Shown: one piece after another, positions 1 through 64,000 of the stretch | Layout of the letters: each line of letters begins with the position of its first letter | Numbering within the stretch: the stretch's first letter is position 1 | Source: Escherichia coli | GTDB taxonomy: Bacteria; Pseudomonadota; Gammaproteobacteria; Enterobacterales; Enterobacteriaceae | Length of the DNA stretch: 64,000 bases | NCBI RefSeq assembly: GCF_965641715.1 | Contig: NZ_OZ282453.1 | Strand: one strand, 5' to 3' | Position numbers and translations under genes: made by a program | Notes under the pieces: model-generated | What the model was told of the DNA's origin: nothing | Databases searched by the model: none | What the model saw: only the letters and a program-made list of their open reading frames with translations

Positions 1-527
1 ATAATAACGTTGCAGAAGCGACAGGGGATGGTGTCCAGATTGTTTCCCTTAAAAAAGCGATGAAGCATAGCGATAAGCTTTTCGTCTTACGAGTCCCGGA
101 TCTTACCCCGCAACAAGCCACAGAAATCACCGCGTTCGCCAATAAAATCAAAGATAGCGGTTATAACTATCGCGGCATTGTCGAATTTATTCCCTTTATG
201 GTGACTCGCCAGATGTGCTCACTGAATCCGTTCTCCGAGGATTTTCGCCAACAGTGCGTCAGCGGCCTGGCGAAAGCGCAGTTAAGCAGTGTGGTCGAAG
301 GAGACAAAAAGTCGTGGTTTTGTTCGGAATTTGTCACTGATGCATTTGCCAAAGCCGGGCATCCGCTTACGCTGGCGCAATCGGGCTGGATTAGCCCTGC
401 CGATCTGATGCATATGCGTATTGGTGATGTCTCTGCGTTTAAGCCAGAAACGCAGTTACAGTATGTTGGGCACCTGAAGCCAGGGATTTATATCAAGGCG
501 GGTCGCTTTGTTGGTTTGACCCGGTGA
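1..527 (+). CDS. yaeF: YaeF, NlpC/P60-like putative lipoprotein peptidase (5' partial; reading frame is open to the window edge)
   Basis: Frame of ORF 60..527 stays open upstream to position 1; C-terminal sequence matches my recollection of E. coli YaeF; position next to nlpE fits the K-12 order. Confidence 0.8.
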   Translation, partial: NNVAEATGDGVQIVSLKKAMKHSDKLFVLRVPDLTPQQATEITAFANKIKDSGYNYRGIVEFIPFMVTRQMCSLNPFSEDFRQQCVSGLAKAQLSSVVEGDKKSWFCSEFVTDAFAKAGHPLTLAQSGWISPADLMHMRIGDVSAFKPETQLQYVGHLKPGIYIKAGRFVGLTR

Positions 528-540
528 TAAAGTAAATGCC

Positions 541-655
<115 letters not shown>

Positions 656-726
656 AACGTGCAAATTCAAAATGTTGAAATATATCCTTCTGGCCTGTTT
701 TGCGTTTGTTTCTGTCTCAAGACGGG

Positions 727-1437
727 TTACTGCCCCAAACTACTGCAATCCTGGTTTGGGTAAAATTTCCCTGCCGTATCGGGTGCTAATACTTTGGTCG
801 GCGCACCGGTATCCGGATTAGCCTCAAGCGTAAAGTGACCTTCTACTGATAGTAACACCGGTTTTTCACTGTGGCCGCGCGCAGCCAGGTAGCCACGCTC
901 CAGCTCTGCGTTATTCGCTACCATGAAACGTTTTCCGGTCGCGCAATCAGTGAAGGTCGCCGCATCAGCCATATAAAAATACATGCCCCGCAGGGTCATC
1001 GGCGTCATGGGTAAACTGGATTGTGCCGGTTCCAGCGTATAGTTGAACTGCGATTCAATCGGATTGCCTTCACGATCGAGCATCTCCAGCGCATCGCCTT
1101 TCGCCCGATAATATGACTTTTCACCTTTGCTGTCGGTTAATACCAGCTTGTCAGCGGTTCGCGCCCATGTACCGTAGGAAGCGAAGGAGGAAGGTTCTTC
1201 ACGAGCATCGAGATAACGCTCATTCATCACCCATGTTCCGTCTTTTTCGAGGAACAGAGAGGTTTCGATTCCTTCGCAATCGGCACACGGCAGCACGCCG
1301 CGCCAACTTTGCGGCATCGGTTTCAGTTCGGCTGCCTGCGCCGGAGAAAGCGTATCGACTTCGGCCCGATTATTACAACCCATCAGAGTAAAGAGGCTGA
1401 TTACAGCCATCGCTGTCACTATCGCTTTTTTCACCAT
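727..1437 (-). CDS. nlpE: Outer-membrane lipoprotein NlpE (CutF), Cpx envelope-stress sensor
   Basis: 236 aa ORF with lipobox LMGC and CxxC motif; matches NlpE. Confidence 0.93.
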   Translation of the reverse strand: MVKKAIVTAMAVISLFTLMGCNNRAEVDTLSPAQAAELKPMPQSWRGVLPCADCEGIETSLFLEKDGTWVMNERYLDAREEPSSFASYGTWARTADKLVLTDSKGEKSYYRAKGDALEMLDREGNPIESQFNYTLEPAQSSLPMTPMTLRGMYFYMADAATFTDCATGKRFMVANNAELERGYLAARGHSEKPVLLSVEGHFTLEANPDTGAPTKVLAPDTAGKFYPNQDCSSLGQ

Positions 1438-1450
1438 CCATTCCTTCTTT

Positions 1451-1873
1451 TTATTCCCGACCGCTGCGCACTTTGCCGCGCATCGCCTTCACGCTTGATT
1501 TTTGTGCTTTCGATGCCAGCCTGCGCTCTTTCGATGCACGGGTGGGCCGCGTGGGTCGTCGGGCTTTTTGTTCTGTTGTTAAATCTTTAATCACTGCCAC
1601 CAGCCGGGCCAGCGCGGCTTCGCGGTTCAGTTCCTGACTGCGGTATTCCTGTGCCTTAATGACAATCACGCCATCACTGCTGATCAAATGATGGCTGGCG
1701 GCGAGCAGACGCTCTTTGTAATACTCTGGCAGGCTGGACGCCCGAATGTCAAAACGCAGATGAATAGCCGTTGAGGTCTTATTAACATGCTGCCCGCCCG
1801 CGCCCTGCGCACGAATGGCGGTGATCTCAAGCTCACCATCGGGAATAGCAACATGTCGGGAAATCACAATCAT
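1451..1873 (-). CDS. arfB: Peptidyl-tRNA hydrolase ArfB (YaeJ), ribosome rescue factor
   Basis: 140 aa ORF with GGQ motif ([10 protein letters not shown]) and basic C-terminal tail. Confidence 0.93.
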
Positions 1874-2415
1874 GAAGGTTGTTGCCAGGCGGTTAAGTTC
1901 ACTTCCAGATTATTCTTATCATCCGATAACCAGATCACGCCATCCTGAATCGTTGCCTGCAGCGTCATGGTACGATCGGCAAAGGCGCTTACTTTCGCCA
2001 GTTGTTCATCGTCCAGATACCAGACGGAAAGATTGGCAAACTGCACACATTTGCTCTGATTTTGCTGCCACCAGATTTGCGCCGCCCGACTATTATAGGT
2101 AAACAGCGCCACTTCTGCGGCCTGGGTGCAGGCTTTCTTAATCCGCCGCTCATCCGGCAGCCCCAGCTCAATCCACAAATCAATGCCCAGGTGATCGTTA
2201 CGCAGCCACGCTTCCGGCTCATCATCGGCACACAAACCACGGGTAAATTGCAGACGTTCATCAGCATATTTCAACCACGCCAGCAAGCGCAGCATCATAC
2301 GCTCCTGGGTTTCTGAAGGGTGGCGCGCCAGCGTCAGAGAGGCATCGAGAAACTGGTTGCGGTCGAGATCGGCCACATTAACCGTCGCTTTATAAATTGT
2401 CGCTTTAAGCGCCAT
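1870..2415 (-). CDS. yaeQ: YaeQ family protein
   Basis: 181 aa ORF; stop overlaps arfB start by 4 nt. Confidence 0.9.
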
Positions 2416-2580
2416 AAGAAAACTCCTTTCGAATCAGGAGGCCATTGTAACGGAATACGTGCAGTTGCGGCGCTGATATTGCAGAAATGAGTGTGGTATA
2501 GTCACCTTGCGAAACAGAGTTTATCTTCGTAGGCTTAGACTTGCATCCACGGTTAAGTCAGAGTGCTGACAGGAGGGCAT

Positions 2581-2781
2581 GTGGAAAAATATTGTGAGTT
2601 AATACGCAAGCGGTACGCGGAAATCGCCAGCGGAGACTTAGGATACGTTCCGGACGCGCTGGGCTGCGTTTTGAAAGTGCTGAATGAAATGGCTGCCGAC
2701 GACGCCCTTTCTGAGGCTGTCAGGGAAAAAGCAGCATACGCTGCGGCAAACTTACTGGTGAGCGATTATGTCAATGAATGA
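2581..2781 (+). CDS. yaeP: YaeP, small UPF0253 protein
   Basis: 66 aa from GTG start at 2581 preceded by aggagg SD; sequence [12 protein letters not shown]... matches YaeP. Confidence 0.8.
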
Positions 2782-3028
2782 TACGTATCAACCAATCAAT
2801 TGTGATGATTACGATAATCTTGAGCTCGCCTGCCAGCATCATTTAATGCTGACACTTGAGCTGAAAGATGGCGAAAAATTGCAGGCAAAAGCCAGCGATT
2901 TAGTCTCCCGCAAAAATGTGGAGTATCTGGTCGTCGAGGCCGCTGGCGAAACCCGTGAGCTACGTCTGGATAAAATTACCAGCTTTAGCCACCCGGAAAT
3001 CGGTACGGTGGTGGTGAGCGAGTCCTGA
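2774..3028 (+). CDS. rof: Rof, Rho-specific inhibitor of transcription termination
   Basis: 84 aa from [14 protein letters not shown]...; overlaps yaeP 3' end. Confidence 0.88.
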
Positions 3029-3036
3029 TTGACTTT

Positions 3037-3071
3037 CGCCGGATGCGACGCTTAATGCGTCATATCCGGCC
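3037..3071. repeat. REP-like palindrome between convergent rof and tilS (probable bidirectional terminator)
   Basis: cgccggatgcgacgc ttaa tgcgtcatatccggcc imperfect inverted repeat. Confidence 0.55.
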
Positions 3072-3080
3072 TTCACTTAA

Positions 3081-4376
3081 CTAAGCGTTTCGCTGCCAGA
3101 CAAAACTTATGCCATTCTCACCTTCAGCCACACCTTCTTGCGTCACAAATACCCCTGCCGCCGCAATCAGCGTTTCGCCATAAAACAGCAGTGGCGTGGT
3201 GTCACGTAGCCACGGCGGCACGCCCAGCTCTTGCCAGATTTTCTTTAGCTTACGTCCGCCGTTACGCCCGACAATATGCAGCAATCCTGGCGCTTTGAAA
3301 CGCACGCTGACCGCTTCGTCTGCACGCGGAGGGCGAATAGCACCTCCCGCATTAAGCTGTACACTTCCCAGCCCCGCCGGTAATTCCAGCGGTTGAAGCC
3401 ACGTCTGCCACGGCACAATGTTTTCGCTTTGCCCGGTGACGGATTTAATCCACCACAGTTGCGACTGATAGCGTCGGATTTCAAACGCGCCCAAACGTAA
3501 ACAGGGGGAGGCATCTTCCCGCGCCAGCGCCACTTCCTGCCAGATCCTCACCAACGCGTCGCGGGAAGGCATCGGTGCATTCTGCCCTGCCAGCCAGCGG
3601 CGGATAATCGCCGCGCGGCGGGCATCACTCATCGCCAGCATTGGTACAATCTGCAGCGTCCCCTGCGGCGATTGACAGTGTGCTAAATCATCTGCCAGCA
3701 GTTCATCCAGCAGGCTCTCTTGTTCAGCACAAAGTGCGGCGCTGCGGGCCGTTGTTTCGGCAAAATGCGGCCAACGCTGCTGCAATAACGGCACTACGCG
3801 CAGGCGCAGAAAGTTACGATCGTATGAGTCGTCCTGATTACTTTCGTCTTCAATCCAGCGTAAACCATGCGCCAATGCCCACTGCGCCAGTTCCCCCCGC
3901 GTGCGGGCAAGCAACGGGCGGATAAGCCGTGTTCCGGCAAACTCCGAAACTTCCGCCATAGCCGAAAGCCCGGCAGGGCCGCTACCGCGTTTTAGCGCCA
4001 GCAGAAAAGTTTCACATTGATCGTCGAGATGTTGCGCGGTGACCAGCACTTCACCGGGCAACAAGGTGCGGGCAAATGCCTGATAACGCGCCTGCCGCGC
4101 CTGGGCCTCAATCCCCAGCCCCTCTTGCGCAAGTTGTACGCGTTCGACCACCAGCGGCACCTGCCACTGTTGGCAGACGTTTTCGCAATGCGTAACCCAG
4201 GCATCGGCATTGGCACTTAAACCGTGATGCACATGAATAGCGCGCAGAGCGACACCCGGATTTTCCGTCCGCCACTGCACCAACTGATGCAGCAGAACGG
4301 TGGAGTCAAGCCCGCCGCTAAAGGCCACCAGAATCTGGCGTGAGGTGAGAAGTTGTCTATTGAGCGTGAGTGTCAT
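3081..4376 (-). CDS. tilS: tRNA(Ile)-lysidine synthetase TilS (MesJ)
   Basis: 431 aa ORF with PP-loop motif SGGLDS near N-terminus. Confidence 0.95.
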
Positions 4377-4440
4377 GATGGTGCGATTTTACAGTAGCAA
4401 TGCCCGGCACGTTACCGGGCAAATGCGGCGATGACAAGCC

Positions 4441-4830
4441 TTACTGCTCATACAGTTCCAACGGCAGCCCGTCCGGATCGTTAAAGAAGGTGAAGCGTTT
4501 TTGCGTGTATGGATCGACACGGATGGCTTCACACTTCACGTTATGGCTTTCAAGGTGCGCCACTGCCGCATCGATGTCATCAACGCTAAAAGCCAGATGA
4601 CGCAGGCCGCAAGCTTCCGGTCGGCTGGGGCGCTCCGGCGGGAACGGAAATGAGAAAAGCTCAATCACATATTGCCCATTAAGCGCCAAATCCCCTTTCC
4701 ACGAGTCGCGCGCTTCGCGATAGACTTCGCTTTGCAGCGTGAAACCAAGAATATCGCAGTAGAAAGCTTTGCTCACCGCATAATCCGTCGCAATAATCGC
4801 AATATGGTGAACCTGTTTTAAACCCAGCAT
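4441..4830 (-). CDS. yaeR: YaeR, VOC/glyoxalase-family protein
   Basis: ORF 4441..4857; start chosen at internal Met (MLGLKQVHH...) to give the 129 aa form; start codon uncertain. Confidence 0.8.
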   Translation of the reverse strand: MLGLKQVHHIAIIATDYAVSKAFYCDILGFTLQSEVYREARDSWKGDLALNGQYVIELFSFPFPPERPSRPEACGLRHLAFSVDDIDAAVAHLESHNVKCEAIRVDPYTQKRFTFFNDPDGLPLELYEQ

Positions 4831-4886
4831 AACGTCTCCTTTATTTGTTAACAGCACGTTACTCGCCCGGAAGCCGCTCTGGCAAG

Positions 4887-7028
4887 TTATCCCGCCATTT
4901 TTAGGACTCGTACGCGGTAAACGCCGTCTTCGTCCTGTTTCGCGCCGTGAATATCCGTTTCAAAACCGGGGTAATGTTGCCCTACGGAACAAAGCATCAG
5001 TAGAAAATCGAGTACCGTGCAGCTCTCTTTGGTCAGCATTTCTCCAGGCATCAACAGCGGTACGCCAGGAGGATAAGGCAGGATCATATTTGCCGATACT
5101 CTACCGACCAGTTGTTCCAGCGCAATGGTTTCTACTTCACCTTTAATCTGTCTCTGCCATGCCTGATGTGGCGTCATGATCATCTCCGGCAAGGTATCAA
5201 ATGCCCGCAACATCAAACCGGGAAGATCGTGTTTACGAATCAGCTTATGGATCCCTTGCGCCAGATCCTGAATACGCATATTGCGGTAGAAATCGGGATC
5301 TTCTGCGTACAGATCCGGAAGCATATTTTTGATTCGCAGATTGAGATCGTAAGAGCGTTTAAATTCCGTCAACCCACGCAATAATCCCATTGCTTTGGTT
5401 TTATCAATGCCAATACTAAAGAGAAACAGCAGGTTATATGGGCCGGTTTTCTCTACCACGATCCCACGCTCATCGAGGAACTTCGCCACCAGCGCCGCCG
5501 GGATCCCCTCCTCGCTCATATTGCCCTGCTCGTCCATCCCCGGCGTCAGAATAGTGACTTTAACCGGATCGAGGAACATATGATCGGCATCCGCATCGTT
5601 AAAGCCGTGCCATTGTTCGCCAGGCGCAACGGGCCAGCATTCGGCTTCATCCACCTGCGGCGGTTGCCAGATATCGAAAAACCAACCGTCAGACTCTTCC
5701 CGCAGCCGCTGGACCTCTTTGCGAAAATGCAGAGCTCGTTCTACTGAACGGTTAATCAGCCGTTTACCCGGATTACCACGCAGCATCGCTGCTGCCGTCT
5801 CAACCGAAGCAACAATGGGATAACTGGGCGAGGTGGTGGTATGCATCATAAAGGCTTCGTTAAAGGCCCCTTCGTCATACTCGCCTTTAATGTGGATCAG
5901 CGAAGCCTGCGATAACGCCGCCAGCATTTTGTGGGTCGATTGCGTTTCGAAGATCACTTTTCCCGCAACACGCTCGCCGCTCATACCACTTTTCCCCTGG
6001 TAGATCGGATGAAAATGGGTGTACGGCACCCAGGCGGAATCGAAGTGGATCGACGGGACATCCAGCGTCTGTTTGATCCAGTCGGTGTTGTAGAGCAAGC
6101 CATCATAGGTTGAGTTGGTAATCACCGCATGAACCGGCCATTGTGCCTGCGTGGTGGCAGCGACTTTCTCTTCGATGCTGTCACGAGTAAATTCACAGCG
6201 CGGGATCCCACCCAGAATCCCCAACGCATTACGCGTCGGTTTCAGCCAGACCGGCACTACATCGTTCATCATCAACAGATGCGCCAGTGATTTATGGCAG
6301 TTGCGGTCGATCAACAGCGTACTGCCGGATGGCGCGGCGTACATACCCACAATTTTGTTCGACGTCGATGTTCCGTTGGTAACGATATAACTCTGTTCCG
6401 CGCCGAAAGTCCGCGCGATGTACTCTTCCGCTTCCAGGTGTGGCCCGGTGTGGTCGAGCAACGAACCAAGCTCGGTGACCGAAATAGAGACATCAGCCTT
6501 AAGGGTATTCCCGCCGAAAAAGTCATAAAACAGACAGCCAACCGGGCTTTTTTGATATGCGGTGCCGCCCATATGACCCGGCGTACAAAAGGTGTACTTC
6601 CGCTCTTTGACGTAGGTAAACAAGGCTTTCGTGAACGGTGGGGTAATGTTATCAAGATATTCGTCGGTGTACTGACGCATACGAATGGCGATATCTTCCG
6701 CCTGCCCCAGCGCATATTCAAAAAACCAGAGCGCCATCCGCATATCCTGCACGCTGACATCCATCGTCGAGTGGGTGTTGATGAAGGCATAAAGCGGGAG
6801 ATATTCATTAAGCTGATTGATATCGCTACATAAATCGAGACTGTACTCATCCCAGTCAAAAATCACGCCGCAAATTCGAGGGTTATGTTCGATAAATTTC
6901 AGCAAATCAACGCTGTTTTGTGGCCAGATAATCTGAAAGCCTTGCGCCACCAGCGCCGACTCCAGTTCTTTGATGGGCTCATCTTTATAAAAGACGCCAT
7001 GCGGTCCCATAATGGCAATGATGTTCAT
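4887..7028 (-). CDS. ldcC: Lysine decarboxylase, constitutive (LdcC)
   Basis: 713 aa ORF; fold-type I PLP decarboxylase; position next to accA distinguishes it from CadA. Confidence 0.95.
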   Translation of the reverse strand: MNIIAIMGPHGVFYKDEPIKELESALVAQGFQIIWPQNSVDLLKFIEHNPRICGVIFDWDEYSLDLCSDINQLNEYLPLYAFINTHSTMDVSVQDMRMALWFFEYALGQAEDIAIRMRQYTDEYLDNITPPFTKALFTYVKERKYTFCTPGHMGGTAYQKSPVGCLFYDFFGGNTLKADVSISVTELGSLLDHTGPHLEAEEYIARTFGAEQSYIVTNGTSTSNKIVGMYAAPSGSTLLIDRNCHKSLAHLLMMNDVVPVWLKPTRNALGILGGIPRCEFTRDSIEEKVAATTQAQWPVHAVITNSTYDGLLYNTDWIKQTLDVPSIHFDSAWVPYTHFHPIYQGKSGMSGERVAGKVIFETQSTHKMLAALSQASLIHIKGEYDEGAFNEAFMMHTTTSPSYPIVASVETAAAMLRGNPGKRLINRSVERALHFRKEVQRLREESDGWFFDIWQPPQVDEAECWPVAPGEQWHGFNDADADHMFLDPVKVTILTPGMDEQGNMSEEGIPAALVAKFLDERGIVVEKTGPYNLLFLFSIGIDKTKAMGLLRGLTEFKRSYDLNLRIKNMLPDLYAEDPDFYRNMRIQDLAQGIHKLIRKHDLPGLMLRAFDTLPEMIMTPHQAWQRQIKGEVETIALEQLVGRVSANMILPYPPGVPLLMPGEMLTKESCTVLDFLLMLCSVGQHYPGFETDIHGAKQDEDGVYRVRVLKMAG

Positions 7029-7081
7029 GTGTTCCTCCTGGAAAATCCTTCCTTAATCATAGCCTGCTCAAACCGTGGCGA

Positions 7082-7111
7082 TAAAAAAGGGCCACCGAAG
7101 TGACCCTTTTT
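7082..7111 (-). terminator. Rho-independent terminator downstream of accA
   Basis: minus-strand RNA gggucacuucggugaccc-like stem (gggccaccgaagtgaccc on plus) followed by U-run. Confidence 0.6.
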
Positions 7112-7126
7112 CAGAACTTTTGCGAA

Positions 7127-8086
7127 TTACGCGTAACCGTAGCTCATCAGGCGCTGATAACGACGATTTTTTAAATCTTCAGTGCTTAACACGTCGAGAT
7201 CGGCCAGATCCGCCAGCAGTTGCGCTTTCAACGATGCCGCCATCGCTTCCGGGTTACGGTGAGCACCACCCAGCGGTTCCGGGATGATGGAGTCGATCAG
7301 TTTCAGCTCTTTCAGACGCGGAGCGATGATACCCATCGCTTCAGCTGCCAGCGGCGCTTTGTCGGCGCTCTTCCACAGAATGGACGCACAACCTTCCGGC
7401 GAGATAACGGAATAGGTGCTGTATTGCAACATATTCACTTTATCGCCCACGCCAATCGCCAGCGCACCGCCAGAACCACCTTCACCGATAACCGTACAAA
7501 CTACCGGTACGCCGAGGCGAGACATTTCACGCAGGTTGCGTGCAATGGCTTCAGACTGACCACGCTCTTCTGCGCCCACGCCAGGATAAGCCCCCGGGGT
7601 GTCGATAAAGGTGATGATAGGCATCTTAAAGCGTTCAGCCATTTGCATCAGACGCAGTGCTTTGCGGTAACCTTCTGGCGCTGGCATACCAAAGTTACGG
7701 CGAATTTTTTCTTTGGTTTCACGACCTTTTTGATGACCAATGATCATCACCGGACGACCATCGAGACGGGCGATACCACCGACGATAGCTTTATCGTCTG
7801 CATACGCGCGGTCGCCAGCCAGTTCGTCAAATTCATCAAATGCCAGGCGAACGTAATCCAGGGTATAAGGACGCTGTGGATGGCGTGCCAGTTGCGCAAT
7901 CTGCCATGCACCGAGATCGGCGAAGATTTTGCGCGTCAGTTCTACACTTTTTTCACGCAGACGATGCACTTCTTCATCGATGTTAATATCCAGTTTCTCA
8001 TCCTGACGGCTAACCGCAGTCAGAGAATCGATTTTCGCTTCCAGCTCTGCAATCGGCTGTTCAAAATCAAGGAAATTCAGACTCAT
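7127..8086 (-). CDS. accA: Acetyl-CoA carboxylase carboxyltransferase alpha subunit
   Basis: 319 aa ORF matching AccA. Confidence 0.96.
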
Positions 8087-8098
8087 AGTATTCCTGTA

Positions 8099-11000
8099 TT
8101 AGTCAAACTCCAGTTCCACCTGCTCCGAACCAATGAGGCCACGGAGATCGTTTAATAAACGATCGCTCGGAGAGACACGCCACGTCGCGCCAAAACGCAA
8201 CCGCGCGCGTGCATCCGCCCTCTGATAGTAGAGATGTACTGGAATTGTCCCAGAGCGGTGGGGTTCCAGAGACTGACGGAGTCGGTTTAAAAGCTGGTCA
8301 TCAATTTGCCTGTCCGTCAGCGAGATAGCAAGCCCGCGAGCATATTTTTCCCGGGCTTCGTCAATATCCATCACTTCGCGAGCGGTCATTTTAAGCCCAC
8401 CGCTGAAGTCATCAAAGCTGACCTGTCCGCTGACGATAAGTATGCGGTCTTTTTCCAGCAATTGCTGGTATTTATCCAGGGCGTCAGTAAACAACATCAC
8501 TTCCAGCCGCCCGGAACGGTCATCCAGCGTGCAGATACCGATACGATTGCCGCGCTTGGTGACCATAACCCGCGCGGCAACAACGAGCCCCGCAGCCGTG
8601 ATGACTTTACCACGTTCTGTCGGGTGCATGTCTTTCAGCCTTACGCCTCCGACATAACGCTCAATCTCTTTTAAATACTGGTTGATAGGGTGTCCCGTCA
8701 GGTACAGACCTAACGTTTCACGTTCCCCATCTAATACCACCTGCTCCGGCCACGGTTGGCAGCTGGCGTAGGATTGTTCAATTTGTTCCGGCTCTTCGGC
8801 CAGCACGCCGAACATATCGGCCTGACCGATAGCTTCCGCTTTCGCGTGTTGATCTGCCGCTTTTAACGCATCGCCCAGCGAGTTCATCAGTGCCGCGCGG
8901 TGTGGCCCAAGACGGTCAAACGCCCCGGACATAATCAGTTTTTCCAGCACGCGACGGTTCAACTTTTTGGTGTCGGTACGAGCGCAGAGATCAAACAGTT
9001 CGCGGAAGTAGCCGCCTTTATTACGGGCTTCGATGATCGCCTCAATCGGACCTTCACCTACCCCTTTGATCGCGCCAATACCATACACGATTTCGCCGTC
9101 GTCGTTGACGTGGAAATGGTAAAGACCGGAGTTTATATCTGGTGGCAGGATTTTCAGCCCCATCCGCCAGCACTCATCCACCAGGCCCACCACCTTCTCG
9201 GTGTTGTCCATATCGGCGGTCATTACCGCCGCCATAAACTCTGCCGGATAGTGCGCTTTCAGCCATAATGTTTGATATGACACCAAAGCATAGGCCGCAG
9301 AGTGCGATTTGTTAAATCCGTAACCAGCGAATTTCTCTACCAGGTCGAAGATTTTCATCGCCAGTTCGGCGTTGATTCCGTTCTTTTCTGCACCTTCAGC
9401 AAATACAGAACGTTGCTTAGCCATCTCTTCCGGCTTTTTCTTACCCATCGCACGACGCAGCATATCCGCGCCACCGAGGGTATAACCAGAAAGCACCTGG
9501 GCAATCTGCATGACCTGTTCCTGATACAGGATGATGCCGTAGGTTGGCTCCAGTACCGGTTTCAGGCTTTCATGCTGCCACTGTACGTCCGGATATGAGA
9601 TCTCTTCGCGACCATGTTTACGGTCGATAAAGTTATCCACCATCCCTGACTGCAACGGACCAGGGCGGAACAGTGCCACCAGTGCGATCATATCTTCGAA
9701 GCAGTCAGGTTGCAGACGCTTGATCAGGTCCTTCATGCCGCGCGATTCAAGCTGGAATACCGCCGTGGTTTCCGAGCGTTGCAGCATGTCGAAGCTTTTC
9801 TTGTCATCCAGCGGGATCGCGGCGATATCCAGCGGCGGCTCGCCATTCTTCGCCCGCCGCTTGTTGATCATCTCCAGCGCCCAGTTGATGATGGTGAGCG
9901 TACGCAAACCAAGGAAGTCGAACTTCACCAGTCCGGCGTATTCAACGTCGCTTTTATCAAACTGGGTGACCGGATGTTTGCCCTCTTCATCGCAATAAAG
10001 CGGCGCAAAATCGGTAATTTTGGTCGGCGCGATAACCACCCCACCGGCGTGTTTACCGGCGTTACGGGTGACCCCTTCCAGCTTGCGCGCCATGTCGATC
10101 AGCGCCTTGACTTCTTCGTCTGCTTCGTAGATTTCCGGCAGTTGCGGCTCGGCTTCAAACGCTTTCGCCAGCGTCATGCCCGGATCGGGCGGGATCAGTT
10201 TCGAGATACGATCGACAAAGCCGTACGGATGCCCCAGCACGCGGCCTACGTCGCGGATCACCGCTTTCGCCGCCATCGTACCGAAGGTGATAATCTGCGA
10301 TACCGCATCACGACCGTACATGTCCGCTACGTGTTCGATAACCTGATCGCGTTTCTCCATACAGAAGTCAACGTCGAAGTCAGGCATGGAGACACGTTCC
10401 GGGTTAAGGAAACGTTCGAACAGCAGGTCAAATTCCAGCGGATCGAGGTCGGTGATTTTCAGCGCGTAGGCCACCAGTGAACCCGCACCGGAGCCACGGC
10501 CTGGCCCTACCGGTACGCCGTTATCTTTCGACCACTGGATAAATTCCATAACGATGAGGAAGTAGCCCGGGAAGCCCATCTGGTTGATAACCTGAAGTTC
10601 AGTCTCCAGACGTTCGTCATATTCCGGGCGGCGCTTAACACGTTCTTCCTCATCAGGGAATAAAAAGGCCAGACGCTCTTCCAGGCCCTCTTTTGCACGC
10701 TTGACCAGATAATCTTCGGTGCTCATGTCCCCGGTCGGGAACTGCGGCAGGAAGTATTCACCAAGACGCACAGTTACGTTACAGCGTTTGGCGATCTCAA
10801 CGGTGTTGGCAAGGGCTTCTGGGATGTCGGCAAACAGCTCGCACATCTCCTCTTCGCTACGCATATATTGCTGCGGCGAATAGTTACGCGGGCGTTTAGG
10901 ATCGTCGAGGGTAAAGCCGTCGTGGATCGCGACGCGGATTTCGTGTGCGTCAAAGTCGCTGCTGTCGATAAAGCGCACATCGTTAGTCGCCACGACGGGC

Positions 11001-11581
11001 AAACCGCGCGCTTCCGCCAGTTCCACCGCCGCGTGCAGATAGCTTTCTTCATCCGGCCTGCCGGTGCGGATCAGCTCGAGAAAATAGCGATCCGGGAAGT
11101 GTTCTTCATAAAACGCGACACACTCATCTACCAGCGCGCTGTTACCACGCAAAAGACTGCGTCCGACGTCGCCCATGCGCCCGCCGGAAAGAAGGATCAA
11201 CCCTTCGTTTAATTCGATAAGCCAGTCGCGATCGATGATCGGCCCGGCGGCACCGTACCCGCGCTGATACGCTTTTGAGATCAGCAACGTCAGATTCTGA
11301 TAGCCGGTATTGTTCGCCGCCAGTACCGTCAGGTGGGTTAACTCATCACCCAGCAGGTCGCACTGGACGTTAAAATCTGCCCCGACGATAGGCTTAATCC
11401 CTGCGCCATGTCCCGCTCCGTAGAACTTCACCAGACCGCAAAGGTTGGTGAAATCGGTGATCGCCAGTGCTGGCATACCCAACGCCGCCGCCTTTTTTAC
11501 CAGCGGCGCGGTTTTGGCCAGGCCATCGATCATCGAGTAGTCGCTGTGCACCCGCAGGTGTACGAAACGTGGTTCAGACAT
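8099..11581 (-). CDS. dnaE: DNA polymerase III alpha subunit
   Basis: 1160 aa ORF with PHP domain N-terminus; matches DnaE. Confidence 0.97.
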
Positions 11582-11617
11582 CTTCAGATTCCGGTTTACT
11601 TAATCTCGACACAAGAA

Positions 11618-12214
11618 TCAGGACGCAAGTCCCAGTGCGCGTTTGACAGGCCCAAAGCTGCGACGATGATGTTCAGTCGCGCCATATTCAGCCAGTTTTT
11701 CCAGATGAAAAGCGGTTGGATACCCTTTGTGTTGGGCAAAACCATATTGCGGGAAAACAATATCCAGCGCCGCCATTTCGGCGTCACGCGTCACTTTCGC
11801 CAGGATAGACGCGGCACTGATTTCCGGTACGCGGCTATCGCCTTTCACCACAGCCATCGCAGGCATCGGTAATTTCGGGCAGCGGTTACCATCAATCAAC
11901 ACATATTCCGGCGCAATATGCAGCCCAGCGACGGCACGCTGCATCGCCAGCATGGTCGCATGAAGAATGTTCAGCTCGTCGATTTCGTGGGGTTCCGCGC
12001 GGCCCAGACTCCAGCTCAACGCTTTCTCTTTGATCTCTTCATAGAGCGCCAGACGGCGTTTTTCGCTCAGCTTTTTGGAATCATTCAGCCCGGCAATCGG
12101 GCGCGCCGGGTCAAGGATCACCGCAGCGGTGACGACCGCGCCAACTAACGGCCCGCGTCCGACTTCATCCACACCCGCAACCAGCTGCGTGTGCGGATAG
12201 ACAAATTCGATCAT
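11618..12214 (-). CDS. rnhB: Ribonuclease HII
   Basis: 198 aa ORF ([23 protein letters not shown]...). Confidence 0.96.
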
Positions 12215-31360: not shown

Positions 31361-31632
31361 TGGTTCAGAATAATTCGTCCTACTCATTCTTCCTCCCCCT
31401 TTTTTAAATACTTTTTCATCTTGTTTCGGACTGTCATGTAATTCGCAAAACGAAGATAAATGTGCTAATCCATCCCATGGAATATCGCCACAATAAAGCA
31501 GGTAATTTTTTGATTTTTACGCCATGATAGAAGTCTGGAAGAAAAAGGCTTTCTGCGATCACAGTCGAGCCGGGCGGGCAAGGCCAAATGCTAAAATAAG
31601 CACAATTTACTGACTCATTTTGAGGTAACGCT

Positions 31633-32019
31633 ATGTACGACAATCTGAAAAGTCTGGGTATTACCAATCCTGAAGAAATTGATCGTTACAGCCTCCGGCA
31701 GGAAGCCAACAACGATATTCTGAAAATCTATTTCCAGAAAGACAAAGGCGAGTTTTTCGCCAAGAGCGTTAAGTTTAAATATCCGCGTCAGCGTAAAACG
31801 GTCGTCGCTGATGGTGTGGGTCAGGGTTATAAAGAAGTCCAGGAAATCAGCCCGAATCTACGGTATATCATTGATGAGCTTGATCAAATCTGCCAGCGTG
31901 ACCGCAGCGAAGTTGATCTTAAGCGTAAGATCCTCGACGACTTACGTCACCTGGAGTCAGTCGTAACCAATAAGATCAGCGAGATTGAAGCCGATCTGGA
32001 AAAACTAACGCGTAAATAA
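31633..32019 (+). CDS. yaeH: YaeH, DUF3461 family protein
   Basis: 128 aa ORF ([19 protein letters not shown]...). Confidence 0.93.
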
Positions 32020-32080
32020 TCCCGAATTGACGGTTAACTCGGGCATTCCCCTCTCCCCTTCGGGCTGAGGGGAATGAGCC
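32020..32080. terminator. Paired hairpins between convergent yaeH and cdaR (bidirectional terminator region)
   Basis: cattcccctc ... gaggggaatg 10-bp inverted repeat plus cccga ... tcggg stem. Confidence 0.5.
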
Positions 32081-32107
32081 AGCGCCGCCTCAACCTTAAC
32101 GCATAAC

Positions 32108-33265
32108 CTACCGCTCTTCATCCAGTTGTAACGCCACATACAGCAGCAACCTGTCATCAAAATTGCCCAAATCAAGCCCGGTCAGTTCCGATATACGATT
32201 AAGCCGATACTCCAGGGTATTACGATGAATAAACAACGCCTTTGACGTTGCCAGCGGTTGCACATTGTGACGAAACCACGCCGCCAGCGTTCGTCGCAGC
32301 AAGCCGTTATTGTCCATCGCTTTCAGCCGCGCCAGCGGTCGCGCCAGTTCGTTGGCCTGCCAGTCGCCACGCAAACTGTCGAGTAACACAGGTAACATCA
32401 GATCCTGATAAAAATAGCAGCGACTTTCTGGCATCCGCTGTTTACCCACCACCATCGTCGTTTTCGCCGTACGATAGGATCGGGCAATACTGCCAGGACC
32501 GGTAAAATAGTTGCCCAGTGAAACGCGAAAACGCAGCTGGCCGTACTCTTTCATGCGGGTAATCAGTTGTTCAACTCGCTTACGATGATCTTCTGCATCC
32601 CAGCGCCCAAAAGAGTTCAACGCCGGTTTCAACACCACCATTTCGGTTAGCGAGACAATCGCCACCAGATTATTACGCTCGGGCGTAGTCAGCGCGTTTT
32701 GCAGTTGTTGTAACTCCGCCATTGCGCTGTCCACACCAAGCTGACCGCTGTCGACCTCAACAATAGCCACCACTCGCGGTTGATTGAGATCGATCCCCAG
32801 CCGTTGCGCCCATTCCGTAAGTGCGGGAGTATTTTCCTCAGCCTGAATCAGGTTCATCACCAGTTCTTCCCGCAAACGGCTATCCTGCGCCAACAAGTGC
32901 ATCAACCGCGACTGTTCCAGCATCATTTCAGCCGTCATGCAGACCAGTTCGCCATATTTACGCAGATTCTCTGGTTCACCTGTCAGGCCAATTACGCCGA
33001 CAATTTCACCTTCCAGCCGTAACGGTAGATTAATCCCCTGCCGCACACCGTGCAGATGACGTGCCACCGCGTCATCGATATCGACGACTCGTCCCTGTGA
33101 AAGTACCAGCAATGCACCTTCGTGCAATTCACCAATACGCTCACGATCGCCGCTGCCGATAATTCGCCCACGGGCATCCATTACGTTGATATTGGTATCG
33201 ATGATGCGCATGGTACGTGCCACGATATCCTGCGCCATTTTGGTATCAAGATGCCAGCCAGCCAT
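32108..33265 (-). CDS. cdaR: Carbohydrate diacid regulator CdaR (SdaR)
   Basis: 385 aa from MAGWHLDTKMAQDIV...; C-terminal PucR-type HTH. Confidence 0.93.
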   Translation of the reverse strand: MAGWHLDTKMAQDIVARTMRIIDTNINVMDARGRIIGSGDRERIGELHEGALLVLSQGRVVDIDDAVARHLHGVRQGINLPLRLEGEIVGVIGLTGEPENLRKYGELVCMTAEMMLEQSRLMHLLAQDSRLREELVMNLIQAEENTPALTEWAQRLGIDLNQPRVVAIVEVDSGQLGVDSAMAELQQLQNALTTPERNNLVAIVSLTEMVVLKPALNSFGRWDAEDHRKRVEQLITRMKEYGQLRFRVSLGNYFTGPGSIARSYRTAKTTMVVGKQRMPESRCYFYQDLMLPVLLDSLRGDWQANELARPLARLKAMDNNGLLRRTLAAWFRHNVQPLATSKALFIHRNTLEYRLNRISELTGLDLGNFDDRLLLYVALQLDEER

Positions 33266-33383
33266 AAGTCCTCCGTTATGCACGGCTTAGCATAAGGAAG
33301 TACGTAACGTACGGCATTGTGCAAATGCCTAAAGGATGATGAAGATGTATGGAGTTGTGGTGAAGTTCACAGATTGTAAGGAG

Positions 33384-33411
33384 AACCCCTTCCCGTTTTC
33401 AGGAAGGGGTT
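33384..33411 (-). terminator. Hairpin downstream of degP
   Basis: aaccccttcc cgttttc aggaaggggtt inverted repeat just after the degP stop; no clear U-run. Confidence 0.35.
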
Positions 33412-33419
33412 GAGGGAGA

Positions 33420-34844
33420 TTACTGCATTAACAGGTAGATGGTGCTGTCGCCGCGCTGAATGTTCAGTGCCAGCACAGACGGTTTGCTGTCGAGAACTTT
33501 ACGCAGTTCAGCGATGTTTTTCACTGCCTGCTGGTTCGCGCCAATAATCACATCACCTTTCTTCAGGCCGATCTGCGCAGCCGGAGTGCCCGTTTTCACG
33601 TTGTTCACTACCACGCCCTGATCTTTGCCTTTGTTGCTCATCTCAGCACCTTCAATGCCGTTGAAGATGGAGCTGGAATCAACCTGATTCTGGCTGCTCT
33701 GCTGCAGTTCCAGATTCACGTTGACCTGCTTACCGTCGCGCAGCAAGCCCAGGGTCAGTTTGCTGCCCACCGGCATAGTACCCACCTGAGCACGCAGTGC
33801 GGCAAAGCTGCTGATCGGCTTACCGTTCAGTGAGGTGATCACATCACCCGCTTTAATGCCCGCTTTTGCAGCGGAGGAGTTAGGCAGAACCTGGCTTACG
33901 AAAGCACCGCGCTGGGCGTCAACTTTCATCGCTTTCGCCAGTTCGGAGTTCAGCTCAGTCCCCATAATACCCAGCTCACCGCGTTTCACCTGGCCGTATT
34001 CCACCATCTGCGAGGTCAGGTTTTTCACCATGTTGCTCGGGATAGCAAAACCGATACCGATGTTGCCGCCGTCCGGTGCGAGGATCGCGGTGTTGATACC
34101 GATCAGTTCGCCGTTCAGGTTAACCAGCGCACCACCGGAGTTACCACGGTTGATCGCTGCATCGGTCTGGATGAAGTTTTCGTAGTTTTCGGCATTCAGG
34201 CCGCTACGCCCCAGCGCAGAGACAATCCCGGAAGTTACCGTCTCGCCCAAACCAAACGGGTTACCAATCGCTACGGTGTAATCACCCACGCGCAGTGCAT
34301 CAGAATCCGCCATCTTAATTGCGGTCAAGTTTTTCGGGTTCTGGATTTGGATCAGCGCGATATCAGAGCGCGGATCTTTGCCAACCATCTTCGCGTCGAA
34401 CTTACGGCCATCGCTCAGTTGAACTTTAATGACCGTCGCGTTATCAACAACGTGGTTGTTGGTGACGACATAGCCTTTATCGGCATCAATGATGACGCCG
34501 GAACCCAGCGCCATGAATTTCTGTTGCTGGCCGCCACCATTACCGCCCTGGCCACCCTGGCAGAACGGAGAGCTCTGGAACGGAGAACCTTCCTGGCAGA
34601 ACGGAGAATCATCACCGAAGAACTGCTGGAAATTACGCGGCATACGCGGCGTATTAACGGTTGTGCTACCTTCTACGTTAATGCTGACCACTGAAGGCAT
34701 CACCTTTTCGAGCATCGGTGCAAGGCTTGGCATCTGCTGGGCTGTCGTTGCTGAAGAAGTCTCAGCCGCCGTTGCAGAGAGCGGAGATAACGCCAAACCT
34801 AAACTCAGAGCCAGTGCACTCAGTGCTAATGTGGTTTTTTTCAT
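33420..34844 (-). CDS. degP: Periplasmic serine endoprotease/chaperone DegP (HtrA)
   Basis: 474 aa ORF, signal peptide, trypsin-like protease domain (GNSGG) and two PDZ domains. Confidence 0.97.
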   Translation of the reverse strand: MKKTTLALSALALSLGLALSPLSATAAETSSATTAQQMPSLAPMLEKVMPSVVSINVEGSTTVNTPRMPRNFQQFFGDDSPFCQEGSPFQSSPFCQGGQGGNGGGQQQKFMALGSGVIIDADKGYVVTNNHVVDNATVIKVQLSDGRKFDAKMVGKDPRSDIALIQIQNPKNLTAIKMADSDALRVGDYTVAIGNPFGLGETVTSGIVSALGRSGLNAENYENFIQTDAAINRGNSGGALVNLNGELIGINTAILAPDGGNIGIGFAIPSNMVKNLTSQMVEYGQVKRGELGIMGTELNSELAKAMKVDAQRGAFVSQVLPNSSAAKAGIKAGDVITSLNGKPISSFAALRAQVGTMPVGSKLTLGLLRDGKQVNVNLELQQSSQNQVDSSSIFNGIEGAEMSNKGKDQGVVVNNVKTGTPAAQIGLKKGDVIIGANQQAVKNIAELRKVLDSKPSVLALNIQRGDSTIYLLMQ

Positions 34845-34885
34845 GTATTTCAGTCTCGATTAACAGATAACGCAAAATTGCTGTG

Positions 34886-34920
34886 TTCTTCAGATTCGTT
34901 TTATAGCGCGAAGTTCCGAA
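34886..34920 (-). promoter_or_regulatory. Sigma-E-type promoter of degP
   Basis: minus strand reads cgGAACTTcgcgctataaaacgaaTCTGAagaaca: -35 GAACTT, 16-nt spacer, -10 TCTGA, matching the sigma-E consensus. Confidence 0.75.
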
Positions 34921-34973
34921 CTAAAGTTTCTGCAAAAGGTAAAAATTTATTGTTCGTCTTTACAAAAGCCTGG

Positions 34974-36491
34974 TTATTGTTCTACGGCCATCAGACGTCG
35001 GTATTCATCCCACGCATAGAGGTCGGTCATACCGCTGATATAATCCTGCAGCAGGCGGCAACGGTAATAATATTCCCATAGCGGAAACTCAGGAGAATCT
35101 GACGGTAATTTACTGACAGCCTCGACATAGGCCAGCCGATGGCGCGTCGAGAGTTTGTGGAATAAGCGCGATTCAATAGGGAAACGTTTCACCCGTTCTT
35201 TTTCTACCAGTTCAGTAAAGTCTGATAACGACAGGCTTAATAAAGGACGATAAATCTCTAATAATCCGCTAATGACCCGATAGCCCTGCAATTCAAGCTG
35301 CTCGACATCTGGATGGCTAAACACATGTTTTACAGCGACATTTTTATATAGCTTAAGAAGATCGCTGCATTCGCTGGCATCTTCCAATAATGCATGATTA
35401 AACGTTCCGGCGAAAATCGCAGGCAGATTATCAATAAATCGTTGTGCCGCGTAGGGTACCAGTTTATTTAGGGTGTTTACCCGTAAATACATAAAAAACT
35501 GATCTTCCGTACTGCGGCTTAAACTATTTGAGCGTGATTTTTCCCAGGCATTTTCAACCACCAGCGAAAAGAGCGAACCTTTCTCATGCTGGCCCCACGC
35601 CTCGTGCAAATGATGATAAAGCTGCTCAACGGTAAATATTCTTTTCTCTACCGCATCTTCAAGATCTGCCACACAATAGGAGATGTCGTCGGCAGCTTCC
35701 ATAATCCACGTTAATGGAAAACGACTGTAAAGCGCCAAATTAAGTTCTTTACGCAACCGGGCAATATAGGCTTCTTCAGAAAGATAATAACCCGGCTTTT
35801 TCATTAAATAGTGATGTGTCTCAGGCGTTTCGCCACGCCACCACGCTGGACGGGTATATTTTAAAATACCGCCAACCTGCGCCCAGGTGAGATTCATCCG
35901 CATCAATGTATGCACCAGACGAATGCCTTGTGCATTCCCCTCAAAATGACATAAGTCCTGACGAATCTTGCGCCGCAGCTCGTTAAGCGGTTCTTCCCCG
36001 TCCCGTAAACGTAGTGCCGCCACGCTGCAGCGATCGTCAGTCAGAGGCTGGCTTTCGGCATCTTCCGGGTGCAAACGTTGGCGAAACCAGTCATTTATCG
36101 CCGCTTCGCCAAAATGACCAAACGGCGGATTGCCGATATCGTGCATCAGGCATGACATCTCAACAATGCTTTCAAAAGGTCCGGTCAGTTCATCCAGGCC
36201 GTATGCTTCCAGTAATTTAAGCTCTTTCAGACGGCTTAAAATTTCTTTGGCGATGTAGCGCCCCACCTGCTGGACTTCCATCGAGTGGGTAAGACGCGTG
36301 CGCACGGCGGCATTGCGCTCCAGTGGAAAAACCTGGGTCTTTTGTTGCAGACGACGAATTGCCGGAGAGTTGATGATACGCCCGCGATCGCTCTCGAAGA
36401 TCCGCAGGATCTCATGTTCGGTTTTAACGCCCTGCGGTGAACGGTAACGACGATGCCAGTTTATTTTTTTTCGGAAATCAATCTGTGCCAT
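34974..36491 (-). CDS. dgt: dGTP triphosphohydrolase
   Basis: 505 aa ORF, HD-domain dGTPase. Confidence 0.96.
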
Positions 36492-36574
36492 GTCCTCTCC
36501 CGCGTGAGAAATACGCTTCCCCGTAAGCGCATGGTAAACTATGCCTTCAAATCGGGCTTATCGCGAGTAAATCT

Positions 36575-37273
36575 ATGAAAATCGGCATCATTGGTGCAAT
36601 GGAAGAAGAAGTTACGCTGCTGCGTGACAAAATCGAAAACCGTCAAACTATCAGTCTCGGCGGTTGCGAAATCTATACCGGCCAACTGAATGGAACCGAG
36701 GTTGCGCTTCTGAAATCGGGCATCGGTAAAGTCGCTGCGGCGCTGGGTGCCACTCTGCTGTTGGAACACTGCAAGCCAGATGTGATTATTAACACCGGTT
36801 CTGCCGGTGGCCTGGCACCAACGTTGAAAGTGGGCGATATCGTTGTCTCGGACGAAGCACGTTATCACGACGCGGATGTCACGGCATTTGGTTATGAATA
36901 CGGTCAGTTACCAGGCTGTCCGGCAGGCTTTAAAGCTGACGATAAACTGATCGCTGCCGCTGAGGCCTGCATTGCCGAACTGAATCTTAACGCTGTACGT
37001 GGCCTGATTGTTAGCGGCGACGCTTTCATCAACGGTTCTGTTGGTCTGGCGAAAATCCGCCACAATTTCCCACAGGCCATTGCTGTAGAGATGGAAGCGA
37101 CGGCAATCGCCCATGTCTGCCACAATTTCAACGTCCCGTTTGTTGTCGTACGCGCCATCTCCGACGTGGCCGATCAACAGTCTCATCTTAGCTTCGATGA
37201 GTTCCTGGCTGTTGCCGCTAAACAGTCCAGCCTGATGGTTGAGTCACTGGTGCAGAAACTGGCACATGGCTAA
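36575..37273 (+). CDS. mtn: 5'-methylthioadenosine/S-adenosylhomocysteine nucleosidase
   Basis: 232 aa ORF ([13 protein letters not shown]...). Confidence 0.97.
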
Positions 37274-38066
37274 GTCACTGTTCAGGGCGCTGGTCGCCCT
37301 GTCTTTTCTCGCGCCACTGTGGCTCAACGCGGCACCGCGCGTCATCACGCTTTCTCCCGCCAACACTGAACTTGCCTTTGCCGCCGGGATCACGCCGGTT
37401 GGGGTCAGCAGCTATTCCGACTATCCTCCACAAGCGCAAAAGATTGAGCAGGTTTCCACCTGGCAGGGGATGAATCTGGAACGCATTGTCGCGCTGAAAC
37501 CCGATCTGGTGATTGCCTGGCGTGGAGGTAATGCCGAGCGGCAGGTTGACCAGCTGGCTTCGCTGGGAATAAAAGTGATGTGGGTCGATGCGACAAGCAT
37601 TGAACAAATTGCCAATGCGTTACGTCAACTGGCCCCCTGGAGTCCGCAACCGGATAAGGCCGAACAAGCCGCGCAATCCCTGCTGGATCAGTACGCGCAA
37701 TTGAAAGCGCAATATGCTGATAAATCTAAAAAACGTGTTTTTCTGCAATTCGGCATTAATCCGCCATTTACCAGTGGAAAAGAGTCGATTCAGAACCAGG
37801 TACTCGAAGTTTGTGGCGGAGAAAACATCTTTAAAGACAGCCGGGTTCCCTGGCCGCAAGTTAGCCGCGAACAGGTGTTAGCACGCTCGCCACAGGCGAT
37901 TGTCATTACAGGCGGACCGGACCAAATTCCTAAAATCAAACAATACTGGGGTGAACAGCTCAAAATTCCCGTTATTCCTCTCACGAGTGACTGGTTTGAA
38001 CGTGCAAGCCCACGTATTATCCTCGCTGCACAACAGCTCTGTAATGCGCTTTCACAGGTAGATTAG
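37266..38066 (+). CDS. btuF: Vitamin B12 periplasmic binding protein BtuF
   Basis: 266 aa from [14 protein letters not shown]... with signal peptide; 8-nt overlap with mtn. Confidence 0.93.
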
Positions 38067-38103
38067 CGCCTGACCTTTTTAGGTGCTCAGTGGGGATTGA
38101 ACA

Positions 38104-38727
38104 ATGCTCGTCTATTGGCTGGATATAGTCGGCACAGCGGTATTTGCCATCTCCGGCGTTTTGTTAGCCGGAAAATTGCGTATGGACCCTTTTGGTGTTC
38201 TGGTACTGGGCGTGGTTACCGCTGTAGGCGGCGGGACAATTCGCGACATGGCGCTGGATCACGGCCCGGTATTTTGGGTGAAAGATCCCACCGATCTGGT
38301 CGTTGCAATGGTAACCAGCATGCTGACCATCGTGCTGGTGCGCCAGCCAAGACGCTTACCAAAATGGATGTTGCCGGTGCTGGACGCCGTTGGTCTGGCG
38401 GTGTTTGTCGGCATTGGCGTGAATAAAGCCTTTAATGCGGAAGCCGGTCCGTTAATCGCGGTTTGTATGGGCGTCATTACTGGCGTTGGCGGCGGGATCA
38501 TTCGTGATGTTCTGGCCCGCGAAATCCCCATGATTTTACGTACAGAAATCTACGCAACTGCCTGTATTATCGGCGGTATTGTCCACGCTACGGCTTATTA
38601 CACATTTTCCGTACCACTGGAAACAGCCAGTATGATGGGCATGGTCGTGACGCTATTGATTCGGCTGGCGGCTATTCGTTGGCATCTTAAGCTACCGACG
38701 TTTGCGCTGGATGAGAATGGGCGTTGA
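38104..38727 (+). CDS. yadS: YadS, UPF0126 inner-membrane protein
   Basis: 207 aa hydrophobic ORF with internal duplication. Confidence 0.9.
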   Translation: MLVYWLDIVGTAVFAISGVLLAGKLRMDPFGVLVLGVVTAVGGGTIRDMALDHGPVFWVKDPTDLVVAMVTSMLTIVLVRQPRRLPKWMLPVLDAVGLAVFVGIGVNKAFNAEAGPLIAVCMGVITGVGGGIIRDVLAREIPMILRTEIYATACIIGGIVHATAYYTFSVPLETASMMGMVVTLLIRLAAIRWHLKLPTFALDENGR

Positions 38728-38735
38728 AGAGAGAA

Positions 38736-38764
38736 GATGTGCCGGATAGTTTATCCGGCACATG
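38736..38764. terminator. Palindrome between convergent yadS and erpA
   Basis: gtgccggata gttt atccggcac perfect inverted repeat. Confidence 0.55.
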
Positions 38765-38773
38765 AACAACAGA

Positions 38774-39118
38774 TTAGATACTAAAGGAAGAACCGCAACC
38801 GCAGGTGCTTTTCGCGTTCGGGTTGGTCACGATGAAACGAGAACCTTCCAGTCCTTCGGTATAGTCAACGGAACCGCCGACCAGATATTGCAGGCTCATC
38901 GGATCAACCACCAGGCCAACGCCCTGTTTTTCGATGGTCATATCGCCTTCGTTCACCTGATCATCAAAGGTGAAACCATACTGGAAGCCGCTGCAACCGC
39001 CACCGGTGATATACACGCGTAATTTCAGATTCGGGTTATCTTCGTCAGCGATCAGGCTTTTAACTTTGTTGGCTGCTGCGTCGGTAAACTCCAGCGGCAG
39101 TGCTACGTCATCACTCAT
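38774..39118 (-). CDS. erpA: Iron-sulfur cluster insertion protein ErpA (A-type carrier)
   Basis: 114 aa from [13 protein letters not shown]...; conserved Cys residues (GGGCSG ... CGCGSSF). Confidence 0.95.
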
Positions 39119-39199
39119 ATTTTGCTCCAAACGACATCGGCAATTGGGCAAATTCTAACCCAATAATAATCGCCATTATCTAATACCCTGGTATTTCGT

Positions 39200-40639
<1,440 letters not shown>

Positions 40640-40845
40640 TCATACAAATAAGATGACGGCATTTTACTCGCACGTTCCATGAAAATCCTTTGCAAAGCGT
40701 AATGTTTCAAATGCACAAAACTTTTATACTCTAAGAAATCAGGATTGCACCAGTACAAGCAGCCTGATGTTTGACGAGTATTTAACTTGTTATGAATAAC
40801 ATAGAATAGCAGCCATTCACTTTTTCTACGAATCAGGAACCCTCC

Positions 40846-42126
40846 ATGAGTAAGTCTGAAAATCTTTACAGCGCAGCGCGCGAGCTGATCCCTGGCGGTG
40901 TGAACTCCCCTGTTCGCGCCTTTACTGGCGTGGGCGGCACTCCACTGTTTATCGAAAAAGCGGACGGCGCTTATCTGTACGATGTTGATGGCAAAGCCTA
41001 TATCGATTATGTCGGTTCCTGGGGGCCGATGGTGCTGGGCCATAACCATCCGGCGATCCGCAATGCCGTGATTGAAGCCGCCGAGCGTGGTTTAAGCTTT
41101 GGTGCACCAACCGAAATGGAAGTGAAAATGGCGCAACTGGTGACCGAACTGGTCCCGACCATGGATATGGTGCGCATGGTGAACTCCGGCACTGAAGCGA
41201 CAATGAGCGCCATCCGCCTGGCCCGTGGTTTTACCGGTCGCGACAAAATTATTAAATTTGAAGGTTGTTACCACGGTCACGCTGACTGCCTGCTGGTGAA
41301 AGCCGGTTCTGGCGCACTCACGTTAGGCCAGCCAAACTCGCCGGGCGTTCCGGCAGATTTCGCCAAACATACCTTAACCTGTACTTATAACGATCTGGCT
41401 TCTGTACGCGCCGCGTTTGAGCAATACCCGCAAGAGATTGCCTGTATTATCGTCGAGCCGGTGGCAGGCAATATGAACTGTGTTCCACCGCTGCCAGACT
41501 TCCTGCCAGGTCTGCGCGCGCTGTGCGACGAATTTGGCGCGTTGCTGATCATCGATGAAGTGATGACCGGTTTCCGCGTAGCGCTAGCTGGCGCACAGGA
41601 TTATTACGGTGTGGAACCGGATCTCACTTGCCTGGGCAAAATCATCGGCGGTGGAATGCCGGTAGGCGCATTCGGTGGTCGTCGTGATGTAATGGATGCG
41701 CTGGCCCCGACGGGTCCGGTCTATCAGGCGGGTACGCTTTCCGGTAACCCGATTGCGATGGCAGCCGGTTTCGCCTGTCTGAATGAAGTCGCGCAGCCGG
41801 GCGTTCACGAAACGCTGGATGAGCTGACAACACGTCTGGCAGAAGGTCTGCTGGAAGCGGCAGAAGAAGCCGGAATTCCGCTGGTGGTAAACCACGTTGG
41901 CGGCATGTTCGGTATTTTCTTTACCGACGCCGAGTCCGTGACGTGCTATCAGGATGTGATGGCCTGTGACGTCGAGCGTTTTAAGCGTTTCTTCCATATG
42001 ATGCTGGATGAAGGTGTTTACCTGGCACCGTCAGCGTTTGAAGCGGGCTTTATGTCTGTGGCGCACAGCATGGAAGATATCAATAACACCATCGATGCTG
42101 CACGTCGGGTGTTTGCGAAGTTGTGA
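40846..42126 (+). CDS. hemL: Glutamate-1-semialdehyde 2,1-aminomutase
   Basis: 426 aa ORF, class-III aminotransferase. Confidence 0.97.
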
Positions 42127-42129
42127 TGA

Positions 42130-42162
42130 TTTTGCCTCGCCCACCGGGCGAGGCATTTTATT
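42130..42162 (+). terminator. Rho-independent terminator downstream of hemL
   Basis: gcctcgccc acc gggcgaggc stem followed by attttatt. Confidence 0.65.
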
Positions 42163-44143
42163 AACGGCTCTGCTTTCTCAACAAATAGATAAAATATGGC
42201 GCGCCGATAAAGGTCGACAGCAGCCCCGCCGGGATCTGGAACGGAAACAGCACCATCCGCCCACACCAGTCAGCGAACACCAGCAGTAAACCACCCACCA
42301 GCGCCGAAATCACGATGTGCGGCATCGTCCGTCGAAAGCCCATCATCCGCGCGATATGCGGTGCCATTAAACCAACAAAACTCAACGGTCCAATGGTCAT
42401 CGTCGCGGTCGCCGTCAGGCAAGCCGCTAACAGCAGCAGCGCAATTCGCGTCGGCGTTAACGCCACCCCCACGGCCCGCGCGGTATCACCACCCAGCGGT
42501 AAAATGGTCAGCCAGCGGCGGCACAGCGGGGTAATCGCCAGCAAAATCACCATCACAATTCCGGTGCGCCAGACCTGCGCATCGGTGGCGTTGTAGGTCG
42601 AACCAGAGATCCAGGTCAGCACTTGCGCCATTCGCGGGTCACCACTCGCCTGCAACATCATTAAAAGCATGGTGAATGCGGTACTTAACGCCATCCCCGC
42701 CAGTAACATGCGGTGTGGGGAAAATCCACCGCGCCCGGCGGCGATCATAATAATCAACAGCGTCACCGCCGCCCCGATACTGCCCGCGGGTAACAGCCAG
42801 CCAAAAGCATTACCCGGTACCAGAAACAGCATCAGTACCACGCCAAACGCTGCGCCGGAGCTAATCCCCAGCACTTCCGGGCTTGCCATCGGGTTGCCGG
42901 TCAGTCGCTGAATAATACAGCCCGCCACCGCCAGCATGACGCCCGCAAATAGCGCCGCCATAATTCGCGGCCAGCGCCAGGGCATTAAATCATCGAGCAA
43001 CGCCCCGCTCGCCCACGTCCAGCCGTGCGCATCACGACCAAACGACAGCGCCACCACCACAGCCATCAACAGCAGCACGCCGCCCGCGAGGGCAAACGCC
43101 AGCACATGTTGGCGTTCAGCCGCGACACGATCGTTGACCTTCATATCCGGCGCGCTAATGCTGCGTAAACGCGGCAGCAACCACAGTAGCAGCGGCGCAC
43201 CGATCAACGCAGTGACCGAACCGGTGGACACTTCCATCCACACGCGAGTCAGCCAGAGGATGATTTGATCGGAAAGCCAGAGGATCAGCGCACCAATCAG
43301 CGACGCCAGCATCAACCGTGGCAGCAGACGCCGCGCCCCCAGCATTTTTGCCAGCAGCGGCGCGAACAACCCGATAAAGCCGATAATCCCCACAGCGTTC
43401 ACCAGCAGCGCACTGATGACAATCGCCAGCGACAGCGCCGCCAGACGCGCGAGCGACAAGGCCAGCCCGAGATTGCGCGCCACGCCATCATCAAGCCCCA
43501 TCAGGGTTAACGGACGAAGTAGCAGCAACGTCAGCATCACACCGCCCAGCAACTGCGGCCATAAACGCTCAACACCGCCCCAGTCGGTTTGCGTCAGCGT
43601 TCCGGTGCTCCACAGGAACATGCTTTGCAGTTGGTCATGGTGGAAGATAACCAGTAACTGATTGATTGCCCCACAATAAAGGCTCACTACCAGCCCCGCG
43701 AGGATCAGAGTTACCGGCGACAGCCGTTTCCCCCACGCGACGCCAAAGACAATTAAGCCAACAACGCAAGCCCCTGCCAGCGCAGCAAACTGGCTCGCCA
43801 TAGCACCTGGGATCGCCCAGAGCGTAGTGACGGTAATCCCCAGTTGCGCGCCTGTTGCAACGCCCAACGTCGTCGGTTCCGCCAGCGGGTTACGCAGCAC
43901 TTGCTGAAACAGCACGCCCACCAGCCCCAGGCCTGCGCCCACCAGCAGCGAAATCGCCAGACGCGGCAGCAAGCTGTAGTGAAAAATCATCTGCTCGATG
44001 ACGTCAATATCCGGCGACCAGGCAGCCTGCGCCCACTGGCTACGCGGCAGCGCCTGCGAGAAGTTCATCCAGGTCAGCGCCGTAGCGGCAATCACCAGCA
44101 ACGCCAGCAATAATGCCGGGAAAAGCGCAATACGTTTACTCAC
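42161..44143 (-). CDS. fhuB: Ferric hydroxamate ABC transporter permease FhuB
   Basis: 660 aa ORF, duplicated FecCD-type permease. Confidence 0.96.
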   Translation of the reverse strand: MSKRIALFPALLLALLVIAATALTWMNFSQALPRSQWAQAAWSPDIDVIEQMIFHYSLLPRLAISLLVGAGLGLVGVLFQQVLRNPLAEPTTLGVATGAQLGITVTTLWAIPGAMASQFAALAGACVVGLIVFGVAWGKRLSPVTLILAGLVVSLYCGAINQLLVIFHHDQLQSMFLWSTGTLTQTDWGGVERLWPQLLGGVMLTLLLLRPLTLMGLDDGVARNLGLALSLARLAALSLAIVISALLVNAVGIIGFIGLFAPLLAKMLGARRLLPRLMLASLIGALILWLSDQIILWLTRVWMEVSTGSVTALIGAPLLLWLLPRLRSISAPDMKVNDRVAAERQHVLAFALAGGVLLLMAVVVALSFGRDAHGWTWASGALLDDLMPWRWPRIMAALFAGVMLAVAGCIIQRLTGNPMASPEVLGISSGAAFGVVLMLFLVPGNAFGWLLPAGSIGAAVTLLIIMIAAGRGGFSPHRMLLAGMALSTAFTMLLMMLQASGDPRMAQVLTWISGSTYNATDAQVWRTGIVMVILLAITPLCRRWLTILPLGGDTARAVGVALTPTRIALLLLAACLTATATMTIGPLSFVGLMAPHIARMMGFRRTMPHIVISALVGGLLLVFADWCGRMVLFPFQIPAGLLSTFIGAPYFIYLLRKQSR

Positions 44144-45030
44144 GCTTTACCTCCAATGGCGTTATCCAGAACGCGCACAAAGTGCATTGCCGAGAGCGTT
44201 GCACCATAAAACCAGACTGCGGGTACGCGCTGAAAGCGTCCGGCGCGGACAAACGGCATGGCCTGCCACAGCGGCGTTGCCATTAGCGCATCCATGTCTT
44301 TGCTGTTGTCGTGATCAAAACAGAGCACATCAACGTCTTTATACGCTGCCAGACGATCGATGCTGACGGCGGTACTGCCCCAGAAGTTGGTTTCCCCTTG
44401 CCAGGCATTTGGGATGCCGTACTCATCAAGAATTTCCTGGAACAAGCTGTTTGGACCGAAGACCAGCATATGGCGCGGATCGATAAGCGTCGTCAGCAAT
44501 AACGGACGCGCACCACGCTTCACAAAGCGGGGTTTCATGCTGCGGATAAAGTCTTCATATTGCGCTAAATGCGTTTCTGCTGCGCTTTGCAGGTTAAGTA
44601 AATCCGCCATTTCCGTCAGCGATTTACGCGCCATCGCCAGCGGCTGTTTGCCGTCGCTGAAGTTAAATCCACGCCCCGGCGCAATACGAGCCAGCATTTC
44701 TGGTGAAGGGCCATATCCTGCCGACCAGACCATAAACGACGGTTTCATTTCGGTCAGCAGTTCGAGGTTAGGTTCTGTACGCAAACCAACGTCAATCACT
44801 GAGTCCGGCAATGGTGGTTCGCTGACCCACAGGCGATAGTTGATGGTATCCGCCACGCCGTAAGGCACGATGCCGAGCGCCAGCAGTAATTCCACCGGCA
44901 ACCACTCCAGCGCCACAATACGATTGGGATCAATAGCCGCCGCGTGGGCGGTATTCATCTGCCATAACAACGGAGAAAGCGCCATCGCCGTTAACAGTCG
45001 ACGGCGCGAAATAAGAGGTAAGCCGCTCAT
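44140..45030 (-). CDS. fhuD: Ferric hydroxamate periplasmic binding protein FhuD
   Basis: 296 aa from MSGLPLISRRRLL... (Tat-like RRR signal); overlaps fhuB start and fhuC stop. Confidence 0.95.
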   Translation of the reverse strand: MSGLPLISRRRLLTAMALSPLLWQMNTAHAAAIDPNRIVALEWLPVELLLALGIVPYGVADTINYRLWVSEPPLPDSVIDVGLRTEPNLELLTEMKPSFMVWSAGYGPSPEMLARIAPGRGFNFSDGKQPLAMARKSLTEMADLLNLQSAAETHLAQYEDFIRSMKPRFVKRGARPLLLTTLIDPRHMLVFGPNSLFQEILDEYGIPNAWQGETNFWGSTAVSIDRLAAYKDVDVLCFDHDNSKDMDALMATPLWQAMPFVRAGRFQRVPAVWFYGATLSAMHFVRVLDNAIGGKA

Positions 45031-45827
45031 CAATAAACAAAACTCACAGGTGCAGCACCTGCCGGATGCGGCAAAATACCCATCGGGATGCCATAAATCA
45101 TTTCGAGGGTTTCGCCGCGCATAATTTCCGCAGGCGTTCCCTGAGCAATCATTTCACCGCCGCGCAGGGCGACCAGATAATCACAGTAGCGTGCCGCCAT
45201 ATTGATATCGTGCAGCACGGCAATGACCGTCAGACCACGTTCCTGACTTAAACGATGCACCAGCGCCAGCACATCAACCTGGTGGGCGATATCCAGCGCC
45301 GAGGTTGGCTCGTCGAGCAACAGACAACGGCTATCCTGCGCCACCAGCATGGCGATCCACGCCCGCTGACGTTCGCCGCCAGAGAGGCTATCGACCAGCC
45401 GATGCGCCAGCGGTTTTAAGCCAACCAGCGAGATAGCTTCCTCAACTTTTTCGCGATCTGCCGCACCAAAGCGCCCTAGTGCGCCATGCCACGGGTAACG
45501 ACCAATCGCCACCAGTTCACGCACGGTCATCCCTTCTGCCGGAGGAAGCTGCTGCGGTAAATAAGCCACTTTGCGGGCAAACGCTTTGCTGCTCCAGCTT
45601 TCCAGCGGCTGGGCATCAAGAAGAATCTCCCCTTCCGACGGCGGCTGATGACGGCCAAGCATTTTGAGCAGAGTGGATTTACCAGAACCGTTGTGACCAA
45701 TCAGACCGGTCACTTTCCCGGCAGGAAAGGTTAACGACAGCGGATGCAAAAGCGTGCGCCCGGGCACACGAAAGGAGATATTACGCAGTGCAAAAGTGGT
45801 ATCGGAATGATTCGTGTATTCCTGCAT
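45030..45827 (-). CDS. fhuC: Ferric hydroxamate ABC transporter ATPase FhuC
   Basis: 265 aa from MQEYTNHSD...; Walker A GHNGSGKST and ABC signature LSGGERQR. Confidence 0.95.
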   Translation of the reverse strand: MQEYTNHSDTTFALRNISFRVPGRTLLHPLSLTFPAGKVTGLIGHNGSGKSTLLKMLGRHQPPSEGEILLDAQPLESWSSKAFARKVAYLPQQLPPAEGMTVRELVAIGRYPWHGALGRFGAADREKVEEAISLVGLKPLAHRLVDSLSGGERQRAWIAMLVAQDSRCLLLDEPTSALDIAHQVDVLALVHRLSQERGLTVIAVLHDINMAARYCDYLVALRGGEMIAQGTPAEIMRGETLEMIYGIPMGILPHPAGAAPVSFVY

Positions 45828-45877
45828 AACAGCCAACTTGTGAAACGGGCACGGAAATCCGTGCCCCAAAAGAGAAA

Positions 45878-47387
45878 TTAGAAACGGAAGGTTGCGGTTG
45901 CAACGACCTGACGTTCTGCGCCCCAGAAGCAGCCATAAGTGTTAAAGCAGCTGGCGACGTATTCACGATCGAACAGGTTGTTGACATGCAGCGCCACGTT
46001 GGAGCCCGCCATGCCGACTCGCGCCAGATCATAACGCACTAACGCATCCACGACCGTATAACTTCCCACTTTAAAGGAGTTAGCCGGATCACCATAGCTG
46101 GAGCCAGTATAACGACCACCGGTGCCCAGCGTCAGACCTGAAAGCGGACCGTCAAAGAAGGTATAGTCAGCCCACAGCGAAGCCATGTGTTTTGGCACCT
46201 GTGCCGGCGTATTGCCTTTATAGGTAGTATCGGTGGTGTATTCCGCATCGGTGTAAGTATAAGAACCGACTACGTTAACACTCGCCGACAGCGCCGCTTT
46301 CGCTTCGATTTCTACGCCACGTGCGCGGATCTCGCCACCTTCAACCGAGAAGAAGGAACCCTCAGGGTCCGCCATCAGGTTGTTGGTTTTAGTGAGATTA
46401 TACACGGCACCAGTAACTACAATCGGACGATCTTCCGGTACATATTTCACGCCGACTTCATACTGCTTACCTTTAGACGGTGCGAAAATATTACCATCCT
46501 TCCCAACTTGCGAAGAAGGTTCAAACGATTCGCTATAGCTGAAGTAAGGTGTTACGCCATTATCAAACAGGTAGTTAACACCACCACGCCAGGTAAACTG
46601 TTTGTCATCGCGTTTATCGGTCGTCGCGGCAACGCGGTTAAGAGATTCTTGATCTGCCCAGTCGTAACGACCGCCCAGGGTGACCAGCACTTTATCCCAC
46701 TGCGCCTGATCCTGAACATAAACGCCCGTTTGTTTCTGCTTATTCAGAATGCGGTAAGGGCCGGAGTTTGCCGGATCTTTGGCATTGAAGTCGAAATCGG
46801 TATTCACCGGATTGTACAGATCGAGCAGCGGTACGGAGTCGTCGTAACCAAACCAAGCGTTGATGTCATTACGCATACGCATAAAGTCGACACCGGTCAG
46901 CAGGGTGTGGTCGATATCGCCAGTGGCAAACTTGCTCTGCAACTGGGTATCAACGGAGAAGTTTTGCAGCTTCTCATCATCAACGACGTATTTACGTGCC
47001 AGATAATGGCCTTTATCCGCTGGCGCTAATGCCGCACACTGTTTGCTGTAAGCATTCGCCGGATCGGAGCAGACGCCGTAACCATAAACGCTGTTTTGCG
47101 AGGTTTTGTTTTCAGCAAAGCGCAGGTTCTGACGCACAGTAAAGGTGTCGTTAAATTCGTGATCGAAGCTGTAGCCCACCATCTTCTCATTACGAGAATA
47201 GGTGTTGTTCTTCGCCCCTTCGTTAAAGTCTGTCGGCAGACGCTTACCGTTCGGCAGCGGCTCAACGGTTCCCTCTTTCGGCAACCAGCCGTAATAACCC
47301 GTTTCCGATGCCGCTAACCGCTGTGGCTACTACAACTGCGATTTTACGCAGTGAGTGTTTTGGCTGAGCAGTTTTGGAACGCGCCAT
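45878..47387 (-). pseudogene. fhuA: fhuA (tonA) ferrichrome TonB-dependent receptor, inactivated by an out-of-frame internal deletion
   Basis: ATG at 47387 encodes MARSKTAQPKHSLRKIAVVVATAVSG (FhuA signal-peptide start) then shifts frame and stops after about 39 codons; a different frame from ~47284 down to 45878 encodes the C-terminal ~468 residues of the FhuA barrel ending ATFRF; junction near 47308. Confidence 0.85.
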
Positions 47388-47410
47388 TGGTATATCTCTG
47401 ATGTAAAGTG

Positions 47411-47452
47411 AATGATAACGTAAACGAGAATGATTATTATAAAGATAAGATA
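47411..47452 (-). promoter_or_regulatory. Fur box / fhuA promoter region
   Basis: gaatgataacgtaaacgagaatgattattataaagataagataat contains overlapping GATAAT/ATCATT hexamers resembling the Fur consensus, directly upstream of the fhuA start. Confidence 0.55.
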
Positions 47453-47561
47453 ATATTCGAAACGCTGGCGGGTTCGCAAGCGGTACGCAATCTGAGCGTT
47501 CCTGAAGGGTTAATAAACAACCAGATGAAAAGAAAGGGTTAATACTTTGGGTGGGATGTTA

Positions 47562-47592
47562 TTTTACCGGATGGCAACTCGCCATCCGGTAT
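47562..47592. repeat. REP-like palindrome downstream of mrcB
   Basis: accggatggc aactc gccatccggt inverted repeat. Confidence 0.45.
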
Positions 47593-47606
47593 TTCACGCT
47601 TAGATG

Positions 47607-50141
47607 TTAATTACTACCAAACATATCCTTAATCCAACCGGCTACACCGTCGCTATCTTTCTGCTCTTGCTGAGCAGGTTGCTGTTGCGGCTGTTGCTGC
47701 GGCTGTGAAGACTGATCAAACGGGTTGCCTGACGGCTGCTGCTGCATCTCACTCTGCTGGCACAGCGATTGCGGATCGCTGGTCCAGACCGGCAAGACAC
47801 GCATGCCACCGCTGCAAACAAAGTTGCCGTCGTAGTCCACGCCCATATCTGCAATATCTTCTGGCGGAACAAGATTCAGCGGCGTTGGCGTCTGGTTAGC
47901 CAGATAACGCTGATAAATCGACATTGCCCCGCTGGCACCATACAGTTTGGTCGGCTGGTTGTTATCACGGCCTACCCAGGTGATGGTCACCGTGCTGCCG
48001 TCAATGCCCGCAAACCAGGTATCTACGTTATTGTTGGTAGTCCCTGTTTTCCCTGCCAGATGCAGGTTCGGGTATTTCGCCCCAAGCTGACGACCCGTAC
48101 CACGTTGTACCACCTGCTGCATGGTCCATAGTGTCAGATACGCCGCCTGCGCCGGAACAGCGCGTTCCGCCTGCGGGAAGCTCTGATACAGCACTTTGCC
48201 ATCTTCCGCGATTACCGAACGCAGCGCAGAAAGCGGTGCACGGTTACCGCCGCTGGCGATGGTCTGGAATGCCTGCGCCACTTCGATTGGCGTTAAGTTC
48301 AACGCCCCCAGCAGCATCGCCGGAACCGGATGCAGCTGATCTTTCGGCACGCCCAGTTTAATCCAGGTATCCGTAACCGCAGGCAGCCCCAGCGCCATCC
48401 CCAGATTTACCGTCGGCACGTTCATCGAACGGGTCAACGCATCCACCAGCATCACTCTGCCGCTTTCGCTATAACGACGGTCATCGTTCTGCGGTGACCA
48501 GACCTGGCCATTCGGCTGACGTAGCGCGATTGGCGCATCCGCAATCCACGTATTCAGACGATAGATTTTCGGCTGGCTTAAGGCCGTCAGATAAGTCGCT
48601 GGTTTTGCAAGGGAACCAATCGAACGACGCGCCTGCATCGCACGGTTGTAGCCCGCAAACTGCGGCTCAGAACCTCCGACCATCGCACGAACTTCACCAC
48701 TAAAGCGGTCGACGACCACAATCGCGGTTTCCAGATCGCTCAGCTTACGCTGTTTCTTAAGTGCCGGAATGCCTTCCACGGCGGCTTTTTCTGCCGCGTC
48801 CTGGGCCACCGAGTCAAAGGTAGTGAAGATCTTCACGCCGGAGAGATCTTTTACCTTATCGCCTAATTTAGCCTGAAGCTCCTGACGCACCAGTTGCATA
48901 AAGGCTGGCTGAGGAGAGATCACCCCACCGCGCGGCTGAACACCCAGCGGACGCGCACTCAACATGTCATAGAGTTCTTGATCAATAATCTGTTGCTGTT
49001 GCAGCAGACGCAGTACCAGATTACGTCGCTCCAGCGCCAGTTTCGGGTTACGCCACGGGTTGTAGATGGACGCTCCTTTCACCATACCGACTAACAGCGC
49101 CTGTTGATCGAGGCTCAATTCTTCTACCGGGCGACCAAAGTAATACAAGCTCGCCAGCGGGAAGCCGCGGATTTCGTTGTCGCCGCTCTGACCGAGATAC
49201 ACCTCGTTCATATACAGCTCAAGAATACGGTCTTTGCTGTAACGCGCGTCCATGATCAGCGCCATGTAAGCTTCGTTCGCTTTACGCCAGTAAGAGCGCT
49301 CGCTGGAGAGGAACAGGTTTTTCACCAGCTGTTGCGTCAGCGTACTCGCCCCCTGCACCGTGCGTCCGGCTGTCAGGTTTGCCAGCACCGCACGTCCGAT
49401 GGAGTAGAGACTGATTCCATCATGCTCGTAGAAATGGCGGTCTTCTGTCGCCAGCAAAGTATCCACCAGCAAATCCGGGAAACCACTGCGCGGCACAAAC
49501 AAACGCTGCTCACCGTTTGGTGAGGAGATCATGGTGATCAGACGCGGATCAAGACGGAAGAAACCGAACTGACGGTTGTTCTCCATATTGACGATCGTCG
49601 CCAAATGATCGCCATCAAAGGTCAGACGCGCGCGCACCTGTCCTTCTTTACTGTCCGGGAAATCAAACGGACGGCGAATCATCTCAATGCTGTTGGCCTG
49701 CACGGTAAATTCGCCAGGACGGGTCATTTTTGACACCTGACGATACTGGGTTGCCTCCAGCAGCTTCACCATTTCGTTCTTGCTGATGGTCATGTCTGGC
49801 TCAAGGTTGACCATTCGACCATAAACTGCCGCAGGCAGTTGCCAGACCTTGCCATCAATACGGCTACGAATTTTTTGATCGAGATAAACGCCGTAAATGG
49901 CGATCAGCACGGCAAAAACGATAGCCAGTTTTAACAGCAGCCATAGCCAGCCGCGTTTGCCACGAGGCTTACGCCCTTTGCCTTTGCCCTTACCTTTGCG
50001 CGGCATCGGTTCTTCATCCTCATAGTCATCATAATCGTCGTAATCATCGTCATCTTCGTAACGACGACGGCTTACCTTTTGTTTGACCGGACGCGTCGGT
50101 TTCCCTTTGCGTCCAATTGGCTCGCGGTCATTCCCGGCCAT
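47607..50141 (-). CDS. mrcB: Penicillin-binding protein 1B (bifunctional glycosyltransferase/transpeptidase)
   Basis: 844 aa from [15 protein letters not shown]...; acidic [15 protein letters not shown] and (KG)n N-terminal tract, TM helix, SxxK transpeptidase domain. Confidence 0.96.
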
Positions 50142-50235
50142 GCTTTTTCTCCGCAATATTCAGGCGCAAAAGCCCGATTTTCTGTTCTTCTGTTGCAAGA
50201 CAGAAGAAGATATCTCTCAAAATTTGAGCTCGATC

Positions 50236-50330
50236 GGTCCCCTCTCCCTTAAGGGAGAGGGTTAGGGTGAGGGTGAACGTGCGCGCTGATGCCCTCACCC
50301 CGGCCCTCTCCCACAGGGAGAGGGAGAAAA
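50236..50330. repeat. Box C-type compound palindromic intergenic repeat
   Basis: ccctctccc ttaa gggagaggg; gggtgagggtgaa ... gccctcaccc; ccctctccc aca gggagaggg: three nested inverted repeats in 95 bp between the hrpB stop and mrcB start. Confidence 0.7.
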
Positions 50331-50336
50331 CCAACC

Positions 50337-52766
50337 TTACGAATACTTTTTCGTCCGTCGCGTCGGTGCCGTGTTTGCCGGGTCGTCCGGCCAGACGTGT
50401 TTGGGATAACGCCCTTTCATCTCCTTTTGCACCTCACGATACGCCCCTTTCCAGAAGGCCCCCAAATCACGCGTGATTTGCAGCGGCCTTTGGGCAGGGG
50501 AAAGCAACTCCAGCACCAGCGGCACGCGCCCCTGGGCGATCGTCGGATTGGTGGCCTCACCAAACATCTCCTGCATTCTCACCGCCAGCGCGGGCGGGTT
50601 ATCTTCATGATAACGAATGGCGATCCGGCTTCCCGTCGGCACAGTGTAATGCGCAGGCAATTCACTATCCAGACGTTGCTGCATTCCCCAATCAAGTAAT
50701 CCGCGTAGTGCCTGATAAATGTCGAGTGATTTCAGGCCGCGTAGTGAATGTACACCGGCCATATGTGGCAGCAGCCACGTTTCCAGCGTCGCCAACAAAC
50801 TTTCATCATCAACCGCTGGCCAGTCATATTCTGGCAACCACTTTCCGGCGCATAACAAACGCAAGCGTAGCTGTTCCGCTTCCGCCGTCCAGTTGAGCAC
50901 GCTTAAACCTTTATCACGGATGCCGTTAAGCATCGCCTGATGCAACTCGTCTTCTGACGGTTTCGCCAACGGCTGCACTTTCACCGTCAACTGACCGATT
51001 TGCAGCCGACGCCAGGCTTTCAGCGTACCTTGCGCGTCATCCCATTCCACGGTGTCAGATTGCTGCACCAGCTGCGGACAGCGTCGCACTAATTCATCAA
51101 TATCGACCGGTAGCGCCAGTAAAATCCGCGCATCCGGCGAGGCGCTGCCCTGCAATAATAACGGTGCGATCAACCATTCGTGGCGGCTTAGCGCGTCGTC
51201 GGCATCGAGCATCGCTCCCATGCCGTTTGCCAGTTGATAGCGTCCATCTTGCCCACGGCGGCGAGCAATGCGATCGGCAAACGCCCCGGCAAGTAGCGGC
51301 GCGATAAGCGAACTGTCTGCCTCACCGCCGCGTACGTTTAAGCGTTTTAACAGTTGCTGACTACGTTGCTGCCAGGCTGGTTGATTGCGCGAAAACGCCA
51401 CGCCCAGGTCACTATTGCCCATCCGTGGCGGCTCTTCGAGAATGGCGGCAATTTTTGCCGCGGTAGCAGCTTCGTCGTCGCTCTTTGCGCTAACCAGCAT
51501 TGCCGCTAAACGCGGATCGTTACCCAGCGCTGCCATTTTTTGCCCCTGCGCACTAAGCCGTTCACCGTCCAGCGCCCCCAGCATCTTTAACAGGCGTTTC
51601 GCGGCCAGTAAATTCACTGCTGGCGGTTGATCCAGCCAGCTCATCTGCGCCGGATCGCTGCATCCCCATTGCAGTAATTCCATCAACAAACCGGAAAGAT
51701 CGCTTTGTAATATTTCCGGTTCACTTTGCGCCGCGGCGCGTTCTGCTTGTTCCTTGGCGATTAAATGCAGGCAGATACCCGGCTCCAGACGCCCGGCGCG
51801 CCCGGCACGCTGCGTCATCGACGCCTGACTGATTCGCTGAGTAATCAACCGCGTAAGCCCTGTTCGCGGATCAAAACGCGCCACCCTTTCCTGGGCACAA
51901 TCCACCACCAGACGAATACCTTCGATGGTTAAACTGGTTTCAGCAATATTGGTCGCCAGCACCACTTTGCGCATCCCTTGCGGTGCCGGGAGGATCGCTT
52001 TTCGCTGATCGTTCAGCGACAACGCGCCATACAGCGGGCAGAGCAACACATCACTGCCGATGCGCGAAGCCAGTTGTTCCTGCACACGCTGAATTTCTCC
52101 GACGCCAGGTAAAAATAACAGTAATGATCCACTTTCCTGACGCAGCATTTCGGCGGTGGCAACCGCGACGGCTTCGTCAAAACGCTGATGCGCGGGCAGC
52201 GGTAAATAACGGCGTTCAACCGGAAACGAGCGCCCTTCTGAGATGACGACGGGCGCTTCTGGCAGCATTTGCTGCAAGCGGTCGTTATCCAGCGTAGCCG
52301 ACATAATCAGCAGTTTAAGGTCATCACGCAGACCTTGTTGCACATCGAGTAACAGCGCCAACGCCAAATCCGCCTGCAAGCTGCGCTCATGAAATTCATC
52401 AAGGATCACCAGTCCAACACCGCTCAGTTCCGGGTCACGCTGGATCATCCGCGTCAGCACGCCTTCGGTAACCACTTCCAGGCGGGTATTCGGCCCGACG
52501 CAGTTTTGCGCACGCATCCGGTAGCCAACGGTATCGCCTGGCTTTTCGTTAAGCAGCTCCGCCAGCCGTTGCGCGACGTTACGCGCCGCCAGACGCCGTG
52601 GCTCCAGCAGGATAATTTTCCCGTTAATGCCGGGATGCGCCAGCAGTTGCAGCGGCAGCCAGGTTGATTTCCCGGCCCCGGTCGGCGCACTTAATAATAC
52701 CTGCGGCGCACAATCGAGAGCGGTAAGTAATTCAGGTAAGACGGCAGCAACGGGCAACGACGACAC
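50337..52766 (-). CDS. hrpB: ATP-dependent RNA helicase HrpB (DEAH-box)
   Basis: ORF 50337..52811; probable GTG start giving ~809 aa; Walker A APTGAGKST and DEFH motif. Confidence 0.92.
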   Translation of the reverse strand: MSSLPVAAVLPELLTALDCAPQVLLSAPTGAGKSTWLPLQLLAHPGINGKIILLEPRRLAARNVAQRLAELLNEKPGDTVGYRMRAQNCVGPNTRLEVVTEGVLTRMIQRDPELSGVGLVILDEFHERSLQADLALALLLDVQQGLRDDLKLLIMSATLDNDRLQQMLPEAPVVISEGRSFPVERRYLPLPAHQRFDEAVAVATAEMLRQESGSLLLFLPGVGEIQRVQEQLASRIGSDVLLCPLYGALSLNDQRKAILPAPQGMRKVVLATNIAETSLTIEGIRLVVDCAQERVARFDPRTGLTRLITQRISQASMTQRAGRAGRLEPGICLHLIAKEQAERAAAQSEPEILQSDLSGLLMELLQWGCSDPAQMSWLDQPPAVNLLAAKRLLKMLGALDGERLSAQGQKMAALGNDPRLAAMLVSAKSDDEAATAAKIAAILEEPPRMGNSDLGVAFSRNQPAWQQRSQQLLKRLNVRGGEADSSLIAPLLAGAFADRIARRRGQDGRYQLANGMGAMLDADDALSRHEWLIAPLLLQGSASPDARILLALPVDIDELVRRCPQLVQQSDTVEWDDAQGTLKAWRRLQIGQLTVKVQPLAKPSEDELHQAMLNGIRDKGLSVLNWTAEAEQLRLRLLCAGKWLPEYDWPAVDDESLLATLETWLLPHMAGVHSLRGLKSLDIYQALRGLLDWGMQQRLDSELPAHYTVPTGSRIAIRYHEDNPPALAVRMQEMFGEATNPTIAQGRVPLVLELLSPAQRPLQITRDLGAFWKGAYREVQKEMKGRYPKHVWPDDPANTAPTRRTKKYS

Positions 52767-52839
52767 AAAACGCTCCAGAGGGTTAACATTCTTCGCGCCA
52801 CATTGTAGCATCGCGGTAATTCATAACCGAGTGCCTCAC

Positions 52840-54089
<1,250 letters not shown>

Positions 54090-54266
54090 TAAAGTAAGTA
54101 ACTGGTTAATTTACATTCTGGTCGCGTGCGCAAATACGCTTTTCCTCACACAGTTGTCAAGTGTTACGTTTAGATAATTGCTATCCGGAAAAGCATCTGC
54201 TATTTATAGCGGCCTCATTTTTCCCCCGAACATGGGGATCGATAGTGCGTGTTAAGGAGAAGCAAC

Positions 54267-54722
54267 ATGCAAGAAGGGCAAAACCGTAAAACATCGTCCC
54301 TGAGTATTCTCGCCATCGCTGGGGTGGAACCATATCAGGAGAAGCCGGGCGAAGAGTATATGAATGAAGCCCAGCTGGCGCACTTCCGTCGTATTCTGGA
54401 AGCATGGCGTAATCAACTCAGGGATGAAGTCGATCGCACCGTTACACATATGCAGGATGAAGCAGCCAACTTCCCGGACCCGGTAGACCGTGCAGCCCAG
54501 GAAGAAGAGTTCAGCCTCGAACTGCGTAACCGCGATCGCGAGCGTAAGCTGATCAAAAAGATCGAGAAGACGCTGAAAAAAGTGGAAGACGAAGATTTCG
54601 GCTACTGTGAATCCTGCGGTGTTGAAATTGGTATTCGCCGTCTGGAAGCGCGCCCGACAGCCGATCTGTGCATCGACTGCAAAACGCTGGCTGAAATTCG
54701 CGAAAAACAGATGGCTGGCTAA
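54267..54722 (+). CDS. dksA: RNA polymerase-binding transcription factor DksA
   Basis: 151 aa from [19 protein letters not shown]...; C4 zinc finger [25 protein letters not shown]. Confidence 0.96.
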
Positions 54723-54748
54723 TTACAGCCGTTCCATCACGTTTACCA

Positions 54749-54780
54749 CAGGCGGGAAATGCTCCCGCCTTATTTTTTGT
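54749..54780 (+). terminator. Rho-independent terminator downstream of dksA
   Basis: ggcggga aatgc tcccgcc perfect 7-bp stem followed by ttattttttgt. Confidence 0.8.
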
Positions 54781-54788
54781 TCAAAGAG

Positions 54789-55685
54789 ATGACAGACACA
54801 CACTATATTGGCCGCTTCGCCCCCTCTCCTTCCGGCGAGCTTCATTTTGGTTCTCTGATTGCTGCGCTTGGCAGCTATTTGCAGGCTCGCGCCCGGCAAG
54901 GTCGCTGGCTGGTACGCATAGAAGATATCGACCCGCCTCGTGAAGTTCCCGGTGCCGCAGAAACTATCCTGCGCCAGCTGGAACATTACGGCCTGCACTG
55001 GGACGGCGATGTTCTCTGGCAATCGCAACGTCACCACGCCTATCGCGAAGCACTCGCCTGGTTACATGAGCAAGGACTAAGTTATTACTGCACCTGCACG
55101 CGTGCACGTATTCAAAGCATTGGCGGTATTTACGACGGCCATTGCCGGGAATTGCATCATGGACCAGGCAACGCCGCAGTGCGTATCCGCCAGCAGCATC
55201 CGGTCACCCAGTTTACTGACCTGCTGCGCGGCATTATTCACGCCGACGAAAAACTGGCACGGGAAGATTTTATTATTCATCGCCGTGATGGTTTGTTTGC
55301 CTATAACCTGGCGGTGGTGGTCGATGATCACTTCCAGGGCGTGAGCGAAATTGTCCGCGGGGCAGATTTGATCGAACCGACAGTGCGGCAAATCTCGCTG
55401 TACCAGCTTTTTGGCTGGAAAGTGCCAGATTACATTCATCTGCCGCTGGCGCTTAATCCACAAGGCGCTAAACTTTCCAAGCAGAATCATGCGCCTGCGT
55501 TGCCGAAAGGCGATCCACGCCCGGTACTAATCGCGGCACTTCAATTTCTGGGGCAGCAGGCAGAAGCACACTGGCAGGATTTCAGCGTCGAGCAAATCCT
55601 TCAGTCAGCCGTCAAAAACTGGCGGCTTACCGCAGTGCCTGAGTCGGCAATTGTAAATTCAACATTCTCAAATGCGTCATGCTGA
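54789..55685 (+). CDS. gluQ: Glutamyl-Q tRNA(Asp) synthetase (GluQ-RS, YadB)
   Basis: 298 aa from [23 protein letters not shown]... (class I aaRS HIGH-like motif); the ATG at 54759 lies inside the dksA terminator loop so the start is placed at 54789 behind aaagag SD. Confidence 0.9.
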
Positions 55686-55744
55686 GCTATGATTAGCCGC
55701 TATTTTTTTGTCCTGAATGATGTTTGACACTACCGAGGTGTACT

Positions 55745-57142
55745 ATTTTTACCCGAGTCGCTAATTTTTGCCGCAAGGTGCTAAGCCGCGAGGAAAGCGA
55801 GGCTGAACAGGCAGTCGCCCGTCCACAGGTGACGGTGATCCCGCGTGAGCAGCATGCTATTTCCCGCAAAGATATCAGTGAAAATGCCCTGAAGGTAATG
55901 TACAGGCTCAATAAAGCGGGATACGAAGCCTGGCTGGTTGGCGGCGGCGTGCGCGACCTGTTACTTGGCAAAAAGCCGAAAGACTTTGACGTAACCACTA
56001 ACGCCACGCCTGAGCAGGTGCGCAAACTGTTCCGTAACTGCCGCCTGGTGGGTCGCCGTTTCCGTCTGGCTCATGTGATGTTTGGCCCAGAGATTATCGA
56101 AGTTGCGACCTTCCGTGGACACCACGAAGGTAACGTCAGCGACCGCACGACCTCCCAACGCGGGCAAAACGGCATGTTGCTGCGCGACAACATTTTCGGC
56201 TCCATCGAAGAAGACGCCCAGCGCCGCGATTTCACTATCAACAGCCTGTATTACAGCGTAGCGGATTTTACCGTCCGTGATTACGTTGGCGGTATGAAGG
56301 ATCTGAAGGACGGCGTTATCCGTCTGATTGGTAACCCGGAAACGCGCTACCGTGAAGATCCGGTACGTATGCTGCGCGCGGTACGTTTTGCCGCCAAATT
56401 GGGTATGCGCATCAGCCCGGAAACCGCAGAACCGATCCCTCGCCTCGCTACCCTGCTGAACGATATCCCACCGGCACGCCTGTTTGAAGAATCGCTTAAA
56501 CTGCTACAAGCGGGCTACGGTTACGAAACCTATAAGCTGCTGTGTGAATATCATCTGTTCCAGCCACTGTTCCCGACCATTACCCGCTACTTCACGGAAA
56601 ATGGCGACAGCCCGATGGAGCGGATCATTGAGCAGGTACTGAAGAACACCGATACGCGTATTCATAACGATATGCGCGTTAACCCGGCGTTTTTGTTTGC
56701 CGCCATGTTCTGGTACCCACTGCTGGAGACGGCACAGAAGATCGCCCAGGAAAGCGGCCTGACCTATCACGACGCTTTCGCGCTGGCGATGAACGACGTG
56801 CTGGACGAAGCCTGCCGTTCACTGGCAATCCCGAAACGTCTGACGACGTTAACCCGCGATATCTGGCAGTTGCAGTTGCGTATGTCCCGACGTCAGGGTA
56901 AACGTGCATGGAAACTGCTGGAGCATCCTAAGTTCCGTGCGGCTTATGACCTGTTGGCCTTGCGAGCTGAAGTTGAACGTAACGCTGAACTGCAGCGTCT
57001 GGTGAAATGGTGGGGTGAGTTCCAGGTTTCCGCGCCACCAGACCAAAAAGGGATGCTCAACGAGCTGGATGAAGAACCGTCACCGCGTCGCCGTACTCGT
57101 CGTCCACGCAAACGCGCACCGCGTCGTGAGGGTACCGCATGA
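55745..57142 (+). CDS. pcnB: Poly(A) polymerase I
   Basis: ORF open from stop at 55718; no in-frame ATG before the conserved N-terminus; ATT at 55745 preceded by gaggtg SD is taken as the start (literature-reported AUU start), TTG at 55724 is the alternative; 465 aa. Confidence 0.9.
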
Positions 57143-57618
57143 CAGTGGCGTATATTGCCATAGGCAGCAATCTGGCCTCTCCGCTGGAGCAGGTCAATGC
57201 TGCCCTGAAAGCATTAGGCGATATCCCTGAAAGCCACATTCTTACCGTTTCTTCGTTTTACCGCACCCCACCGCTGGGGCCGCAAGATCAACCCGATTAC
57301 TTAAACGCAGCCGTGGCGCTGGAAACCTCTCTTGCACCTGAAGAGCTACTCAATCACACACAGCGTATTGAATTGCAGCAAGGTCGCGTCCGTAAAGCTG
57401 AACGCTGGGGACCGCGCACGCTGGATCTCGACATCATGCTGTTTGGTAATGAAGTGATAAATACTGAACGACTGACCGTACCGCACTACGATATGAAAAA
57501 TCGTGGATTTATGCTGTGGCCGCTGTTTGAAATCGCGCCAGAGTTGGTGTTTCCTGATGGGGAAACATTACGTGAAATACTCACTTCACTAGCAGTACCA
57601 CAACCTGCCATCTGGTAA
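57139..57618 (+). CDS. folK: 2-amino-4-hydroxy-6-hydroxymethyldihydropteridine pyrophosphokinase
   Basis: 159 aa ORF ([19 protein letters not shown]...); 4-nt overlap with pcnB. Confidence 0.96.
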
Positions 57619-57960
57619 TAGCTGTATTATTTTATTTTCTTGACGAGAGGAATACAAAATGATACGGCTATTTCATCCACCAAGAAAAAATTATTTTCTT
57701 ATCTTACTCCTCACATCCCCCCTTACACATTAAATATACTTAATTTACATTTTAGTTTTTTTTAATTCATTCATGAAATAGCATTTCATGCAAATAGATT
57801 AGGCATTTTTTGTTTAAACGACCTAAAATAACAACAATTCAATACGCCACATAAATATATTCACACCCGTGATAATTCACCCCTATTACATCCTCCAAAA
57901 ACTTTGAGTAATATCCGCTCGCAATATTAATTTCATATAATTTTTGTAAGGATGCATGTA
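57619..57960. promoter_or_regulatory. AT-rich upstream regulatory region of the yadN fimbrial operon
   Basis: ~340 bp strongly AT-rich with A/T tracts, typical of nucleoid-protein-silenced fimbrial promoters. Confidence 0.5.
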
Positions 57961-58557
57961 ATGAAAAAAGCACTTCTCGCAGCCGCTCTGGTTATGGCTT
58001 CTGGTTCCGCCCTGGCTGTAGATGGTGGTCATATCGACTTTAACGGTATGGTACAGTCCGGTACCTGTAAAGTGGGTGTGGTAGATACTGGTATGCACAG
58101 CGTTACCACTGATGGCGTGGTTACCCTGGATACTGCGAATGTTACTGATACTTTTGCTGAAGTTAGCGCAACTGCTGTCGGTTTACTGCCGAAAGAGTTC
58201 ATGATTTCTGTTGAGTGTGATCCAGGTGCTCCGAAGAATGCTGAGTTAACTATGGGTTCTGCAAGCTACGCGAACACCAGCGGTACCCTGAATAACAATA
58301 TGAACATCACTGTTAACGGTATTGCACCGGCTCAGAACGTAAACATTGCAGTTCATAACATGAAAAACAAAGCTGGCGCTGCTGAAATTAAGCAGGTCCA
58401 TATGAACAACTCTTCTGAAGTTCAGGAACTGACATTAGACGCAGAAGGTAAAGGCCAGTACGTATTTAACGCATCTTACGTTAAAGCACCGAACAGCCCG
58501 GCTGTAACTGCTGGTCATGTAACCACTAACGCGCTGTACACCATTGCTTATAAGTAA
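57961..58557 (+). CDS. yadN: Fimbrial major subunit-like protein YadN
   Basis: signal peptide MKKALLAAALVMASGSALA; type-1 pilin-like with Cys pair and C-terminal ...YTIAYK. Confidence 0.88.
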   Translation: MKKALLAAALVMASGSALAVDGGHIDFNGMVQSGTCKVGVVDTGMHSVTTDGVVTLDTANVTDTFAEVSATAVGLLPKEFMISVECDPGAPKNAELTMGSASYANTSGTLNNNMNITVNGIAPAQNVNIAVHNMKNKAGAAEIKQVHMNNSSEVQELTLDAEGKGQYVFNASYVKAPNSPAVTAGHVTTNALYTIAYK

Positions 58558-58637
58558 TTGATGGTGTGTTGAGCATAAGGTTTGCCAGCAGGCAAACCTT
58601 ATTTTCGCGAATTTAATCTTTCTACAGACAGCAAGGA

Positions 58638-59369
58638 GTGCTTATGTTTCCCTTGGTTAAAAAAACGGTTAGTGCATTATTTGTGAGTACTCTGTTAGCC
58701 AGTGCACCAGCATTCGCTGACATTATTATTTCCGGAACACGTATCATTTATAACGCTGATAAAAAAGATGTTAACGTTCGTCTGGAAAATAAAGGGAATC
58801 GCCCCTTACTGATTCAGAACTGGTTGGATACTGGCGACGACAATGCCGATCCCAGCCAGATCAAAGTGCCGTTTACCGCGACCCCACCAGTTTCACGCGT
58901 GGAGCCAAAACGCGGTCAAACCGTAAAAGTGATGTATACCGGTGCAACAGCCCTGCCGAAAGACCGTGAAAGCGTCTACTGGTTTAACGTGCTGGAAGTG
59001 CCGCCTAAGCCGAAAGATGCTGAGGCTGACAAAAACTTGTTACAGCTGGCTTTCCGCACACGCATCAAACTCTTTTATCGCCCGAGTGGGTTACAGGGAG
59101 AACCGGCTGAAGCACCGGCGAAAATCACCTGGAAATTAAACAACGCTCAGTTACAGGCAAATAACCCAACGCCATATTACGTGTCCTTTAATGAGGTCAA
59201 GCTGGAAAGCGGCGGCAAAACCTACAACGTCAATTCCAGCATGGTCGCGCCGTTCAGCCAGGCAAGCTTTGGCGTAACCGGTCTGCCAGGAAGCGTGTCA
59301 TCCGGAAAAGTGGTTTTTAAAGCGATCAACGACTTTGGCGGCAACATTGATGGTTCCGCAACATTCTAA
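58638..59369 (+). CDS. yadV: Periplasmic pilus chaperone (YadV/EcpD)
   Basis: 243 aa ORF with signal peptide and PapD-like features. Confidence 0.88.
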   Translation: MLMFPLVKKTVSALFVSTLLASAPAFADIIISGTRIIYNADKKDVNVRLENKGNRPLLIQNWLDTGDDNADPSQIKVPFTATPPVSRVEPKRGQTVKVMYTGATALPKDRESVYWFNVLEVPPKPKDAEADKNLLQLAFRTRIKLFYRPSGLQGEPAEAPAKITWKLNNAQLQANNPTPYYVSFNEVKLESGGKTYNVNSSMVAPFSQASFGVTGLPGSVSSGKVVFKAINDFGGNIDGSATF

Positions 59370-59410
59370 AAAATAAACGGATTCTTTTTAACATCGCCAG
59401 GAATGCAACC

Positions 59411-62011
59411 TTGTACCAGTTTACTCATCAAAAAAGCCGTATCCCGAAAAAAACGCTACTTGCGGCCTGTTGCGCCCTTTTTTACAGCGGCAACAGTTCT
59501 GCGGCGGACACCGTGGAATATGACAGTTCCTTCTTAATGGGAACTGGCGCATCAACGATTGATGTTAAACGTTATGCTCAAGGCAACCCGACACCGCCGG
59601 GTCTCTATAATGTCCGCGTGTTTGTAAACGGCCAGCCCACGTCCAGCTTAGAAATTCCGTTTGTGGATATTGGCGAAAACAGCGCAGCGGCCTGTATTAC
59701 CCACAAAAACCTGGCACAACTTCACATTAAGCAACCTGAACAGCCTGTCACTTTACTCGCCAGAGAAGGTGAGGAAGAGGATTGTCTGGATTTGGCAAAG
59801 TCATACGAAAAGGCGGATGTGCGCTTTGACGGTAGTGACCAGTTTCTCGATCTGACGATCCCTCAGGCCTATGTTTTGAAAAGCTATGGCGGCTACGTTG
59901 ACCCTTCTTTATGGGAATCGGGAATTAACGCTGCCACACTGGCATATACCCTGAACGCGTATCACACAAGTTCAGATAACGATAATAGTGACAGCGTCTA
60001 TGGCGCATTTAACTCGGGTATCAATTTAGGAGCCTGGCACTTCCGTGCGCGCGGTAACTATAACTGGACAACAGATAACGGCAGCGATTTCGATTTCCAG
60101 GATCGTTACTTACAGCGTGACATTCCGGCAATCCGTTCACAGATAATTATGGGTGACGCCTACACCACCGGTGAAACGTTTGACTCTGTCAACGTCCGTG
60201 GTGTTCGCCTGTACAGCGATAGCCGTATGCTACCTTCGGCGCTGGCCAGTTACGCCCCGACCATCCGCGGTGTAGCAAACTCCAACGCCAAAGTTACGGT
60301 GACGCAGAACGGTTATAAAATCTATGAAACTACCGTTCCACCCGGTGAATTTGTTATAGACGACATTAGCCCCTCCGGCTTTGGTAGCGAACTGGTCGTA
60401 ACCATTGAAGAAGCGGATGGTTCCAAACGCACCTTTACGCAACCCTTCTCGTCGGTTGTGCAAATGCAACGTCCTGGTGTAGGTCGTTGGGATTTCAGTG
60501 CCGGTAAAGTCATTGATGATAGCCTGCGTTCCGAACCCAATATGGGGCAAGCCTCTTATTACTATGGTCTGAATAACCTCTTCACGGGTTATACCGGCAT
60601 TCAGTTCACCGATAACAACTATCTTGCCGGGCTGTTAGGTGTGGGTATCAACACCAGCATCGGCGCCTTTGCGGTAGACGTTACCCATTCTCGCGCTGAG
60701 ATTCCGGATGATAAAACTTACCAGGGGCAAAGTTATCGCGTGACCTGGAACAAATTATTCCAGGATACCGGGACATCATTTAACCTCGCGGCGTACCGCT
60801 ATTCCACCCAGGATTATCTGGGCCTGCATGATGCGTTAGTCCTCATTGACGACGCCAAACATTTGTCTGCCGATGAAGACAAAAACACCATGCAGACGTA
60901 CTCACGTATGAAAAACCAGTTTACCGTCAGCATCAACCAGCCGCTGAAAACGACTTACGAAGATTACGGTTCACTGTTTATTTCCGGTAGCTGGACGGAT
61001 TACTGGGCGGCGAACAATAGCCGCACTGAATATAATGTTGGTTACAGTAAAAGCGTTTCGTGGGGCAGTTTCAGCGTCAACCTGCAACGTAGCTGGAATG
61101 AAGACGGCGAGAAAGATGACGCGATGTACGTCAGCGTTAGCGTACCTATTGAGAATATTTTAGGTGGCAAACGCAAATCTTCTGGTTTCCGCAATTTAAA
61201 TACTCAGCTCAATACCGATTTCGATGGTTCACATCAGTTGAATGTTAACAGTTCCGGTAACACTGAAAACAATCTGGTGAACTACAGTGTCAACGCAGGT
61301 TATAGCCTCGATAAAAACTCCGGCGATTTAGCCTCTGTTGGTGGTTATCTCAACTATGAATCAGGGTTAGGCGGTATTTCCGCTTCGGCCTCGGCCACTT
61401 CTGATAATAGCCAGCAGTACTCCATCTCCACCGATGGCGGCTTTGTATTACACAGTGGTGGTTTAACGTTCACTAACAACAGTTTCAGCAGTAACGACAC
61501 ACTGGTGTTAATCAACGCCCCAGGTGCTAAAGGCGCACGAATCAATAACAGTAATAACGAAATCGATCGCTGGGGATATGCCGTGACATCTTCTGTCAGC
61601 CCCTACCGTGAAAACCGGGTAGGTCTGAACATTGAAACACTGGAAAACGATGTTGAACTGAAAAGTACCAGCGCCACCACCGTACCACGCAGCGGCTCCG
61701 TTGTTTTGACCCGTTTCGAAACTGACGAGGGGCGTTCTGCCGTGCTGAATATTACTGCCGCCAATGGCAAATCTATTCCGTTTGCTGCGGAGGTTTACCA
61801 GGGTGAGGTGATGATCGGCAGCATGGGCCAGGGTGGTCAGGCATTTGTGCGCGGTATTAACGACAGCGGGGAATTAACAGTGCGTTGGTATGAAAACAAC
61901 CAAACCATTGACTGTAAGTTGCACTACCAGTTCCCAGCCCAGCCACAAACGCTGGGAAGTACCAACACCTTATTACTTAACAATCTTACCTGTCAGGTAG
62001 CAAATCACTAA
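59411..62011 (+). CDS. htrE: Outer-membrane fimbrial usher HtrE
   Basis: 866 aa ORF (tool start is TTG), usher-family barrel; exact start uncertain. Confidence 0.9.
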   Translation: MYQFTHQKSRIPKKTLLAACCALFYSGNSSAADTVEYDSSFLMGTGASTIDVKRYAQGNPTPPGLYNVRVFVNGQPTSSLEIPFVDIGENSAAACITHKNLAQLHIKQPEQPVTLLAREGEEEDCLDLAKSYEKADVRFDGSDQFLDLTIPQAYVLKSYGGYVDPSLWESGINAATLAYTLNAYHTSSDNDNSDSVYGAFNSGINLGAWHFRARGNYNWTTDNGSDFDFQDRYLQRDIPAIRSQIIMGDAYTTGETFDSVNVRGVRLYSDSRMLPSALASYAPTIRGVANSNAKVTVTQNGYKIYETTVPPGEFVIDDISPSGFGSELVVTIEEADGSKRTFTQPFSSVVQMQRPGVGRWDFSAGKVIDDSLRSEPNMGQASYYYGLNNLFTGYTGIQFTDNNYLAGLLGVGINTSIGAFAVDVTHSRAEIPDDKTYQGQSYRVTWNKLFQDTGTSFNLAAYRYSTQDYLGLHDALVLIDDAKHLSADEDKNTMQTYSRMKNQFTVSINQPLKTTYEDYGSLFISGSWTDYWAANNSRTEYNVGYSKSVSWGSFSVNLQRSWNEDGEKDDAMYVSVSVPIENILGGKRKSSGFRNLNTQLNTDFDGSHQLNVNSSGNTENNLVNYSVNAGYSLDKNSGDLASVGGYLNYESGLGGISASASATSDNSQQYSISTDGGFVLHSGGLTFTNNSFSSNDTLVLINAPGAKGARINNSNNEIDRWGYAVTSSVSPYRENRVGLNIETLENDVELKSTSATTVPRSGSVVLTRFETDEGRSAVLNITAANGKSIPFAAEVYQGEVMIGSMGQGGQAFVRGINDSGELTVRWYENNQTIDCKLHYQFPAQPQTLGSTNTLLLNNLTCQVANH

Positions 62012-62012
62012 T

Positions 62013-62573
62013 ATGGAAAATTCTATGAAAAGGATACTACTAACATCCGCGTTAATAGGCCTGGGTTTACCGGCGGTTGGCTCTGCAACAGATCTTAATG
62101 TCGATTTTACGGCCACCGTATTAGCCACCACCTGTACGATAACTATCGTACAAGATGGTGGTCCAGTAGTGACGGGTAGCAACGGTGAATATAGCCTGAC
62201 AATTCCCGATGTTGGCCTGGATAAAGTTGTCACTGGAGATGTTGCAGCTCAAGCCAACTTTAAATTAGTGGCTTCCGATTGCAGCAATGGTTATTCAAAG
62301 ATTTTTACCACACTTACAGGAACAACGGTTTCCGGTAAGTTAATTGTTAATGAAACAACCTCTGGCGCTACGGGTGTGGGTATGGGGATTAAGCGTAGAG
62401 ATACCGCAGACTCGGCTTTCTTTACGCCAAATAATACTGACAAATTTGAATGGAGTACCGATGAGAAAGCTAACGGTGTGCCTCTGACCGTAGCACTGCG
62501 CGAAACAACGGCAGGAGCAGGACGCACTGGTGCGTTTCAGGCAAAAGCCACCTTTAACTTCACCTACGAATAA
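62013..62573 (+). CDS. yadM: Fimbrial-like protein YadM
   Basis: 186 aa ORF with signal peptide and pilin-like C-terminus ...FNFTYE. Confidence 0.85.
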   Translation: MENSMKRILLTSALIGLGLPAVGSATDLNVDFTATVLATTCTITIVQDGGPVVTGSNGEYSLTIPDVGLDKVVTGDVAAQANFKLVASDCSNGYSKIFTTLTGTTVSGKLIVNETTSGATGVGMGIKRRDTADSAFFTPNNTDKFEWSTDEKANGVPLTVALRETTAGAGRTGAFQAKATFNFTYE

Positions 62574-62587
62574 CAGGGACAGCCACC

Positions 62588-63199
62588 ATGAAATTAAAAG
62601 TCATAGCTACACTGATTGCTACTGTTGCCGTGGGTGCCAGCGTTAGCAACAATCTCACTTATGCGAGTACGACATCCGCCTCTTTAACCGTAAACAGTAA
62701 CCTGACTATGGGTACCTGTAGTGCGAAGGTAGTGGATACCAGTGGTGCCGTGATCGACACCGTTGTCTTGGGCAATGTTTATATTTCTGAACTGGCAGCC
62801 AAAAGCAAGGTGCAACCATTTAAAATCCGCTTCAGCGATTGTGCCGGGCTTCCAGGAAAGAGTGCTCAACTCGTCTTAGCGCCCAAAAACAACGGTTGCG
62901 CAGGAGGCATGTCTGACACTGCCGCCTTTTCAAATAAACTCAACACCACCACCGATGGTGGTTCAAGCAGAGCAGCAGTCGAAGTATGGACGACTACAAG
63001 CCCCGAAGGAACTGGCAGTGAGCAATTCAATTGTTATCAGCGAAACGTCATCAATGTCGATCTTTCTAATGCCAGCACAACACAGCCTTATGATTTCGAT
63101 TTAAGCGCGCGAATGATTATCGCTGGCGGGTGGACAGTCAATGACGTATTACCGGGTAGATTCCTCTCTCCTACGACTTTCACAATCACTTATCAGTAA
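62588..63199 (+). CDS. yadL: Fimbrial-like protein YadL
   Basis: 203 aa ORF with signal peptide, C-terminal ...FTITYQ. Confidence 0.85.
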   Translation: MKLKVIATLIATVAVGASVSNNLTYASTTSASLTVNSNLTMGTCSAKVVDTSGAVIDTVVLGNVYISELAAKSKVQPFKIRFSDCAGLPGKSAQLVLAPKNNGCAGGMSDTAAFSNKLNTTTDGGSSRAAVEVWTTTSPEGTGSEQFNCYQRNVINVDLSNASTTQPYDFDLSARMIIAGGWTVNDVLPGRFLSPTTFTITYQ

Positions 63200-63219
63200 T
63201 AGCGGATAAGGATATTAGA

Positions 63220-63810
63220 ATGCTATGCAGGCATCATAAATTTGTACGTTTTTTGGGGCTGGCAACAGCCCTCATTACGCCTTTTGCCTATGCTGGCCAG
63301 GATGTGGATCTCACGGCGCAGATTGTGGCCAGCACCTGTCAGGTGGAAGTCAGTAATAATGGCGTTGTCGATCTCGGCACAGTGACGCTGGACTATTTTG
63401 CTGACAATGTGACCCCAACGACGGATTACGCGGGTGGCAAAACGTTTAATGTTAATGTGGTCTCTTGCGATAACATTCAAACGACACAGTCGCAAATGAA
63501 ATTAGATTTTCAGCCGCAGGCGGGATCGCTTGCACAGGTGAATAATCAAATTTTTAGTAATGAATACGAACAGCAGGCTACCGGGGCGAAAAACGTCGGC
63601 ATTGTGATATTTTCGGCCCAACCGAATCAGCAGACATTTAACGTGCGAGGAACAGATGGTTCCTCAGCAGCAATTTATTCGGTCGCGCCTGGCAATGCTG
63701 TTCCCTCAACCTGGACCTTTTATTCCCGTATGCAGCGGGTGAATAATGCCCTTCCTCCTGAATCGGGAATGGTGAGAAGCCAGGTTATTGTTAACGTATC
63801 TTACGAATAA
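63220..63810 (+). CDS. yadK: Fimbrial-like protein YadK
   Basis: 196 aa ORF with signal peptide, C-terminal ...VNVSYE. Confidence 0.85.
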   Translation: MLCRHHKFVRFLGLATALITPFAYAGQDVDLTAQIVASTCQVEVSNNGVVDLGTVTLDYFADNVTPTTDYAGGKTFNVNVVSCDNIQTTQSQMKLDFQPQAGSLAQVNNQIFSNEYEQQATGAKNVGIVIFSAQPNQQTFNVRGTDGSSAAIYSVAPGNAVPSTWTFYSRMQRVNNALPPESGMVRSQVIVNVSYE

Positions 63811-63821
63811 TAAGGATAATT

Positions 63822-64000
63822 ATGCAAAGGAAAGGCAATAGACTGTTGATTCAGTTATGCAGTGCGATACTGCTATTTTTTACCACATCCTGGTATGCAT
63901 TGGCGAATGAATGTTATATAGAGAGAAATGCTGAAGGGCCTTATGATATGGTGATAAACCCAAAGCCCTTCAGTATACAGTCAGCGATGGTCACAGTCCC
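63822..64000 (+). CDS. yadC: Fimbrial adhesin-like protein YadC (3' truncated by window end)
   Basis: ATG at 63822 behind aaggataatt SD; open frame MQRKGNRLLIQLCSAILLFFTTSWYA... runs to the window end; identity inferred from K-12 gene order. Confidence 0.6.
   Translation, partial: MQRKGNRLLIQLCSAILLFFTTSWYALANECYIERNAEGPYDMVINPKPFSIQSAMVTV

Follow-up and report, generated by a model that had tools for sequence, protein, structure and literature searches.

The sigma-E-type promoter of degP in the dgt-degP spacer of Escherichia coli compared with its counterparts in Enterobacteriaceae

The GAACTT/TCTGA consensus of sigma-E promoters is said to have been first derived from the degP and rpoH P3 promoters, in work attributed to Lipinska in 1988 and to Erickson and Gross in 1989. 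Sigma-E dependence of the degP start of E. coli K-12 was reportedly established by Erickson and Gross in 1989 and by Rhodius in 2006, the latter using 5' RACE with and without rpoE. In Rhodius et al. (2006, PMC1312014), the rules drawn from 28 mapped sigma-E promoters are a -35 element of GGAACTT, a -10 element of TCAAA and a purine start, with a strongly preferred spacer of 16 nt and a discriminator of 5 or 6 nt; the same study counts DegP in the conserved core sigma-E regulon.

The htrA gene of Salmonella has three starts, with leaders of 40, 47 and 215 (or 449) nt. The start with the 40-nt leader was at first seen only under stress, and that with the 47-nt UTR has been reported to be constitutive at a low level. 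A fourU RNA thermometer lying within the 40-nt leader has been characterised in Salmonella (Choi et al. 2017, PMC5602114). In E. coli, two known CpxR boxes of degP have been listed (Zhao et al. 2022, PMC9600279, Table S1).

The window, by which is meant the whole 64-kb stretch of DNA analysed here, belongs to the E. coli chromosome and is collinear with one at approximately 96 to 98% identity. The gene dgt and the protease gene degP are separated by a spacer of 129 nt, and the span picked out by the sequence-only reading (34845..34973) is exactly this intergenic spacer, as bounded by the two ORFs (Table 1). A 401-nt stretch round the spacer is present at at least 95% identity in 5424 of 5426 complete E. 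coli genomes, annotated with dgt and degP. The eight neighbours that had been named in the window (nlpE, lpxB, lpxA, fabZ, lpxD, skp, bamA and rseP) are all intact as ORFs, with lengths as expected.

Elsewhere in the window, fhuA (minus strand) carries an internal deletion of 734 nt, a length not divisible by three, directly downstream of the signal-peptide codons; its junction is at approximately 47307/47308. What remains is an ORF of 468 aa (45878..47284, minus strand) from which the 5' part is missing. When a 100-nt probe spanning the junction was compared with 5426 complete E. coli genomes, none had a full-length match. Such a deletion is in keeping with a phage-resistance mutant of the tonA type or with an allele of laboratory origin. 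At 47549..47600 in the window fhuA adjoins mrcB, whereas in strain SK1144 the two genes are separated by a fimbrial operon of four genes, for fimbrial proteins, a chaperone and an usher.

Table 1. Features of the degP promoter region and neighbouring genes, in window coordinates
Feature	Position	Strand	Remarks
degP (htrA) CDS	33420..34844	-	ORF, 474 aa
HtrA 5' UTR fourU-type RNA thermometer (Rfam RF02700), match	34839..34884	-	cmscan
Main degP start (+1, A)	34884	-	K-12 180844; 40-nt 5' UTR
Sigma-E -10 element TCTGA	34890..34894	-	5/5 to classical consensus
Second degP start (G)	34891	-	K-12 180837; 47-nt UTR; stationary phase only
Sigma-E spacer CGCGCTATAAAACGAA	34895..34910	-	16 nt; contains conserved TATAAA
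TATAAA, candidate -10 of overlapping sigma-70/sigma-S-type promoter	34905..34900	-	equivalent to Salmonella htrAP2
Sigma-E -35 element GGAACTT	34911..34917	-	7/7 to consensus
Putative CpxR-binding region GTAAA-GACGA-ACAAT-AAATT-TTTAC	34939..34963	-	-79..-55 from +1
CpxR box 'degP1' GTAAAGACGAACAAT	34963..34949	-	-79..-65; listed in Zhao et al. 2022 (PMC9600279)
dgt	34974..36491	-	ORF, 505 aa
Weak far-upstream start (G)	35059	-	K-12 180669; 215-nt UTR; inside 3' end of dgt
TATTAT, -10-like hexamer	35072..35067	-	8 nt before start 35059
Distal CpxR box 'degP2' GTAAATTACCGTCAG	35099..35113	-	inside 3' end of dgt; Zhao et al. 2022 (PMC9600279)
nlpE	727..1437		intact ORF
lpxB	12211..13359		intact ORF
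lpxA	13359..14147		intact ORF
fabZ	within 14151..14699		intact ORF
lpxD	14711..15736		intact ORF
skp	15740..16225		intact ORF
bamA	16347..18779		intact ORF
rseP	within 18809..20206		intact ORF

On the minus strand, 34917..34890 reads GGAACTT CGCGCTATAAAACGAA TCTGA, bearing out the earlier report of GGAACTT and TCTGA 16 nt apart upstream of degP. TCTGA lies 46 to 50 nt and GGAACTT 67 to 73 nt upstream of the degP ATG, and the placing of the motif 'about 50 nt upstream' of the gene fits the -10 element. The match to the sigma-E consensus that had been claimed holds for GGAACTT at every position and for TCTGA when this is set against the classical consensus, but only in part against the newer TCAAA, with which it agrees at three of five positions (T, C and the last A). 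The geometry follows all of the sigma-E rules, with a 16-nt spacer (15 to 19 nt allowed), a 5-nt discriminator and a purine start. The degP promoter shares GGAACTT, the 16-nt spacer, TC..A, the 5-nt discriminator and the purine start with rpoH P3 and other promoters of the sigma-E regulon; it differs from them in having TCTGA, not the majority TCAAA, as its -10 element and a listed CpxR box upstream.

The motif GGAACTT-N15-17-TCTGA has a single match in the 64 kb, both strands included. Short bipartite motifs do arise by chance, and a scan of the whole window with a relaxed sigma-E consensus gave 4 sites against 3.96 expected, so that a fortuitous match with no promoter function has to be weighed here. 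However, the exact motif is expected only 0.02 times in the window (mean of 100 dinucleotide-preserving shuffles, 2 of which held one match). It is also on the correct strand, in the correct place and in register for two mapped starts, and across Enterobacteriaceae its bases are kept where those of the flanks vary. A fortuitous match can be practically discounted on these grounds.

The relaxed scan revealed no excess of sigma-E sites in the 64-kb window and gave no site directly upstream of rseP, bamA, skp or lpxD. Lacking both enrichment and those sites, it is uninformative about other sigma-E promoters in the window. The view that regulatory motifs can be read directly from this DNA therefore stands for the perfect degP site and does not extend beyond it, since the relaxed scan gave no excess. 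A relaxed sigma-E-like sequence, GGAACTA-N16-TCGAA, is found on the minus strand at 19688..19715, inside rseP and approximately 870 nt upstream of bamA; it is indistinguishable from chance.

In K-12, a degP start at 180844 was mapped in exponential and glutamine cultures by 5'-triphosphate-enriched RACE-seq, and the upstream sequence printed for it ends ...GAATCTGAAGAACA (Cho et al. 2014, PMC3923258, Table S4). Cappable-seq independently gives the same start, with a high relative read score of 41.6 (Ettwiller et al. 2016, PMC4782308). Round the motif, 211 nt of K-12 MG1655 agree with the window at all but two adjacent spacer bases, and because of this near-identity the K-12 start maps transfer base for base. 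As the K-12 degP ATG is at 180884, start 180844 corresponds to window position 34884, where the base is an A. Counted from the end of TCTGA it is the sixth base, which leaves a 5-nt discriminator and agrees with the sigma-E start rules. Mapped starts had been named beforehand as the test of the -10 element, and the K-12 start is compatible with it. The sigma-E assignment given by Cho et al. (2014, PMC3923258) was taken from RegulonDB, without sigma-E ChIP data. Dependence of the 34884 start on sigma-E is probable and is carried over from the K-12 literature.

Conservation of the promoter was followed with a DegP scan of species-representative genomes, which returned 80 Enterobacteriaceae loci, 79 of them usable, from genera including Escherichia, Citrobacter, Salmonella, Enterobacter, Klebsiella, Kluyvera, Kosakonia and Buttiauxella. 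The pattern [G]GAACTT-N15-17-TC..A was found at the same place in 64 of the 79 loci, and GGAACTA-N16-TCTGA was found in 12 further loci, which belong to the Enterobacter, Lelliottia and Huaxiibacter group. In the three Buttiauxella loci the -35 element is kept and the -10 element is shifted or altered. The spacer is 16 nt in nearly all of the matching orthologous promoters and 17 nt in a few.

Column conservation was calculated from 77 distinct sequences (76 from the 79 loci, plus the window). In the -35 element GAACT is invariant, the first G is present in 92% and the last T in 84% (A in the Enterobacter group). In the -10 element T, C and T each reach 99%, G 86% and A 100%, the variants being TCTTA and TCTCA. 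Averaged over its columns, the -35 element reaches a conservation of 0.967 and the -10 element one of 0.964, compared with 0.51 for the discriminator and 0.51 to 0.64 for the non-motif flanks in the spacer.

Comparison within E. coli covered a 74-nt stretch round the promoter: 4020 of 5424 complete genomes are identical to the window, and the other 1404, which include K-12 and its derivatives, differ at one to three positions. In the two most divergent E. coli alleles sampled, the changes fall outside both sigma-E elements. Spacer positions 2 and 3 (34909-34908) form a two-base polymorphism, being GC in the window (CGCG) and AG in K-12 (CAGG). In Salmonella, Citrobacter and the rest of the aligned genera GC is likewise the commonest pair at these positions, and K-12, with CAGG, is one of the smaller group of E. 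coli genomes not identical to the window. The window thus shares with K-12 degPp the locus, both sigma-E elements, their spacing, the start base, the 5' UTR and the CpxR box; the difference lies in spacer positions 2 and 3.

With a probability of approximately 95%, 34917..34890 is the sigma-E (RpoE, sigma-24) dependent promoter of degP/htrA in the E. coli chromosome. Four observations made here carry this reading: the presence of the motif, the lack of a second copy in the window, the exact register with two K-12 start maps and the strong conservation across the family.

The sigma-E spacer is more conserved than sigma-E itself needs, which points to the use of this DNA by other factors as well. 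It contains the sequence TATAAA, whose mean conservation over the 77 sequences (92%) is far above that of the non-motif intergenic flanks. A second K-12 start, 180837 (28 reads, condition S; Cho et al. 2014, PMC3923258, Table S4), falls in the window at a G located 9 nt after TATAAA. The same study detected sigma-38 binding by ChIP at the degP promoter region (Table S6). Start 180837 was not seen in the Cappable-seq map (Ettwiller et al. 2016, PMC4782308). Its offset from the gene equals that of Salmonella htrAP2 (47 nt). The conservation of TATAAA, together with this stationary-phase start, suggests that a second promoter is nested in the sigma-E promoter.

The same evidence could be taken further, to the view that the stretch is mainly a CpxR-activated sigma-70/sigma-S promoter with TATAAA as its -10 element and its start at 34891, the sigma-E-like motif being minor. 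The low-level constitutive start of Salmonella with the same 47-nt UTR would agree with this, as would the Cpx response of degP, which is induced 26- to 32-fold in cpxA24 and NlpE-overproducing cells. However, start 180844 appears in both K-12 maps and is the sole nearby start, with a high score, in the Cappable-seq map. Furthermore, TATAAA has no -35-like hexamer 16 to 18 nt upstream of it (the hexamers there are AACTTT, ACTTTA and AAACTT), a sigma-70 consensus scan of 34500..35300 found no match on the degP strand, and TATAAA is less conserved than either sigma-E element. A mainly sigma-70/sigma-S promoter is thus very unlikely. Since sigma-E and sigma-70/sigma-S promoters can coexist, such a promoter complements the sigma-E promoter and does not replace it.

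A weak third start lies much further upstream, inside dgt; its K-12 equivalent, 180669, has a Cappable-seq score of 1.8 (Ettwiller et al. 2016, PMC4782308). It is preceded by a -10-like hexamer, the midpoint of the distal CpxR box lies approximately 47 nt before it, and the region 35059..35072 is identical to K-12. The offset of this start (215 nt) is that of Salmonella htrAP1. Salmonella enterica htrA thus has a sigma-E-type motif, a 40-nt thermometer leader and start offsets of 40, 47 and 215 nt that are matched in the window or in K-12. In a limited literature search, the upstream E. coli degP starts were nowhere described as promoters. Starts 34891 and 35059 are consistent with nested extra promoters. 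That E. coli degP is a multi-promoter gene in the manner of Salmonella, with a sigma-S/sigma-70 promoter inside the sigma-E spacer (CTATAAA, start 34891), a weak start in dgt and a nesting conserved across Enterobacteriaceae, is a proposal for which the odds are about even.

The listed CpxR boxes lie upstream of the sigma-E elements. The strict box GTAAA-N5-GTAAA, for which a search had been proposed, has no match in the intergenic spacer at two or fewer mismatches. The listed box 'degP1', GTAAAGACGAACAAT, has three mismatches to it. This proximal box sits in a regularly spaced block, GTAAA-N5-ACAAT-N5-TTTAC, in which the two outer pentamers are inverted repeats of one another. All 77 sequences have GTAAA and TTTAC without change, and CAATA is nearly invariant, making the block the best conserved part of the intergenic spacer, above the sigma-E elements. 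Binding of CpxR to the degP spacer is probable here, on the strength of the established literature. The distal box 'degP2', GTAAATTACCGTCAG, is identical in K-12. Its exact sequence was found in only 2 of 79 species and it has no conservation outside Escherichia, so no claim is made for it as a family-wide element.

The leader of the main transcript was recognised by cmscan as the HtrA thermometer of Rfam (RF02700), with 77 bits where the gathering threshold is 52 (E = 6e-17) and a match to the full model (1-46 of 46) that begins exactly at the mapped +1. In the thermometer a UUUU stretch pairs with GAGA of the Shine-Dalgarno sequence. Where the Salmonella htrA leader has U in GAGAUUG, that of E. 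coli has C, and its stem therefore contains an A-C mismatch in place of the A-U pair of Salmonella. The predicted fold of the E. coli degP leader alone is weak (-3 kcal/mol, z = +0.94), with no stability beyond that of shuffled controls. Because of this z value it is the Rfam model, and not the folding energy, that supports the thermometer call. With the mismatch and a fold no stabler than the shuffles, the E. coli degP leader is to be regarded as a putative thermometer.

If the stretch works as a sigma-E promoter, envelope stress would lead to cleavage of RseA by DegS and RseP, releasing sigma-E and raising degP transcription. RNA polymerase with sigma-E would recognise GGAACTT and TCTGA, 16 nt apart, and would begin transcription at the A at 34884, giving an mRNA with a 40-nt leader. 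Phosphorylated CpxR on the GTAAA...TTTAC block may provide a second stress input. The leader may in addition act as a short fourU RNA thermometer, partly masking the ribosome site at low temperature.

The degP sigma-E promoter is already known and lies in a well-studied control region, as the sequence-only reading acknowledged in offering it as an internal control. It is a valid positive control, a mapped promoter of an alternative sigma factor having been identified from raw sequence, to the base. Biologically it brings nothing new, as this is among the founding sigma-E promoters and publications already cover both the CpxR input to it and the Salmonella thermometer. The modest addition is the suggestion, from the K-12 starts and the family-wide conservation, of a layout with three starts in E. 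coli as in Salmonella, with a second -10-like element nested in the sigma-E spacer.

Follow-up and report, generated by a model that had tools for sequence, protein, structure and literature searches.

By its sequence, the fhuA gene of the 64-kb window (the whole stretch of Escherichia coli DNA analysed here) is a null deletion pseudogene. The best explanation as a whole, which we hold to be very probable, is a real, recent and spontaneous deletion in a wild lineage that left the cell FhuA-null, with selection by a phage or a bacteriocin as the most likely cause.

Anatomy of the fhuA deletion

The fhuA gene is encoded on the minus strand and starts at window position 47387 (ATG). The base-level alignment with the intact fhuA genes of EC1515 (L001) and of the public assembly L026 (GCA_003721895.1) showed a single 734-bp deletion: nucleotides 81-814 of the coding sequence are gone, nucleotides 1-80 and 815-2244 are kept, and no bases are inserted. 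The earlier note on this DNA had described an internal deletion of about 730 bp, not a multiple of 3, that spares the start codon and the first ~26 codons. The alignment with the wild-type gene that it proposed indeed gave one gap, placed exactly after nucleotide 80, and the frame is shifted. The 5' remnant (47308..47387, minus strand) comprises codons 1-26 and the first 2 nt of codon 27, which make up most of the signal peptide, and is 100% identical to L026 and EC1515 up to ...GCGGCAT. The 3' remnant (45878..47307, minus strand; 1,430 nt) is out of frame with the start codon and encodes residues 273-747 and the stop codon, corresponding to the barrel from mature residue 240 to the C-terminal ATFRF. 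The retained parts show 99.9% nucleotide identity to fhuA of EC1515 and 100% identity to that of L026 on both sides of the gap. As the 3' remnant has 0 differences from L026 over 1,490 bp, there is no secondary decay of the remaining gene. When the region 45828..47606 was compared with 5,426 complete E. coli genomes using megablast, it always matched in two pieces, with the span in the record 734 bp longer than in the query.

At the junction (47307..47308, minus strand), nucleotide 80 is joined to nucleotide 815 in GGCAT/CGGAAAC, the break falling after GGCAT, with 0 filler bases and 0 bp of microhomology. The slipped-strand test, in which a repeat or microhomology common to both breakpoints was looked for, thus gave 0 bp. 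No direct repeat of at least 6 bp and no inverted repeat within 20 bp of either breakpoint was found, and the longest word common to the 20-bp breakpoint neighbourhoods is 5 nt long and out of register. An explanation of the breakpoints by repeats or hairpins was therefore rejected. Neither an FRT or lox scar nor an insertion sequence (IS) is present at the junction. Spontaneous slipped-strand deletions in E. coli do not usually lack microhomology altogether, and a simple event of this kind fits poorly because the junction is blunt and without homology. Topoisomerase-type illegitimate recombination and the imprecise loss of a transient insertion are possible molecular routes.

The open reading frame (ORF) map and the translation show what the deletion has left of the coding capacity. 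The frameshifted residual ORF (47262..47387, minus strand) consists of 26 native codons, MARSKTAQPKHSLRKIAVVVATAVSG, and 15 out-of-frame codons, IGNGLLRLVAERGNR, followed by TGA. The out-of-frame join and the early stop had been recognised correctly in the earlier note, but the peptide is 41 residues long and not about 39. This 41-aa junction peptide has no exact match among the called proteins of a 15-billion-protein collection. The second frame (45878..47314) reads ...ETGYYGWLPKEG...VVATATFRF*. Its longest startable ORF begins with TTG, spans 45878..47284 and encodes 468 aa without a signal peptide, and the product of the C-terminal remnant matches PF00593 only. In the same frame, two stop codons occur 7 codons upstream of the junction and close it, and for this reason the signal peptide cannot be fused to the barrel remnant. 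The ~1.4 kb said to encode the C-terminus of FhuA up to ATFRF does so, yet the ~468 residues given for it are those of the startable ORF, the remaining codons numbering 475 (273-747).

In the intact 747-aa FhuA, the Pfam domains map to residues 76-180 (Plug) and 254-716 (barrel), and residue 1 of the mature chain in PDB 1by3 corresponds to precursor residue 34. The deleted precursor residues 27-272 include the last 7 residues of the signal peptide together with the cleavage site, the TonB box, the whole plug and the barrel up to mature position 239. This bears out the previous claim that the signal-peptidase junction, the plug and the first barrel strands have been removed. A functional FhuA would be recognised by a frame of ~747 codons with a signal peptide, the TonB box, Plug (PF07715) and a 22-strand barrel (PF00593); here, the ORF stops at codon 42. 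Since the barrel-coding remnant lacks an in-frame start bearing a signal peptide, we infer that the cell makes no outer-membrane FhuA.

Flanking genes and lineage of the window

The order mrcB-fhuA-fhuC-fhuD-fhuB matches the annotated wild-type loci in EC1515 and MG1655, and all the neighbours of fhuA, lying on the same minus strand, are intact. Upstream, mrcB (47607..50141) encodes 844 aa, and its exact protein is very common in E. coli. Downstream, fhuC (45030..45827; 265 aa) follows the fhuA stop at the native spacing of 50 bp, and fhuD (44140..45030; 296 aa) is next; both proteins are identical to those of L026. The fhuB gene (42161..44143; 660 aa) is full length and has the consensus Pro at residue 112, where L026 has a private Leu. 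The intactness of fhuCDB and the native fhuA-fhuC spacing, both reported previously, thus agree with the wild-type relatives.

The 219-bp mrcB-fhuA intergenic region (47388..47606, minus strand) holds the native fhuA promoter and the iron-regulated control region. All 219 bp are identical to EC1515 and L026, so that the distance from the mrcB stop to the fhuA ATG is native, as had been noted. Compared with K-12, the spacer has 4 SNPs, all of them distal, just past the mrcB terminator hairpin. A sigma-70-like site was found at 47479..47450, and the search for the 19-bp Fur consensus with at most 3 mismatches gave 0 matches within the window. The description of the fhuA promoter as intact is therefore based on its wild-type identity and on one sigma-70-like site.

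From mrcB to fhuB, the window shows 97.6-98.0% identity to K-12 MG1655 and NEB 5-alpha. The best matches among the 5,426 complete E. coli genomes reach 99.0-99.4% and are all wild isolates, namely O55:H7, O157:H7, O169:H41, baboon strain A30, river strain KTa005 and TUM13936. As the nearest complete genomes include O157:H7 and O55:H7, Shigella was considered too. Shigella dysenteriae or another decaying Shigella was rejected: neither an ORF the size of an IS transposase nor a second broken gene is present in the 64 kb, and the near-identical relatives are fhuA-intact.

The lineage was located by exact-protein look-ups, in which the usher protein (71 blocks) led to L018 (GCA_013689095.1) and HrpB led to L026. 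MrcB was dropped as a lineage marker as it is too common (36,222 blocks). Between the window and L026, whose 747-codon fhuA is intact, there are 2 SNPs in 21,696 bp. L018 represents a further 19 similar assemblies, and its comparison with the window over 14,590 bp also gave 2 SNPs. In public assemblies with 99.99% identity to the window, fhuA is intact, and the distance to the nearest intact relatives is ~1 SNP per 10 kb. The variant positions noted are L026:19692 (fhuB codon 112) and window 55139 and 50175. The FhuB change P112L is private to L026, and a synonymous GGC/GGT difference in gluQRS separates the window from both L026 and L018. The deletion strain is therefore not directly descended from any of the relatives sampled. 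As near-identical L026 has an intact fhuA and the 3' remnant is without differences, the deletion is, on the comparisons made here, a recent event within a naturally sampled, wild, non-K-12, non-B E. coli lineage.

Occurrence and origin of the allele

The Logan assembly of ERR14867472 matches the window without any difference (100%) over 14,439 bp, the junction included. In all, the deletion allele was seen on ~3 contigs: one NCBI contig (5,159,857 bp), the ERR14867472 contig, which is common to 2 samples, and one similar place. All of the records carrying it could come from one strain. A junction 35-mer gave 0 matches to the JGI metagenome contigs, 0 of the 5,426 complete genomes (laboratory strains included) matched a 101-bp query across the junction, and no mention of a 734-bp fhuA deletion was found in the searchable literature. 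This fhuA allele is previously uncatalogued, and its kind is very well known.

An artefact of sequencing or assembly, such as a collapsed or mis-joined contig, could in principle imitate a deletion of this kind. The independent ERR14867472 assembly reproduces the junction exactly, which rules out an artefact of a single assembly, and that contig occurs in 2 samples. Furthermore, both flanks are collinear with the wild type and the breakpoints have no collapse-prone repeat. We therefore regard an artefact as extremely unlikely. Neither a full-length ~747-codon frame nor a misassembled junction was found, the two observations which the earlier note had set against its own reading. That reading took the broken fhuA as the mark of a domesticated or engineered strain, that is, as a deliberate T1-resistance (tonA/fhuA) marker of a cloning or expression strain. 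Indeed, commercial T1-resistant strains are made to have the phenotype predicted here, and the lesion combines a clean junction with an intact promoter. However, the backbone is only 97.6-98.0% identical to K-12 and NEB 5-alpha, with its best matches among wild isolates, and the 99.99%-identical assemblies, found in ~20 similar places in public assemblies, have an intact fhuA. A K-12, B or W laboratory backbone was not recognised: the laboratory strains aligned individually were MG1655 and NEB 5-alpha, and no genome in the set exceeds 99.4%. The lesion itself points the same way: no IS2 or IS10-type insertion and no designed deletion with a scar was found, the deletion is partial, out of frame and free of FRT or lox, and no complete genome spans its junction. 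The comparison with documented laboratory alleles, which had also been proposed, gave no match, those checked being IS insertions. NEB 5-alpha carries an IS4-like ISVsa5 insertion, and the NEB fhuA2 was rejected as the same allele on this ground; the allele of ER2796 is fhuA2::IS2, the classical fhuA2 (PMC4444293). These laboratory alleles inactivate the same gene with the same practical phenotype, but they are IS insertions in a K-12 backbone, whereas the window has an IS-free internal deletion in a backbone ~2% divergent from K-12. The interpretation as an engineered marker is thus largely refuted, and we consider it highly improbable. A broken fhuA alone does not identify a laboratory strain; here, the lineage is wild and its close relatives have the gene intact.

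FhuA is the receptor for ferrichrome, albomycin, the phages T1, T5 and phi80, colicin M and microcin J25. The FhuA-null phenotype expected in the earlier note, with the loss of the receptor for ferrichrome, albomycin, T1/T5/phi80 and colicin M, agrees with this established biology. A cell without FhuA would lose the uptake of ferrichrome and albomycin and would be resistant to T1, T5, phi80 and their relatives, to colicin M and to microcin J25. Such predicted resistance to T5-like and T1-like phages, colicin M, microcin J25 and albomycin matters when therapeutic phages or siderophore-conjugate antibiotics are to be chosen against this lineage. As the fhuA promoter and fhuCDB are intact, hydroxamate transport via other receptors would still be genetically possible. 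It should be noted that transcription from the fhuA promoter would continue into ~1.4 kb of untranslated RNA ahead of fhuC, and polarity may lower the expression of fhuCDB. A polar effect of fhuA frameshifts on fhuCDB has been discussed (bioRxiv 10.1101/320069).

Of the 5,426 complete genomes, 5,421 matched part or all of the plug-coding 734-bp segment and 5,308 contained no less than 80% of it at a single location, indicating that large losses in fhuA are rare. Five other fhuA null lesions, each giving the same 468-aa C-terminal ORF, were found in the public assemblies L031-L035 (Logan runs SRR29342803, SRR31140512, SRR18792150, SRR31899019 and SRR15409862). These lesions are W254* (TGG>TGA), the frameshift delG628, E192* (GAA>TAA), +2 nt after nt 706 and +16 nt after nt 707. 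L032, L033 and L034 are ~99.95% identical to each other downstream and carry three different fhuA lesions; their lineage differs from that of the window. This pattern points either to a single clone in which fhuA came under selection repeatedly or to a panel of resistant mutants. The recurrence of independent fhuA nulls fits recurrent selection on the receptor, and the window allele adds one case to the recurrent loss of fhuA in public genomes. The natural fhuA pseudogenes of Salmonella Typhi and of L031-L035 resemble it as natural inactivation by frameshift or nonsense mutation with fhuCDB present downstream. They differ in that they arose by 1-2-bp or 16-bp indels or nonsense changes, whereas the window lacks a 734-bp block with the whole plug. 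Classical spontaneous tonA/fhuA nulls (T1/T5-resistant, of the Luria-Delbruck type) affect the same gene, have the same predicted phenotype and retain fhuCDB; in contrast, the window allele is a 734-bp deletion in a non-K-12 wild lineage, unmatched in the 5,426 complete genomes and in the searchable literature.

The most likely driver of the loss would be selection by a phage or a bacteriocin that targets FhuA. We consider this the most economical cause because large losses are rare, fhuA is the sole broken gene in the window and fhuA nulls recur. The same three observations, together with the intact fhuA of the relatives, weigh against neutral decay, in which FhuA would have disappeared by chance once selection for ferrichrome uptake had relaxed, without any role of a phage or a bacteriocin. 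The precedent for such decay is the annotation of fhuA as a pseudogene in host-restricted lineages, e.g., S. Typhi (bioRxiv 10.1101/320069), and we judge it unlikely in the present case. If selection by a phage or a bacteriocin is accepted, the sequence cannot tell whether it took place in nature or while a wild isolate was being challenged with phage in the laboratory. An undesigned phage-resistant mutant of a wild isolate, selected in the laboratory (e.g., by a T5-like or T1-like challenge in a phage-therapy or receptor-mapping study), would agree with the occurrence of the allele on very few contigs, all 100% identical, with the absence of the junction from the JGI metagenome contigs and with the lack of secondary decay in the remnant. 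The three lesions of L032/L033/L034 are typical of resistant-mutant panels, though in a different lineage. On the other hand, nothing in the sequence separates laboratory from natural selection, the nearest intact relatives are ~1 SNP per 10 kb away with no immediate parent sampled, and the deletion was not found described in the searchable literature. We therefore take a laboratory-selected mutant to be a possible but rather doubtful origin. Selection by a phage or a bacteriocin in nature could also have given a naturally circulating FhuA-less subclone of this surveillance-sampled lineage, which would have escaped FhuA-dependent phages, colicin M or microcin J25 in the host and kept fhuCDB for hydroxamates taken up through IutA or FhuE. 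We put this forward tentatively, as a scenario with a real though minor chance of being correct. If true, it would show in the field how a receptor can be lost while the shared inner-membrane transporter is kept.

Other features of the window

The other large ORFs in the 64 kb are of the lengths expected for housekeeping genes. When window positions 30000-54000 were compared with the complete genomes, each of the best 25 listed matched in two pieces with the record span exceeding the query by 734 bp, the fhuA deletion alone accounting for this difference.

The hrpB-mrcB spacer (window 50157-50336) contains G+C-rich imperfect palindromic repeats (CTCTCCCTGTGGGAGAGGGCCGGGGTGAGGG...) that resemble boxC-type intergenic repeats and give rise to a spurious 68-aa ORF. 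The spacer shows a length polymorphism of 42-63 bp among strains, and the short-read contigs L034-L036 all break there. At window positions 58000-64000 lies a yad-type chaperone-usher fimbrial operon, which is a minority allele. The region 52000-64000 is covered to at least 80% in only 541 of 5,424 complete genomes, and the usher is IS-disrupted or split in several relatives (L013, L014 and L027-L029).

There are no tRNA genes in the 64-kb window. Three minus-strand matches reached the Rfam gathering score: naRNA4, a REP-derived nucleoid-associated RNA (572-648), the t44 RNA upstream of rpsB (26596-26682) and the HtrA (degP) 5' UTR thermometer (34839-34884). All three are standard for this chromosomal region.

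Follow-up and report, generated by a model that had tools for sequence, protein, structure and literature searches.

To judge from its sequence, the stretch of Escherichia coli DNA analysed here (64,000 nucleotides of contig NZ_OZ282453.1, assembly GCF_965641715.1; hereafter the window) very probably has an ordinary fhuACDB promoter and operator, of the sigma-70 type and repressed by Fur, and behind it a fhuA gene that was inactivated by a recent, spontaneous loss-of-function deletion. Downstream of mrcB, the genes fhuA, fhuC, fhuD and fhuB follow each other on the same strand and are joined by short junctions or overlap, which is the arrangement that defines the operon. The coordinates of all elements are compiled in Table 1.

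Table 1. Elements of the fhu locus in the window, listed from upstream to downstream with respect to transcription of fhuA.
Feature	Position	Strand	Remarks
mrcB end, upstream of fhuA	47607		
Fur operator	47423..47444	minus	weight matrix, consensus, identity with K-12
-10 hexamer TATAAT, perfect	47436..47441	minus	read directly; overlapped by the Fur site
fhuA 5' UTR, about 42 nt	47388..47429	minus	start near 47429, +/-2 nt
fhuA start codon ATG	47387-47385	minus	
Short ORF starting at the native fhuA ATG, 41 codons plus TGA (47264-47262)	47262..47387	minus	
fhuA remnant, barrel portion only	45878..47307	minus	translation matches C-terminal FhuA
Stable hairpin GGGGCACGG-AUUU-CCGUGCCC	45847..45866	minus	in the 50-nt fhuA-fhuC spacer
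fhuC, intact, 265 aa	45030..45827	minus	length equals annotated fhuC of K-12 and others
fhuD, intact, 296 aa	44140..45030	minus	
fhuB, intact, 660 aa	42161..44143	minus	exact protein in many E. coli assemblies

The region 47388-47460 (minus strand) comprises the fhuA 5' UTR, the start site, the -10 box and the Fur operator of the operon. When positions 47290-47620 (minus strand) were aligned, the sequence from about -160 to +80 around the fhuA ATG was found to be 100% identical in K-12 MG1655, BL21(DE3) and H9Ecoli. The promoter region thus equals that of K-12 base for base, and therefore the experiments done with the K-12 promoter hold for the window sequence as well. The likeness includes the -10 box, the layout of the start site, the HypT footprint sequences, the distance of the Fur site from the ATG and the downstream order fhuC-fhuD-fhuB. 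Nothing in the regulatory region sets the window apart from K-12; only its structural gene is broken. An earlier note on this DNA had claimed that the fhuA promoter is retained together with its native start context, and both statements are borne out by the identity with the characterised K-12 promoter. An Rfam search of positions 45500-47800 returned no meaningful RNA family.

The same note had called Fur-box-like repeats in this region. They are indeed present: gaatgataacgtaaacgagaatgattattataaagataagataat is found on the plus strand at 47410-47454, fhuA itself being encoded on the minus strand. The classical 19-bp Fur box GATAATGATAATCATTATC is matched at 14 of 19 positions at 47426-47444 (minus strand), which ties for the best match in the whole window. 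Weaker overlapping matches of 13/19 and 12/19 follow in a 6-bp register and reach 47450. Dinucleotide-preserving shuffles of the 219-nt intergenic region served as background for these matches; a maximum of at least 14 was obtained with P = 0.02, and at least four sites of at least 12/19 with P = 0.005. Shuffling the AT-rich 61-nt core alone led to the same outcome. With the consensus, a second "Fur-box cluster" appeared at 50015-50060. It is spurious: this GAT/GAC-rich stretch near the 5' end of mrcB (minus strand) encodes an acidic Asp/Tyr/Glu segment and thereby yields a false cluster of 12/19 matches, which is a warning against scans that use the consensus only.

The region was also scanned with a position weight matrix. 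It was symmetrised, covered 19 positions and was built from 11 K-12 sites (fepA, entS, entC, cirA, fecA, exbB, fhuF, sufA, bfd, mntH and fiu), with fhuA left out (leave-one-out). The site positions were taken from the table of Chen et al. 2007 (PMC2189734) and the sequences from NC_000913.3. Among the 63,982 positions of the window, the top score (20.8 bits) fell on 47423-47441, within the range of the training sites themselves (20.2-24.5 bits). First-order Markov simulations of 64 kb attained a score of this height in two of 200 runs, and simulations of the local AT-rich composition in none of 5,000. The scan, which the earlier note had proposed as a check of its Fur assignment, hence places the site above background and at the top of the window.

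In its 9-1-9 form the site is centred on 47432, exactly 45 nt upstream of the fhuA ATG. This coincides with the position published for K-12, where the table of Chen et al. 2007 (PMC2189734) gives for fhuA a Fur cluster of three sites, 31 bp and 19.5 bits at coordinate 167439 (-45), marked as gel-shift tested. Fur-dependent expression of K-12 fhuA promoter-lacZ fusions has been published, as has the derepression of fhuA transcripts in a fur deletion by RT-qPCR.

Two further Fur-like sites were seen elsewhere in the window. The runner-up of the matrix scan (18.4 bits, 26843-26861) is the near-palindrome ATTCAGAATGATTCTCAAT in the divergent map-rpsB intergenic region, its centre lying 84 nt upstream of the map ATG (26936). 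In Salmonella, the identical sequence AAATTGAGAATCATTCTG at map/rpsB has been reported as a predicted Fur site, with no published Fur regulation or binding listed (PMC3212961). That the matrix recovered this predicted site supports the matrix. The second site, the palindromic and Fur-box-like AATAATAATCGCCATTATC at 39162-39180 (minus strand), lies between the stop codon of clcA (39200) and the ATG of erpA (39118), the gene of an Fe-S carrier. It matches the classical consensus at 14/19 on both strands, yet its matrix score is only 7.6 bits; Chen et al. 2007 do not mention it.

The perfect TATAAT hexamer is accompanied by no good -35 hexamer recognisable at a distance of 17-18 bp. A promoter consensus scan offered an alternative with 9 of 12 matches, TTGCGA (47479-47474) and TATTAT (47455-47450) separated by an 18-nt spacer, which carries less weight than the TATAAT layout. 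The start site can be placed with the help of the HypT footprints at fhuA. The text of PMC6397515, which adopts the E. coli start site, gives them as TTACGTTATCATTCA at +7 to +21 and AACCCTTCCTTTTCA at -111 to -97. In the window the proximal footprint sequence is found at 47409-47423 (minus strand), and the distal site, with one mismatch, as AACCCTTTCTTTTCA at 47526-47540. Both footprint positions lead to a +1 at about 47429; taken from that text, the assignment may be a base or two off. Relative to this literature-derived start the Fur site extends from about -12 to +7 and covers the TATAAT box (47441-47436). When iron is plentiful, iron-loaded Fur on this site would occlude both the -10 box and the start site and thereby block RNA polymerase.

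Behind this promoter, fhuA is broken. Base-level comparison with H9Ecoli and with a closely related draft assembly that has an intact fhuA (L006, GCA_965256245.1) revealed that nucleotides 81-814 of the gene are missing, i. e. 734 bp or codons 27-272. The first 80 nt of the gene, ending at 47308, are identical to the references, and identity resumes at 47307, which corresponds to nucleotide 815. At the junction 47308/47307 neither microhomology nor a scar of any kind was found in this comparison. In agreement with this, a 521-nt query over the fhuA 5' end aligned as two pieces spanning 1,255 bp in every one of the top-listed complete genomes. The earlier note had described the peptide made from this gene as frameshifted. 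The frame is indeed shifted, the cause being the 734-bp deletion and not a small frameshift. The note had missed this deletion, the loss of the plug domain that goes with it and the restriction of the lesion to this strain.

Lost with the deletion are the last part of the signal peptide, the whole plug domain and the first strands of the barrel. What can still be read from the native ATG is a product of 41 residues, consisting of 26 native signal-peptide residues (MARSKTAQPKHSLRKIAVVVATAVSG) followed by 15 out-of-frame residues (IGNGLLRLVAERGNR). It keeps the native n- and h-regions (residues 1-26), whereas the native c-region (M-S-V-Y-A/Q-A, as read from the intact relative) has been deleted and replaced by IGNGLLRLVAERGNR. 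Hence the short, signal-peptide-like product announced in the earlier note is encoded, with a length of 41 instead of about 39 codons. No Pfam family reached the cut-off for this peptide, and the exact peptide is absent from the gene-position collection.

For the remnant downstream of the junction, the only Pfam match was TonB_dep_Rec_b-barrel at profile positions 43-436, with no Plug; the FhuA of the intact relative shows the Plug at residues 76-180 and the full barrel. No single frame of this fhuA holds a signal peptide, the TonB box and plug, and a complete 22-strand barrel, which together make up a functional FhuA. With the plug and the first barrel strands lost in addition to the frameshift, the gene cannot yield a receptor. 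The remnant does not lie in the frame of the native ATG and thus remains untranslated unless ribosomes reinitiate.

The deletion appears to be confined to this strain. Of 5,426 complete E. coli genomes, none covered at least 80% of an 80-nt query across the junction, and a 40-mer of the junction had no match among the GTDB representative genomes. Nine loci were retrieved with the exact FhuB protein, among them that of the fhuA+ relative. This relative encodes an intact FhuA of 747 aa and matches the window with 100.000% identity on both sides of the deletion, over 11,147 nt on the downstream side and 2,102 nt on the upstream side (13.2 kb). Exact look-ups with FhuB and MrcB yielded only loci without the deletion, and candidate gene calls for the remnant, of 433 and 419 aa, pointed to no more than L015, whose contig is too short to include the junction, and to L014, which carries an unrelated nonsense allele. 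The complete identity to a fhuA+ relative, together with the absence of the junction elsewhere, indicates that the deletion is very recent and private.

Loss of FhuA as such is not rare. Independent nonsense alleles of fhuA were found at codon 254 in L008 (GCA_014104435.1) and at codon 322 in L014 (SRR12026302), both with intact fhuCDB, and according to a preprint fhuA frequently carries a pseudogene annotation. Receptor loss of this kind, with the promoter left intact, thus recurs and is nothing remarkable. A further locus (L011, GCA_018391035.1) has a divergent fhuA allele of 729 aa beside an identical FhuB protein. In the fhuA interval 1,394 ungapped nucleotide differences were counted for it, a number that is inflated because the 729-aa allele begins 54 nt later. 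The divergent allele fits the mosaic evolution that has been reported for fhuA.

The three genes downstream of fhuA are intact, and the question is how well they are expressed. When iron is scarce, the fhuA promoter would fire, and ribosomes would translate the 41-codon ORF and then stop. The following 1,434 nt (47261-45828), now untranslated, would be free of ribosomes and open to Rho and RNases, and as a consequence, so we propose, fewer transcripts would reach fhuCDB. An excess of C over G is a hallmark of Rho loading sites. Windows of 78 nt with more C than G (C/G at least 1.3), a measure of composition only, cluster in four regions of the untranslated stretch: 47170-47093, 46962-46885, 46845-46716 and 46260-46157. 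Moreover, fhuACDB is described as one operon in the literature, and a preprint reports that most frameshifts in fhuA exert a polar effect on fhuCDB. Taken together with the C-rich untranslated RNA, partial polarity is to be expected. We consider it moderately probable, from these features, that the deletion is polar on fhuCDB to a meaningful degree; polarity from fhuA lesions is in any case already assumed in the literature. The earlier note had suggested with due caution that polarity may lower fhuCDB expression, and the suggestion is reasonable.

The situation resembles that of Rho-dependent polar mutations in its early stop, in the long untranslated stretch ahead of co-transcribed genes and in the C-over-G stretches. 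It differs from them in that polarity at fhuA is predicted from composition; a literature search found neither a mapped Rho termination site in fhuA nor an internal promoter for fhuC. The spacer between fhuA and fhuC contains a hairpin that, in a context of 76 nt, folds with -22.3 kcal/mol (z = -2.6). It is strong and GC-rich and has no proper U-run. It may act as a partial terminator, or it may stabilise the RNA and so set the ratio of FhuA to FhuCDB.

Possibly, promoter and deletion are as described and fhuCDB is nevertheless expressed at a near-normal level, owing to reinitiation, to poor Rho sites or to an internal promoter. Little or no polarity of this kind is conceivable, if rather doubtful. 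Reinitiation could to some extent be permitted by an ATG in the native frame at 47182, only 80 nt past the stop of the 41-codon ORF; its Shine-Dalgarno context, however, is poor. An internal promoter could be sought in a promoter-like match within the remnant (46135-46106, minus strand), yet this match is weak (9/12), and the scan found four sites of this quality where 2.2 are expected by chance. Classical tonA mutants commonly remain in use for other hydroxamates, which counts against polarity. The rut-like stretches are a compositional hint only, and fhuCDB is intact here as well as in two other fhuA-null assemblies. In the window, this intactness is uninformative with respect to selection because the deletion is too recent (no differences from the fhuA+ relative). 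On the other side stand 1.4 kb of untranslated RNA with several C-over-G windows, which is a classic setting for Rho, and the polar effect that the preprint ascribes to frameshifts in fhuA. We therefore retain the reading of partial polarity.

The origin of the deletion also has to be considered. Knockouts of fhuA (tonA) are routine in laboratory strains, and a deletion engineered, for example, in a T1-resistant production or cloning host would agree with this practice and with the clean junction that has no microhomology. Such an origin is nevertheless improbable. The junction carries neither an FRT or loxP site nor a marker scar, and its endpoints lie at arbitrary, out-of-frame positions, so that 80 nt of coding sequence are retained at the 5' side and 1.43 kb at the 3' side. 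Furthermore, the background is neither K-12 nor B: the flanks of the deletion are about 97-98% identical to K-12 and 96-97% to B, the best complete genome reaches only 99.2% identity over 17 kb, and the nearest relative found is a draft assembly. Similarity of the window to O157/O55-type sequences had prompted the idea of a Shigella origin, which was discarded, given that IS-like repeats are absent from the window and that L006 belongs to an E. coli assembly.

An error of assembly or sequencing that conceals a really intact fhuA in this strain is very improbable: it is true that the deletion is known from the assembled sequence alone and that its junction is present in no other assembly, yet no repeats flank the junction that could have collapsed (no repeats of at least 200 bp occur anywhere in the window), the flanks are perfectly colinear and error-free against the fhuA+ relative, and assemblers rarely lose 734 bp of unique sequence. 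Elsewhere in the window, GC-rich inverted repeats of the type ccctctccct...gggagaggg lie in the hrpB-mrcB intergenic region (50170-50340); they look like members of an intergenic repeat family.

A spontaneous deletion thus remains the preferred origin, and the allele fits among known ones. Like the classical tonA/fhuA nulls and the natural pseudogenes, it has lost the receptor function while promoter and fhuCDB are retained. It differs from them in being an out-of-frame internal deletion of 734 bp that is found in none of the 5,426 complete genomes. The allele is new, but its kind is classical. The promoter and its control by Fur are established knowledge, as are alleles with receptor loss and polarity in operons, and nothing at this locus departs from known systems.

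A more far-reaching effect can be imagined for the 41-residue peptide. Made under iron starvation and devoid of the native cleavage site, it might lodge in the inner membrane or in the Sec machinery and cause envelope stress or an altered export load, on top of a strong polar block. The effect of the peptide would then add to a block that makes the strain a mutant for all hydroxamate uptake. We regard this combination as highly unlikely.

Loss of the receptor in tonA/fhuA mutants confers resistance to the phages T1, T5 and phi80, to colicin M and to albomycin. On this basis, the strain has likely lost the uptake of ferrichrome and albomycin and is likely resistant to the FhuA-dependent phages and toxins T1, T5, phi80, colicin M and microcin J25. 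A weaker uptake of other hydroxamate siderophores that require FhuCDB is possible. Given the functions of FhuA, the deletion may have arisen via resistance to a phage or a toxin. The finding is an annotation of this strain, and as such it is relevant to work on iron uptake, on phage-host interactions and on siderophore-conjugate antibiotics in which the strain is used.

Follow-up and report, generated by a model that had tools for sequence, protein, structure and literature searches.

The codon repeats analysed here, in a 64,000-nt stretch of Escherichia coli DNA (the window, meaning that whole stretch), belong to the 5' coding end of mrcB, a well-studied gene, and encode part of the disordered cytoplasmic tail of PBP1b, whose variation in length between strains is an ordinary, low-rate coding repeat polymorphism in a known gene. 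Our overall account, which we consider likely to hold, is that of a spacer tail whose coding region also serves to initiate translation of the gamma isoform and occasionally loses repeat units at a low rate.

On the minus strand, positions 47607-50141 of the window correspond to mrcB (ponB), whose open reading frame and translation give the 844-aa alpha isoform of PBP1b. RefSeq starts the gene at the ATG of position 50141, from where it reads to 47607; a TTG at 50156 was rejected as the start, being merely the first possible start past a stop. Pfam matches to Transgly (2.7e-56), UB2H (1.7e-25) and Transpeptidase (2.1e-24), with UB2H placed between the transmembrane (TM) helix and the glycosyltransferase, identified the product as a class A PBP, and its residues 1-79 further matched PF14812 PBP1_TM (3.8e-25, over its curated cut-off). 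The 206-nt mrcB 5' region (49940-50145) agrees at 100% identity with annotated mrcB in most E. coli genomes among the matches listed, and the gene order hrpB-mrcB-fhuA shows that the gene lies at its orthologous position. Comparison with E. coli K-12 PBP1b revealed a tail peptide identical to the 1-60 sequence given in PMC13423804, together with the same two start codons (Met1 for alpha, Met46 for gamma), domain set and neighbourhood. The window strain has no tail protein difference from K-12; its mrcB departs from that of K-12 solely through SNPs in other parts of the gene (52 of 2,378 columns).

Based on its translation, the tail is a block polyampholyte, in which a conserved basic N-peptide (residues 1-27, the part published as binding FtsA) is followed by an acidic block (29-44) and by a second basic block, (KG)4-RKPRGKRG, beside the TM helix. 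Its features, in window coordinates, are as follows.

50100-50141, minus strand: codons 1-14, a conserved N-peptide with reported FtsA binding (translation; function from PMC13423804).
50061-50111, minus strand: basic segment R11-R27 (translation).
50010-50057, minus strand: acidic D/E/Y tract E29-E44, present in the alpha isoform only (translation; Tandem Repeats Finder, TRF, periods 9 and 18).
50043-50048, minus strand: (GAT)2, codons D32-D33; one GAT is missing in the D4-to-D3 allele (alignments).
50022-50048, minus strand: three imperfect 9-nt DDY units, GATGATTAC GACGATTAT GATGACTAT (sequence).
50037-50045, minus strand: the 9 nt GATTACGAC, missing in strains CFS3292 and E69 (alignments).
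50022-50060, minus strand: four-tyrosine span, with Y28 at 50058-50060, Y34 at 50040-50042, Y37 at 50031-50033 and Y40 at 50022-50024.
50017-50021, minus strand: Shine-Dalgarno-like motif GAGGA, codons E41-D42, 10 nt 5' of ATG46.
50004-50006, minus strand: ATG of Met46, start of the gamma isoform (sequence; two-start architecture from PMC13423804).
49974-49997, minus strand: (KG)4 tract K49-G56, AAA GGT AAG GGC AAA GGC AAA GGG (TRF, sequence).
49977-49988, minus strand: (GGCAAA)2; one unit is missing in the (KG)3 allele (alignments).
49950-49973, minus strand: membrane-proximal basic stretch RKPRGKRG (translation).
49881-49949, minus strand: transmembrane helix (translation; Pfam PBP1_TM).

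The codon repeats reported at this end of mrcB in the initial annotation were confirmed by translation of 49992-50069 on the minus strand and by three TRF arrays. The range first given for them, 49990-50070, encloses the acidic tract in full, whereas the KG tract has just its first 8 nt inside and runs 16 nt beyond it; the minus strand of the feature had been left unstated. Two of the arrays cover the acidic tract, with periods of 9 (50026-50061, score 44, 77% matches) and 18 (50014-50061, score 54), while the third, with a period of 6, covers the KG tract (49975-49999, score 36). The arrays in the tail hold 2 to ~4 copies with 76-78% matches. The acidic-tract array has the top tandem repeat score of the whole 64 kb, and shuffled windows produced 0-0.05 arrays at a score of at least 54 and 0.2-0.4 at a score of at least 44. 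Judged from the DNA alone, the KG array is not above chance, as shuffles gave 2.4 arrays per window at a score of at least 36; it is credible because its peptide is periodic and conserved across species. At the protein level, 13 of the 16 residues of E29-E44 are acidic, and this tract is unique among the window's ORFs of at least 100 aa in having at least 9 D/E in 16 residues.

At the DNA level, these repeats are short and imperfect, comprising (GAT)2, three DDY units that differ synonymously (GATGATTAC/GACGATTAT/GATGACTAT) and (GGCAAA)2. In a rough estimate using standard E. coli codon usage, the DNA identity of the units showed no excess over that implied by the peptide repeat. Given this lack of excess and the synonymous differences between units, the DNA repeat is best viewed as a by-product of the peptide repeat; coding for a periodic peptide generates short imperfect tandem repeats in DNA. 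Rfam, applied to 49800-50450 with a permissive E-value, returned only sub-threshold hairpin-like matches, all of them in the intergenic palindrome and none overlapping the tract. The solved PBP1b structures begin at residue 53-58 and the tail is therefore in none of them; it has been called disordered (PMC13423804).

A census covering 5,424 complete E. coli genomes supported the suggestion that this tail varies in length between strains while remaining in frame. The window's length was found in ~5,096 genomes (~94%), whereas ~328 (6%) have lost, in frame, exactly one unit in one or both tracts. A GAT deletion alone (D4 to D3) occurs in 182 genomes, with alleles within 2 differences of that of EC581, and a GGCAAA deletion alone ((KG)4 to (KG)3) in ~134, a count obtained by subtraction that includes 132 genomes whose allele is at most 2 SNPs away from that of MS8324. 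Both deletions are combined in 11 genomes, and a whole 9-nt DDY unit is missing in a single one, CFS3292. Taken by allele, D3 is present in 3.6% and (KG)3 in 2.7% of complete E. coli genomes, and (DDY)2 in one strain. Deletions of more than one unit were absent from the 5,424 genomes, and an artificially expanded query (+GAT, +9 nt and +GGCAAA) returned best matches that were all of reference length, indicating that this collection contains no expansions. In an alignment of 23 Escherichia mrcB genes, all gap columns fell within the acidic or the KG tract or within a C-terminal Q/P-rich tract. The comparison of mrcB 5' ends between strains that the initial annotation had proposed thus yielded one-unit, in-frame deletions and not complete length conservation, and the indels have the hallmarks of ordinary coding-repeat polymorphism, being whole units that lie inside the repeats and keep the frame.

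Long-read assemblies can miscall short repeats, and the length variants might for that reason be artefacts of sequencing or assembling a repetitive region, a reading to which we attach practically no credence. Every variant is a multiple of 3 with exact repeat units gone, the identical deletions were found in 182, ~134 and 11 complete genomes that are independent and come from different laboratories, and the variants follow clades of the mrcB gene tree. The CFS3292 allele alone is unreplicated within E. coli, yet its deletion is shared by E69.

The repeats had also been described as slippage-prone. This stands insofar as unit losses occur, but the losses are one-unit contractions only, with no expansion and with alleles fixed in lineages, which together indicate a low rate and no hypervariable locus. 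The same observations bear on the reading of the tract as a contingency simple-sequence locus, in which length would change rapidly to provide functional diversity, as in phase or antigenic variation. Such a locus would share with the tail its tandem coding repeats and its in-frame length alleles recurring on several backgrounds; however, each repeat here has 2-3 imperfect copies instead of many perfect ones, and ~94% of genomes have one length where frequent gain and loss would be expected. The changes are one-unit losses with no expansions, and the alleles are fixed over whole lineages, such as the 182 genomes with an EC581-like allele. Moreover, the N-terminal end of PBP1b is cytoplasmic and therefore out of reach of selection by host or phage. 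The few copies, the one dominant length and the absence of gains effectively refute a contingency locus in the PBP1b tail tract, an explanation that we regard as extremely improbable.

The mrcB gene tree further placed the same deletions on several unrelated backgrounds. Within E. coli the KG deletion has at least three of them: a B2 sub-branch separated by 6-8 SNPs from ATCC 25922 (itself (KG)4), LD93-1 at 121-127 differences, and the pair DSM103246/LR71-1. Two divergent 'E. coli' species of GTDB carry it as well. The GAT deletion likewise lies on at least three backgrounds, and CFS3292 shares an identical 9-nt deletion with the divergent E69. Over the 206-nt 5' region CFS3292 resembles the reference, and its FhuA protein accession is that of the K-12-like strain. 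The same unit deletions were seen on mrcB backgrounds 50-127 SNPs apart; the 206-nt region is SNP-poor, and short-patch recombination, instead of repeated slippage, may have brought them onto different backgrounds. In our account, single units would be lost now and then, most likely via replication slippage between direct repeats, although two-copy repeats are poor slippage substrates and the deletions could therefore equally be termed microhomology-mediated. The resulting in-frame alleles would be tolerated because the length of the spacer is constrained only loosely.

Comparison of the tail across 80 Enterobacteriaceae species, with counts that ignore phylogeny, revealed that the N-peptide (codons 1-14) is practically invariant and that a KGKGKG-type tract occurs across the family. 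The acidic tract is 16 residues long in 43 of the 80 species (the mode; range 10-19) and has a charge of -12 to -14 in 62, the N-terminal basic segment has a mean net charge of +8.1 (sd 0.5), and the tail as a whole measures 62-64 residues in 65 species. At least one tract tyrosine is present in all 80 species and at least two in 76. Tyrosine spacing shifts by genus, with a period of 3 in Escherichia and of 4 elsewhere. Acidic-tract and basic-tract lengths are weakly and negatively correlated (rho -0.34; 80 species, phylogeny ignored). Over the same 80 species, the variance in net charge approximates the sum of the component variances; the net charge of the tail is conserved no tighter than its parts, and we therefore see no sign of charge compensation between its blocks. 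Viewed from these sequence comparisons, the total length of the tail appears to be under a visible stabilising constraint.

This constraint bears on whether the two tracts, acidic and KG, simply fill space as neutral low-complexity sequence, in which case any sequence and length would work and indels would be drift. Such a reading accommodates a disordered tract that lies in no solved construct, its variation in sequence and length between genera and the appreciable frequency of one-unit deletions, but we find it improbable. Length and charge are held within narrow limits over the 80 species (mode 16; -12 to -14 in 62; tail of 62-64 in 65), tyrosine is kept in all 80 although Tyr and Asp codons are one base apart, and the 5,424 genomes contained neither an expansion nor a loss exceeding one unit. 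In addition, the GAG codon of the gamma Shine-Dalgarno is conserved in a position-specific manner.

PBP1b is made from two starts, alpha at Met1 and gamma at Met46, and both products are formed in cells (PMC13423804 and its references 37-39). In agreement with this dual-start arrangement, GAGGA at 50017-50021 lies 10 nt before the in-frame ATG at 50004-50006, and the last acidic codons, GAG GAT, would form the Shine-Dalgarno for ATG46. Since GAGGA lies in these codons, the acidic tract is also the putative gamma translation-initiation region. The internal start is an ATG in 62 of the 80 species and a GTG in 7 more, and 61 of the 62 ATG-bearing species have GAGGA no more than 24 nt upstream of it. 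The Glu codon at -5 is GAG in 56 of 60 species (phylogeny ignored), whereas the neighbouring Glu codons are mostly GAA (43:6 at -3 and 45:13 at -2). By these species counts, again ignoring phylogeny, the internal start and its Shine-Dalgarno are conserved beyond what the protein requires, and the end of the acidic tract is synonymously conserved as a predicted gamma Shine-Dalgarno. RNA folding around the gamma start gave no significant structure (z = -0.88). With the predicted gamma Shine-Dalgarno inside the tract, recoding or engineering of the tract is expected to alter isoform ratios.

A run in which 13 of 16 residues are acidic might, alternatively, act on translation itself by causing intrinsic ribosome destabilisation (IRD) on alpha-translating ribosomes, which would lower alpha output and set the alpha:gamma ratio in a Mg2+-sensitive manner, with the bulky tyrosines limiting the effect. 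D/E-rich nascent chains trigger IRD, most strongly before ~30 residues fill the exit tunnel, and bulky residues counteract it (bioRxiv 10.1101/2021.02.02.429294, PMC11162784); the tract starts at residue 29, with the Shine-Dalgarno and ATG directly after it. We nonetheless consider a role in IRD very doubtful. The 28 preceding residues approximate the length at which suppression of IRD plateaus, the bulky tyrosine at every third residue should suppress it further, and the acidic run thus does not have the sequence character of an IRD-causing stretch. Furthermore, mrcB/PBP1b is absent from both IRD papers (bioRxiv 10.1101/2021.02.02.429294, PMC11162784).

The alpha-specific N-terminus brings PBP1b to the division site, probably via FtsA, and only alpha is recruited to midcell in this way (PMC13423804). 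In the spacer account that we prefer, the acidic block would link the FtsA-binding N-peptide to the membrane in the alpha isoform only, as a flexible, negative spacer of loose length. Such a spacer, we infer, would hold the N-peptide off the anionic membrane so that FtsA stays reachable. A similar design is known from FtsZ, whose conserved C-terminal peptide docks on FtsA and is joined by a disordered linker variable in sequence and length. Like that linker, the PBP1b tail ties a short conserved FtsA-docking peptide through a disordered, variable stretch; by contrast, the linker of PBP1b is far shorter and strongly acidic, keeps to a narrow length range, contains periodic tyrosines and doubles as the putative region where translation of a second isoform starts. 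A prediction places the PBP1b N-peptide at the FtsA site that the FtsZ peptide also binds (PMC13423804). Recruitment to the site of division or growth by an extended cytoplasmic N-terminus is also shared with the GpsB-binding tails of Firmicutes class A PBPs (PMC13423804), and mycobacterial PonA1 is reportedly regulated through phosphorylation (PMC4483258); the PBP1b tail has reported phosphotyrosines. The sequences and partners of the Firmicutes and PonA1 tails are unrelated to those of PBP1b, and the modification reported in E. coli is phosphotyrosine.

The function of the acidic tract had initially been called not well defined, which is now only partly true. FtsA-linked recruitment, the predicted gamma Shine-Dalgarno and the reported phosphosites have come into view, while the acidic block itself is undissected in the accessible literature, in which we found no deletion or swap of it. 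Chalut 2001, outside that scope, reportedly made cytoplasmic-domain mutants of PBP1b.

Y28, Y34, Y37 and Y40 have been reported as in vivo phosphotyrosine sites in E. coli (PMC3681748, Tables S1 and S3), one peptide in Table S1 carrying phosphate at its Y3, Y9, Y12 and Y15; the sites come from a single proteomic study, and localisation among four tyrosines of one peptide can be ambiguous. The DDY block might be mainly a module for tyrosine phosphorylation at several sites, through which alpha-PBP1b (its binding to FtsA or its stay at the septum, for instance) is regulated, and not a passive spacer. All four tyrosines being listed as phosphosites (PMC3681748), the presence of tract tyrosine in 80 of 80 species (two or more in 76), the restriction of the block to alpha and the class A PBP precedent of a phosphoregulated PonA1 (PMC4483258) agree with such a module. 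Its basis is one immunoaffinity-MS dataset, however, the tyrosine positions move between genera (period 3 versus 4), a full-text literature search returned no paper connecting PBP1b with tyrosine phosphorylation, and the 2026 alpha-PBP1b recruitment study is silent on phosphorylation of the tail (PMC13423804). On this evidence, we regard a mainly regulatory module as possible, though on the unlikely side. Slightly more tentative still is a specific version, in which the DDY block is a conserved four-tyrosine phosphorylatable cluster in the alpha linker whose state tunes access or binding of the N-peptide to FtsA. If true, a tyrosine kinase would control the fortification of the septal cell wall by PBP1b, and the D3, (DDY)2 and (KG)3 alleles would be natural spacing or charge variants of a tyrosine switch. 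The 2013 phosphosites (PMC3681748) and the 2026 recruitment study (PMC13423804) are thereby joined, as two separate literatures, into a testable regulatory hypothesis.

As a genome feature, this end of mrcB is already known and carries little weight, its polymorphism being as expected for a short repeat in a disordered tail. In common with ordinary coding tandem-repeat polymorphism, the PBP1b indels are unit-sized, preserve the frame and are restricted to low-complexity tracts; the tail departs from it in its very low copy number (2-3), its contractions only and its length constraint. The cross-species evidence for a constraint on tail length and for a gamma Shine-Dalgarno at synonymous sites is of modest value, and the natural alleles D3, (KG)3 and (DDY)2 are tail-length variants that can be tested directly in the alpha-PBP1b/FtsA recruitment model. 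Beyond the tail, the C-terminal Q/P-rich tract of mrcB varies likewise.

The DDY and (KG)n codon repeats described in the initial annotation lie at the 5′ end of an 844-codon minus-strand open reading frame (ATG at 50139-50141, stop at 47607), as revealed by ORF analysis and translation. The encoded protein possesses the complete PBP1b domain set in Pfam (PBP1_TM at residues 1-79, UB2H, Transgly, and Transpeptidase), the surrounding gene order is hrpB-mrcB-fhuA, and the 206-nt mrcB 5′ region displayed 100% identity to annotated mrcB in most of the listed E. coli complete genomes. A start at a TTG codon 15 nt upstream (50142-50156, MRRKSMAGN…), taken from a mechanical ORF list, was rejected, as RefSeq annotations and cross-species conservation favor the ATG at 50141 (MAGNDREP). 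The translated cytoplasmic tail is a block polyampholyte that runs from M1 to residue 28, through an acidic tract (29-44), a proline, M46, a KG tract (49-56), and RKPRGKRG, to the transmembrane helix; solved PBP1b structures start at residue 53-58. The two tracts were located by translation:

50010-50057, minus strand: acidic tract, residues 29-44
49974-49997, minus strand: KG tract, residues 49-56

The repeats had been placed at 49990-50070 with no strand stated; they are indeed found there, but since the KG tract occupies 49974-49997, its last 16 nt fall outside that range. Tandem Repeats Finder reported periods of 9 and 18 across 50014-50061 (scores 44 and 54) and a period-6 array over the KG tract (49975-49999, score 36). 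The acidic-tract array is the top tandem repeat of the entire 64 kb window, and shuffled windows contained only 0-0.05 arrays with a score of at least 54, while on DNA alone the KG array did not exceed the shuffle expectation (2.4 arrays per window at a score of at least 36). No other stretch of 16 residues with at least 9 D/E was found among the window ORFs of at least 100 aa. The underlying DNA repeats consist of (GAT)2, three DDY units with synonymous-site differences, and (GGCAAA)2; they are short, imperfect, and look like a by-product of the periodic peptide.

The 206-nt region was present as a single copy in 5,424 of 5,426 complete E. coli genomes; the remaining two had no mrcB match and three of the 5,424 matches were on records typed as plasmid, possibly reflecting mrcB loss or replicon mis-typing. 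Low-ranking matches spanned 203, 200, or 197 nt, and their alignment revealed in-frame loss of GAT from GATGAT (D4 to D3), of GGCAAA from GGCAAAGGCAAA ((KG)4 to (KG)3), or of both. Each allele was then counted by serving as the query sequence.

Length alleles of the mrcB 5′ region in complete E. coli genomes
Reference length: about 5,096 genomes
GAT deletion only: 182 genomes
GGCAAA deletion only: 132 genomes differing by at most 2 SNPs from the MS8324 allele (subtraction gives about 134)
Both deletions, plus two SNPs: 11 genomes
9-nt deletion GATTACGAC, one DDY unit: 1 genome, strain CFS3292

A synthetic query in which each of the three repeats had one extra unit found its best matches at reference length, with zero expansion alleles. 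The census and this check thus revealed contraction-only variation, in which about 6% of the genomes carry a one-unit loss and no other length change occurs. The predicted in-frame length polymorphism between strains was therefore borne out by unit-sized indels in the proposed comparison of mrcB 5′ ends, here across 5,424 genomes. That the variants are artefacts is contradicted by their replication over hundreds of genomes. Within the 206-nt stretch, indel alleles (about 6%) are approximately as frequent as SNP alleles combined (about 10%, estimated on evenly spaced rows of the match list).

Full mrcB genes were aligned from 17 E. coli strains (the window and 16 others), representatives of four other Escherichia species, and two divergent GTDB 'E. 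coli' species; gap columns were confined to the acidic, KG, and C-terminal Q/P-rich tracts. In a neighbor-joining tree built without these length-variable tracts, the KG deletion was seen in a B2 sub-branch lying 6-8 differences away from ATCC 25922 (itself (KG)4), in LD93-1 (121-127 differences from that sub-branch), and in the DSM103246/LR71-1 pair, as well as in the divergent SCPM-O-B-8794 and E69. The GAT deletion occurred in the PCN033/O139:H1/O158:H23/2012C-4502 group, 06-00048, the DSM103246 pair, and SCPM-O-B-8794. An identical 9-nt deletion was shared by E69 and CFS3292, the latter being reference-like across the 206-nt region and having the same FhuA protein accession as a K-12-like strain. 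This spread over backgrounds fits repeated unit loss, and short-patch recombination may also lie behind the same deletions on different backgrounds. Because all other Escherichia species representatives are D4/(KG)4, the minority alleles are most simply read as derived deletions. Deletion alleles are fixed throughout whole lineages; the indel rate is low.

Across 80 Enterobacteriaceae orthologues (one genome per species), the N-peptide (…RRR) was near-invariant, the acidic block measured 10-19 residues (mode 16, in 43 species), and the basic block 18-28 (mode 18). The two block lengths were negatively correlated (rho -0.34), and total tail length was 62-64 in 65 of the 80 species; special conservation of tail net charge was not found in this set. 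Given this narrow range, the sequences indicate that tail length is changeable yet kept near an optimum, as expected for a functional flexible linker. These conservation data, along with the contraction-only pattern, contradict the notion that the tract is neutral filler and likewise that it is a contingency locus, which it is not. One orthologue (L033) comes from contig CACSKA010000010.1, labeled Chryseobacterium sp. 18061, but its mrcB is enterobacterial and has exactly the tail of Citrobacter sp. 18056 (L034), which belongs to the same project; the assembly is probably mislabeled or contaminated.

The gamma isoform starts at Met46 (PMC13423804). The acidic tract ends in GAG GAT GAA GAA CCG ATG, placing GAGGA 10 nt 5′ of the ATG, and GAGGA was found within 24 nt upstream in 61 of the 62 species having an internal ATG. 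At codon -5, 56 of 60 glutamates were encoded by GAG, while Glu codons at -3 and -2 favored GAA (43:6 and 45:13). Since GAGGA precedes ATG46, is conserved, and is accompanied by this GAG bias, the acidic tract doubles, at its 3′ end, as the gamma translation-initiation region. No significant local mRNA structure was found around the gamma start. In E. coli, both the GAT and the 9-nt deletion fall upstream of the initiation region, and the KG deletion 15-20 nt downstream of the ATG. Seven of 18 species without Met at this position, including Klebsiella and Leclercia, have GTG. Valine GTG replaces ATG46 at orthologue loci L031, L042, L074, L076, L078, and L080 (Klebsiella, Leclercia, Kosakonia cowanii, and relatives), where a gamma-like isoform might initiate; most GTG-bearing species retain the upstream GAGGA. 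At this position Kluyvera, Phytobacter, and Pseudescherichia lack any start codon.

According to Navarro, Vettiger et al. (Nat Microbiol 2026, PMC13423804), enrichment and activity at the division site are limited to alpha-PBP1b, the isoform with the longer N-terminus, and its recruitment probably works through binding of FtsA by the N-peptide (R6 and P8-R11), whose homologues are restricted to Enterobacteriaceae; the words 'acidic', 'tyrosine', and 'linker' are absent from that paper. We propose that the acidic D/E/Y block, found only in the alpha isoform, would act as a disordered spacer of constrained length that separates the FtsA-binding peptide from the basic block near the membrane. It also encodes, as conservation shows, the gamma Shine-Dalgarno. 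Periodic coding creates short repeats that lose a single unit in occasional genomes, presumably by slippage. A phosphotyrosine switch is a speculative but testable alternative: a tract peptide was reported phosphorylated at Y3, Y9, Y12, and Y15 (Hansen et al., PLoS Pathog 2013, PMC3681748), corresponding to PBP1b Y28, Y34, Y37, and Y40, all the tyrosines in or adjoining the acidic tract, and the tract contains at least one Tyr in 80/80 species and at least two in 76/80. No paper connecting PBP1b with tyrosine phosphorylation was found in the literature searched. Also speculative but testable is that the acidic run attenuates translation through ribosome destabilization. Both the gene and this part of it are already known, and the polymorphism is of an ordinary kind; wider interest is limited to the series of natural alleles, the gamma Shine-Dalgarno embedded in the tract, and the unexplored cluster of phosphotyrosines in an isoform-specific linker.

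A second polymorphic coding repeat, CAGCCGCAGCAACAGCCGCAACAGCAACCT, lies in the Q/P-rich tract at the mrcB 3′ end (47685-47700, minus strand, codons about 814-820). Alignment revealed that PCN033 and several Escherichia species have lost 9, 12, or 15 nt in frame here, and about 788 of the 5,424 E. coli genomes belong to identity bands in which the rows listed, BL21 and ST131 strains among them, span 9 nt less; this tract is more polymorphic than the N-terminal ones. Upstream, the hrpB-mrcB intergenic region contains a GC-rich imperfect palindromic element of about 100 nt (about 50225-50338; …CTCCCTCTCCCTGTGGGAGAGGGCCGGGGTGAGGG…CCCTCACCCTAACCCTCTCCCTTAAGGGAGAGGG…), which is present in the window and in K-12-like, O157, LD93-1, and DSM103246 strains (195-nt spacer) and absent from NC101, IAI39, PCN033, and ATCC 25922 (93-nt spacer). 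It matched no Rfam family at threshold. In strains that carry it, the hrpB stop codon is provided by this element (TAA, not TGA), which resembles a small mobile repeat.

Follow-up and report, generated by a model that had tools for sequence, protein, structure and literature searches.

Between hrpB and mrcB lies a GC-rich palindrome that is a genuine copy of the known Escherichia coli dispersed repeat BoxC/PIT/TMECO, already catalogued at this exact site. In the 64,000-nucleotide stretch of E. coli DNA analyzed here (the window), it takes the form of one type A and one type B unit in inverted orientation, most likely a selfish or neutral repeat that, once transcribed, forms a hairpin impeding exonucleases at the hrpB 3′ end. 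This reading is based on the identity of the element, its copy number, three alleles at the site, the predicted fold, and a mapped RNA 3′ end. What is added to the published description is a set of allele frequencies, a cross-genus hot spot, definitions of the A and B flanks, the coincidence with Term-seq 3′ ends, and a reassessment of an annotated small ORF. The locus is mainly a clean negative, being a catalogued repeat at a catalogued site; its full, hairpin-only, and empty alleles (55, 11, and 34% of E. coli genomes, respectively) form a convenient natural system for following BoxC effects on mRNA 3′ ends and the decay of quasi-palindromes.

Both neighboring genes are on the − strand (hrpB at 50337..52811, with its stop codon at 50337–50339, and mrcB with its ATG at 50140–50142), so the order is hrpB stop, element, mrcB, and the element is intergenic, with the hrpB stop on one side and the mrcB start on the other. 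The quasi-palindrome itself spans 85 nt (50240–50324), far beyond chance expectation. On the + strand, the first arm pair consists of CCCTCTCCC (50240–50248) and GGGAGAGGG (50253–50261) separated by TTAA, the second of GGGTGAGGG (50265–50273) and CCCTCACCC (50292–50300), and the third of CCCTCTCCC (50304–50312) and GGGAGAGGG (50316–50324) separated by ACA. The linker TTA follows the first GGGAGAGGG (50262–50264), and CGG lies between CCCTCACCC and the second CCCTCTCCC. The same arms were recovered by a repeat finder and by direct sequence inspection, and the three nested inverted repeats are present exactly as the initial annotation had described them. The 9-mer GGGWGAGGG occurs seven times in the 64-kb window, six of these within the element; shuffled sequences gave an expectation of 0.57, and none of 100 shuffles reached seven. 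Prediction of the RNA fold, which the initial annotation had proposed, gave one long interrupted hairpin in the hrpB sense (−75.2 kcal/mol, z = −7.6), with none of 200 shuffles equally stable. The RNA of the opposite strand is predicted to fold at −66.7 kcal/mol (z = −6.0) and the single-stranded DNA of the element at −31.9 kcal/mol (z = −5.0).

For identification of the repeat, the description of Holder et al. 2015 (PMC4666352) was used, in which BoxC was equated with the PIT elements of Hoyne and Maher, renamed TMECO, and given the consensus 5′-CCCTCNCCC N3-6 GGGNGAGGG N3 GGGNGAGGG-3′. A regular expression of this consensus matched the window element once on each strand, at 50240–50273 (+) and 50324–50292 (−). 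The + strand match lies in a type A unit, CCCTCTCCC-TTAA-GGGAGAGGG-TTA-GGGTGAGGG-T (50240..50274), and the − strand match in a type B unit, CCCTCTCCC-TGT-GGGAGAGGG-CCG-GGGTGAGGG-C (50291..50324). According to the published rule for paired sites, a unit of type A (TTA second loop) is joined by one of type B (CCG second loop) in inverted orientation (Holder et al. 2015); the window pair is inverted as this rule has it, with TTA at 50262–50264 and CCG at 50303–50301 on the − strand. Table 1 of the same study lists 23 TMECO units at 18 sites in MG1655, this locus contributing no. 1 (type B, 164547–164580) and no. 2 (type A, 164631–164597). Alignment of the window to NC_000913.3 164300–164900 confirmed orthology with these two units (MG1655 164547–164631): the locus, the three-block consensus, and the inverted A+B pairing are the same, the type B unit matches no. 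1 exactly, and the type A unit equals no. 2 except for one base of loop 1 (TTAA here, TTGA in MG1655). A further difference in the flank (GAGCTC in the window strain, GTGCTC in MG1655) likewise touches nothing essential. The label of a Box C-like dispersed repeat in the initial annotation was therefore apt, as both halves fit the BoxC/PIT/TMECO consensus and the site is that of the published TMECO 1+2.

The Box C site near fabI is TMECO no. 9 (Holder et al. 2015; Kaplan et al. 2016). In MG1655, the hrpB-mrcB element carries no RefSeq annotation, and no Rfam family was found over it when 49000–51500 of the window was searched at a permissive threshold; sub-threshold microRNA look-alikes in that interval were rejected as products of the long hairpin. 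The fabI site is reportedly the original Box C site, attributed to Bergler 1992, and the BoxC/PIT literature is also said to include work by Bachellier (1990s) and by Hoyne et al. 2000. BoxC resembles REP/BIME elements, which are likewise short, GC-rich, palindromic intergenic repeats often found as inverted pairs, but it belongs to another sequence family and has a third G block. The REP consensus (GCCGGATG...CATCCGGC type) was absent from window 50157–50336. REP RNA hairpins stabilize upstream mRNA against 3′ exonucleases. We know of no RAYT-type transposase, and of no IHF or gyrase binding, for BoxC.

To define the anatomy of the family, 13 MG1655 sites were fetched and all units were aligned in register. 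The copies form two subfamilies, A and B, each with its own conserved flanks: type A copies have GCnCnnnnCGGTC before and GAACAGGCCnGCAC after the unit, and all type B copies have TTTTCT or TTTTCC before and CATCAGCGCGCAC or a related tail after it. In the window, the corresponding type A 5′ flank is GAGCTCGATCGGTC (50226..50239, + strand), and the type B 5′ flank is GGTTGGTTTTCT (50325..50336, − strand), which directly follows the hrpB stop. Because the flanks are conserved within the family, the inserted block (about 50226–50336) is wider than the palindrome, and the placement at 50236–50330 in the initial annotation is essentially right. Single type B copies at ilvC-ppiC and xynR-argF end in CATCAGCGCGCAC or CACCAACGCGCAG, as in the window spacer, and the type A tail begins GAAC. 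Since copies of both types carry these tails, the 18-nt central spacer of the window element, TGAACGTGCGCGCTGATG (50274..50291), can be recognized as the two 3′ tails abutting one another. Three other paired sites in MG1655 (fepB, ygfF-gcvP, and alx) have a longer conserved central spacer and an upstream flank in common, from which it follows that the A+B composite is itself a repeated unit.

Copy number was determined by blastn, with matches found in 5335 of 5426 complete E. coli genomes at a median of 11 places per genome and a maximum of 26. Uniqueness in the genome, which the initial annotation had set against a dispersed repeat, is thereby excluded. Chromosomes accounted for 60149 of the places and plasmids for 43. 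The element is nearly absent from the phage collection, where five weak or odd matches were of no significance. Among 72,556 plasmid records, 345 had a match; on most of these, which are KPC-type plasmids, it is a lone 36-nt type A unit flanked by ISApu1 and ISApu2. In the IncP/IncU KPC-2 plasmid pKPC2_045096 (NZ_CP028566.1; extract 2496–2538), for example, the unit between ISApu1 and ISApu2 reads CCCTCTCCC-TTT-GGGAGAGGG-TTA-GGGTGAGGG. Approximately 288 records from Klebsiella, Enterobacter, Citrobacter, and Aeromonas had a best match of 90–95% identity, and every one inspected was this 36-nt unit, the presence of which on KPC plasmids qualifies the published claim that the motif is absent from plasmids. 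On the MG1655 chromosome, one type A unit (3908495–3908530) was noted in the pstB-pstA spacer of the pstSCAB-phoU operon, where a stable hairpin could influence the differential stability of mRNA segments of the operon.

The hrpB-mrcB site was then compared across strains by running a 501-nt query against the 5426 complete E. coli genomes, which fell into three length classes, and aligning representatives of each. Empty and deletion alleles were counted by junction-specific queries, used instead of the 4353 genomes covering at least 80% of a 116-nt query, a count that is inflated by other paired loci. The full pair of the window and MG1655 is present in ∼2950 genomes (∼55%), a figure derived from the 3535 that cover at least 80% of the 501-nt query minus the deletion allele. 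In the deletion allele (583 of 5426, 11%), exactly 64 nt (50240..50303) between the direct CCCTCTCCC repeats at 50240 and 50304 are lost, and the simple hairpin CCCTCTCCC-ACA-GGGAGAGGG is left. The empty allele (1865 of 5426, 34%) has GCTTTGGTCTTC in place of the block, lacks the type B 5′ flank, and ends hrpB with TGA instead of TAA. The element is dispensable and unstable. The deletion would be the product expected from hairpin-bridged replication slippage between the direct CCCTCTCCC repeats; the same “palindrome effect” was described by Holder et al. 2015 (PMC4666352), who also found TMECO loci to be more variable between strains than control sites were.

Two other derivations of the alleles were considered. 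That the empty allele is a remnant of deletion seems less likely, the resemblance of GACCAAAGC to the type A flank GACCGATCGAGC being too weak and the empty form of E. albertii and E. whittamii favoring an ancestral empty site; a template-switch origin by inverted duplication of a flank was set aside, as the resemblance is better explained by the family-specific A and B flanks. In E. coli E69 (extract 3686–3882), the composite was found in the opposite order, with the A unit adjoining hrpB and the B unit adjoining the mrcB leader. A second Escherichia genome (extract 3430–3569) also has the opposite-order composite, and this arrangement has a hairpin-only deletion derivative of its own. The opposite-order composite thus points to more than one event of filling or inversion at the site.

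The instability raises the possibility that structure in the DNA is itself the role of the element, an intrastrand (H-DNA-like) triplex or a cruciform stalling replication and promoting rearrangement. This would be compatible with an exonuclease block in RNA, and we consider it possible, if on the doubtful side. Each unit contains the C, G, and G blocks needed for a purine-motif triplex, and CD and NMR show that TMECO oligonucleotides fold into stable triplexes as single strands, but with the complementary strand they form a duplex, and DMS footprinting in vivo was negative (Holder et al. 2015). The greater variation of TMECO loci among strains agrees with such a role, and the predicted products are seen at this locus, namely the 64-nt deletion leaving a hairpin, the reversed composite of E. 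coli E69, and other deletion derivatives. The deletion, however, needs no triplex, being accounted for by hairpin-bridged slippage between direct repeats; the deletion allele could derive from one or a few events, and instability is more simply taken as a side effect than as a function.

To follow the same site across enterobacteria, genome contigs were searched with the HrpB C terminus, and hrpB-mrcB spacers were extracted from 80 species. All spacers contain a block of ∼84 nt directly upstream of the mrcB ATG and a variable part between this block and the hrpB stop. The empty form found in one-third of E. coli recurs in E. albertii, E. whittamii, and Escherichia sp. MOD1-EC7003, and because these sister Escherichia share it, the empty site is probably ancestral in the genus. 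Two further Escherichia genomes carry hairpin-only deletion derivatives. In Enterobacter, Leclercia, Lelliottia, Phytobacter, and others, some of them with arrays, there is a type B unit inverted relative to that of the window, and REP-like elements with the REP consensus occupy the same site in Citrobacter and Salmonella. The spacer content is of BoxC type in at least 26 of 74 species and REP-like in at least 15 of 74; in five species, only 4 nt lie between the hrpB stop and the conserved block. The site is a permissive dumping ground for palindromic repeats rather than one that needs a repeat.

The type B unit of Enterobacter, Leclercia, Lelliottia, Phytobacter, and their relatives frequently has a further module after it, composed of ACTAAAG, a variable 9–10-bp hairpin, and GCTGTTTATTTT. 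This module resembles an intrinsic terminator, its stem varying by species with pairing kept, and in Phytobacter diazotrophicus the BoxC-B unit and the module are present together in three tandem copies.

Occupation of one intergenic spot in differing orientations across genera could also be a trace of mobility, the units being non-autonomous elements (MITE-like or REP/RAYT-like) moved in trans by a hairpin-recognizing enzyme and the pair arising from two insertions or from one of a composite. The dispersed, near-identical copies with family-specific flanks, the recurrence of the same A+B composite with a conserved central spacer at three other MG1655 sites, and the type A unit adjoining ISApu1 and ISApu2 on KPC plasmids all fit such an origin. 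Comparison of filled and empty sites, however, revealed ∼13 nt replaced and no target-site duplication of the kind that marks a MITE, no associated transposase is known or was seen, and the element is nearly absent from phages and rare on plasmids. Movement by an enzyme acting in trans is, in our judgment, unlikely.

For evidence at the RNA level, Term-seq data from MG1655 were consulted (Adams et al. 2021, supplementary files 1 and 3), in which an orphan RNA 3′ end is recorded at 164636(+), 94 nt upstream of mrcB. This end lies 5 nt past the last base of the pair (...CCCTCAAGGGAGAGGGGACCG^ATCGAGCACA, i.e. GGGAGAGGG-GACCG^, where the caret marks the end) and corresponds by alignment to position 50235 on the − strand of the window. 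It is weak, with a score of 987 and one appearance in the three-condition table, and no Rho-termination region near 164636 was present in the searched coordinate ranges of the Rho table of that study. When the same tables were searched with BoxC strings, ends were found 4 nt after the hairpin at 3781065(+), the primary 3′ end of lldD (GGGAGAGGGGACC^), at 4231270(−) (GGGGCGAGGGGACT^), at 847200(−) (GGGGAGAGGATTA^), and at 3959467(−) (GGGAGAGGGTCGG^), and 11 nt after the stem at 632098(+). Some of the ends at other BoxC copies score 28,000–42,000. The suggestion in the initial annotation that the element stabilizes the hrpB 3′ end thus gains experimental support from the MG1655 end 5 nt after the stem.

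An RNA 3′ end at the base of a very stable GC-rich hairpin that directly follows the hrpB stop is also what an intrinsic terminator or insulator separating hrpB from mrcB would give, and RegulonDB, as quoted elsewhere, lists the two genes as separate single-gene operons. The hairpin is followed by GACCGAUCGAGCUC, however, and not by a U tract, the hrpB-sense sequence continuing GACCGATCGAGCTCAAATTTTG after the stem. Scanning of 49900–50700 for promoters and terminators found neither in the hrpB-mrcB spacer. In earlier work, as summarized in the literature, PIT elements blocked DNA polymerase in vitro and showed no promoter, terminator, or other activity in vivo. Moreover, the element is missing, with no substitute at the site, from 34% of E. 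coli genomes and from the sister species. A terminator is therefore quite improbable, and the insulating role put forward in the initial annotation is not upheld, given no U tract, no terminator activity shown by PIT elements, and one-third of E. coli without the element.

A block to exonucleases, by contrast with termination, needs no U tract, and it is because an RNA end follows the hairpin while such a tract is missing that we favor it. Stable stem-loops without U tracts shield Rho-dependent 3′ ends from PNPase and RNase II (Dar and Sorek 2018). The BoxC pair is similarly stable, is similarly devoid of a U tract, and has its steady-state 3′ end a few nucleotides downstream; those stem-loops belong to Rho-dependent, exonuclease-trimmed transcripts, whereas hrpB is likened to them by its hairpin and 3′-end position only. 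It is these stem-loops, together with the similar 3′ ends at other BoxC copies, that make a REP-like exonuclease block the best supported reading. Because the 164636 end is weak and no Rho region was found nearby, that the end arises by trimming rather than by termination is something we infer.

The element occupies a permissive interval bounded by the hrpB stop codon and the conserved mrcB leader. In the favored reading, it is not a locus-specific regulator, being missing from one-third of E. coli genomes and from sister Escherichia. In double-stranded form, the DNA is an unstable quasi-palindrome, from which 64 nt would be lost when the two direct CCCTCTCCC repeats slip past the hairpin that separates them. 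Upon transcription of hrpB, the pair would fold into a hairpin of ∼30 bp, and read-through transcripts would come to end 5 nt beyond it. Termination would take place further downstream, and 3′-to-5′ exonucleases would then be stopped by the hairpin, as with REP elements and the stem-loops of Rho-dependent transcripts. Any effect on expression of hrpB or mrcB is probably small, and since earlier work found no activity for PIT elements, any effect at the RNA level may be marginal. A hairpin-only model leaves unexplained the strong conservation of the third G block in single units.

The G-rich blocks have elsewhere been taken to form a G-quadruplex, which would switch with hairpin or duplex forms to regulate neighboring genes; the hrpB-mrcB site is listed as putative motifs HPG1-6 and HPG2-5 (no. 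6 of HPG1 and no. 5 of HPG2), with CD evidence for quadruplex and hairpin oligonucleotides (Kaplan et al. 2016). We consider this very unlikely, as NMR of the full unit favors a triplex (Holder et al. 2015), the hairpin is strongly favored because each G block has a complementary C block nearby, and the element is dispensable.

The 84-nt block directly upstream of the mrcB ATG (window 50137–50220, − strand) is conserved in 59 distinct enterobacterial sequences and opens with an invariant TTGAGAGA. Two hairpins were noted in it, the first with arms TTCTTCTGT/ACAGAAGAA at 50185–50193/50200–50208 and the second at 50160–50177. For hairpin 1, compensatory changes were seen at 6 of 10 pairs, with 96% of cells paired and none of 500 shuffles as good. 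No Rfam match was obtained for the block. It resembles a structured leader or a regulatory site of mrcB, and to our knowledge it has not been described.

The two ORFs of about 68 aa that the initial annotation had placed over the repeat do exist, with lengths of 68 aa (50128..50334, − strand) and 69 aa (50267..50476, + strand). No Pfam family was found for the three ORFs crossing the element, and the 69-aa ORF was absent from the protein collection. The 68-aa ORF starts at a TTG, crosses first the repeat pair and then the mrcB leader, and extends into mrcB. It is open in MG1655 as well (164537–164743, with one substitution), and many GenBank records call it a “hypothetical protein,” the entries falling into clusters of 230 and 12 members. 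A 68-aa “protein D8B36_18480” between hrpB and mrcB has been published (Biofilm 2024, PMC10869245), and its clone in pUC19 abolished Congo-red staining (white colonies) and lowered csgA expression 18-fold. The window ORF is most likely this published one, to which it is matched by length and location only.

Comparative tests speak against coding. The first two-thirds of the 68-aa ORF correspond to the repeat pair, which is absent from 1865 genomes and frameshifted in 583, so that the frame, far from being conserved, is broken or missing in 45% of E. coli genomes. Of 59 species compared over the last third, which lies on the mrcB leader, 11 have stop codons in this frame and 11 have indels that break it. 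The ORF is unannotated in the RefSeq records examined and has no entry in a Ribo-RET small-ORF supplement. On these comparisons, it is very probably non-coding, an artefact of the repeat and the conserved leader, in agreement with the initial annotation, which had taken both ORFs for artefacts. A real 68-aa protein regulating curli expression, for which the open frame in the window and MG1655, the many GenBank calls, and the plasmid phenotype might be cited, is highly improbable: its TTG start lies 2 nt past the hrpB stop, without a spaced Shine-Dalgarno sequence and within the −75 kcal/mol hairpin, its N-terminal two-thirds are merely the repeat pair, its leader frame breaks while the RNA hairpin covaries, it has neither Pfam family nor RefSeq annotation in the records examined nor Ribo-RET supplement entry, and the plasmid phenotype is equally attributable to RNA or DNA.

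As the 68-aa ORF is non-coding by these tests, the curli phenotype may instead stem from RNA of the hairpin and leader or from the palindromic DNA, and the D8B36_18480 phenotype calls for an RNA/DNA control. A broader proposal can be framed, in which BoxC hairpins are a general, unrecognized class of elements that define or stabilize RNA 3′ ends, functionally analogous to REP (Term-seq ends 4–5 nt, and in one case 11 nt, past the hairpin at six or more copies), and in which D8B36_18480 silences curli through overexpressed BoxC hairpin and mrcB-leader RNA, or through palindromic DNA on a high-copy plasmid, and not through a protein. Taken as a whole, this proposal is speculative and more apt to fail than to hold. 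Many “partial” versions of the 68-aa ORF were also noted at the ends of ∼59–60-kb contigs in draft E. coli and Shigella assemblies, which suggests that short-read assemblies often break at the BoxC pair.

Follow-up and report, generated by a model that had tools for sequence, protein, structure and literature searches.

The DNA analyzed here, referred to as the window, is a 64,000-nucleotide stretch of an Escherichia coli genome (GCF_965641715.1 NZ_OZ282453.1), and its positions 53385-57142 correspond to the sfsA-dksA-gluQ-pcnB region of E. coli. The 1.55 kb around the terminator that lies between dksA and gluQ were matched in 5,424 of 5,426 complete E. coli genomes, and the best-matching genome (99.9%) carries annotated dksA, gluQRS and pcnB genes. 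Over the dksA-gluQ segment (window 54200-55750), only 122 of the 5,424 genomes are at least 99% identical to the window, and the best-matching isolate over this segment, at 99.9%, was obtained from fresh water in the Galápagos. A variable segment is suggested for the last 24 kb (window 40000-64000), of which only 546 genomes contain at least 80% as one continuous piece. The features of the dksA-gluQ junction are listed in Table 1.

Table 1. Features of the dksA-gluQ junction, in window coordinates.
Feature	Position	Strand	Basis or remark
dksA CDS, 151 aa	54267..54722	+	RefSeq annotation of the 99.9% identical E. coli record; ORF list
dksA stop codon TAA	54720-54722	+	sequence
Terminator hairpin, whole	54750-54770	+	sequence, terminator scan, folding, conservation
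5' arm AGGCGGGA	54750-54757	+	sequence
Hairpin loop AATGC	54758-54762	+	sequence
ATG1, start of the 308-aa ORF, inside the hairpin loop	54759-54761	+	sequence; start not used
Longest gluQ ORF, 308 aa	54759-55685	+	ORF list
3' arm TCCCGCCT	54763-54770	+	sequence
U-tract TATTTTTTGT	54771-54780	+	sequence; mapped RNA 3' end at 54774
AAAGAG, proposed SD-like element	54783-54788	+	not a functional SD by position or pairing
ATG2, in frame, true gluQ start	54789-54791	+	sequence, annotation, N-terminal data
gluQ (gluQRS/yadB) CDS from ATG2, 298 aa	54789..55685	+	PGAP, conservation, Edman, N-terminomics, PDB

A gap of 27 nt (54723-54749) separates the dksA stop codon from an 8-bp stem, in which a perfect 7-bp stem (GGCGGGA, 54751-54757; TCCCGCC, 54763-54769) is lengthened by an A-T pair (54750/54770). 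Six of the eight pairs are G-C, the loop has 5 nt, the folding energy of the hairpin is −14.5 kcal/mol, and the stem is followed directly on its 3' side by a U-rich tract (UAUUUUUUGU), in which U occupies 7 of the first 9 positions. The earlier note on this DNA had described a hairpin and the tract TATTTTTTGT 27 nt past the dksA stop, with the first ATG of the longest gluQ ORF inside the hairpin loop, and both readings are confirmed by the sequence. This hairpin was the top terminator-like match of a consensus scan (8 pairs, 6 G-C), but the generic scan by itself performed no better than chance (5 sites versus 3.4 expected in 3 kb); the case for a real site rests on conservation and on published mapping. 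The hairpin was kept in the minimum-energy folds of both 78-nt and 191-nt contexts, the folding z-score of the 78-nt region was −2.65, and the 64-kb window has a single occurrence of GGCGGGR-N2-8-YCCCGCC, versus 0.00 expected from shuffles.

In the read-through RNA (54771-54791), the U-tract also pairs weakly with AAGAGAUG (−2.1 kcal/mol, 8 pairs including 3 G-U). This pairing would cover the gluQ start codon, for which an unpaired probability of 0.14 was computed at the near-identical junction L001. We assign no role to this second hairpin, which is too weak and is not conserved (median unpaired probability of 0.32 in other genera).

The junction was compared across species using 80 fetched GluQ-RS loci (76-96% identical), one genome per species, from about 25 enterobacterial genera; the comparison set consisted of 79 fetched loci, L001 and the window, 81 loci altogether. 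A GGCGGGR-loop-YCCCGCC core is present upstream of gluQ in 75 of the 81 loci, and its 3' end precedes the conserved ATG by 12-26 nt. There is free variation in the loop and on both sides of the hairpin (mean column identity of 54%), whereas the stem columns are 90-100% identical. The six central stem pairs are nearly invariant and consequently carry no covariation information, while compensatory changes occur at the top and base of the stem, where alignment pair 38-45 changes from A-U to G-C in five sequences and further compensatory changes are found at pairs 39-44, 31-52, 30-53 and 29-54. Across the alignment, 84.4% of the cells pair, compared to 49-59% after a shift of the 3' partners by 1-3 columns. 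The U-tract is less uniform: the longest T run is three or shorter in 38 of the 75 loci with the hairpin core, so that the tract is interrupted in about half of the species. In Enterobacter, for example, it reads TTGTTACTGTTGAT though the hairpin core is kept.

The two candidate start codons of gluQ also differ in their distribution. An ATG equivalent to ATG2 is present in all 81 loci. In contrast, an in-frame ATG in the loop is found only in the window, the near-identical L001, Escherichia sp. E1V33 and E. albertii (L004 and L005), and is absent from every other genus among the 81 loci. E. whittamii has ATA in place of ATG1, the divergent E. coli AF16 has TTAC, and in Escherichia MOD1-EC7003 a T-run shorter by 1 nt puts the loop ATG out of frame. 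The comparison independently supports both the hairpin and the shorter gene model.

Beyond the Enterobacteriaceae, four loci with 51-67% identical GluQ-RS, a small sample, differ in layout. One distant locus has a different hairpin about 30 nt upstream of gluQ. Among the three loci with GluQ-RS of 51-54% identity, L088 (1081-1201) has a 119-nt gap between dksA and gluQ and a canonical terminator with an A-tract, stem and U-tract (AAAAGGCAGAGC...GCTCTGCCTTTTTT) 45 nt upstream of gluQ, and L086 (1182-1201) and L087 (1183-1201) have gaps of 17-18 nt in which no hairpin was found; none of the three has a Shine-Dalgarno (SD) sequence before gluQ. By these four loci, the terminator design is not universal outside the Enterobacteriaceae, and this variation fits the remark of Caballero et al. 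(2012; PMC3542578) that the dksA-gluQ-rs intergenic distance differs among species.

Transcript ends have been mapped at this site in vivo. Term-seq of E. coli K-12 (Adams et al., 2021; PMC7815308, supplementary tables) placed a 3' end at 160097(−), which corresponds to window position 54774, the fifth nucleotide after ...CCCGCC and inside the U-tract, and the 61-nt K-12 sequence printed with this 3' end is identical to window 54724-54784. The average read count was 3,097,035 in LB at OD 0.4 and 254,767 at OD 2.0, values that carry no normalization between conditions. The intrinsic-terminator score at this site is 7.47, where scores of 3 or more are taken to mean intrinsic termination (PMC7815308). 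Coverage in 800-nt windows was 250 upstream and 62 downstream of the site without bicyclomycin, and 250 and 72 with it, and with a Rho score of 1.16 the site was not called a significant Rho termination region (PMC7815308). The mapping of the dksA 3' end by Term-seq, which the earlier note had put forward as a check, is thus available in published form and gives a very abundant, Rho-independent 3' end in the U-tract. This end lies 4-5 nt past the stem rather than the usual 7-9 nt, and therefore exonucleolytic trimming or processing may contribute to it.

The expression of gluQ-rs was studied in Shigella flexneri by Caballero et al. (2012; PMC3542578); our literature search for later work on gluQ-rs expression found only this paper. 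Its reporter work, and the Edman sequencing described below, used S. flexneri and a T7 overexpression construct rather than the strain of the window. RT-PCR revealed a transcript common to dksA and gluQ-rs; without the dksA promoters, a lacZ fusion showed baseline activity; removal of the intergenic region raised lacZ activity 10-fold above the native arrangement; and mutations disrupting the stem raised it more than 2-fold (PMC3542578). These data bear out the expectation of the earlier note that gluQ is expressed by read-through from the dksA promoters, as indicated by the co-transcript and the baseline fusion, and the lacZ fusions that the note had proposed as a check are likewise published. 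The effect of the stem mutations (little over 2-fold) is smaller than that of the deletion (10-fold); the hairpin may not be the whole cause of the effect of the intergenic region.

The short distance between the stem and the mapped 3' end raises the possibility that the hairpin serves mainly in RNA stability or processing, blocking 3' exonucleases once the RNA has been terminated or cleaved farther downstream, or protecting the dksA mRNA, with RNA polymerase released elsewhere. Termination and processing look alike in Term-seq, and the hairpin core is invariant even where the U-tract is interrupted, as in Enterobacter (TTGTTACTGTTGAT). However, the reporters were transcriptional fusions, in which lacZ activity was 10-fold lower with the region and recovered more than 2-fold upon stem mutation; the high intrinsic-terminator score is accompanied by a 4-fold drop in coverage downstream; and in E. 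coli the U-tract is a good one. A stability or processing role is possible as a contribution, but because of the transcriptional fusions it is unlikely to be the whole story, and we give it a low probability as the main function.

Alternatively, gluQ might have a conditional promoter of its own, e.g., of the sigma-E type, inside dksA or in the intergenic region, so that read-through would be one route among others. A sigma-24 site for gluQ-rs is predicted in RegulonDB, as stated by Caballero et al. (2012; PMC3542578), and the reporter without dksA promoters was tried under few growth conditions (PMC3542578). That reporter was nevertheless at baseline, and a scan of 54100-54800 for GGAACTT-N15-17-TCAAA-like sites found none. 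A sigma-E-type promoter at the TCAAA at 54781 was considered and rejected, as the −35-like element is 19 nt away, which is too far, and transcription would start after the ATG. Sigma-70-like matches were at chance level (3 versus 2.8 expected), and the one at 54780-54809 would start transcription downstream of the gluQ start codon and was likewise rejected as a promoter. A separate promoter is thus very improbable.

A further possibility is that the terminator is a regulated attenuator, in which a riboswitch, or protein- or growth-phase-dependent antitermination, adjusts gluQ expression. In stationary phase the intergenic RT-PCR amplicon increased 20-fold, compared to 1.3-fold for the dksA and gluQ amplicons, and the authors left regulated read-through possible (Caballero et al., 2012; PMC3542578); the Term-seq count at 54774 is also lower at OD 2.0 than at OD 0.4, with the limit on comparing the two conditions given above. 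On the other hand, end-point RT-PCR is semi-quantitative, and the authors' own riboswitch search was negative (PMC3542578). Neither an antiterminator nor an aptamer was found upstream of the hairpin in our analysis: the 191-nt fold (54640-54830) contains no competing structure, no Rfam family matches the dksA-gluQ terminator locus at the gathering score, and conservation between genera does not extend to the sequence upstream of the hairpin. Regulated attenuation is accordingly an unlikely account of this element.

The position of the gluQ start codon was the second subject of the earlier note, which had favored ATG2, and with it a 298-aa GluQ-RS, over the ATG in the hairpin loop. This choice is borne out by several lines of evidence besides the presence of ATG2 in all loci compared. 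The gluQRS start annotated by PGAP is the equivalent of 54789 in three independent genomes. The protein matches the characterized and crystallized glutamyl-Q tRNA(Asp) synthetase, GluQ-RS (YadB), including its N-terminus: the sequences in PDB 1NZJ and 4A91 are 298 aa long, and their full length aligns to residues 11-308 of the long ORF (E = 1.8e-202). Caballero et al. (2012; PMC3542578) reported that the first AUG lies in the bulge (loop) of the terminator and the second AUG 27 nt downstream, and that the N-terminus of purified GluQ-RS is TDTQYIGRFAP by Edman sequencing, which gives a protein of 298 residues. N-terminal proteomics, proposed as a check in the earlier note, has also been published. 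In the N-terminomics data set TRAINSPOTTER (NAR 2026; PMC13245402), Table S1 row 32 lists an alternative start of gluQ at residue 11 with the peptide MTDTQYIGR, shortening the protein from 308 to 298 aa and labeled "N-terminal truncation (10aa)". In the same data set only Met11 is listed for gluQ, with no row for a Met1 N-terminus, and the gluQ row records neither an SD proxy nor Ribo-seq/Ribo-RET support (PMC13245402).

It could still be argued that a 308-aa protein is also made from the loop ATG, or is even the main product. The K-12 reference annotation (NC_000913.3 b0144, locus L084; 159186..160112) still has a 308-aa gluQ that begins with the loop ATG, TRAINSPOTTER quotes a length of 308 from UniProt (PMC13245402), and 4,456 of 5,424 E. 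coli genomes share, without a mismatch, the 66 nt that include ATG1. Moreover, ATG1 is preceded by AGGCGGG, which provides the better anti-SD pairing, −6.3 kcal/mol at a spacing of 1-2. At the usable spacing of 4-12 nt, however, the pairing of ATG1 is only −2.5 kcal/mol, and both ATG1 and the purine-rich run upstream of it are buried in the −14.5 kcal/mol hairpin. Edman sequencing and native N-terminomics found the Met11 N-terminus alone, the 10 extra residues are not conserved, and an in-frame ATG1 is lacking in E. whittamii, E. coli AF16, Escherichia MOD1-EC7003 and all other genera. We regard translation from ATG1 as essentially excluded.

One detail of the earlier note does not hold, its suggestion that AAAGAG is an SD-like sequence serving ATG2. 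This element directly abuts ATG2 (spacing 0), and its anti-SD pairing reaches no more than −1.7 kcal/mol, as compared with −9.2 kcal/mol at a spacing of 6 for the SD of dksA (UUAAGGAGA); it is ruled out as an SD by both its spacing and its pairing. In E. coli F5656C1 the sequence at this place is AACGAG. No anti-SD pairing was found for ATG2 at spacings of 4-12, and pairing of −4 kcal/mol or stronger at these spacings precedes gluQ in none of 66 distinct enterobacterial contexts; the four more distant loci have no SD before gluQ either. The gene is thus consistently SD-less in the species examined, as Caballero et al. (2012; PMC3542578) had noted in reporting no obvious SD for gluQ-rs.

Overall, the element is very probably the Rho-independent (intrinsic) terminator at the 3' end of dksA, efficient but leaky, which acts as a fixed valve within a dksA-gluQ operon. 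In this model, RNA polymerase starting at the dksA promoters would transcribe dksA and then meet the GC-rich hairpin and the U-tract, where most complexes would release their RNA, giving rise to an abundant monocistronic dksA mRNA. Read-through into gluQ is roughly 10-25%, i.e., about 25% by RNA coverage past the site and about 10% by lacZ; the word "strong" used for this terminator in the earlier note is therefore better replaced by "efficient but leaky". Having no promoter of its own, as the baseline fusion indicates for the conditions used, gluQ would be transcribed by this read-through. Ribosomes on the read-through mRNA would start at 54789, 19 nt past the stem core, in a U/A-rich, SD-less context, and the product of this start is the 298-aa GluQ-RS. 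ATG1 would be a lineage-specific accident of the loop sequence, held unused in a stable hairpin. Termination and SD-less initiation together would keep GluQ-RS far below DksA and tie its transcription to the dksA promoters. The hairpin and its conservation, the RNA 3' end and its independence of Rho, the effects in reporters, the absence of an internal promoter under the conditions used, and the N-terminus of the protein have been shown, by the present analysis or in the papers cited. We infer that low, dksA-coupled expression of GluQ-RS is the purpose of the arrangement, and gluQ initiation presumably relies on the unstructured A/U-rich leader.

It is conceivable, with a probability that we put as low, that the hairpin does more than terminate, either as part of the gluQ initiation region, where it might serve as a 5' boundary or standby site for SD-independent, S1-dependent initiation, or as a protein-bound control of growth-phase read-through. 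This thought comes from the invariance of the core despite the decay of the U-tract and from gluQ being SD-less everywhere. The GGCGGGA/TCCCGCC core is essentially invariant over about 25 enterobacterial genera, and the same applies to clades (e.g., Enterobacter and Lelliottia) with the decayed tract TTGTTACTGTTGAT, in which just 14 nt lie between the stem and the gluQ AUG.

The S. flexneri 2457T dksA/gluQ-rs terminator (Caballero et al., 2012, BMC Microbiol 12:226; PMC3542578) is the same element as the one described here. In both, the first AUG lies in the loop and a second one follows 27 nt downstream, the protein N-terminus comes after the second Met, and an SD is lacking; the reported hairpin energy is −14.7 kcal/mol in S. 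flexneri, compared to −14.5 kcal/mol in the window. Residue 5 of GluQ-RS is His in the window, in contrast to Gln in S. flexneri and K-12. In the terminator itself there is no difference from the window, as far as the printed K-12 sequence shows.

Comparable arrangements are known in other operons. In the case of dnaG, a terminator inside the operon stands right before a low-abundance gene whose ribosome-binding site is poor as well and which is expressed by read-through. This internal terminator upstream of dnaG in rpsU-dnaG-rpoD was cited as an analogue by Caballero et al. (2012; PMC3542578), although its genes and sequence are unrelated to dksA-gluQ. The same authors cited E. coli recA-recX, in which recX is expressed by about 10% read-through of the recA terminator (PMC3542578), the sequence of which is likewise unrelated to the dksA-gluQ terminator. 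Classical attenuators and riboswitch platforms resemble dksA-gluQ in having a terminator hairpin just upstream of a coding sequence; unlike them, dksA-gluQ has no antiterminator, aptamer or leader peptide, and its upstream flank is not conserved.

The terminator, the read-through expression and the 298-aa start are all already published, and apart from the SD detail the earlier reading is correct, so the new biological value is small. The value for annotation lies in K-12 b0144 and the length quoted from UniProt, both still those of the 308-aa form with its start in the terminator loop. The long gluQ model annotated in K-12 starts at 160112, 15 nt before the mapped 3' end, and as a consequence of this model, the Term-seq study labeled the 3' end of the dksA terminator "internal to gluQ". 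Moving the K-12 start to the equivalent of 54789 would remove this artefact. The junction is also a clean teaching example, in which a leaky terminator combined with an SD-less start sets a large expression difference within one operon and couples a tRNA-modification enzyme to promoters that serve a stringent-response factor.

Several further observations concern the neighboring genes. gluQ and pcnB are consecutive genes that both have weak initiation signals. According to RefSeq, pcnB starts at an ATT codon at 55745, the known AUU start of this gene; the longest pcnB ORF opens at a TTG at 55724, and the pcnB SD, CGAGGUG, pairs at −7.2 kcal/mol with a spacing of 4. Within dksA, TRAINSPOTTER Table S1 row 33 lists an internal start at Met32, corresponding to the ATG at window 54360 (54360-54362), that gives a 120-aa proteoform (PMC13245402), and Term-seq found an internal 3' end at K-12 160387, or window 54484 (PMC7815308). 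In the dksA leader (sfsA-dksA intergenic region), a small hairpin at 54197-54219 (CTGCTATTTATAGCGG, then CCTCATTTTT) coincides with an "orphan" Term-seq 3' end at K-12 160652 (window 54219) in LB at OD 2.0, where RNAs originating upstream of the main dksA promoter may end. The dksA stop codon lies within GGCTGGCTAATTACAGCC (54713-54730), a 5-bp inverted repeat (GGCTG/CAGCC) that the scan scored as terminator-like on the minus strand, probably as a chance match.

Elsewhere in the window, the Rfam matches at the gathering score were naRNA4 at 572-648 (−) with 92.8 bits, the t44 RNA at 26596-26682 (−) with 83.5 bits, and the HtrA 5' UTR thermometer at 34839-34884 (−) with 77 bits, which look like expected E. 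coli features. An 18-nt tandem repeat with 2.7 copies, 76% matches and the consensus TCATCCTCGTAATCATCA lies at 50014-50061.

Follow-up and report, generated by a model that had tools for sequence, protein, structure and literature searches.

The AUU initiation codon of pcnB in Escherichia coli and its conservation among the Enterobacteriaceae

The gene examined here, in a window of 64,000 nucleotides of Escherichia coli DNA (the whole stretch that was analysed), is very probably an ordinary E. coli pcnB whose product, poly(A) polymerase I (PAP I), is translated as a protein of 465 residues from an AUU codon at 55745, with the Shine-Dalgarno (SD) sequence GAGGUG 4 nt upstream and with the weakness of the start keeping PAP I scarce. 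The AUU start of pcnB dates in the literature from 2002 and has been adopted in curated annotation, and nothing in this analysis changes current understanding. That AUU is the experimentally determined and expression-limiting start, together with the low copy number and the toxicity of the enzyme, is taken from the literature, namely from the work of Binns and Masters (2002, PMID 12068810) as it is reported in many citing papers, among them PMC2939334, PMC3561954 and bioRxiv 10.1101/063800. The initial annotation, which was made from the sequence alone, had proposed that a rare AUU initiator keeps PAP I levels low, and this is in line with what those citing papers attribute to Binns and Masters.

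The gene order on the + strand of this Escherichia coli DNA is sfsA, dksA, gluQ, pcnB, folK. The pcnB frame, read directly and checked by script, runs TGT TTG ACA CTA CCG AGG TGT ACT from the upstream in-frame stop to the ATT, and the only start-like codons between the TGA and the conserved N-terminus are the TTG at 55724 and the ATT at 55745. The claim of the initial annotation that no ATG precedes that N-terminus was confirmed by script, coordinates included; two ATGs, at 55717 and 55720, do not lie in the pcnB frame. An in-frame ATG with an SD sequence upstream of 55745 was looked for, and there is none in the E. coli frame back to the TGA. The six-frame track had been said to pick the TTG, and the mechanical ORF list does open pcnB there, at 55724, to give 472 aa. 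By chance a 27-nt stretch without an ATG is unremarkable; the conservation is the remarkable part. The features of the pcnB frame are as follows.

55718..55720, + strand: in-frame TGA that closes the pcnB frame upstream (direct reading and script)
55724..55726, + strand: in-frame TTG, the start taken by longest-ORF callers (472-aa form) and very probably not the real start; no SD sequence, present in 26/80 species
55735..55740, + strand: Shine-Dalgarno sequence GAGGTG, 4 nt upstream of the ATT; present in 80/80 species
55745..55747, + strand: ATT (AUU), very probably the initiation codon of pcnB (80/80 species, RefSeq start in three genomes, literature)
55745..57142, + strand: pcnB coding sequence, poly(A) polymerase I, 465 aa plus stop (NF008634.1; near-identical to PDB 3AQK/3AQL/3AQM from residue 28/29)
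55748..55780, + strand: codons 2-12, an invariant peptide with scarce synonymous variation (80 species, third-position entropy)
55778..55780, + strand: in-frame GTG, codon 12, start of the older 454-aa annotation; no usable SD sequence
55829..55831, + strand: GTG, codon 29, where variable linker and conserved core meet; also the residue with which one crystallised chain begins (PDB 3AQK, 80-species alignment, AF2)
55898..55900, + strand: first in-frame ATG, codon 52, 51 codons past the ATT; start of the 414-aa form

There is a further in-frame GTG at 55835.

The translated frame matches the NCBIfam equivalog NF008634.1 with 996.3 bits against a cut-off of 702, residues 1-464 lying on positions 1-468 of the 469 in the profile, and it matches PDB 3AQK, 3AQL and 3AQM from residue 28/29 to 442 (E ~1e-284). 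The conserved neighbourhood dksA-gluQ-pcnB-folK is present. The pcnB of E. coli K-12 (b0143) is the same gene with the same start, SD sequence, ATT and neighbours, nothing of substance being different, and the annotated gene of MG1655 has 1398 nt, equal to the ORF from ATT to stop in the window. The 65-nt stretch from 55716 to 55780 recurs unchanged in 5416 complete E. coli genomes out of 5424, K-12 strains included; the 501-base gluQ-pcnB junction (55500-56000) is 100% identical to that of strain 2013C-4991 and is present in 5424 of 5426 complete genomes. Three of the ~5420 copies of the locus are on records classed as plasmids, e.g. the 404-kb NZ_AP023206.1, perhaps as large replicons derived from the chromosome or through mis-assignment of contigs. 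The features that flank the gene are given below.

54759..55685, + strand: gluQ, tRNA glutamyl-Q synthetase, the upstream neighbour, the 3' end of which carries the pcnB promoter region (ORF list, RefSeq)
55665..55693, + strand: TTCTCA-17-TATGAT, a sigma-70-like promoter match within the 3' end of gluQ; 55300-56000 holds no other promoter-like match
57139..57618, + strand: folK, the downstream neighbour, the ATG of which overlaps the pcnB stop (ATGA, 57139-57142) (ORF list, RefSeq)

The promoter match probably corresponds to pB, the major promoter described in the literature, in which case transcription would start near 55700; among the 80 species compared below, TATGAT is found within 120 nt upstream of the ATT in 70, at a variable distance. 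The start of gluQ is itself annotated in two ways, as 927 nt from the ATG at 54759 (308 aa) in the RefSeq record of MG1655 and as 897 nt from the ATG at 54789 (298 aa) by PGAP in other strains. The first codon of folK varies as well, being ATG in 38 and GTG in 31 of 78 aligned species.

The candidates for the start were compared by pairing the 20 nt upstream of each with the 3' end of 16S rRNA, 2000 neighbouring positions serving as background (5th percentile, -6.4 kcal/mol). The initial annotation had pointed to a GAGGTG in front of the ATT, and the motif is indeed found at 55735-55740, 4 nt before 55745; the duplex there reaches -7.2 kcal/mol, beyond the 5th percentile of the background, and ends 4 nt before the codon. 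The values elsewhere were +0.4 kcal/mol for TTG 55724, +0.5 kcal/mol for GTG 55778, -2.6 kcal/mol with a spacing of 13 for GTG 55829 and -3.9 kcal/mol with a spacing of 0 for ATG 55898, where the SD-like GAAGGTA abuts the codon. Among the five in-frame candidates a ribosome-binding site is present at the ATT only. By the duplex calculation this site is fairly good, whereas it is described as 'poor' in the literature (PMC3561954 and a 2022 paper on PAP I). Folding of 55700-55800 gave -18.5 kcal/mol (z = +0.64), no better than shuffled sequences, so that no stable RNA structure was found in this stretch, and there was no match to an Rfam family near pcnB. A weak hairpin between the SD sequence (GGUG) and codons 2-3 (UACC), with the AUU in its loop, is not claimed, its invariant arms precluding a covariation test. 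An out-of-frame small ORF (ATGATG..., 55717..55764, +) was also considered as a conserved element and rejected, having no SD sequence and an ATG in 11/80 species only. This ORF of 15 codons spans the pcnB SD sequence and the ATT, ends with a TAA 17 nt past the ATT and is probably non-functional. Elsewhere in the window there were matches to Rfam families at gathering score, all of them ordinary E. coli features.

572-648, - strand: naRNA4
26596-26682, - strand: t44
34839-34884, - strand: HtrA 5' UTR thermometer

Conservation was assessed in 80 Enterobacteriaceae loci with 86-100% protein identity, obtained in one scan of species-representative genomes. The aligned start codon is ATT in all 80, and in all 80 GAGGTG lies exactly 4 nt upstream of it. 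The peptide of residues 2-13 is identical across the set, and wherever codons 2-12 differ in nucleotides the change is synonymous and in the third position; judged from the alignment, such synonymous-only change after the ATT is the signature of a translated sequence under purifying selection at the level of the protein. Synonymous change itself is scarce here, with a third-position entropy of 0.19 bits in codons 2-12 vs 0.90 bits in codons 30-80 (p = 1.2e-4). A single codon was used in all 80 species at 10 of 100 invariant-residue codons, and seven of these 10 are within codons 1-12, where a rare CGA is among the invariant codons. The start ATT is the only monomorphic one of five invariant Ile codons, the other four all alternating between ATT and ATC. 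The controls gave mixed results: the same suppression of synonymous change at the 5' end was seen in dksA (0.00 vs 0.51 bits in codons 2-12 and 30-80, 60 species genomes) and was absent from folK and gluQ. The low synonymous variation in codons 2-12 of pcnB is gene-specific, not unique.

54267-54302, + strand: codons 1-12 of dksA, with essentially no synonymous variation in codons 2-12 at invariant-residue codons

The ATT need not be the sole start in every relative, given what is found in Salmonella. In Salmonella enterica diarizonae and arizonae (L022 and L023) an ATG lies in frame 7 codons (21 nt) before the ATT. This ATG (1480-1482, with the ATT at 1501) is at the position of the E. coli TTG, follows a TAA and has no SD sequence, and the GAGGTG-N4-ATT arrangement is kept. 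The Salmonella enterica forms include one of 472 aa (P0027, representing a cluster of 2921 sequences) and one of 465 aa (P0058).

Beyond this set the arrangement can be followed into more distant homologues. Three with 62-67% identity (L084, L085 and L088) have GAGGTG-N4-ATT, and in L084 the ATT is the start in the deposited annotation. At 55% identity (L086) AGAGGA is followed by ATT ATT; at 54% and 50% (L087 and L089) the aligned codon is ATC and there is no canonical start that could be used, and at 48% (L090) there is a GTG start three codons earlier, directly after a stop. The locus with 54% identity has the same neighbourhood order, dksA-gluQ-pcnB-folK. In L085 (GCA_014218195.1, 67% identity) the pcnB at 1201-2698 is called as two ORFs of 316 and 150 aa, which points to a frameshift or pseudogene, or to an error in the assembly. 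In a protein alignment the homologues with canonical Met or Val starts have their N-terminus 0-3 residues from Ile1 of E. coli, and because they begin so close to it the N-terminus of the protein belongs at the ATT position family-wide, ATT being the codon with which the enterobacterial lineage starts there. In the distant relatives the stretch encoding residues 2-13 has diverged in nucleotides, with a similar hydrophobic and basic pattern kept at the N-terminus. The features expected of an AUU-initiated gene are present: an in-frame AUU stands where the conserved protein begins, with the N-termini of homologues aligning there, and GAGGTG, fixed in 80/80 species, lies at a functional spacing of 4 nt.

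Other readings of this 5' end have to be weighed against initiation at AUU. Were translation to begin at TTG 55724, the product would have 472 aa and the ATT would be merely an internal Ile codon, a reading that is highly improbable. Although the TTG is the first canonical start past the in-frame stop, it lacks an SD sequence and is found at the E. coli position in 26/80 species only, and 43 of the 80 have neither ATG nor GTG nor TTG in the interval from the ATT back to the nearest in-frame stop upstream; an in-frame stop is found 15-60 nt before the ATT in most species and 15-24 nt before it in several. The 472-aa form is deposited on at least 1000 contigs and a UUG start is mentioned in the introduction of PMC3561954, but in RefSeq and in the curated model the protein begins at the ATT. 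Should the promoter match at 55665-55693 be pB, the TTG would be part of the transcript. The sequence upstream of the SD sequence nevertheless differs among the 80 species by substitutions and indels, and the segment between TTG and ATT is, except for the SD sequence, unconserved as protein. An internal Ile codon would moreover be expected to vary between ATT and ATC in the way that the other four do. A start at GTG 55778 (454 aa), with the conserved block upstream of it a non-coding regulatory element acting at the level of nucleotides, is scarcely credible. No SD sequence lies at a usable distance from this GTG, which is itself invariant in 80/80 species, and the literature puts the start at AUU (PMC2939334), whereas the 454-aa form is that of the original O157 annotation and is found on at least 1000 contigs. 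The low synonymous variation in codons 2-12 is something that a non-coding element could also produce, yet the changes there are all synonymous and in the third position, and the peptide pattern is kept at the N-termini of distant homologues with canonical starts despite nucleotide divergence. The choice of the ATT at 55745 in the initial annotation thus holds up, with an SD sequence only there, SD-N4-ATT in 80/80 species, selection on the codons downstream and agreement of the curated models. A further reading leaves the start at the AUU and takes the invariant 46-nt block from GAGGUG to codon 12 (55735-55780) as a translational operator, tuning the response of the AUU to IF3 level, growth rate or a bound factor, as well as encoding a conserved amphipathic leader peptide that the enzyme subsequently loses. 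Seven of the 10 fully monomorphic codons of the part analysed are within codons 1-12, the invariant rare CGA included, and the protein as purified and crystallised lacks the leader; the same suppression of synonymous change is however seen at the 5' end of dksA, and no stable or covarying RNA structure was found at 55700-55800. The operator is at best a tentative proposal and is rather unlikely.

Initiation at the AUU has also to be set beside what is known of the N-terminus of the protein. The 2022 paper, in which PAP I is given as a 473-residue protein, reports the loss of a 17-residue leader by cleavage after translation, and the crystallised chains begin at V29 (PDB 3AQK) or Q28 (3AQL/3AQM) in the numbering of the ATT form. 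The PDB sequences are uninformative on the N-terminus, the constructs beginning at residue 28/29, and in the literature searched no N-terminal protein sequence beginning at the AUU-encoded Met was found, only the statement on the 17-residue leader. N-terminal protein data starting elsewhere, which the initial annotation had named as evidence against the ATT, do formally exist in the loss of the leader and the chains from residue 28/29, but are read here as the outcome of proteolysis and not of another start. Residues 2-13 (55748-55783) are predicted by AF2 as a low-confidence helix that is not packed on the core, and they are absent from the purified and crystallised enzyme; pLDDT is <50 over residues 11-25, and from around residue 30 onwards it is >90. 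At codon 29 the conserved core takes over from a variable linker (codons 14-28) that is predicted to be disordered. This codon is ATG in 73/80 species and GTG in 3/80, E. coli having GTG, and 17 residues counted from the old GTG start at 55778 end, by the arithmetic of the present analysis, exactly at this codon (55829). A shorter PAP I made besides the AUU form, by internal initiation at GTG 55829 or at ATG 55898 from the sigma-S promoter pS1, would account for a second band on western blots and for the N-terminus of the purified enzyme, and is quite unlikely. The ATG at 55898 was first proposed as the start by Liu and Parkinson, according to PMC2939334, where a possible short isoform from that ATG is discussed and two bands are noted; the SD-like sequence of this ATG abuts the codon, however, and its product would miss the invariant core residues H37, A48 and V51. 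Codon 29 is a canonical start in 76/80 species and coincides both with the start of a crystallised chain and with the end of the reported leader as counted from the old GTG. An internal start there is nonetheless unlikely, because the codon has no SD sequence (the duplex is weak and 13 nt away), because Met or Val at this position is not conserved outside the Enterobacteriaceae and because a junction of disordered linker and folded core is a typical site of proteolysis. What the 2022 paper describes is cleavage, not a second start, and proteolysis of a flexible linker is the simpler reading.

Databases and gene callers differ in how they treat the gene. RefSeq places the start of pcnB at the ATT in NZ_CP027355.1, NC_000913.3 (MG1655) and NZ_AP027764.1, and the UniProt entry PCNB_ECOLI is the 465-aa form. 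A comparison with curated PcnB N-termini, which the initial annotation had suggested as a check, gave the 465-aa ATT form in RefSeq, UniProt and NF008634 alike. Counts of the contigs that carry identical protein forms in public collections are as follows.

465-aa form, start ATT: at least 1000 contigs
472-aa form, start TTG: at least 1000 contigs
454-aa form, start GTG: at least 1000 contigs; original O157 annotation
414-aa form, start ATG: 39 contigs

The expectation that automated callers will mis-start pcnB is therefore borne out for ab initio callers by the 472-aa and 454-aa forms, but not for RefSeq PGAP: across 60 RefSeq E. coli genomes, sampled at even spacing, there was no annotation over 55696-55744, so that a TTG start was found in 0/60.

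In published work the AUU has been called 'the actual translation start codon', with promoters mapped relative to it (PMC2939334). PMC3561954 is inconsistent, giving a UUG start in its introduction and AUU in its discussion; it holds that the AUU limits PAP I synthesis and that homologues in many Proteobacteria are possible users of AUU as well. The same paper puts PAP I at ~30-50 molecules per cell and its over-production as lethal, via polyadenylation of mature tRNAs. According to bioRxiv 10.1101/063800, non-canonical starts have been confirmed for just two E. coli genes, infC and pcnB, and initiation at AUU, in a generic measurement, is ~1-2% of that at AUG. The best-supported mechanism can be put in these terms. 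The 30S subunit, positioned by the SD sequence, would initiate at the AUU, a near-cognate codon that pairs imperfectly with the initiator tRNA, and IF3 would reject complexes formed on it, as general knowledge of initiation leads one to expect for pcnB. The output would be a small fraction of that from the same site with AUG, with very little protein made despite a reasonably good ribosome-binding site, and PAP I would be held at a few tens of molecules per cell. The scarcity matters because excess PAP I polyadenylates mature tRNAs and so kills the cell.

Two known systems invite comparison. The infC gene, which encodes IF3, is like pcnB AUU-initiated in E. coli, and in both genes the AUU lowers initiation and would be discriminated against by IF3. 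The infC gene differs in forming a closed autoregulatory loop in which the product is the discriminator, whereas PAP I is not known to take part in the reading of its own start codon; the AUU of pcnB acts as a fixed throttle that may follow the availability of IF3. In ebpA of Enterococcus faecalis (PMC4447247) a rare ATT initiator likewise attenuates expression and automated annotation likewise mis-assigned the start, although ebpA encodes a pilus tip protein in an unrelated organism and was mis-annotated to a downstream ATG rather than to an upstream TTG.

There are thus four N-termini (465, 472, 454 and 414 aa) in public databases for one protein, and recent papers still number the residues of PAP I from the wrong start. 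The 465-aa form is the right basis for the design of constructs, the mapping of phosphosites and the comparison of N-termini. For the cell, the weak start codon helps to hold a potentially lethal enzyme at a few dozen copies.

Follow-up and report, generated by a model that had tools for sequence, protein, structure and literature searches.

In Escherichia coli, the chaperone-usher fimbrial clusters found between folK and panB were all grouped as 'Yad' by Wurpel et al. in 2013, who regarded Yad as core-associated and as the counterpart of Salmonella Sta at this locus (PMC3559732). The usher has been assigned to the gamma-4 clade (PMC11287998, PMC7098969). A stricter definition sets a minimum of 80% both for the identity of the usher to HtrE and for the share of its length over which this holds, and it requires a YadC-type adhesin. 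This definition scores phylogroup E as Yad-negative (PMC13245861), while other groups study 'Yad' in O157:H7. The O157:H7 allele comprises Z0146-Z0152 (ECs0139-ECs0145), designated 'Yad' fimbrial locus 2. Expression of ECs0139-0145 in E. coli results in thin flexible fimbriae, and heterologous O157 Yad brought no gain in adhesion to HeLa, MDCK or Caco2 cells or in biofilm formation (PMC7098969). The O157 yad genes are transcribed from the native promoter as three units, are needed for robust gut colonisation and form the top-expressed fimbrial locus in ethanolamine-supplemented medium (PMC11287998). In K-12 and extraintestinal pathogenic (ExPEC) strains, yad is repressed by H-NS and induced by serum, and D-xylose is cited as a ligand of YadC (PMC13245861). 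For the YadC of CFT073, annexin A2 has been named as host receptor (PMC6921372).

The window analysed here is a 64-kb stretch of E. coli DNA (64,000 nucleotides) whose right end lies in a fimbrial operon. We read this region, with a probability of roughly 0.85, as the O157:H7-type allele of the yad (Salmonella sta-like) gamma-4 chaperone-usher operon at its ancestral folK-panB site, for which silencing, attenuation and cassette exchange are proposed. The operon is a real, ordinary and already-described fimbrial feature that opens no long-standing question, and the practical value of the analysis lies in labelling it correctly. The names YadN, HtrE and YadC imply that K-12/ExPEC results on ligands, on serum induction and on a mapped promoter region under H-NS control can be transferred, yet these results are hypotheses at best for the operon described here because its promoter region and adhesin class differ.

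Layout and allelic identity of the operon

The folK gene ends at position 57618, and the ORF listing has six uninterrupted open reading frames downstream of it followed by the start of a seventh gene at 63822, all on the + strand. The genes encode, in order, a major pilin, a PapD-like chaperone, an usher, three minor pilins and the start of a tip adhesin, and the Pfam and NCBIfam domains together with this order uphold the first-pass annotation, which had proposed a chaperone-usher fimbrial operon at the yad position. Three of the reading frames as listed begin further 5' than the genes, at 57952 (gene at 57961), 58638 (58644) and 62013 (62025). The same annotation held the reading frames to be intact, and comparison with the O157:H7 orthologues revealed no frameshifts or internal stops in the six complete genes. 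Five of the six match their orthologues in length (198, 241, 866, 182 and 196 aa), while the fifth reading frame, for minor pilin L, encodes 203 rather than 201 aa.

It is conceivable, though unlikely, that the cluster is cryptic and decaying and that the source strain no longer makes the fimbriae. The near-identical operon of E. coli A30 is annotated with three pseudogenes (one internal stop and two frameshifts), which may reflect decay of the allele in some strains or errors of assembly. In other strains IS1 or IS3 insertions lie within the locus, and in the window the promoter signals are weak and the adhesin gene is visible for only 59 codons before the sequence ends. Against decay, none of the six complete genes is disrupted, signal peptides, Cys pairs and C-terminal Tyr motifs are in place, and apart from the 2 residues by which L differs their lengths are those of O157 genes that assemble fimbriae on expression (PMC7098969).

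At the nucleotide level the operon is about 96% identical to that of O157:H7 and 99.4% identical to that of A30. Amino acid identity to O157 forms a mosaic along the operon (nucleotide identity in parentheses): 99.5% (99.5%) for the major pilin N, 99% (99.3%) for the chaperone V, 98% (96.4%) for the usher, 92% (92.2%) for M, 66% (71%) for L and 96% (95.3%) for K. The two loci share their site, gene order, gene lengths (L excepted) and an AT-rich upstream region, and they differ most visibly in L, M and the N-terminus of the adhesin (76% aa identity), in a 58-bp upstream indel and in a hairpin stem that is mismatched in O157.

The K-12 yad operon is the positional orthologue at folK-panB, likewise a seven-gene gamma-4 operon in which an AT-rich leader precedes the genes and a hairpin follows the one for the major pilin. 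Its proteins, however, are only 40% (YadN), 61% (YadV), 61% (HtrE), 49% (YadM), 42% (YadL) and 41% (YadK) identical to those encoded here, beside a PcnB that is 100% identical to K-12, and in megablast comparisons with K-12-like strains folK was the sole part that matched. The upstream regions cannot be aligned, and the adhesin, as judged from its A30 counterpart, is of a different class. These differences make it highly improbable that the region is a canonical K-12-type yadN-yadV-htrE-yadMLKC operon to which K-12/ExPEC knowledge, including the YadC ligands, would transfer directly, and at the level of sequence a K-12 identity is already refuted. This is so even though the chromosomal position and gene order are the same, the NCBIfam models passed by the chaperone, the usher and the YadK-position protein extend to the K-12 proteins too, and Wurpel et al. 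put every cluster at the locus under 'Yad' (PMC3559732). In that broad sense, defined by the folK-panB site, the N-V-usher-M-L-K-C order and an HtrE-family usher, the O157:H7-type operon is Yad, its left flank and six-plus genes lying in the window. By the strict definition it is not: with 61-63% identity to K-12 HtrE the usher falls below the 80% level of PMC13245861, and the A30 adhesin, which serves as proxy for a window adhesin seen to residue 59, is not of the YadC type. The Yad gene names given in the first pass are therefore right as to position and order but misleading as to the proteins, which are only 40-61% identical to K-12 and belong to an allele of the O157:H7 type.

Leader, hairpin and control of transcription

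Directly behind folK lies an AT-rich intergenic region (57619..57960, + strand) that is presumed to hold the promoter, 5' UTR and a silencer-binding region. A sharp shift to AT-rich DNA over about 340 bp had been noticed beforehand, and it spans 342 bp at 28.9% GC. The lowest 300-bp window of the whole 64 kb (28.3% GC) falls within this leader, which has 11 A/T tracts of at least 4 bases, whereas the rest of the window averages 3.0 per 342 bp. The leader is 79% identical to its O157 counterpart, the 58-bp indel lying between them, and it is unalignable with the region upstream of K-12 yadN. The best sigma-70-like matches in the leader are weak (9/12 for 57800-57829), a perfect TATAAT at 57936 is accompanied by a poor -35 element, and a consensus promoter scan returned one weak promoter-like site, fewer than expected from shuffled sequence. 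An Rfam scan of 57000-64000 at E values up to 1 matched no RNA family, in the leader or beyond it.

The leader has the AT-richness of an H-NS-silenced (xenogeneic-like) promoter region. A search of it for the high-affinity 10-bp H-NS motif TCGATAAATT, allowing up to two mismatches, found no match and so lends no sequence-specific support to H-NS binding. The published H-NS data concern K-12/ExPEC alleles, which have upstream DNA that does not align with this leader, and silencing of the O157-type allele is something that we infer by analogy. Judging from the family, transcription would start within the 342-bp region, and the leader would probably be largely silenced by H-NS-type nucleoid proteins until environmental or host cues release it. 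No sign of a fimS-like phase switch was found, as a recombinase reading frame is absent and the sole inverted repeat in the leader is imperfect (24 nt, 75% complementarity). Type 1 (fim), P (pap) and Lpf pili share their assembly machinery with the system described here, whose predicted two-domain adhesin resembles LpfD and FimH, but the operon in the window differs from theirs in usher clade and in having no adjoining invertible promoter element, recombinase or dedicated regulator genes.

Stem-loops behind the gene for the major subunit are familiar in type 1 (fim), P (pap) and Lpf-type operons. Folding identified such a structure after the major pilin gene (58575..58606, + strand), a terminator- or attenuator-like hairpin with a 12-bp perfect stem, an AGCA loop and a T-run; the corresponding stem in O157 is mismatched. 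The 103-nt stretch that contains it has a folding energy of -30.4 kcal/mol (z = -3.7), which none of 200 shuffled sequences equalled. A consensus terminator scan called no terminator, and it missed this hairpin because the T-run is interrupted. A comparable hairpin and T-run occupies the equivalent site in the K-12, E69, E. albertii, E. whittamii, Pseudocitrobacter and C. werkmanii alleles, with stem sequences that are unrelated between alleles, so that the structure is kept and the sequence is not. In the proposed mechanism, the hairpin would cause the message for the major pilin to exceed that for the assembly genes.

Assembly proteins, minor pilins and tip adhesin

The major pilin subunit at the YadN/StaA position (57961..58557, + strand, 198 aa, Pfam Fimbrial) carries a signal peptide, a Cys36-Cys86 pair and a penultimate Tyr, and these three features recur in all four complete pilins. 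Its top NCBIfam model is StaA (E = 1e-46), at 159 bits against a cut-off of 230. The periplasmic chaperone at the YadV/EcpD position (58644..59369, + strand, 241 aa) has both Ig-like domains (PapD_N, 2.3e-45; PapD_C, 1e-19) and scores 420 bits with NCBIfam PRK09926, above the cut-off of 285. The outer-membrane usher at the HtrE position (59411..62011, + strand, 866 aa) starts with TTG and has the N-terminal, pore and C-terminal domains (PapC_N, Usher at 2e-157 and 526 bits, and PapC_C). At 1564 bits with NCBIfam PRK09828 (cut-off 830) it belongs to the HtrE family, and it is 90% identical to the E. albertii usher and 81% to that of WEM25. Subunits would cross the inner membrane via Sec and be folded and capped by the chaperone, after which the usher would polymerise them through donor-strand exchange; the resulting fibre would be thin and flexible and would bear the three minor pilins and, at its tip, a two-domain adhesin.

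Minor pilin M, at the YadM/StaD position (62025..62573, + strand, 182 aa, Pfam Fimbrial 8e-16), has StaD as its top NCBIfam model (3e-47, 161 bits against a cut-off of 228). The hypervariable minor pilin L, at the YadL/StaE position (62588..63199, + strand, 203 aa), has no Pfam match at 1e-3 and matches the NCBIfam StaE/YadL models at E = 1.7e-83, yet it stays under every equivalog cut-off (StaE, 279 against 414 bits). L is 99% identical to its counterpart in A30 and 95% to that in E1V33, and the allele occurs at 99% identity or more in 24 of 5426 genomes. Minor pilin K, at the YadK position (63220..63810, + strand, 196 aa, Pfam Fimbrial 1.5e-9), scores 274 bits with NCBIfam PRK15262, above the cut-off of 132. 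Models from Salmonella Sta (staABCDEFG) thus come first for the major and two minor pilins, but all three equivalog cut-offs are missed, in a comparison made through models and the literature only; a locus pattern scan did not retrieve the Salmonella sta locus.

The tip-adhesin gene is represented by its first 59 codons (63822..64000, + strand), the rest lying beyond the end of the window. The translated N-terminus differs at 1 of 59 residues from the 370-aa adhesin of A30, and the E1V33 adhesin has the same N-terminal residues as that of A30. Taken as a proxy for the window's own protein, which is seen to residue 59, the A30 adhesin models as a two-domain adhesin (pLDDT 75) whose top fold matches in the PDB are LpfD, FimH, CupB6 and CfaE; by sequence it matched nothing meaningful among PDB chains, the fold comparison alone being informative. 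The 412-aa YadC of K-12 is 26% identical to this proxy over the C-terminal pilin domain only, and the lectin domains have no similarity. Variability within the operon is highest in minor pilin L and the adhesin. An earlier remark that receptors and inducing signals are poorly defined is partly outdated in view of the reports on H-NS, serum, ethanolamine, colonisation and D-xylose, although the YadC ligand data concern a different class of adhesin from the one here and any receptor specificity of the O157-type allele would have to be inferred.

The folK-panB slot across genomes

Of 5426 complete E. coli genomes, 435 have DNA of the window-type usher, O157:H7, O55:H7 and O145:H28 among them, and the K-12-type family has matches in 4747 of the 5426; by one allele or another, the locus is filled in nearly all E. 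coli. In the near-identical A30 and E1V33 loci and in O157, panB lies 3' of the operon, and the folK-operon-panB synteny extends to E. albertii, E. whittamii, Pseudocitrobacter, Citrobacter and Superficieibacter. The usher in the window clusters with other ushers of the folK-panB locus in a tree that is incongruent with the species tree.

The first-pass annotation singled the block out as horizontally acquired or accessory, and the profile of GC content and codon usage that it proposed as a check does set the operon apart. At 47.6% GC the operon is the lowest 6-kb block of the window (52.7% for 1-57618), and its GC3 of 0.39-0.53 lies below the 0.55-0.60 or so of most flanking genes. Together with the 28.9% GC of the leader, the restriction of the allele to about 8% of E. 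coli genomes and the discordant usher tree, this could point to a recently acquired foreign genomic island beside folK. Such an origin is nonetheless improbable, as a seven-gene operon occupies the same slot across Escherichia, Citrobacter, Pseudocitrobacter and Superficieibacter and some allele fills it in nearly all E. coli. The ORF listing of the window has no IS or integrase genes, a tRNA scan of 50000-64000 found none, and a repeat search gave short chance-level repeats without island borders, flanking repeats or a convincing invertible element. The label of acquired or accessory DNA is misleading for this locus, which on the sequence evidence is not a recent island but one that varies by allele exchange.

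The left boundary has no insertion junction and consists of a gradual fall in identity inside folK. In a sliding comparison with K-12, identity stays at 95-100% as far as about 57545, some 70 nt inside the gene, and then drops to 66%, 50% and 36%, so that the folK 3' end (57545..57618, + strand) marks the start of the allele-specific segment. The FolK protein is 92.5% identical to that of K-12, with the differences clustered at its C-terminal end. The folK gene is only 91-95% identical to that of most E. coli, and a cryptic Escherichia clade was considered as the source and rejected, PcnB being identical to K-12. The low identity of folK arises because part of the gene belongs to the variable segment; over 24 kb of flank, the best matches in the collection, O157:H7 and O55:H7 among them, reach 99.0-99.2% identity.

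At the population level, deeply divergent alleles would swap as a cassette by homologous recombination, with a left crossover zone inside the folK 3' end. We are evenly divided on the broader proposal that the folK-panB slot is a long-lived multi-allelic fimbrial cassette, with at least four usher lineages in E. coli-named strains that could be maintained or reshuffled by recombination with a left crossover in the essential folK gene and with mosaicism of L and the adhesin in addition. If it is correct, the published 'Yad-negative' calls for phylogroups D and E would be threshold artefacts, and the YadC receptor data would be inapplicable to about 8% of E. coli, including O157:H7. The locus shows that a fimbrial operon may count as 'core-associated' and yet conceal deep replacement of alleles. 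The usher lineages of E. coli-named strains (the window/O157, K-12, E69 and MOD1-EC7003 types) are as distant from one another (58-63% aa) as the ushers of different genera.

Gene content and base composition

The folK gene ends at 57618 and is followed by an AT-rich leader (57619-57960) of 342 bp with a GC content of 28.9%, versus 52.7% in the rest of the window. The lowest 300-bp window of the entire 64 kb (28.3% GC) falls in this leader, which contains 11 A/T tracts of at least four bases against an average of 3.0 in equally long stretches elsewhere. Six complete genes and the beginning of a seventh, all on the plus strand, lie behind it. These encode a major pilin (N, 57961-58557; Pfam Fimbrial), a chaperone (V, 58644-59369; PapD_N and PapD_C), an usher (59411-62011; PapC_N, Usher and PapC_C), and the minor pilins M (62025-62573; Fimbrial), L (62588-63199) and K (63220-63810; Fimbrial), followed by a tip-adhesin gene beginning at 63822, of which the window contains just the first 59 codons. 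The L pilin has no Pfam match at 1e-3, Fimbrial included; NCBIfam StaE/YadL models hit it at E = 1.7e-83, with scores under the cut-offs of all five sub-models. Every pilin of the operon has a signal peptide, a cysteine pair and a penultimate C-terminal tyrosine. The six complete genes are uninterrupted, with gaps of 11-86 bp between genes. In systems of this kind, the PapD-like chaperone binds subunits exported through Sec, and the usher polymerises them by donor-strand exchange, with the tip adhesin leading.

At 47.6% GC, the operon (57961-64000) is the lowest 6-kb coding block of the window; the minimum 6-kb window, which includes the leader, has 46.7% GC. GC3 in the operon is 0.39-0.53, versus 0.55-0.60 in most neighbouring genes. 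The first-pass annotation, which had described a switch to AT-rich sequence after folK and a chaperone-usher fimbrial operon with intact reading frames, was correct on these points, and base composition is not uniform with that of the flanks. Only two other low-GC spots occur in the window, an intergenic region (31351-31700, 39% GC) preceding a 128-aa ORF and a 505-aa ORF (34974-36491, GC3 0.48). By the conserved gene order they are presumably core genes (yaeH and dgt) and not accessory DNA.

Relationship to the K-12 and O157:H7 alleles

The window is E. coli: its PcnB matches the K-12 protein at 100% identity, and a 24-kb flanking stretch reaches 99.0-99.2% identity with the top hits in the collection, O157:H7 and O55:H7 among them. 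The operon occupies exactly the position of yadN-yadV-htrE-yadMLKC in K-12, and the first-pass annotation had named its genes accordingly. The implied identity with K-12 Yad was mistaken. Amino acid identities to the K-12 proteins are only 40% for YadN, 61% for YadV, 61% for HtrE, 49% for YadM, 42% for YadL and 41% for YadK, and in K-12-like genomes megablast matches folK alone, so the K-12-type allele was rejected. Identity to the O157:H7 allele (Z0146-Z0152 / ECs0139-0145) is about 96% at the nucleotide level, and the best nucleotide match is strain A30 (99.4%). By these identities, the operon is the allele found in O157:H7. In the annotation of the A30 copy (L001 6562-11802), the major pilin gene has an internal stop and two minor pilin genes are frameshifted; these lesions may reflect true decay or mistakes in the assembly. 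The window copy is intact.

Usher DNA of this type is found in 435 of 5426 complete E. coli genomes, including O157:H7 (EDL933, 86-24, Xuzhou21), O55:H7 and O145:H28. The K-12-type family matches 4747 of the 5426, and a third type occurs in strain WEM25, whose usher is 81% identical in amino acids to that of the window. From these counts, almost every E. coli genome has the slot between folK and panB filled, and the window allele is in the minority.

The operon is an ordinary feature, already known in O157:H7 as the 'Yad' (locus 2) cluster. A table for strain Crooks lists it in place of the K-12-type cluster at this site (PMC3032704, Table 5). The sole friction in the literature is that phylogroup E has been scored as lacking Yad whereas other groups work on 'Yad' in O157:H7. 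With 80% identity to HtrE as its cut-off, a 2026 survey found 0% of phylogroup E and 5% of phylogroup D to be Yad-positive (PMC13245861), a discrepancy explained by an usher identity to K-12 HtrE of 61-63%, which is under that cut-off.

Age, divergence and mosaicism of the locus

The order pcnB-folK-[seven genes]-panB recurs in several taxa (pattern scan with each species represented by one genome; tblastn table). Usher identity to the window, from ungapped alignment (tblastn best-segment values are 1-2 points lower), is 99% in Escherichia sp. E1V33, 90% in E. albertii, 72% in a Pseudocitrobacter MAG, 71% in E. whittamii, and 65% in both Citrobacter portucalensis and Superficieibacter electus. 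No tRNA, IS, integrase or border repeats were found around the operon, and Wurpel et al. (PMC3559732) classed Yad among the "core-associated" fimbriae and equated it with Salmonella Sta, which has the same position. The shared arrangement, the lack of mobility genes and this classification together indicate that the fimbrial locus is old. In Enterobacter spp., Klebsiella oxytoca, Citrobacter gillenii and relatives (loci L013, L014, L017-L019, L021, L023-L026 and L053), panB directly follows folK and the related fimbrial operon, whose usher has 46-50% identity, is found on the far side of panB; the position of the operon relative to the pan genes thus varies between genera.

Strains named E. 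coli carry at least four lineages of usher (window/O157, K-12, E69 and MOD1-EC7003). These lineages are 58-63% identical to one another, as distant as the Citrobacter and Superficieibacter ushers, and the usher neighbour-joining tree is discordant with the species tree. What is unusual about the locus is this depth of allele divergence. The left edge of divergence lies inside the essential gene folK, where identity to K-12 is 95-100% until about 57545 and then drops to 66%, 50% and 36% in a sliding comparison. The C-terminal end of FolK (the last ~70 nt, 57545-57618) is therefore allele-dependent, while PcnB upstream is fully conserved.

Compared with O157, the N, V and usher proteins are 98-99.5% identical, M 92% and K 96%, L just 66% and the adhesin N-terminus 76%. 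Among the complete genes of the operon L varies most, and just 24 of the 5426 genomes carry this L allele at 99% identity or above. E. whittamii (L006 8532-15625) combines an usher and major pilin of the window-type clade (71-74% identical) with a K-12-class adhesin of 412 aa ending in FQITYP. The operon is thus itself mosaic within the window-type clade. We infer that alleles have replaced one another at this conserved slot through homologous recombination, with the L pilin and the adhesin possibly under diversifying pressure. The suggestion of horizontal acquisition in the first-pass annotation was imprecise in that the locus itself is old, syntenic across genera and free of mobility genes; it would apply to the allele.

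Adhesin, leader and transcription

The 370-aa A30 adhesin differs from the window at one of the first 59 residues, and its predicted structure (mean pLDDT 75) best matches the two-domain adhesins LpfD, FimH, CupB6 and CfaE. The predicted lectin domain spans roughly residues 30-200. Its identity to YadC is 26% and confined to the pilin domain, so the ligands reported for YadC cannot be assumed for the window-type adhesin. Expression of ECs0139-0145 from Ptet yields thin, flexible fimbriae (PMC7098969). The native O157 locus comprises three transcription units, changes T3SS and Shiga toxin gene expression, and is required for robust gut colonisation (PMC11287998).

A 58-bp leader segment (57635-57693) is present in the window and A30 and missing from O157:H7. 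A short direct repeat (TTATTTTCT) borders it, which fits a slippage-type indel. An imperfect inverted repeat (57667-57782; 24-nt arms, 75% complementary, 68 nt apart) is probably a chance occurrence in AT-rich DNA; no recombinase gene lies nearby. H-NS represses yad in K-12, CFT073 and EC958 (PMC13245861). The leader is not alignable with those of the H-NS-repressed alleles, the high-affinity H-NS motif was not found in it, and promoter scans gave weak candidates only, with putative -10 elements at 57824 and 57936. We infer from its composition, which is compatible with H-NS silencing, that the leader may be silenced in this way.

Directly 3' of the major pilin gene is a perfect 12-bp hairpin followed by a T-run (58575-58606). 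The consensus terminator scan did not detect this hairpin; a 103-nt stretch containing it folds at -30.4 kcal/mol (z = -3.7). The O157:H7 hairpin differs by a stem mismatch (-18.1 versus -24.8 kcal/mol). An equivalent hairpin and T-run with an unrelated stem sequence occupies the same site in the K-12, E69, E. albertii, E. whittamii, Pseudocitrobacter and C. werkmanii alleles, and conservation of structure without conservation of sequence argues that the hairpin is functional. Most likely it would cause partial termination or stabilise the message, thereby setting how much major pilin is made relative to the assembly proteins, a role that fits the multiple transcription units reported for the O157 locus.
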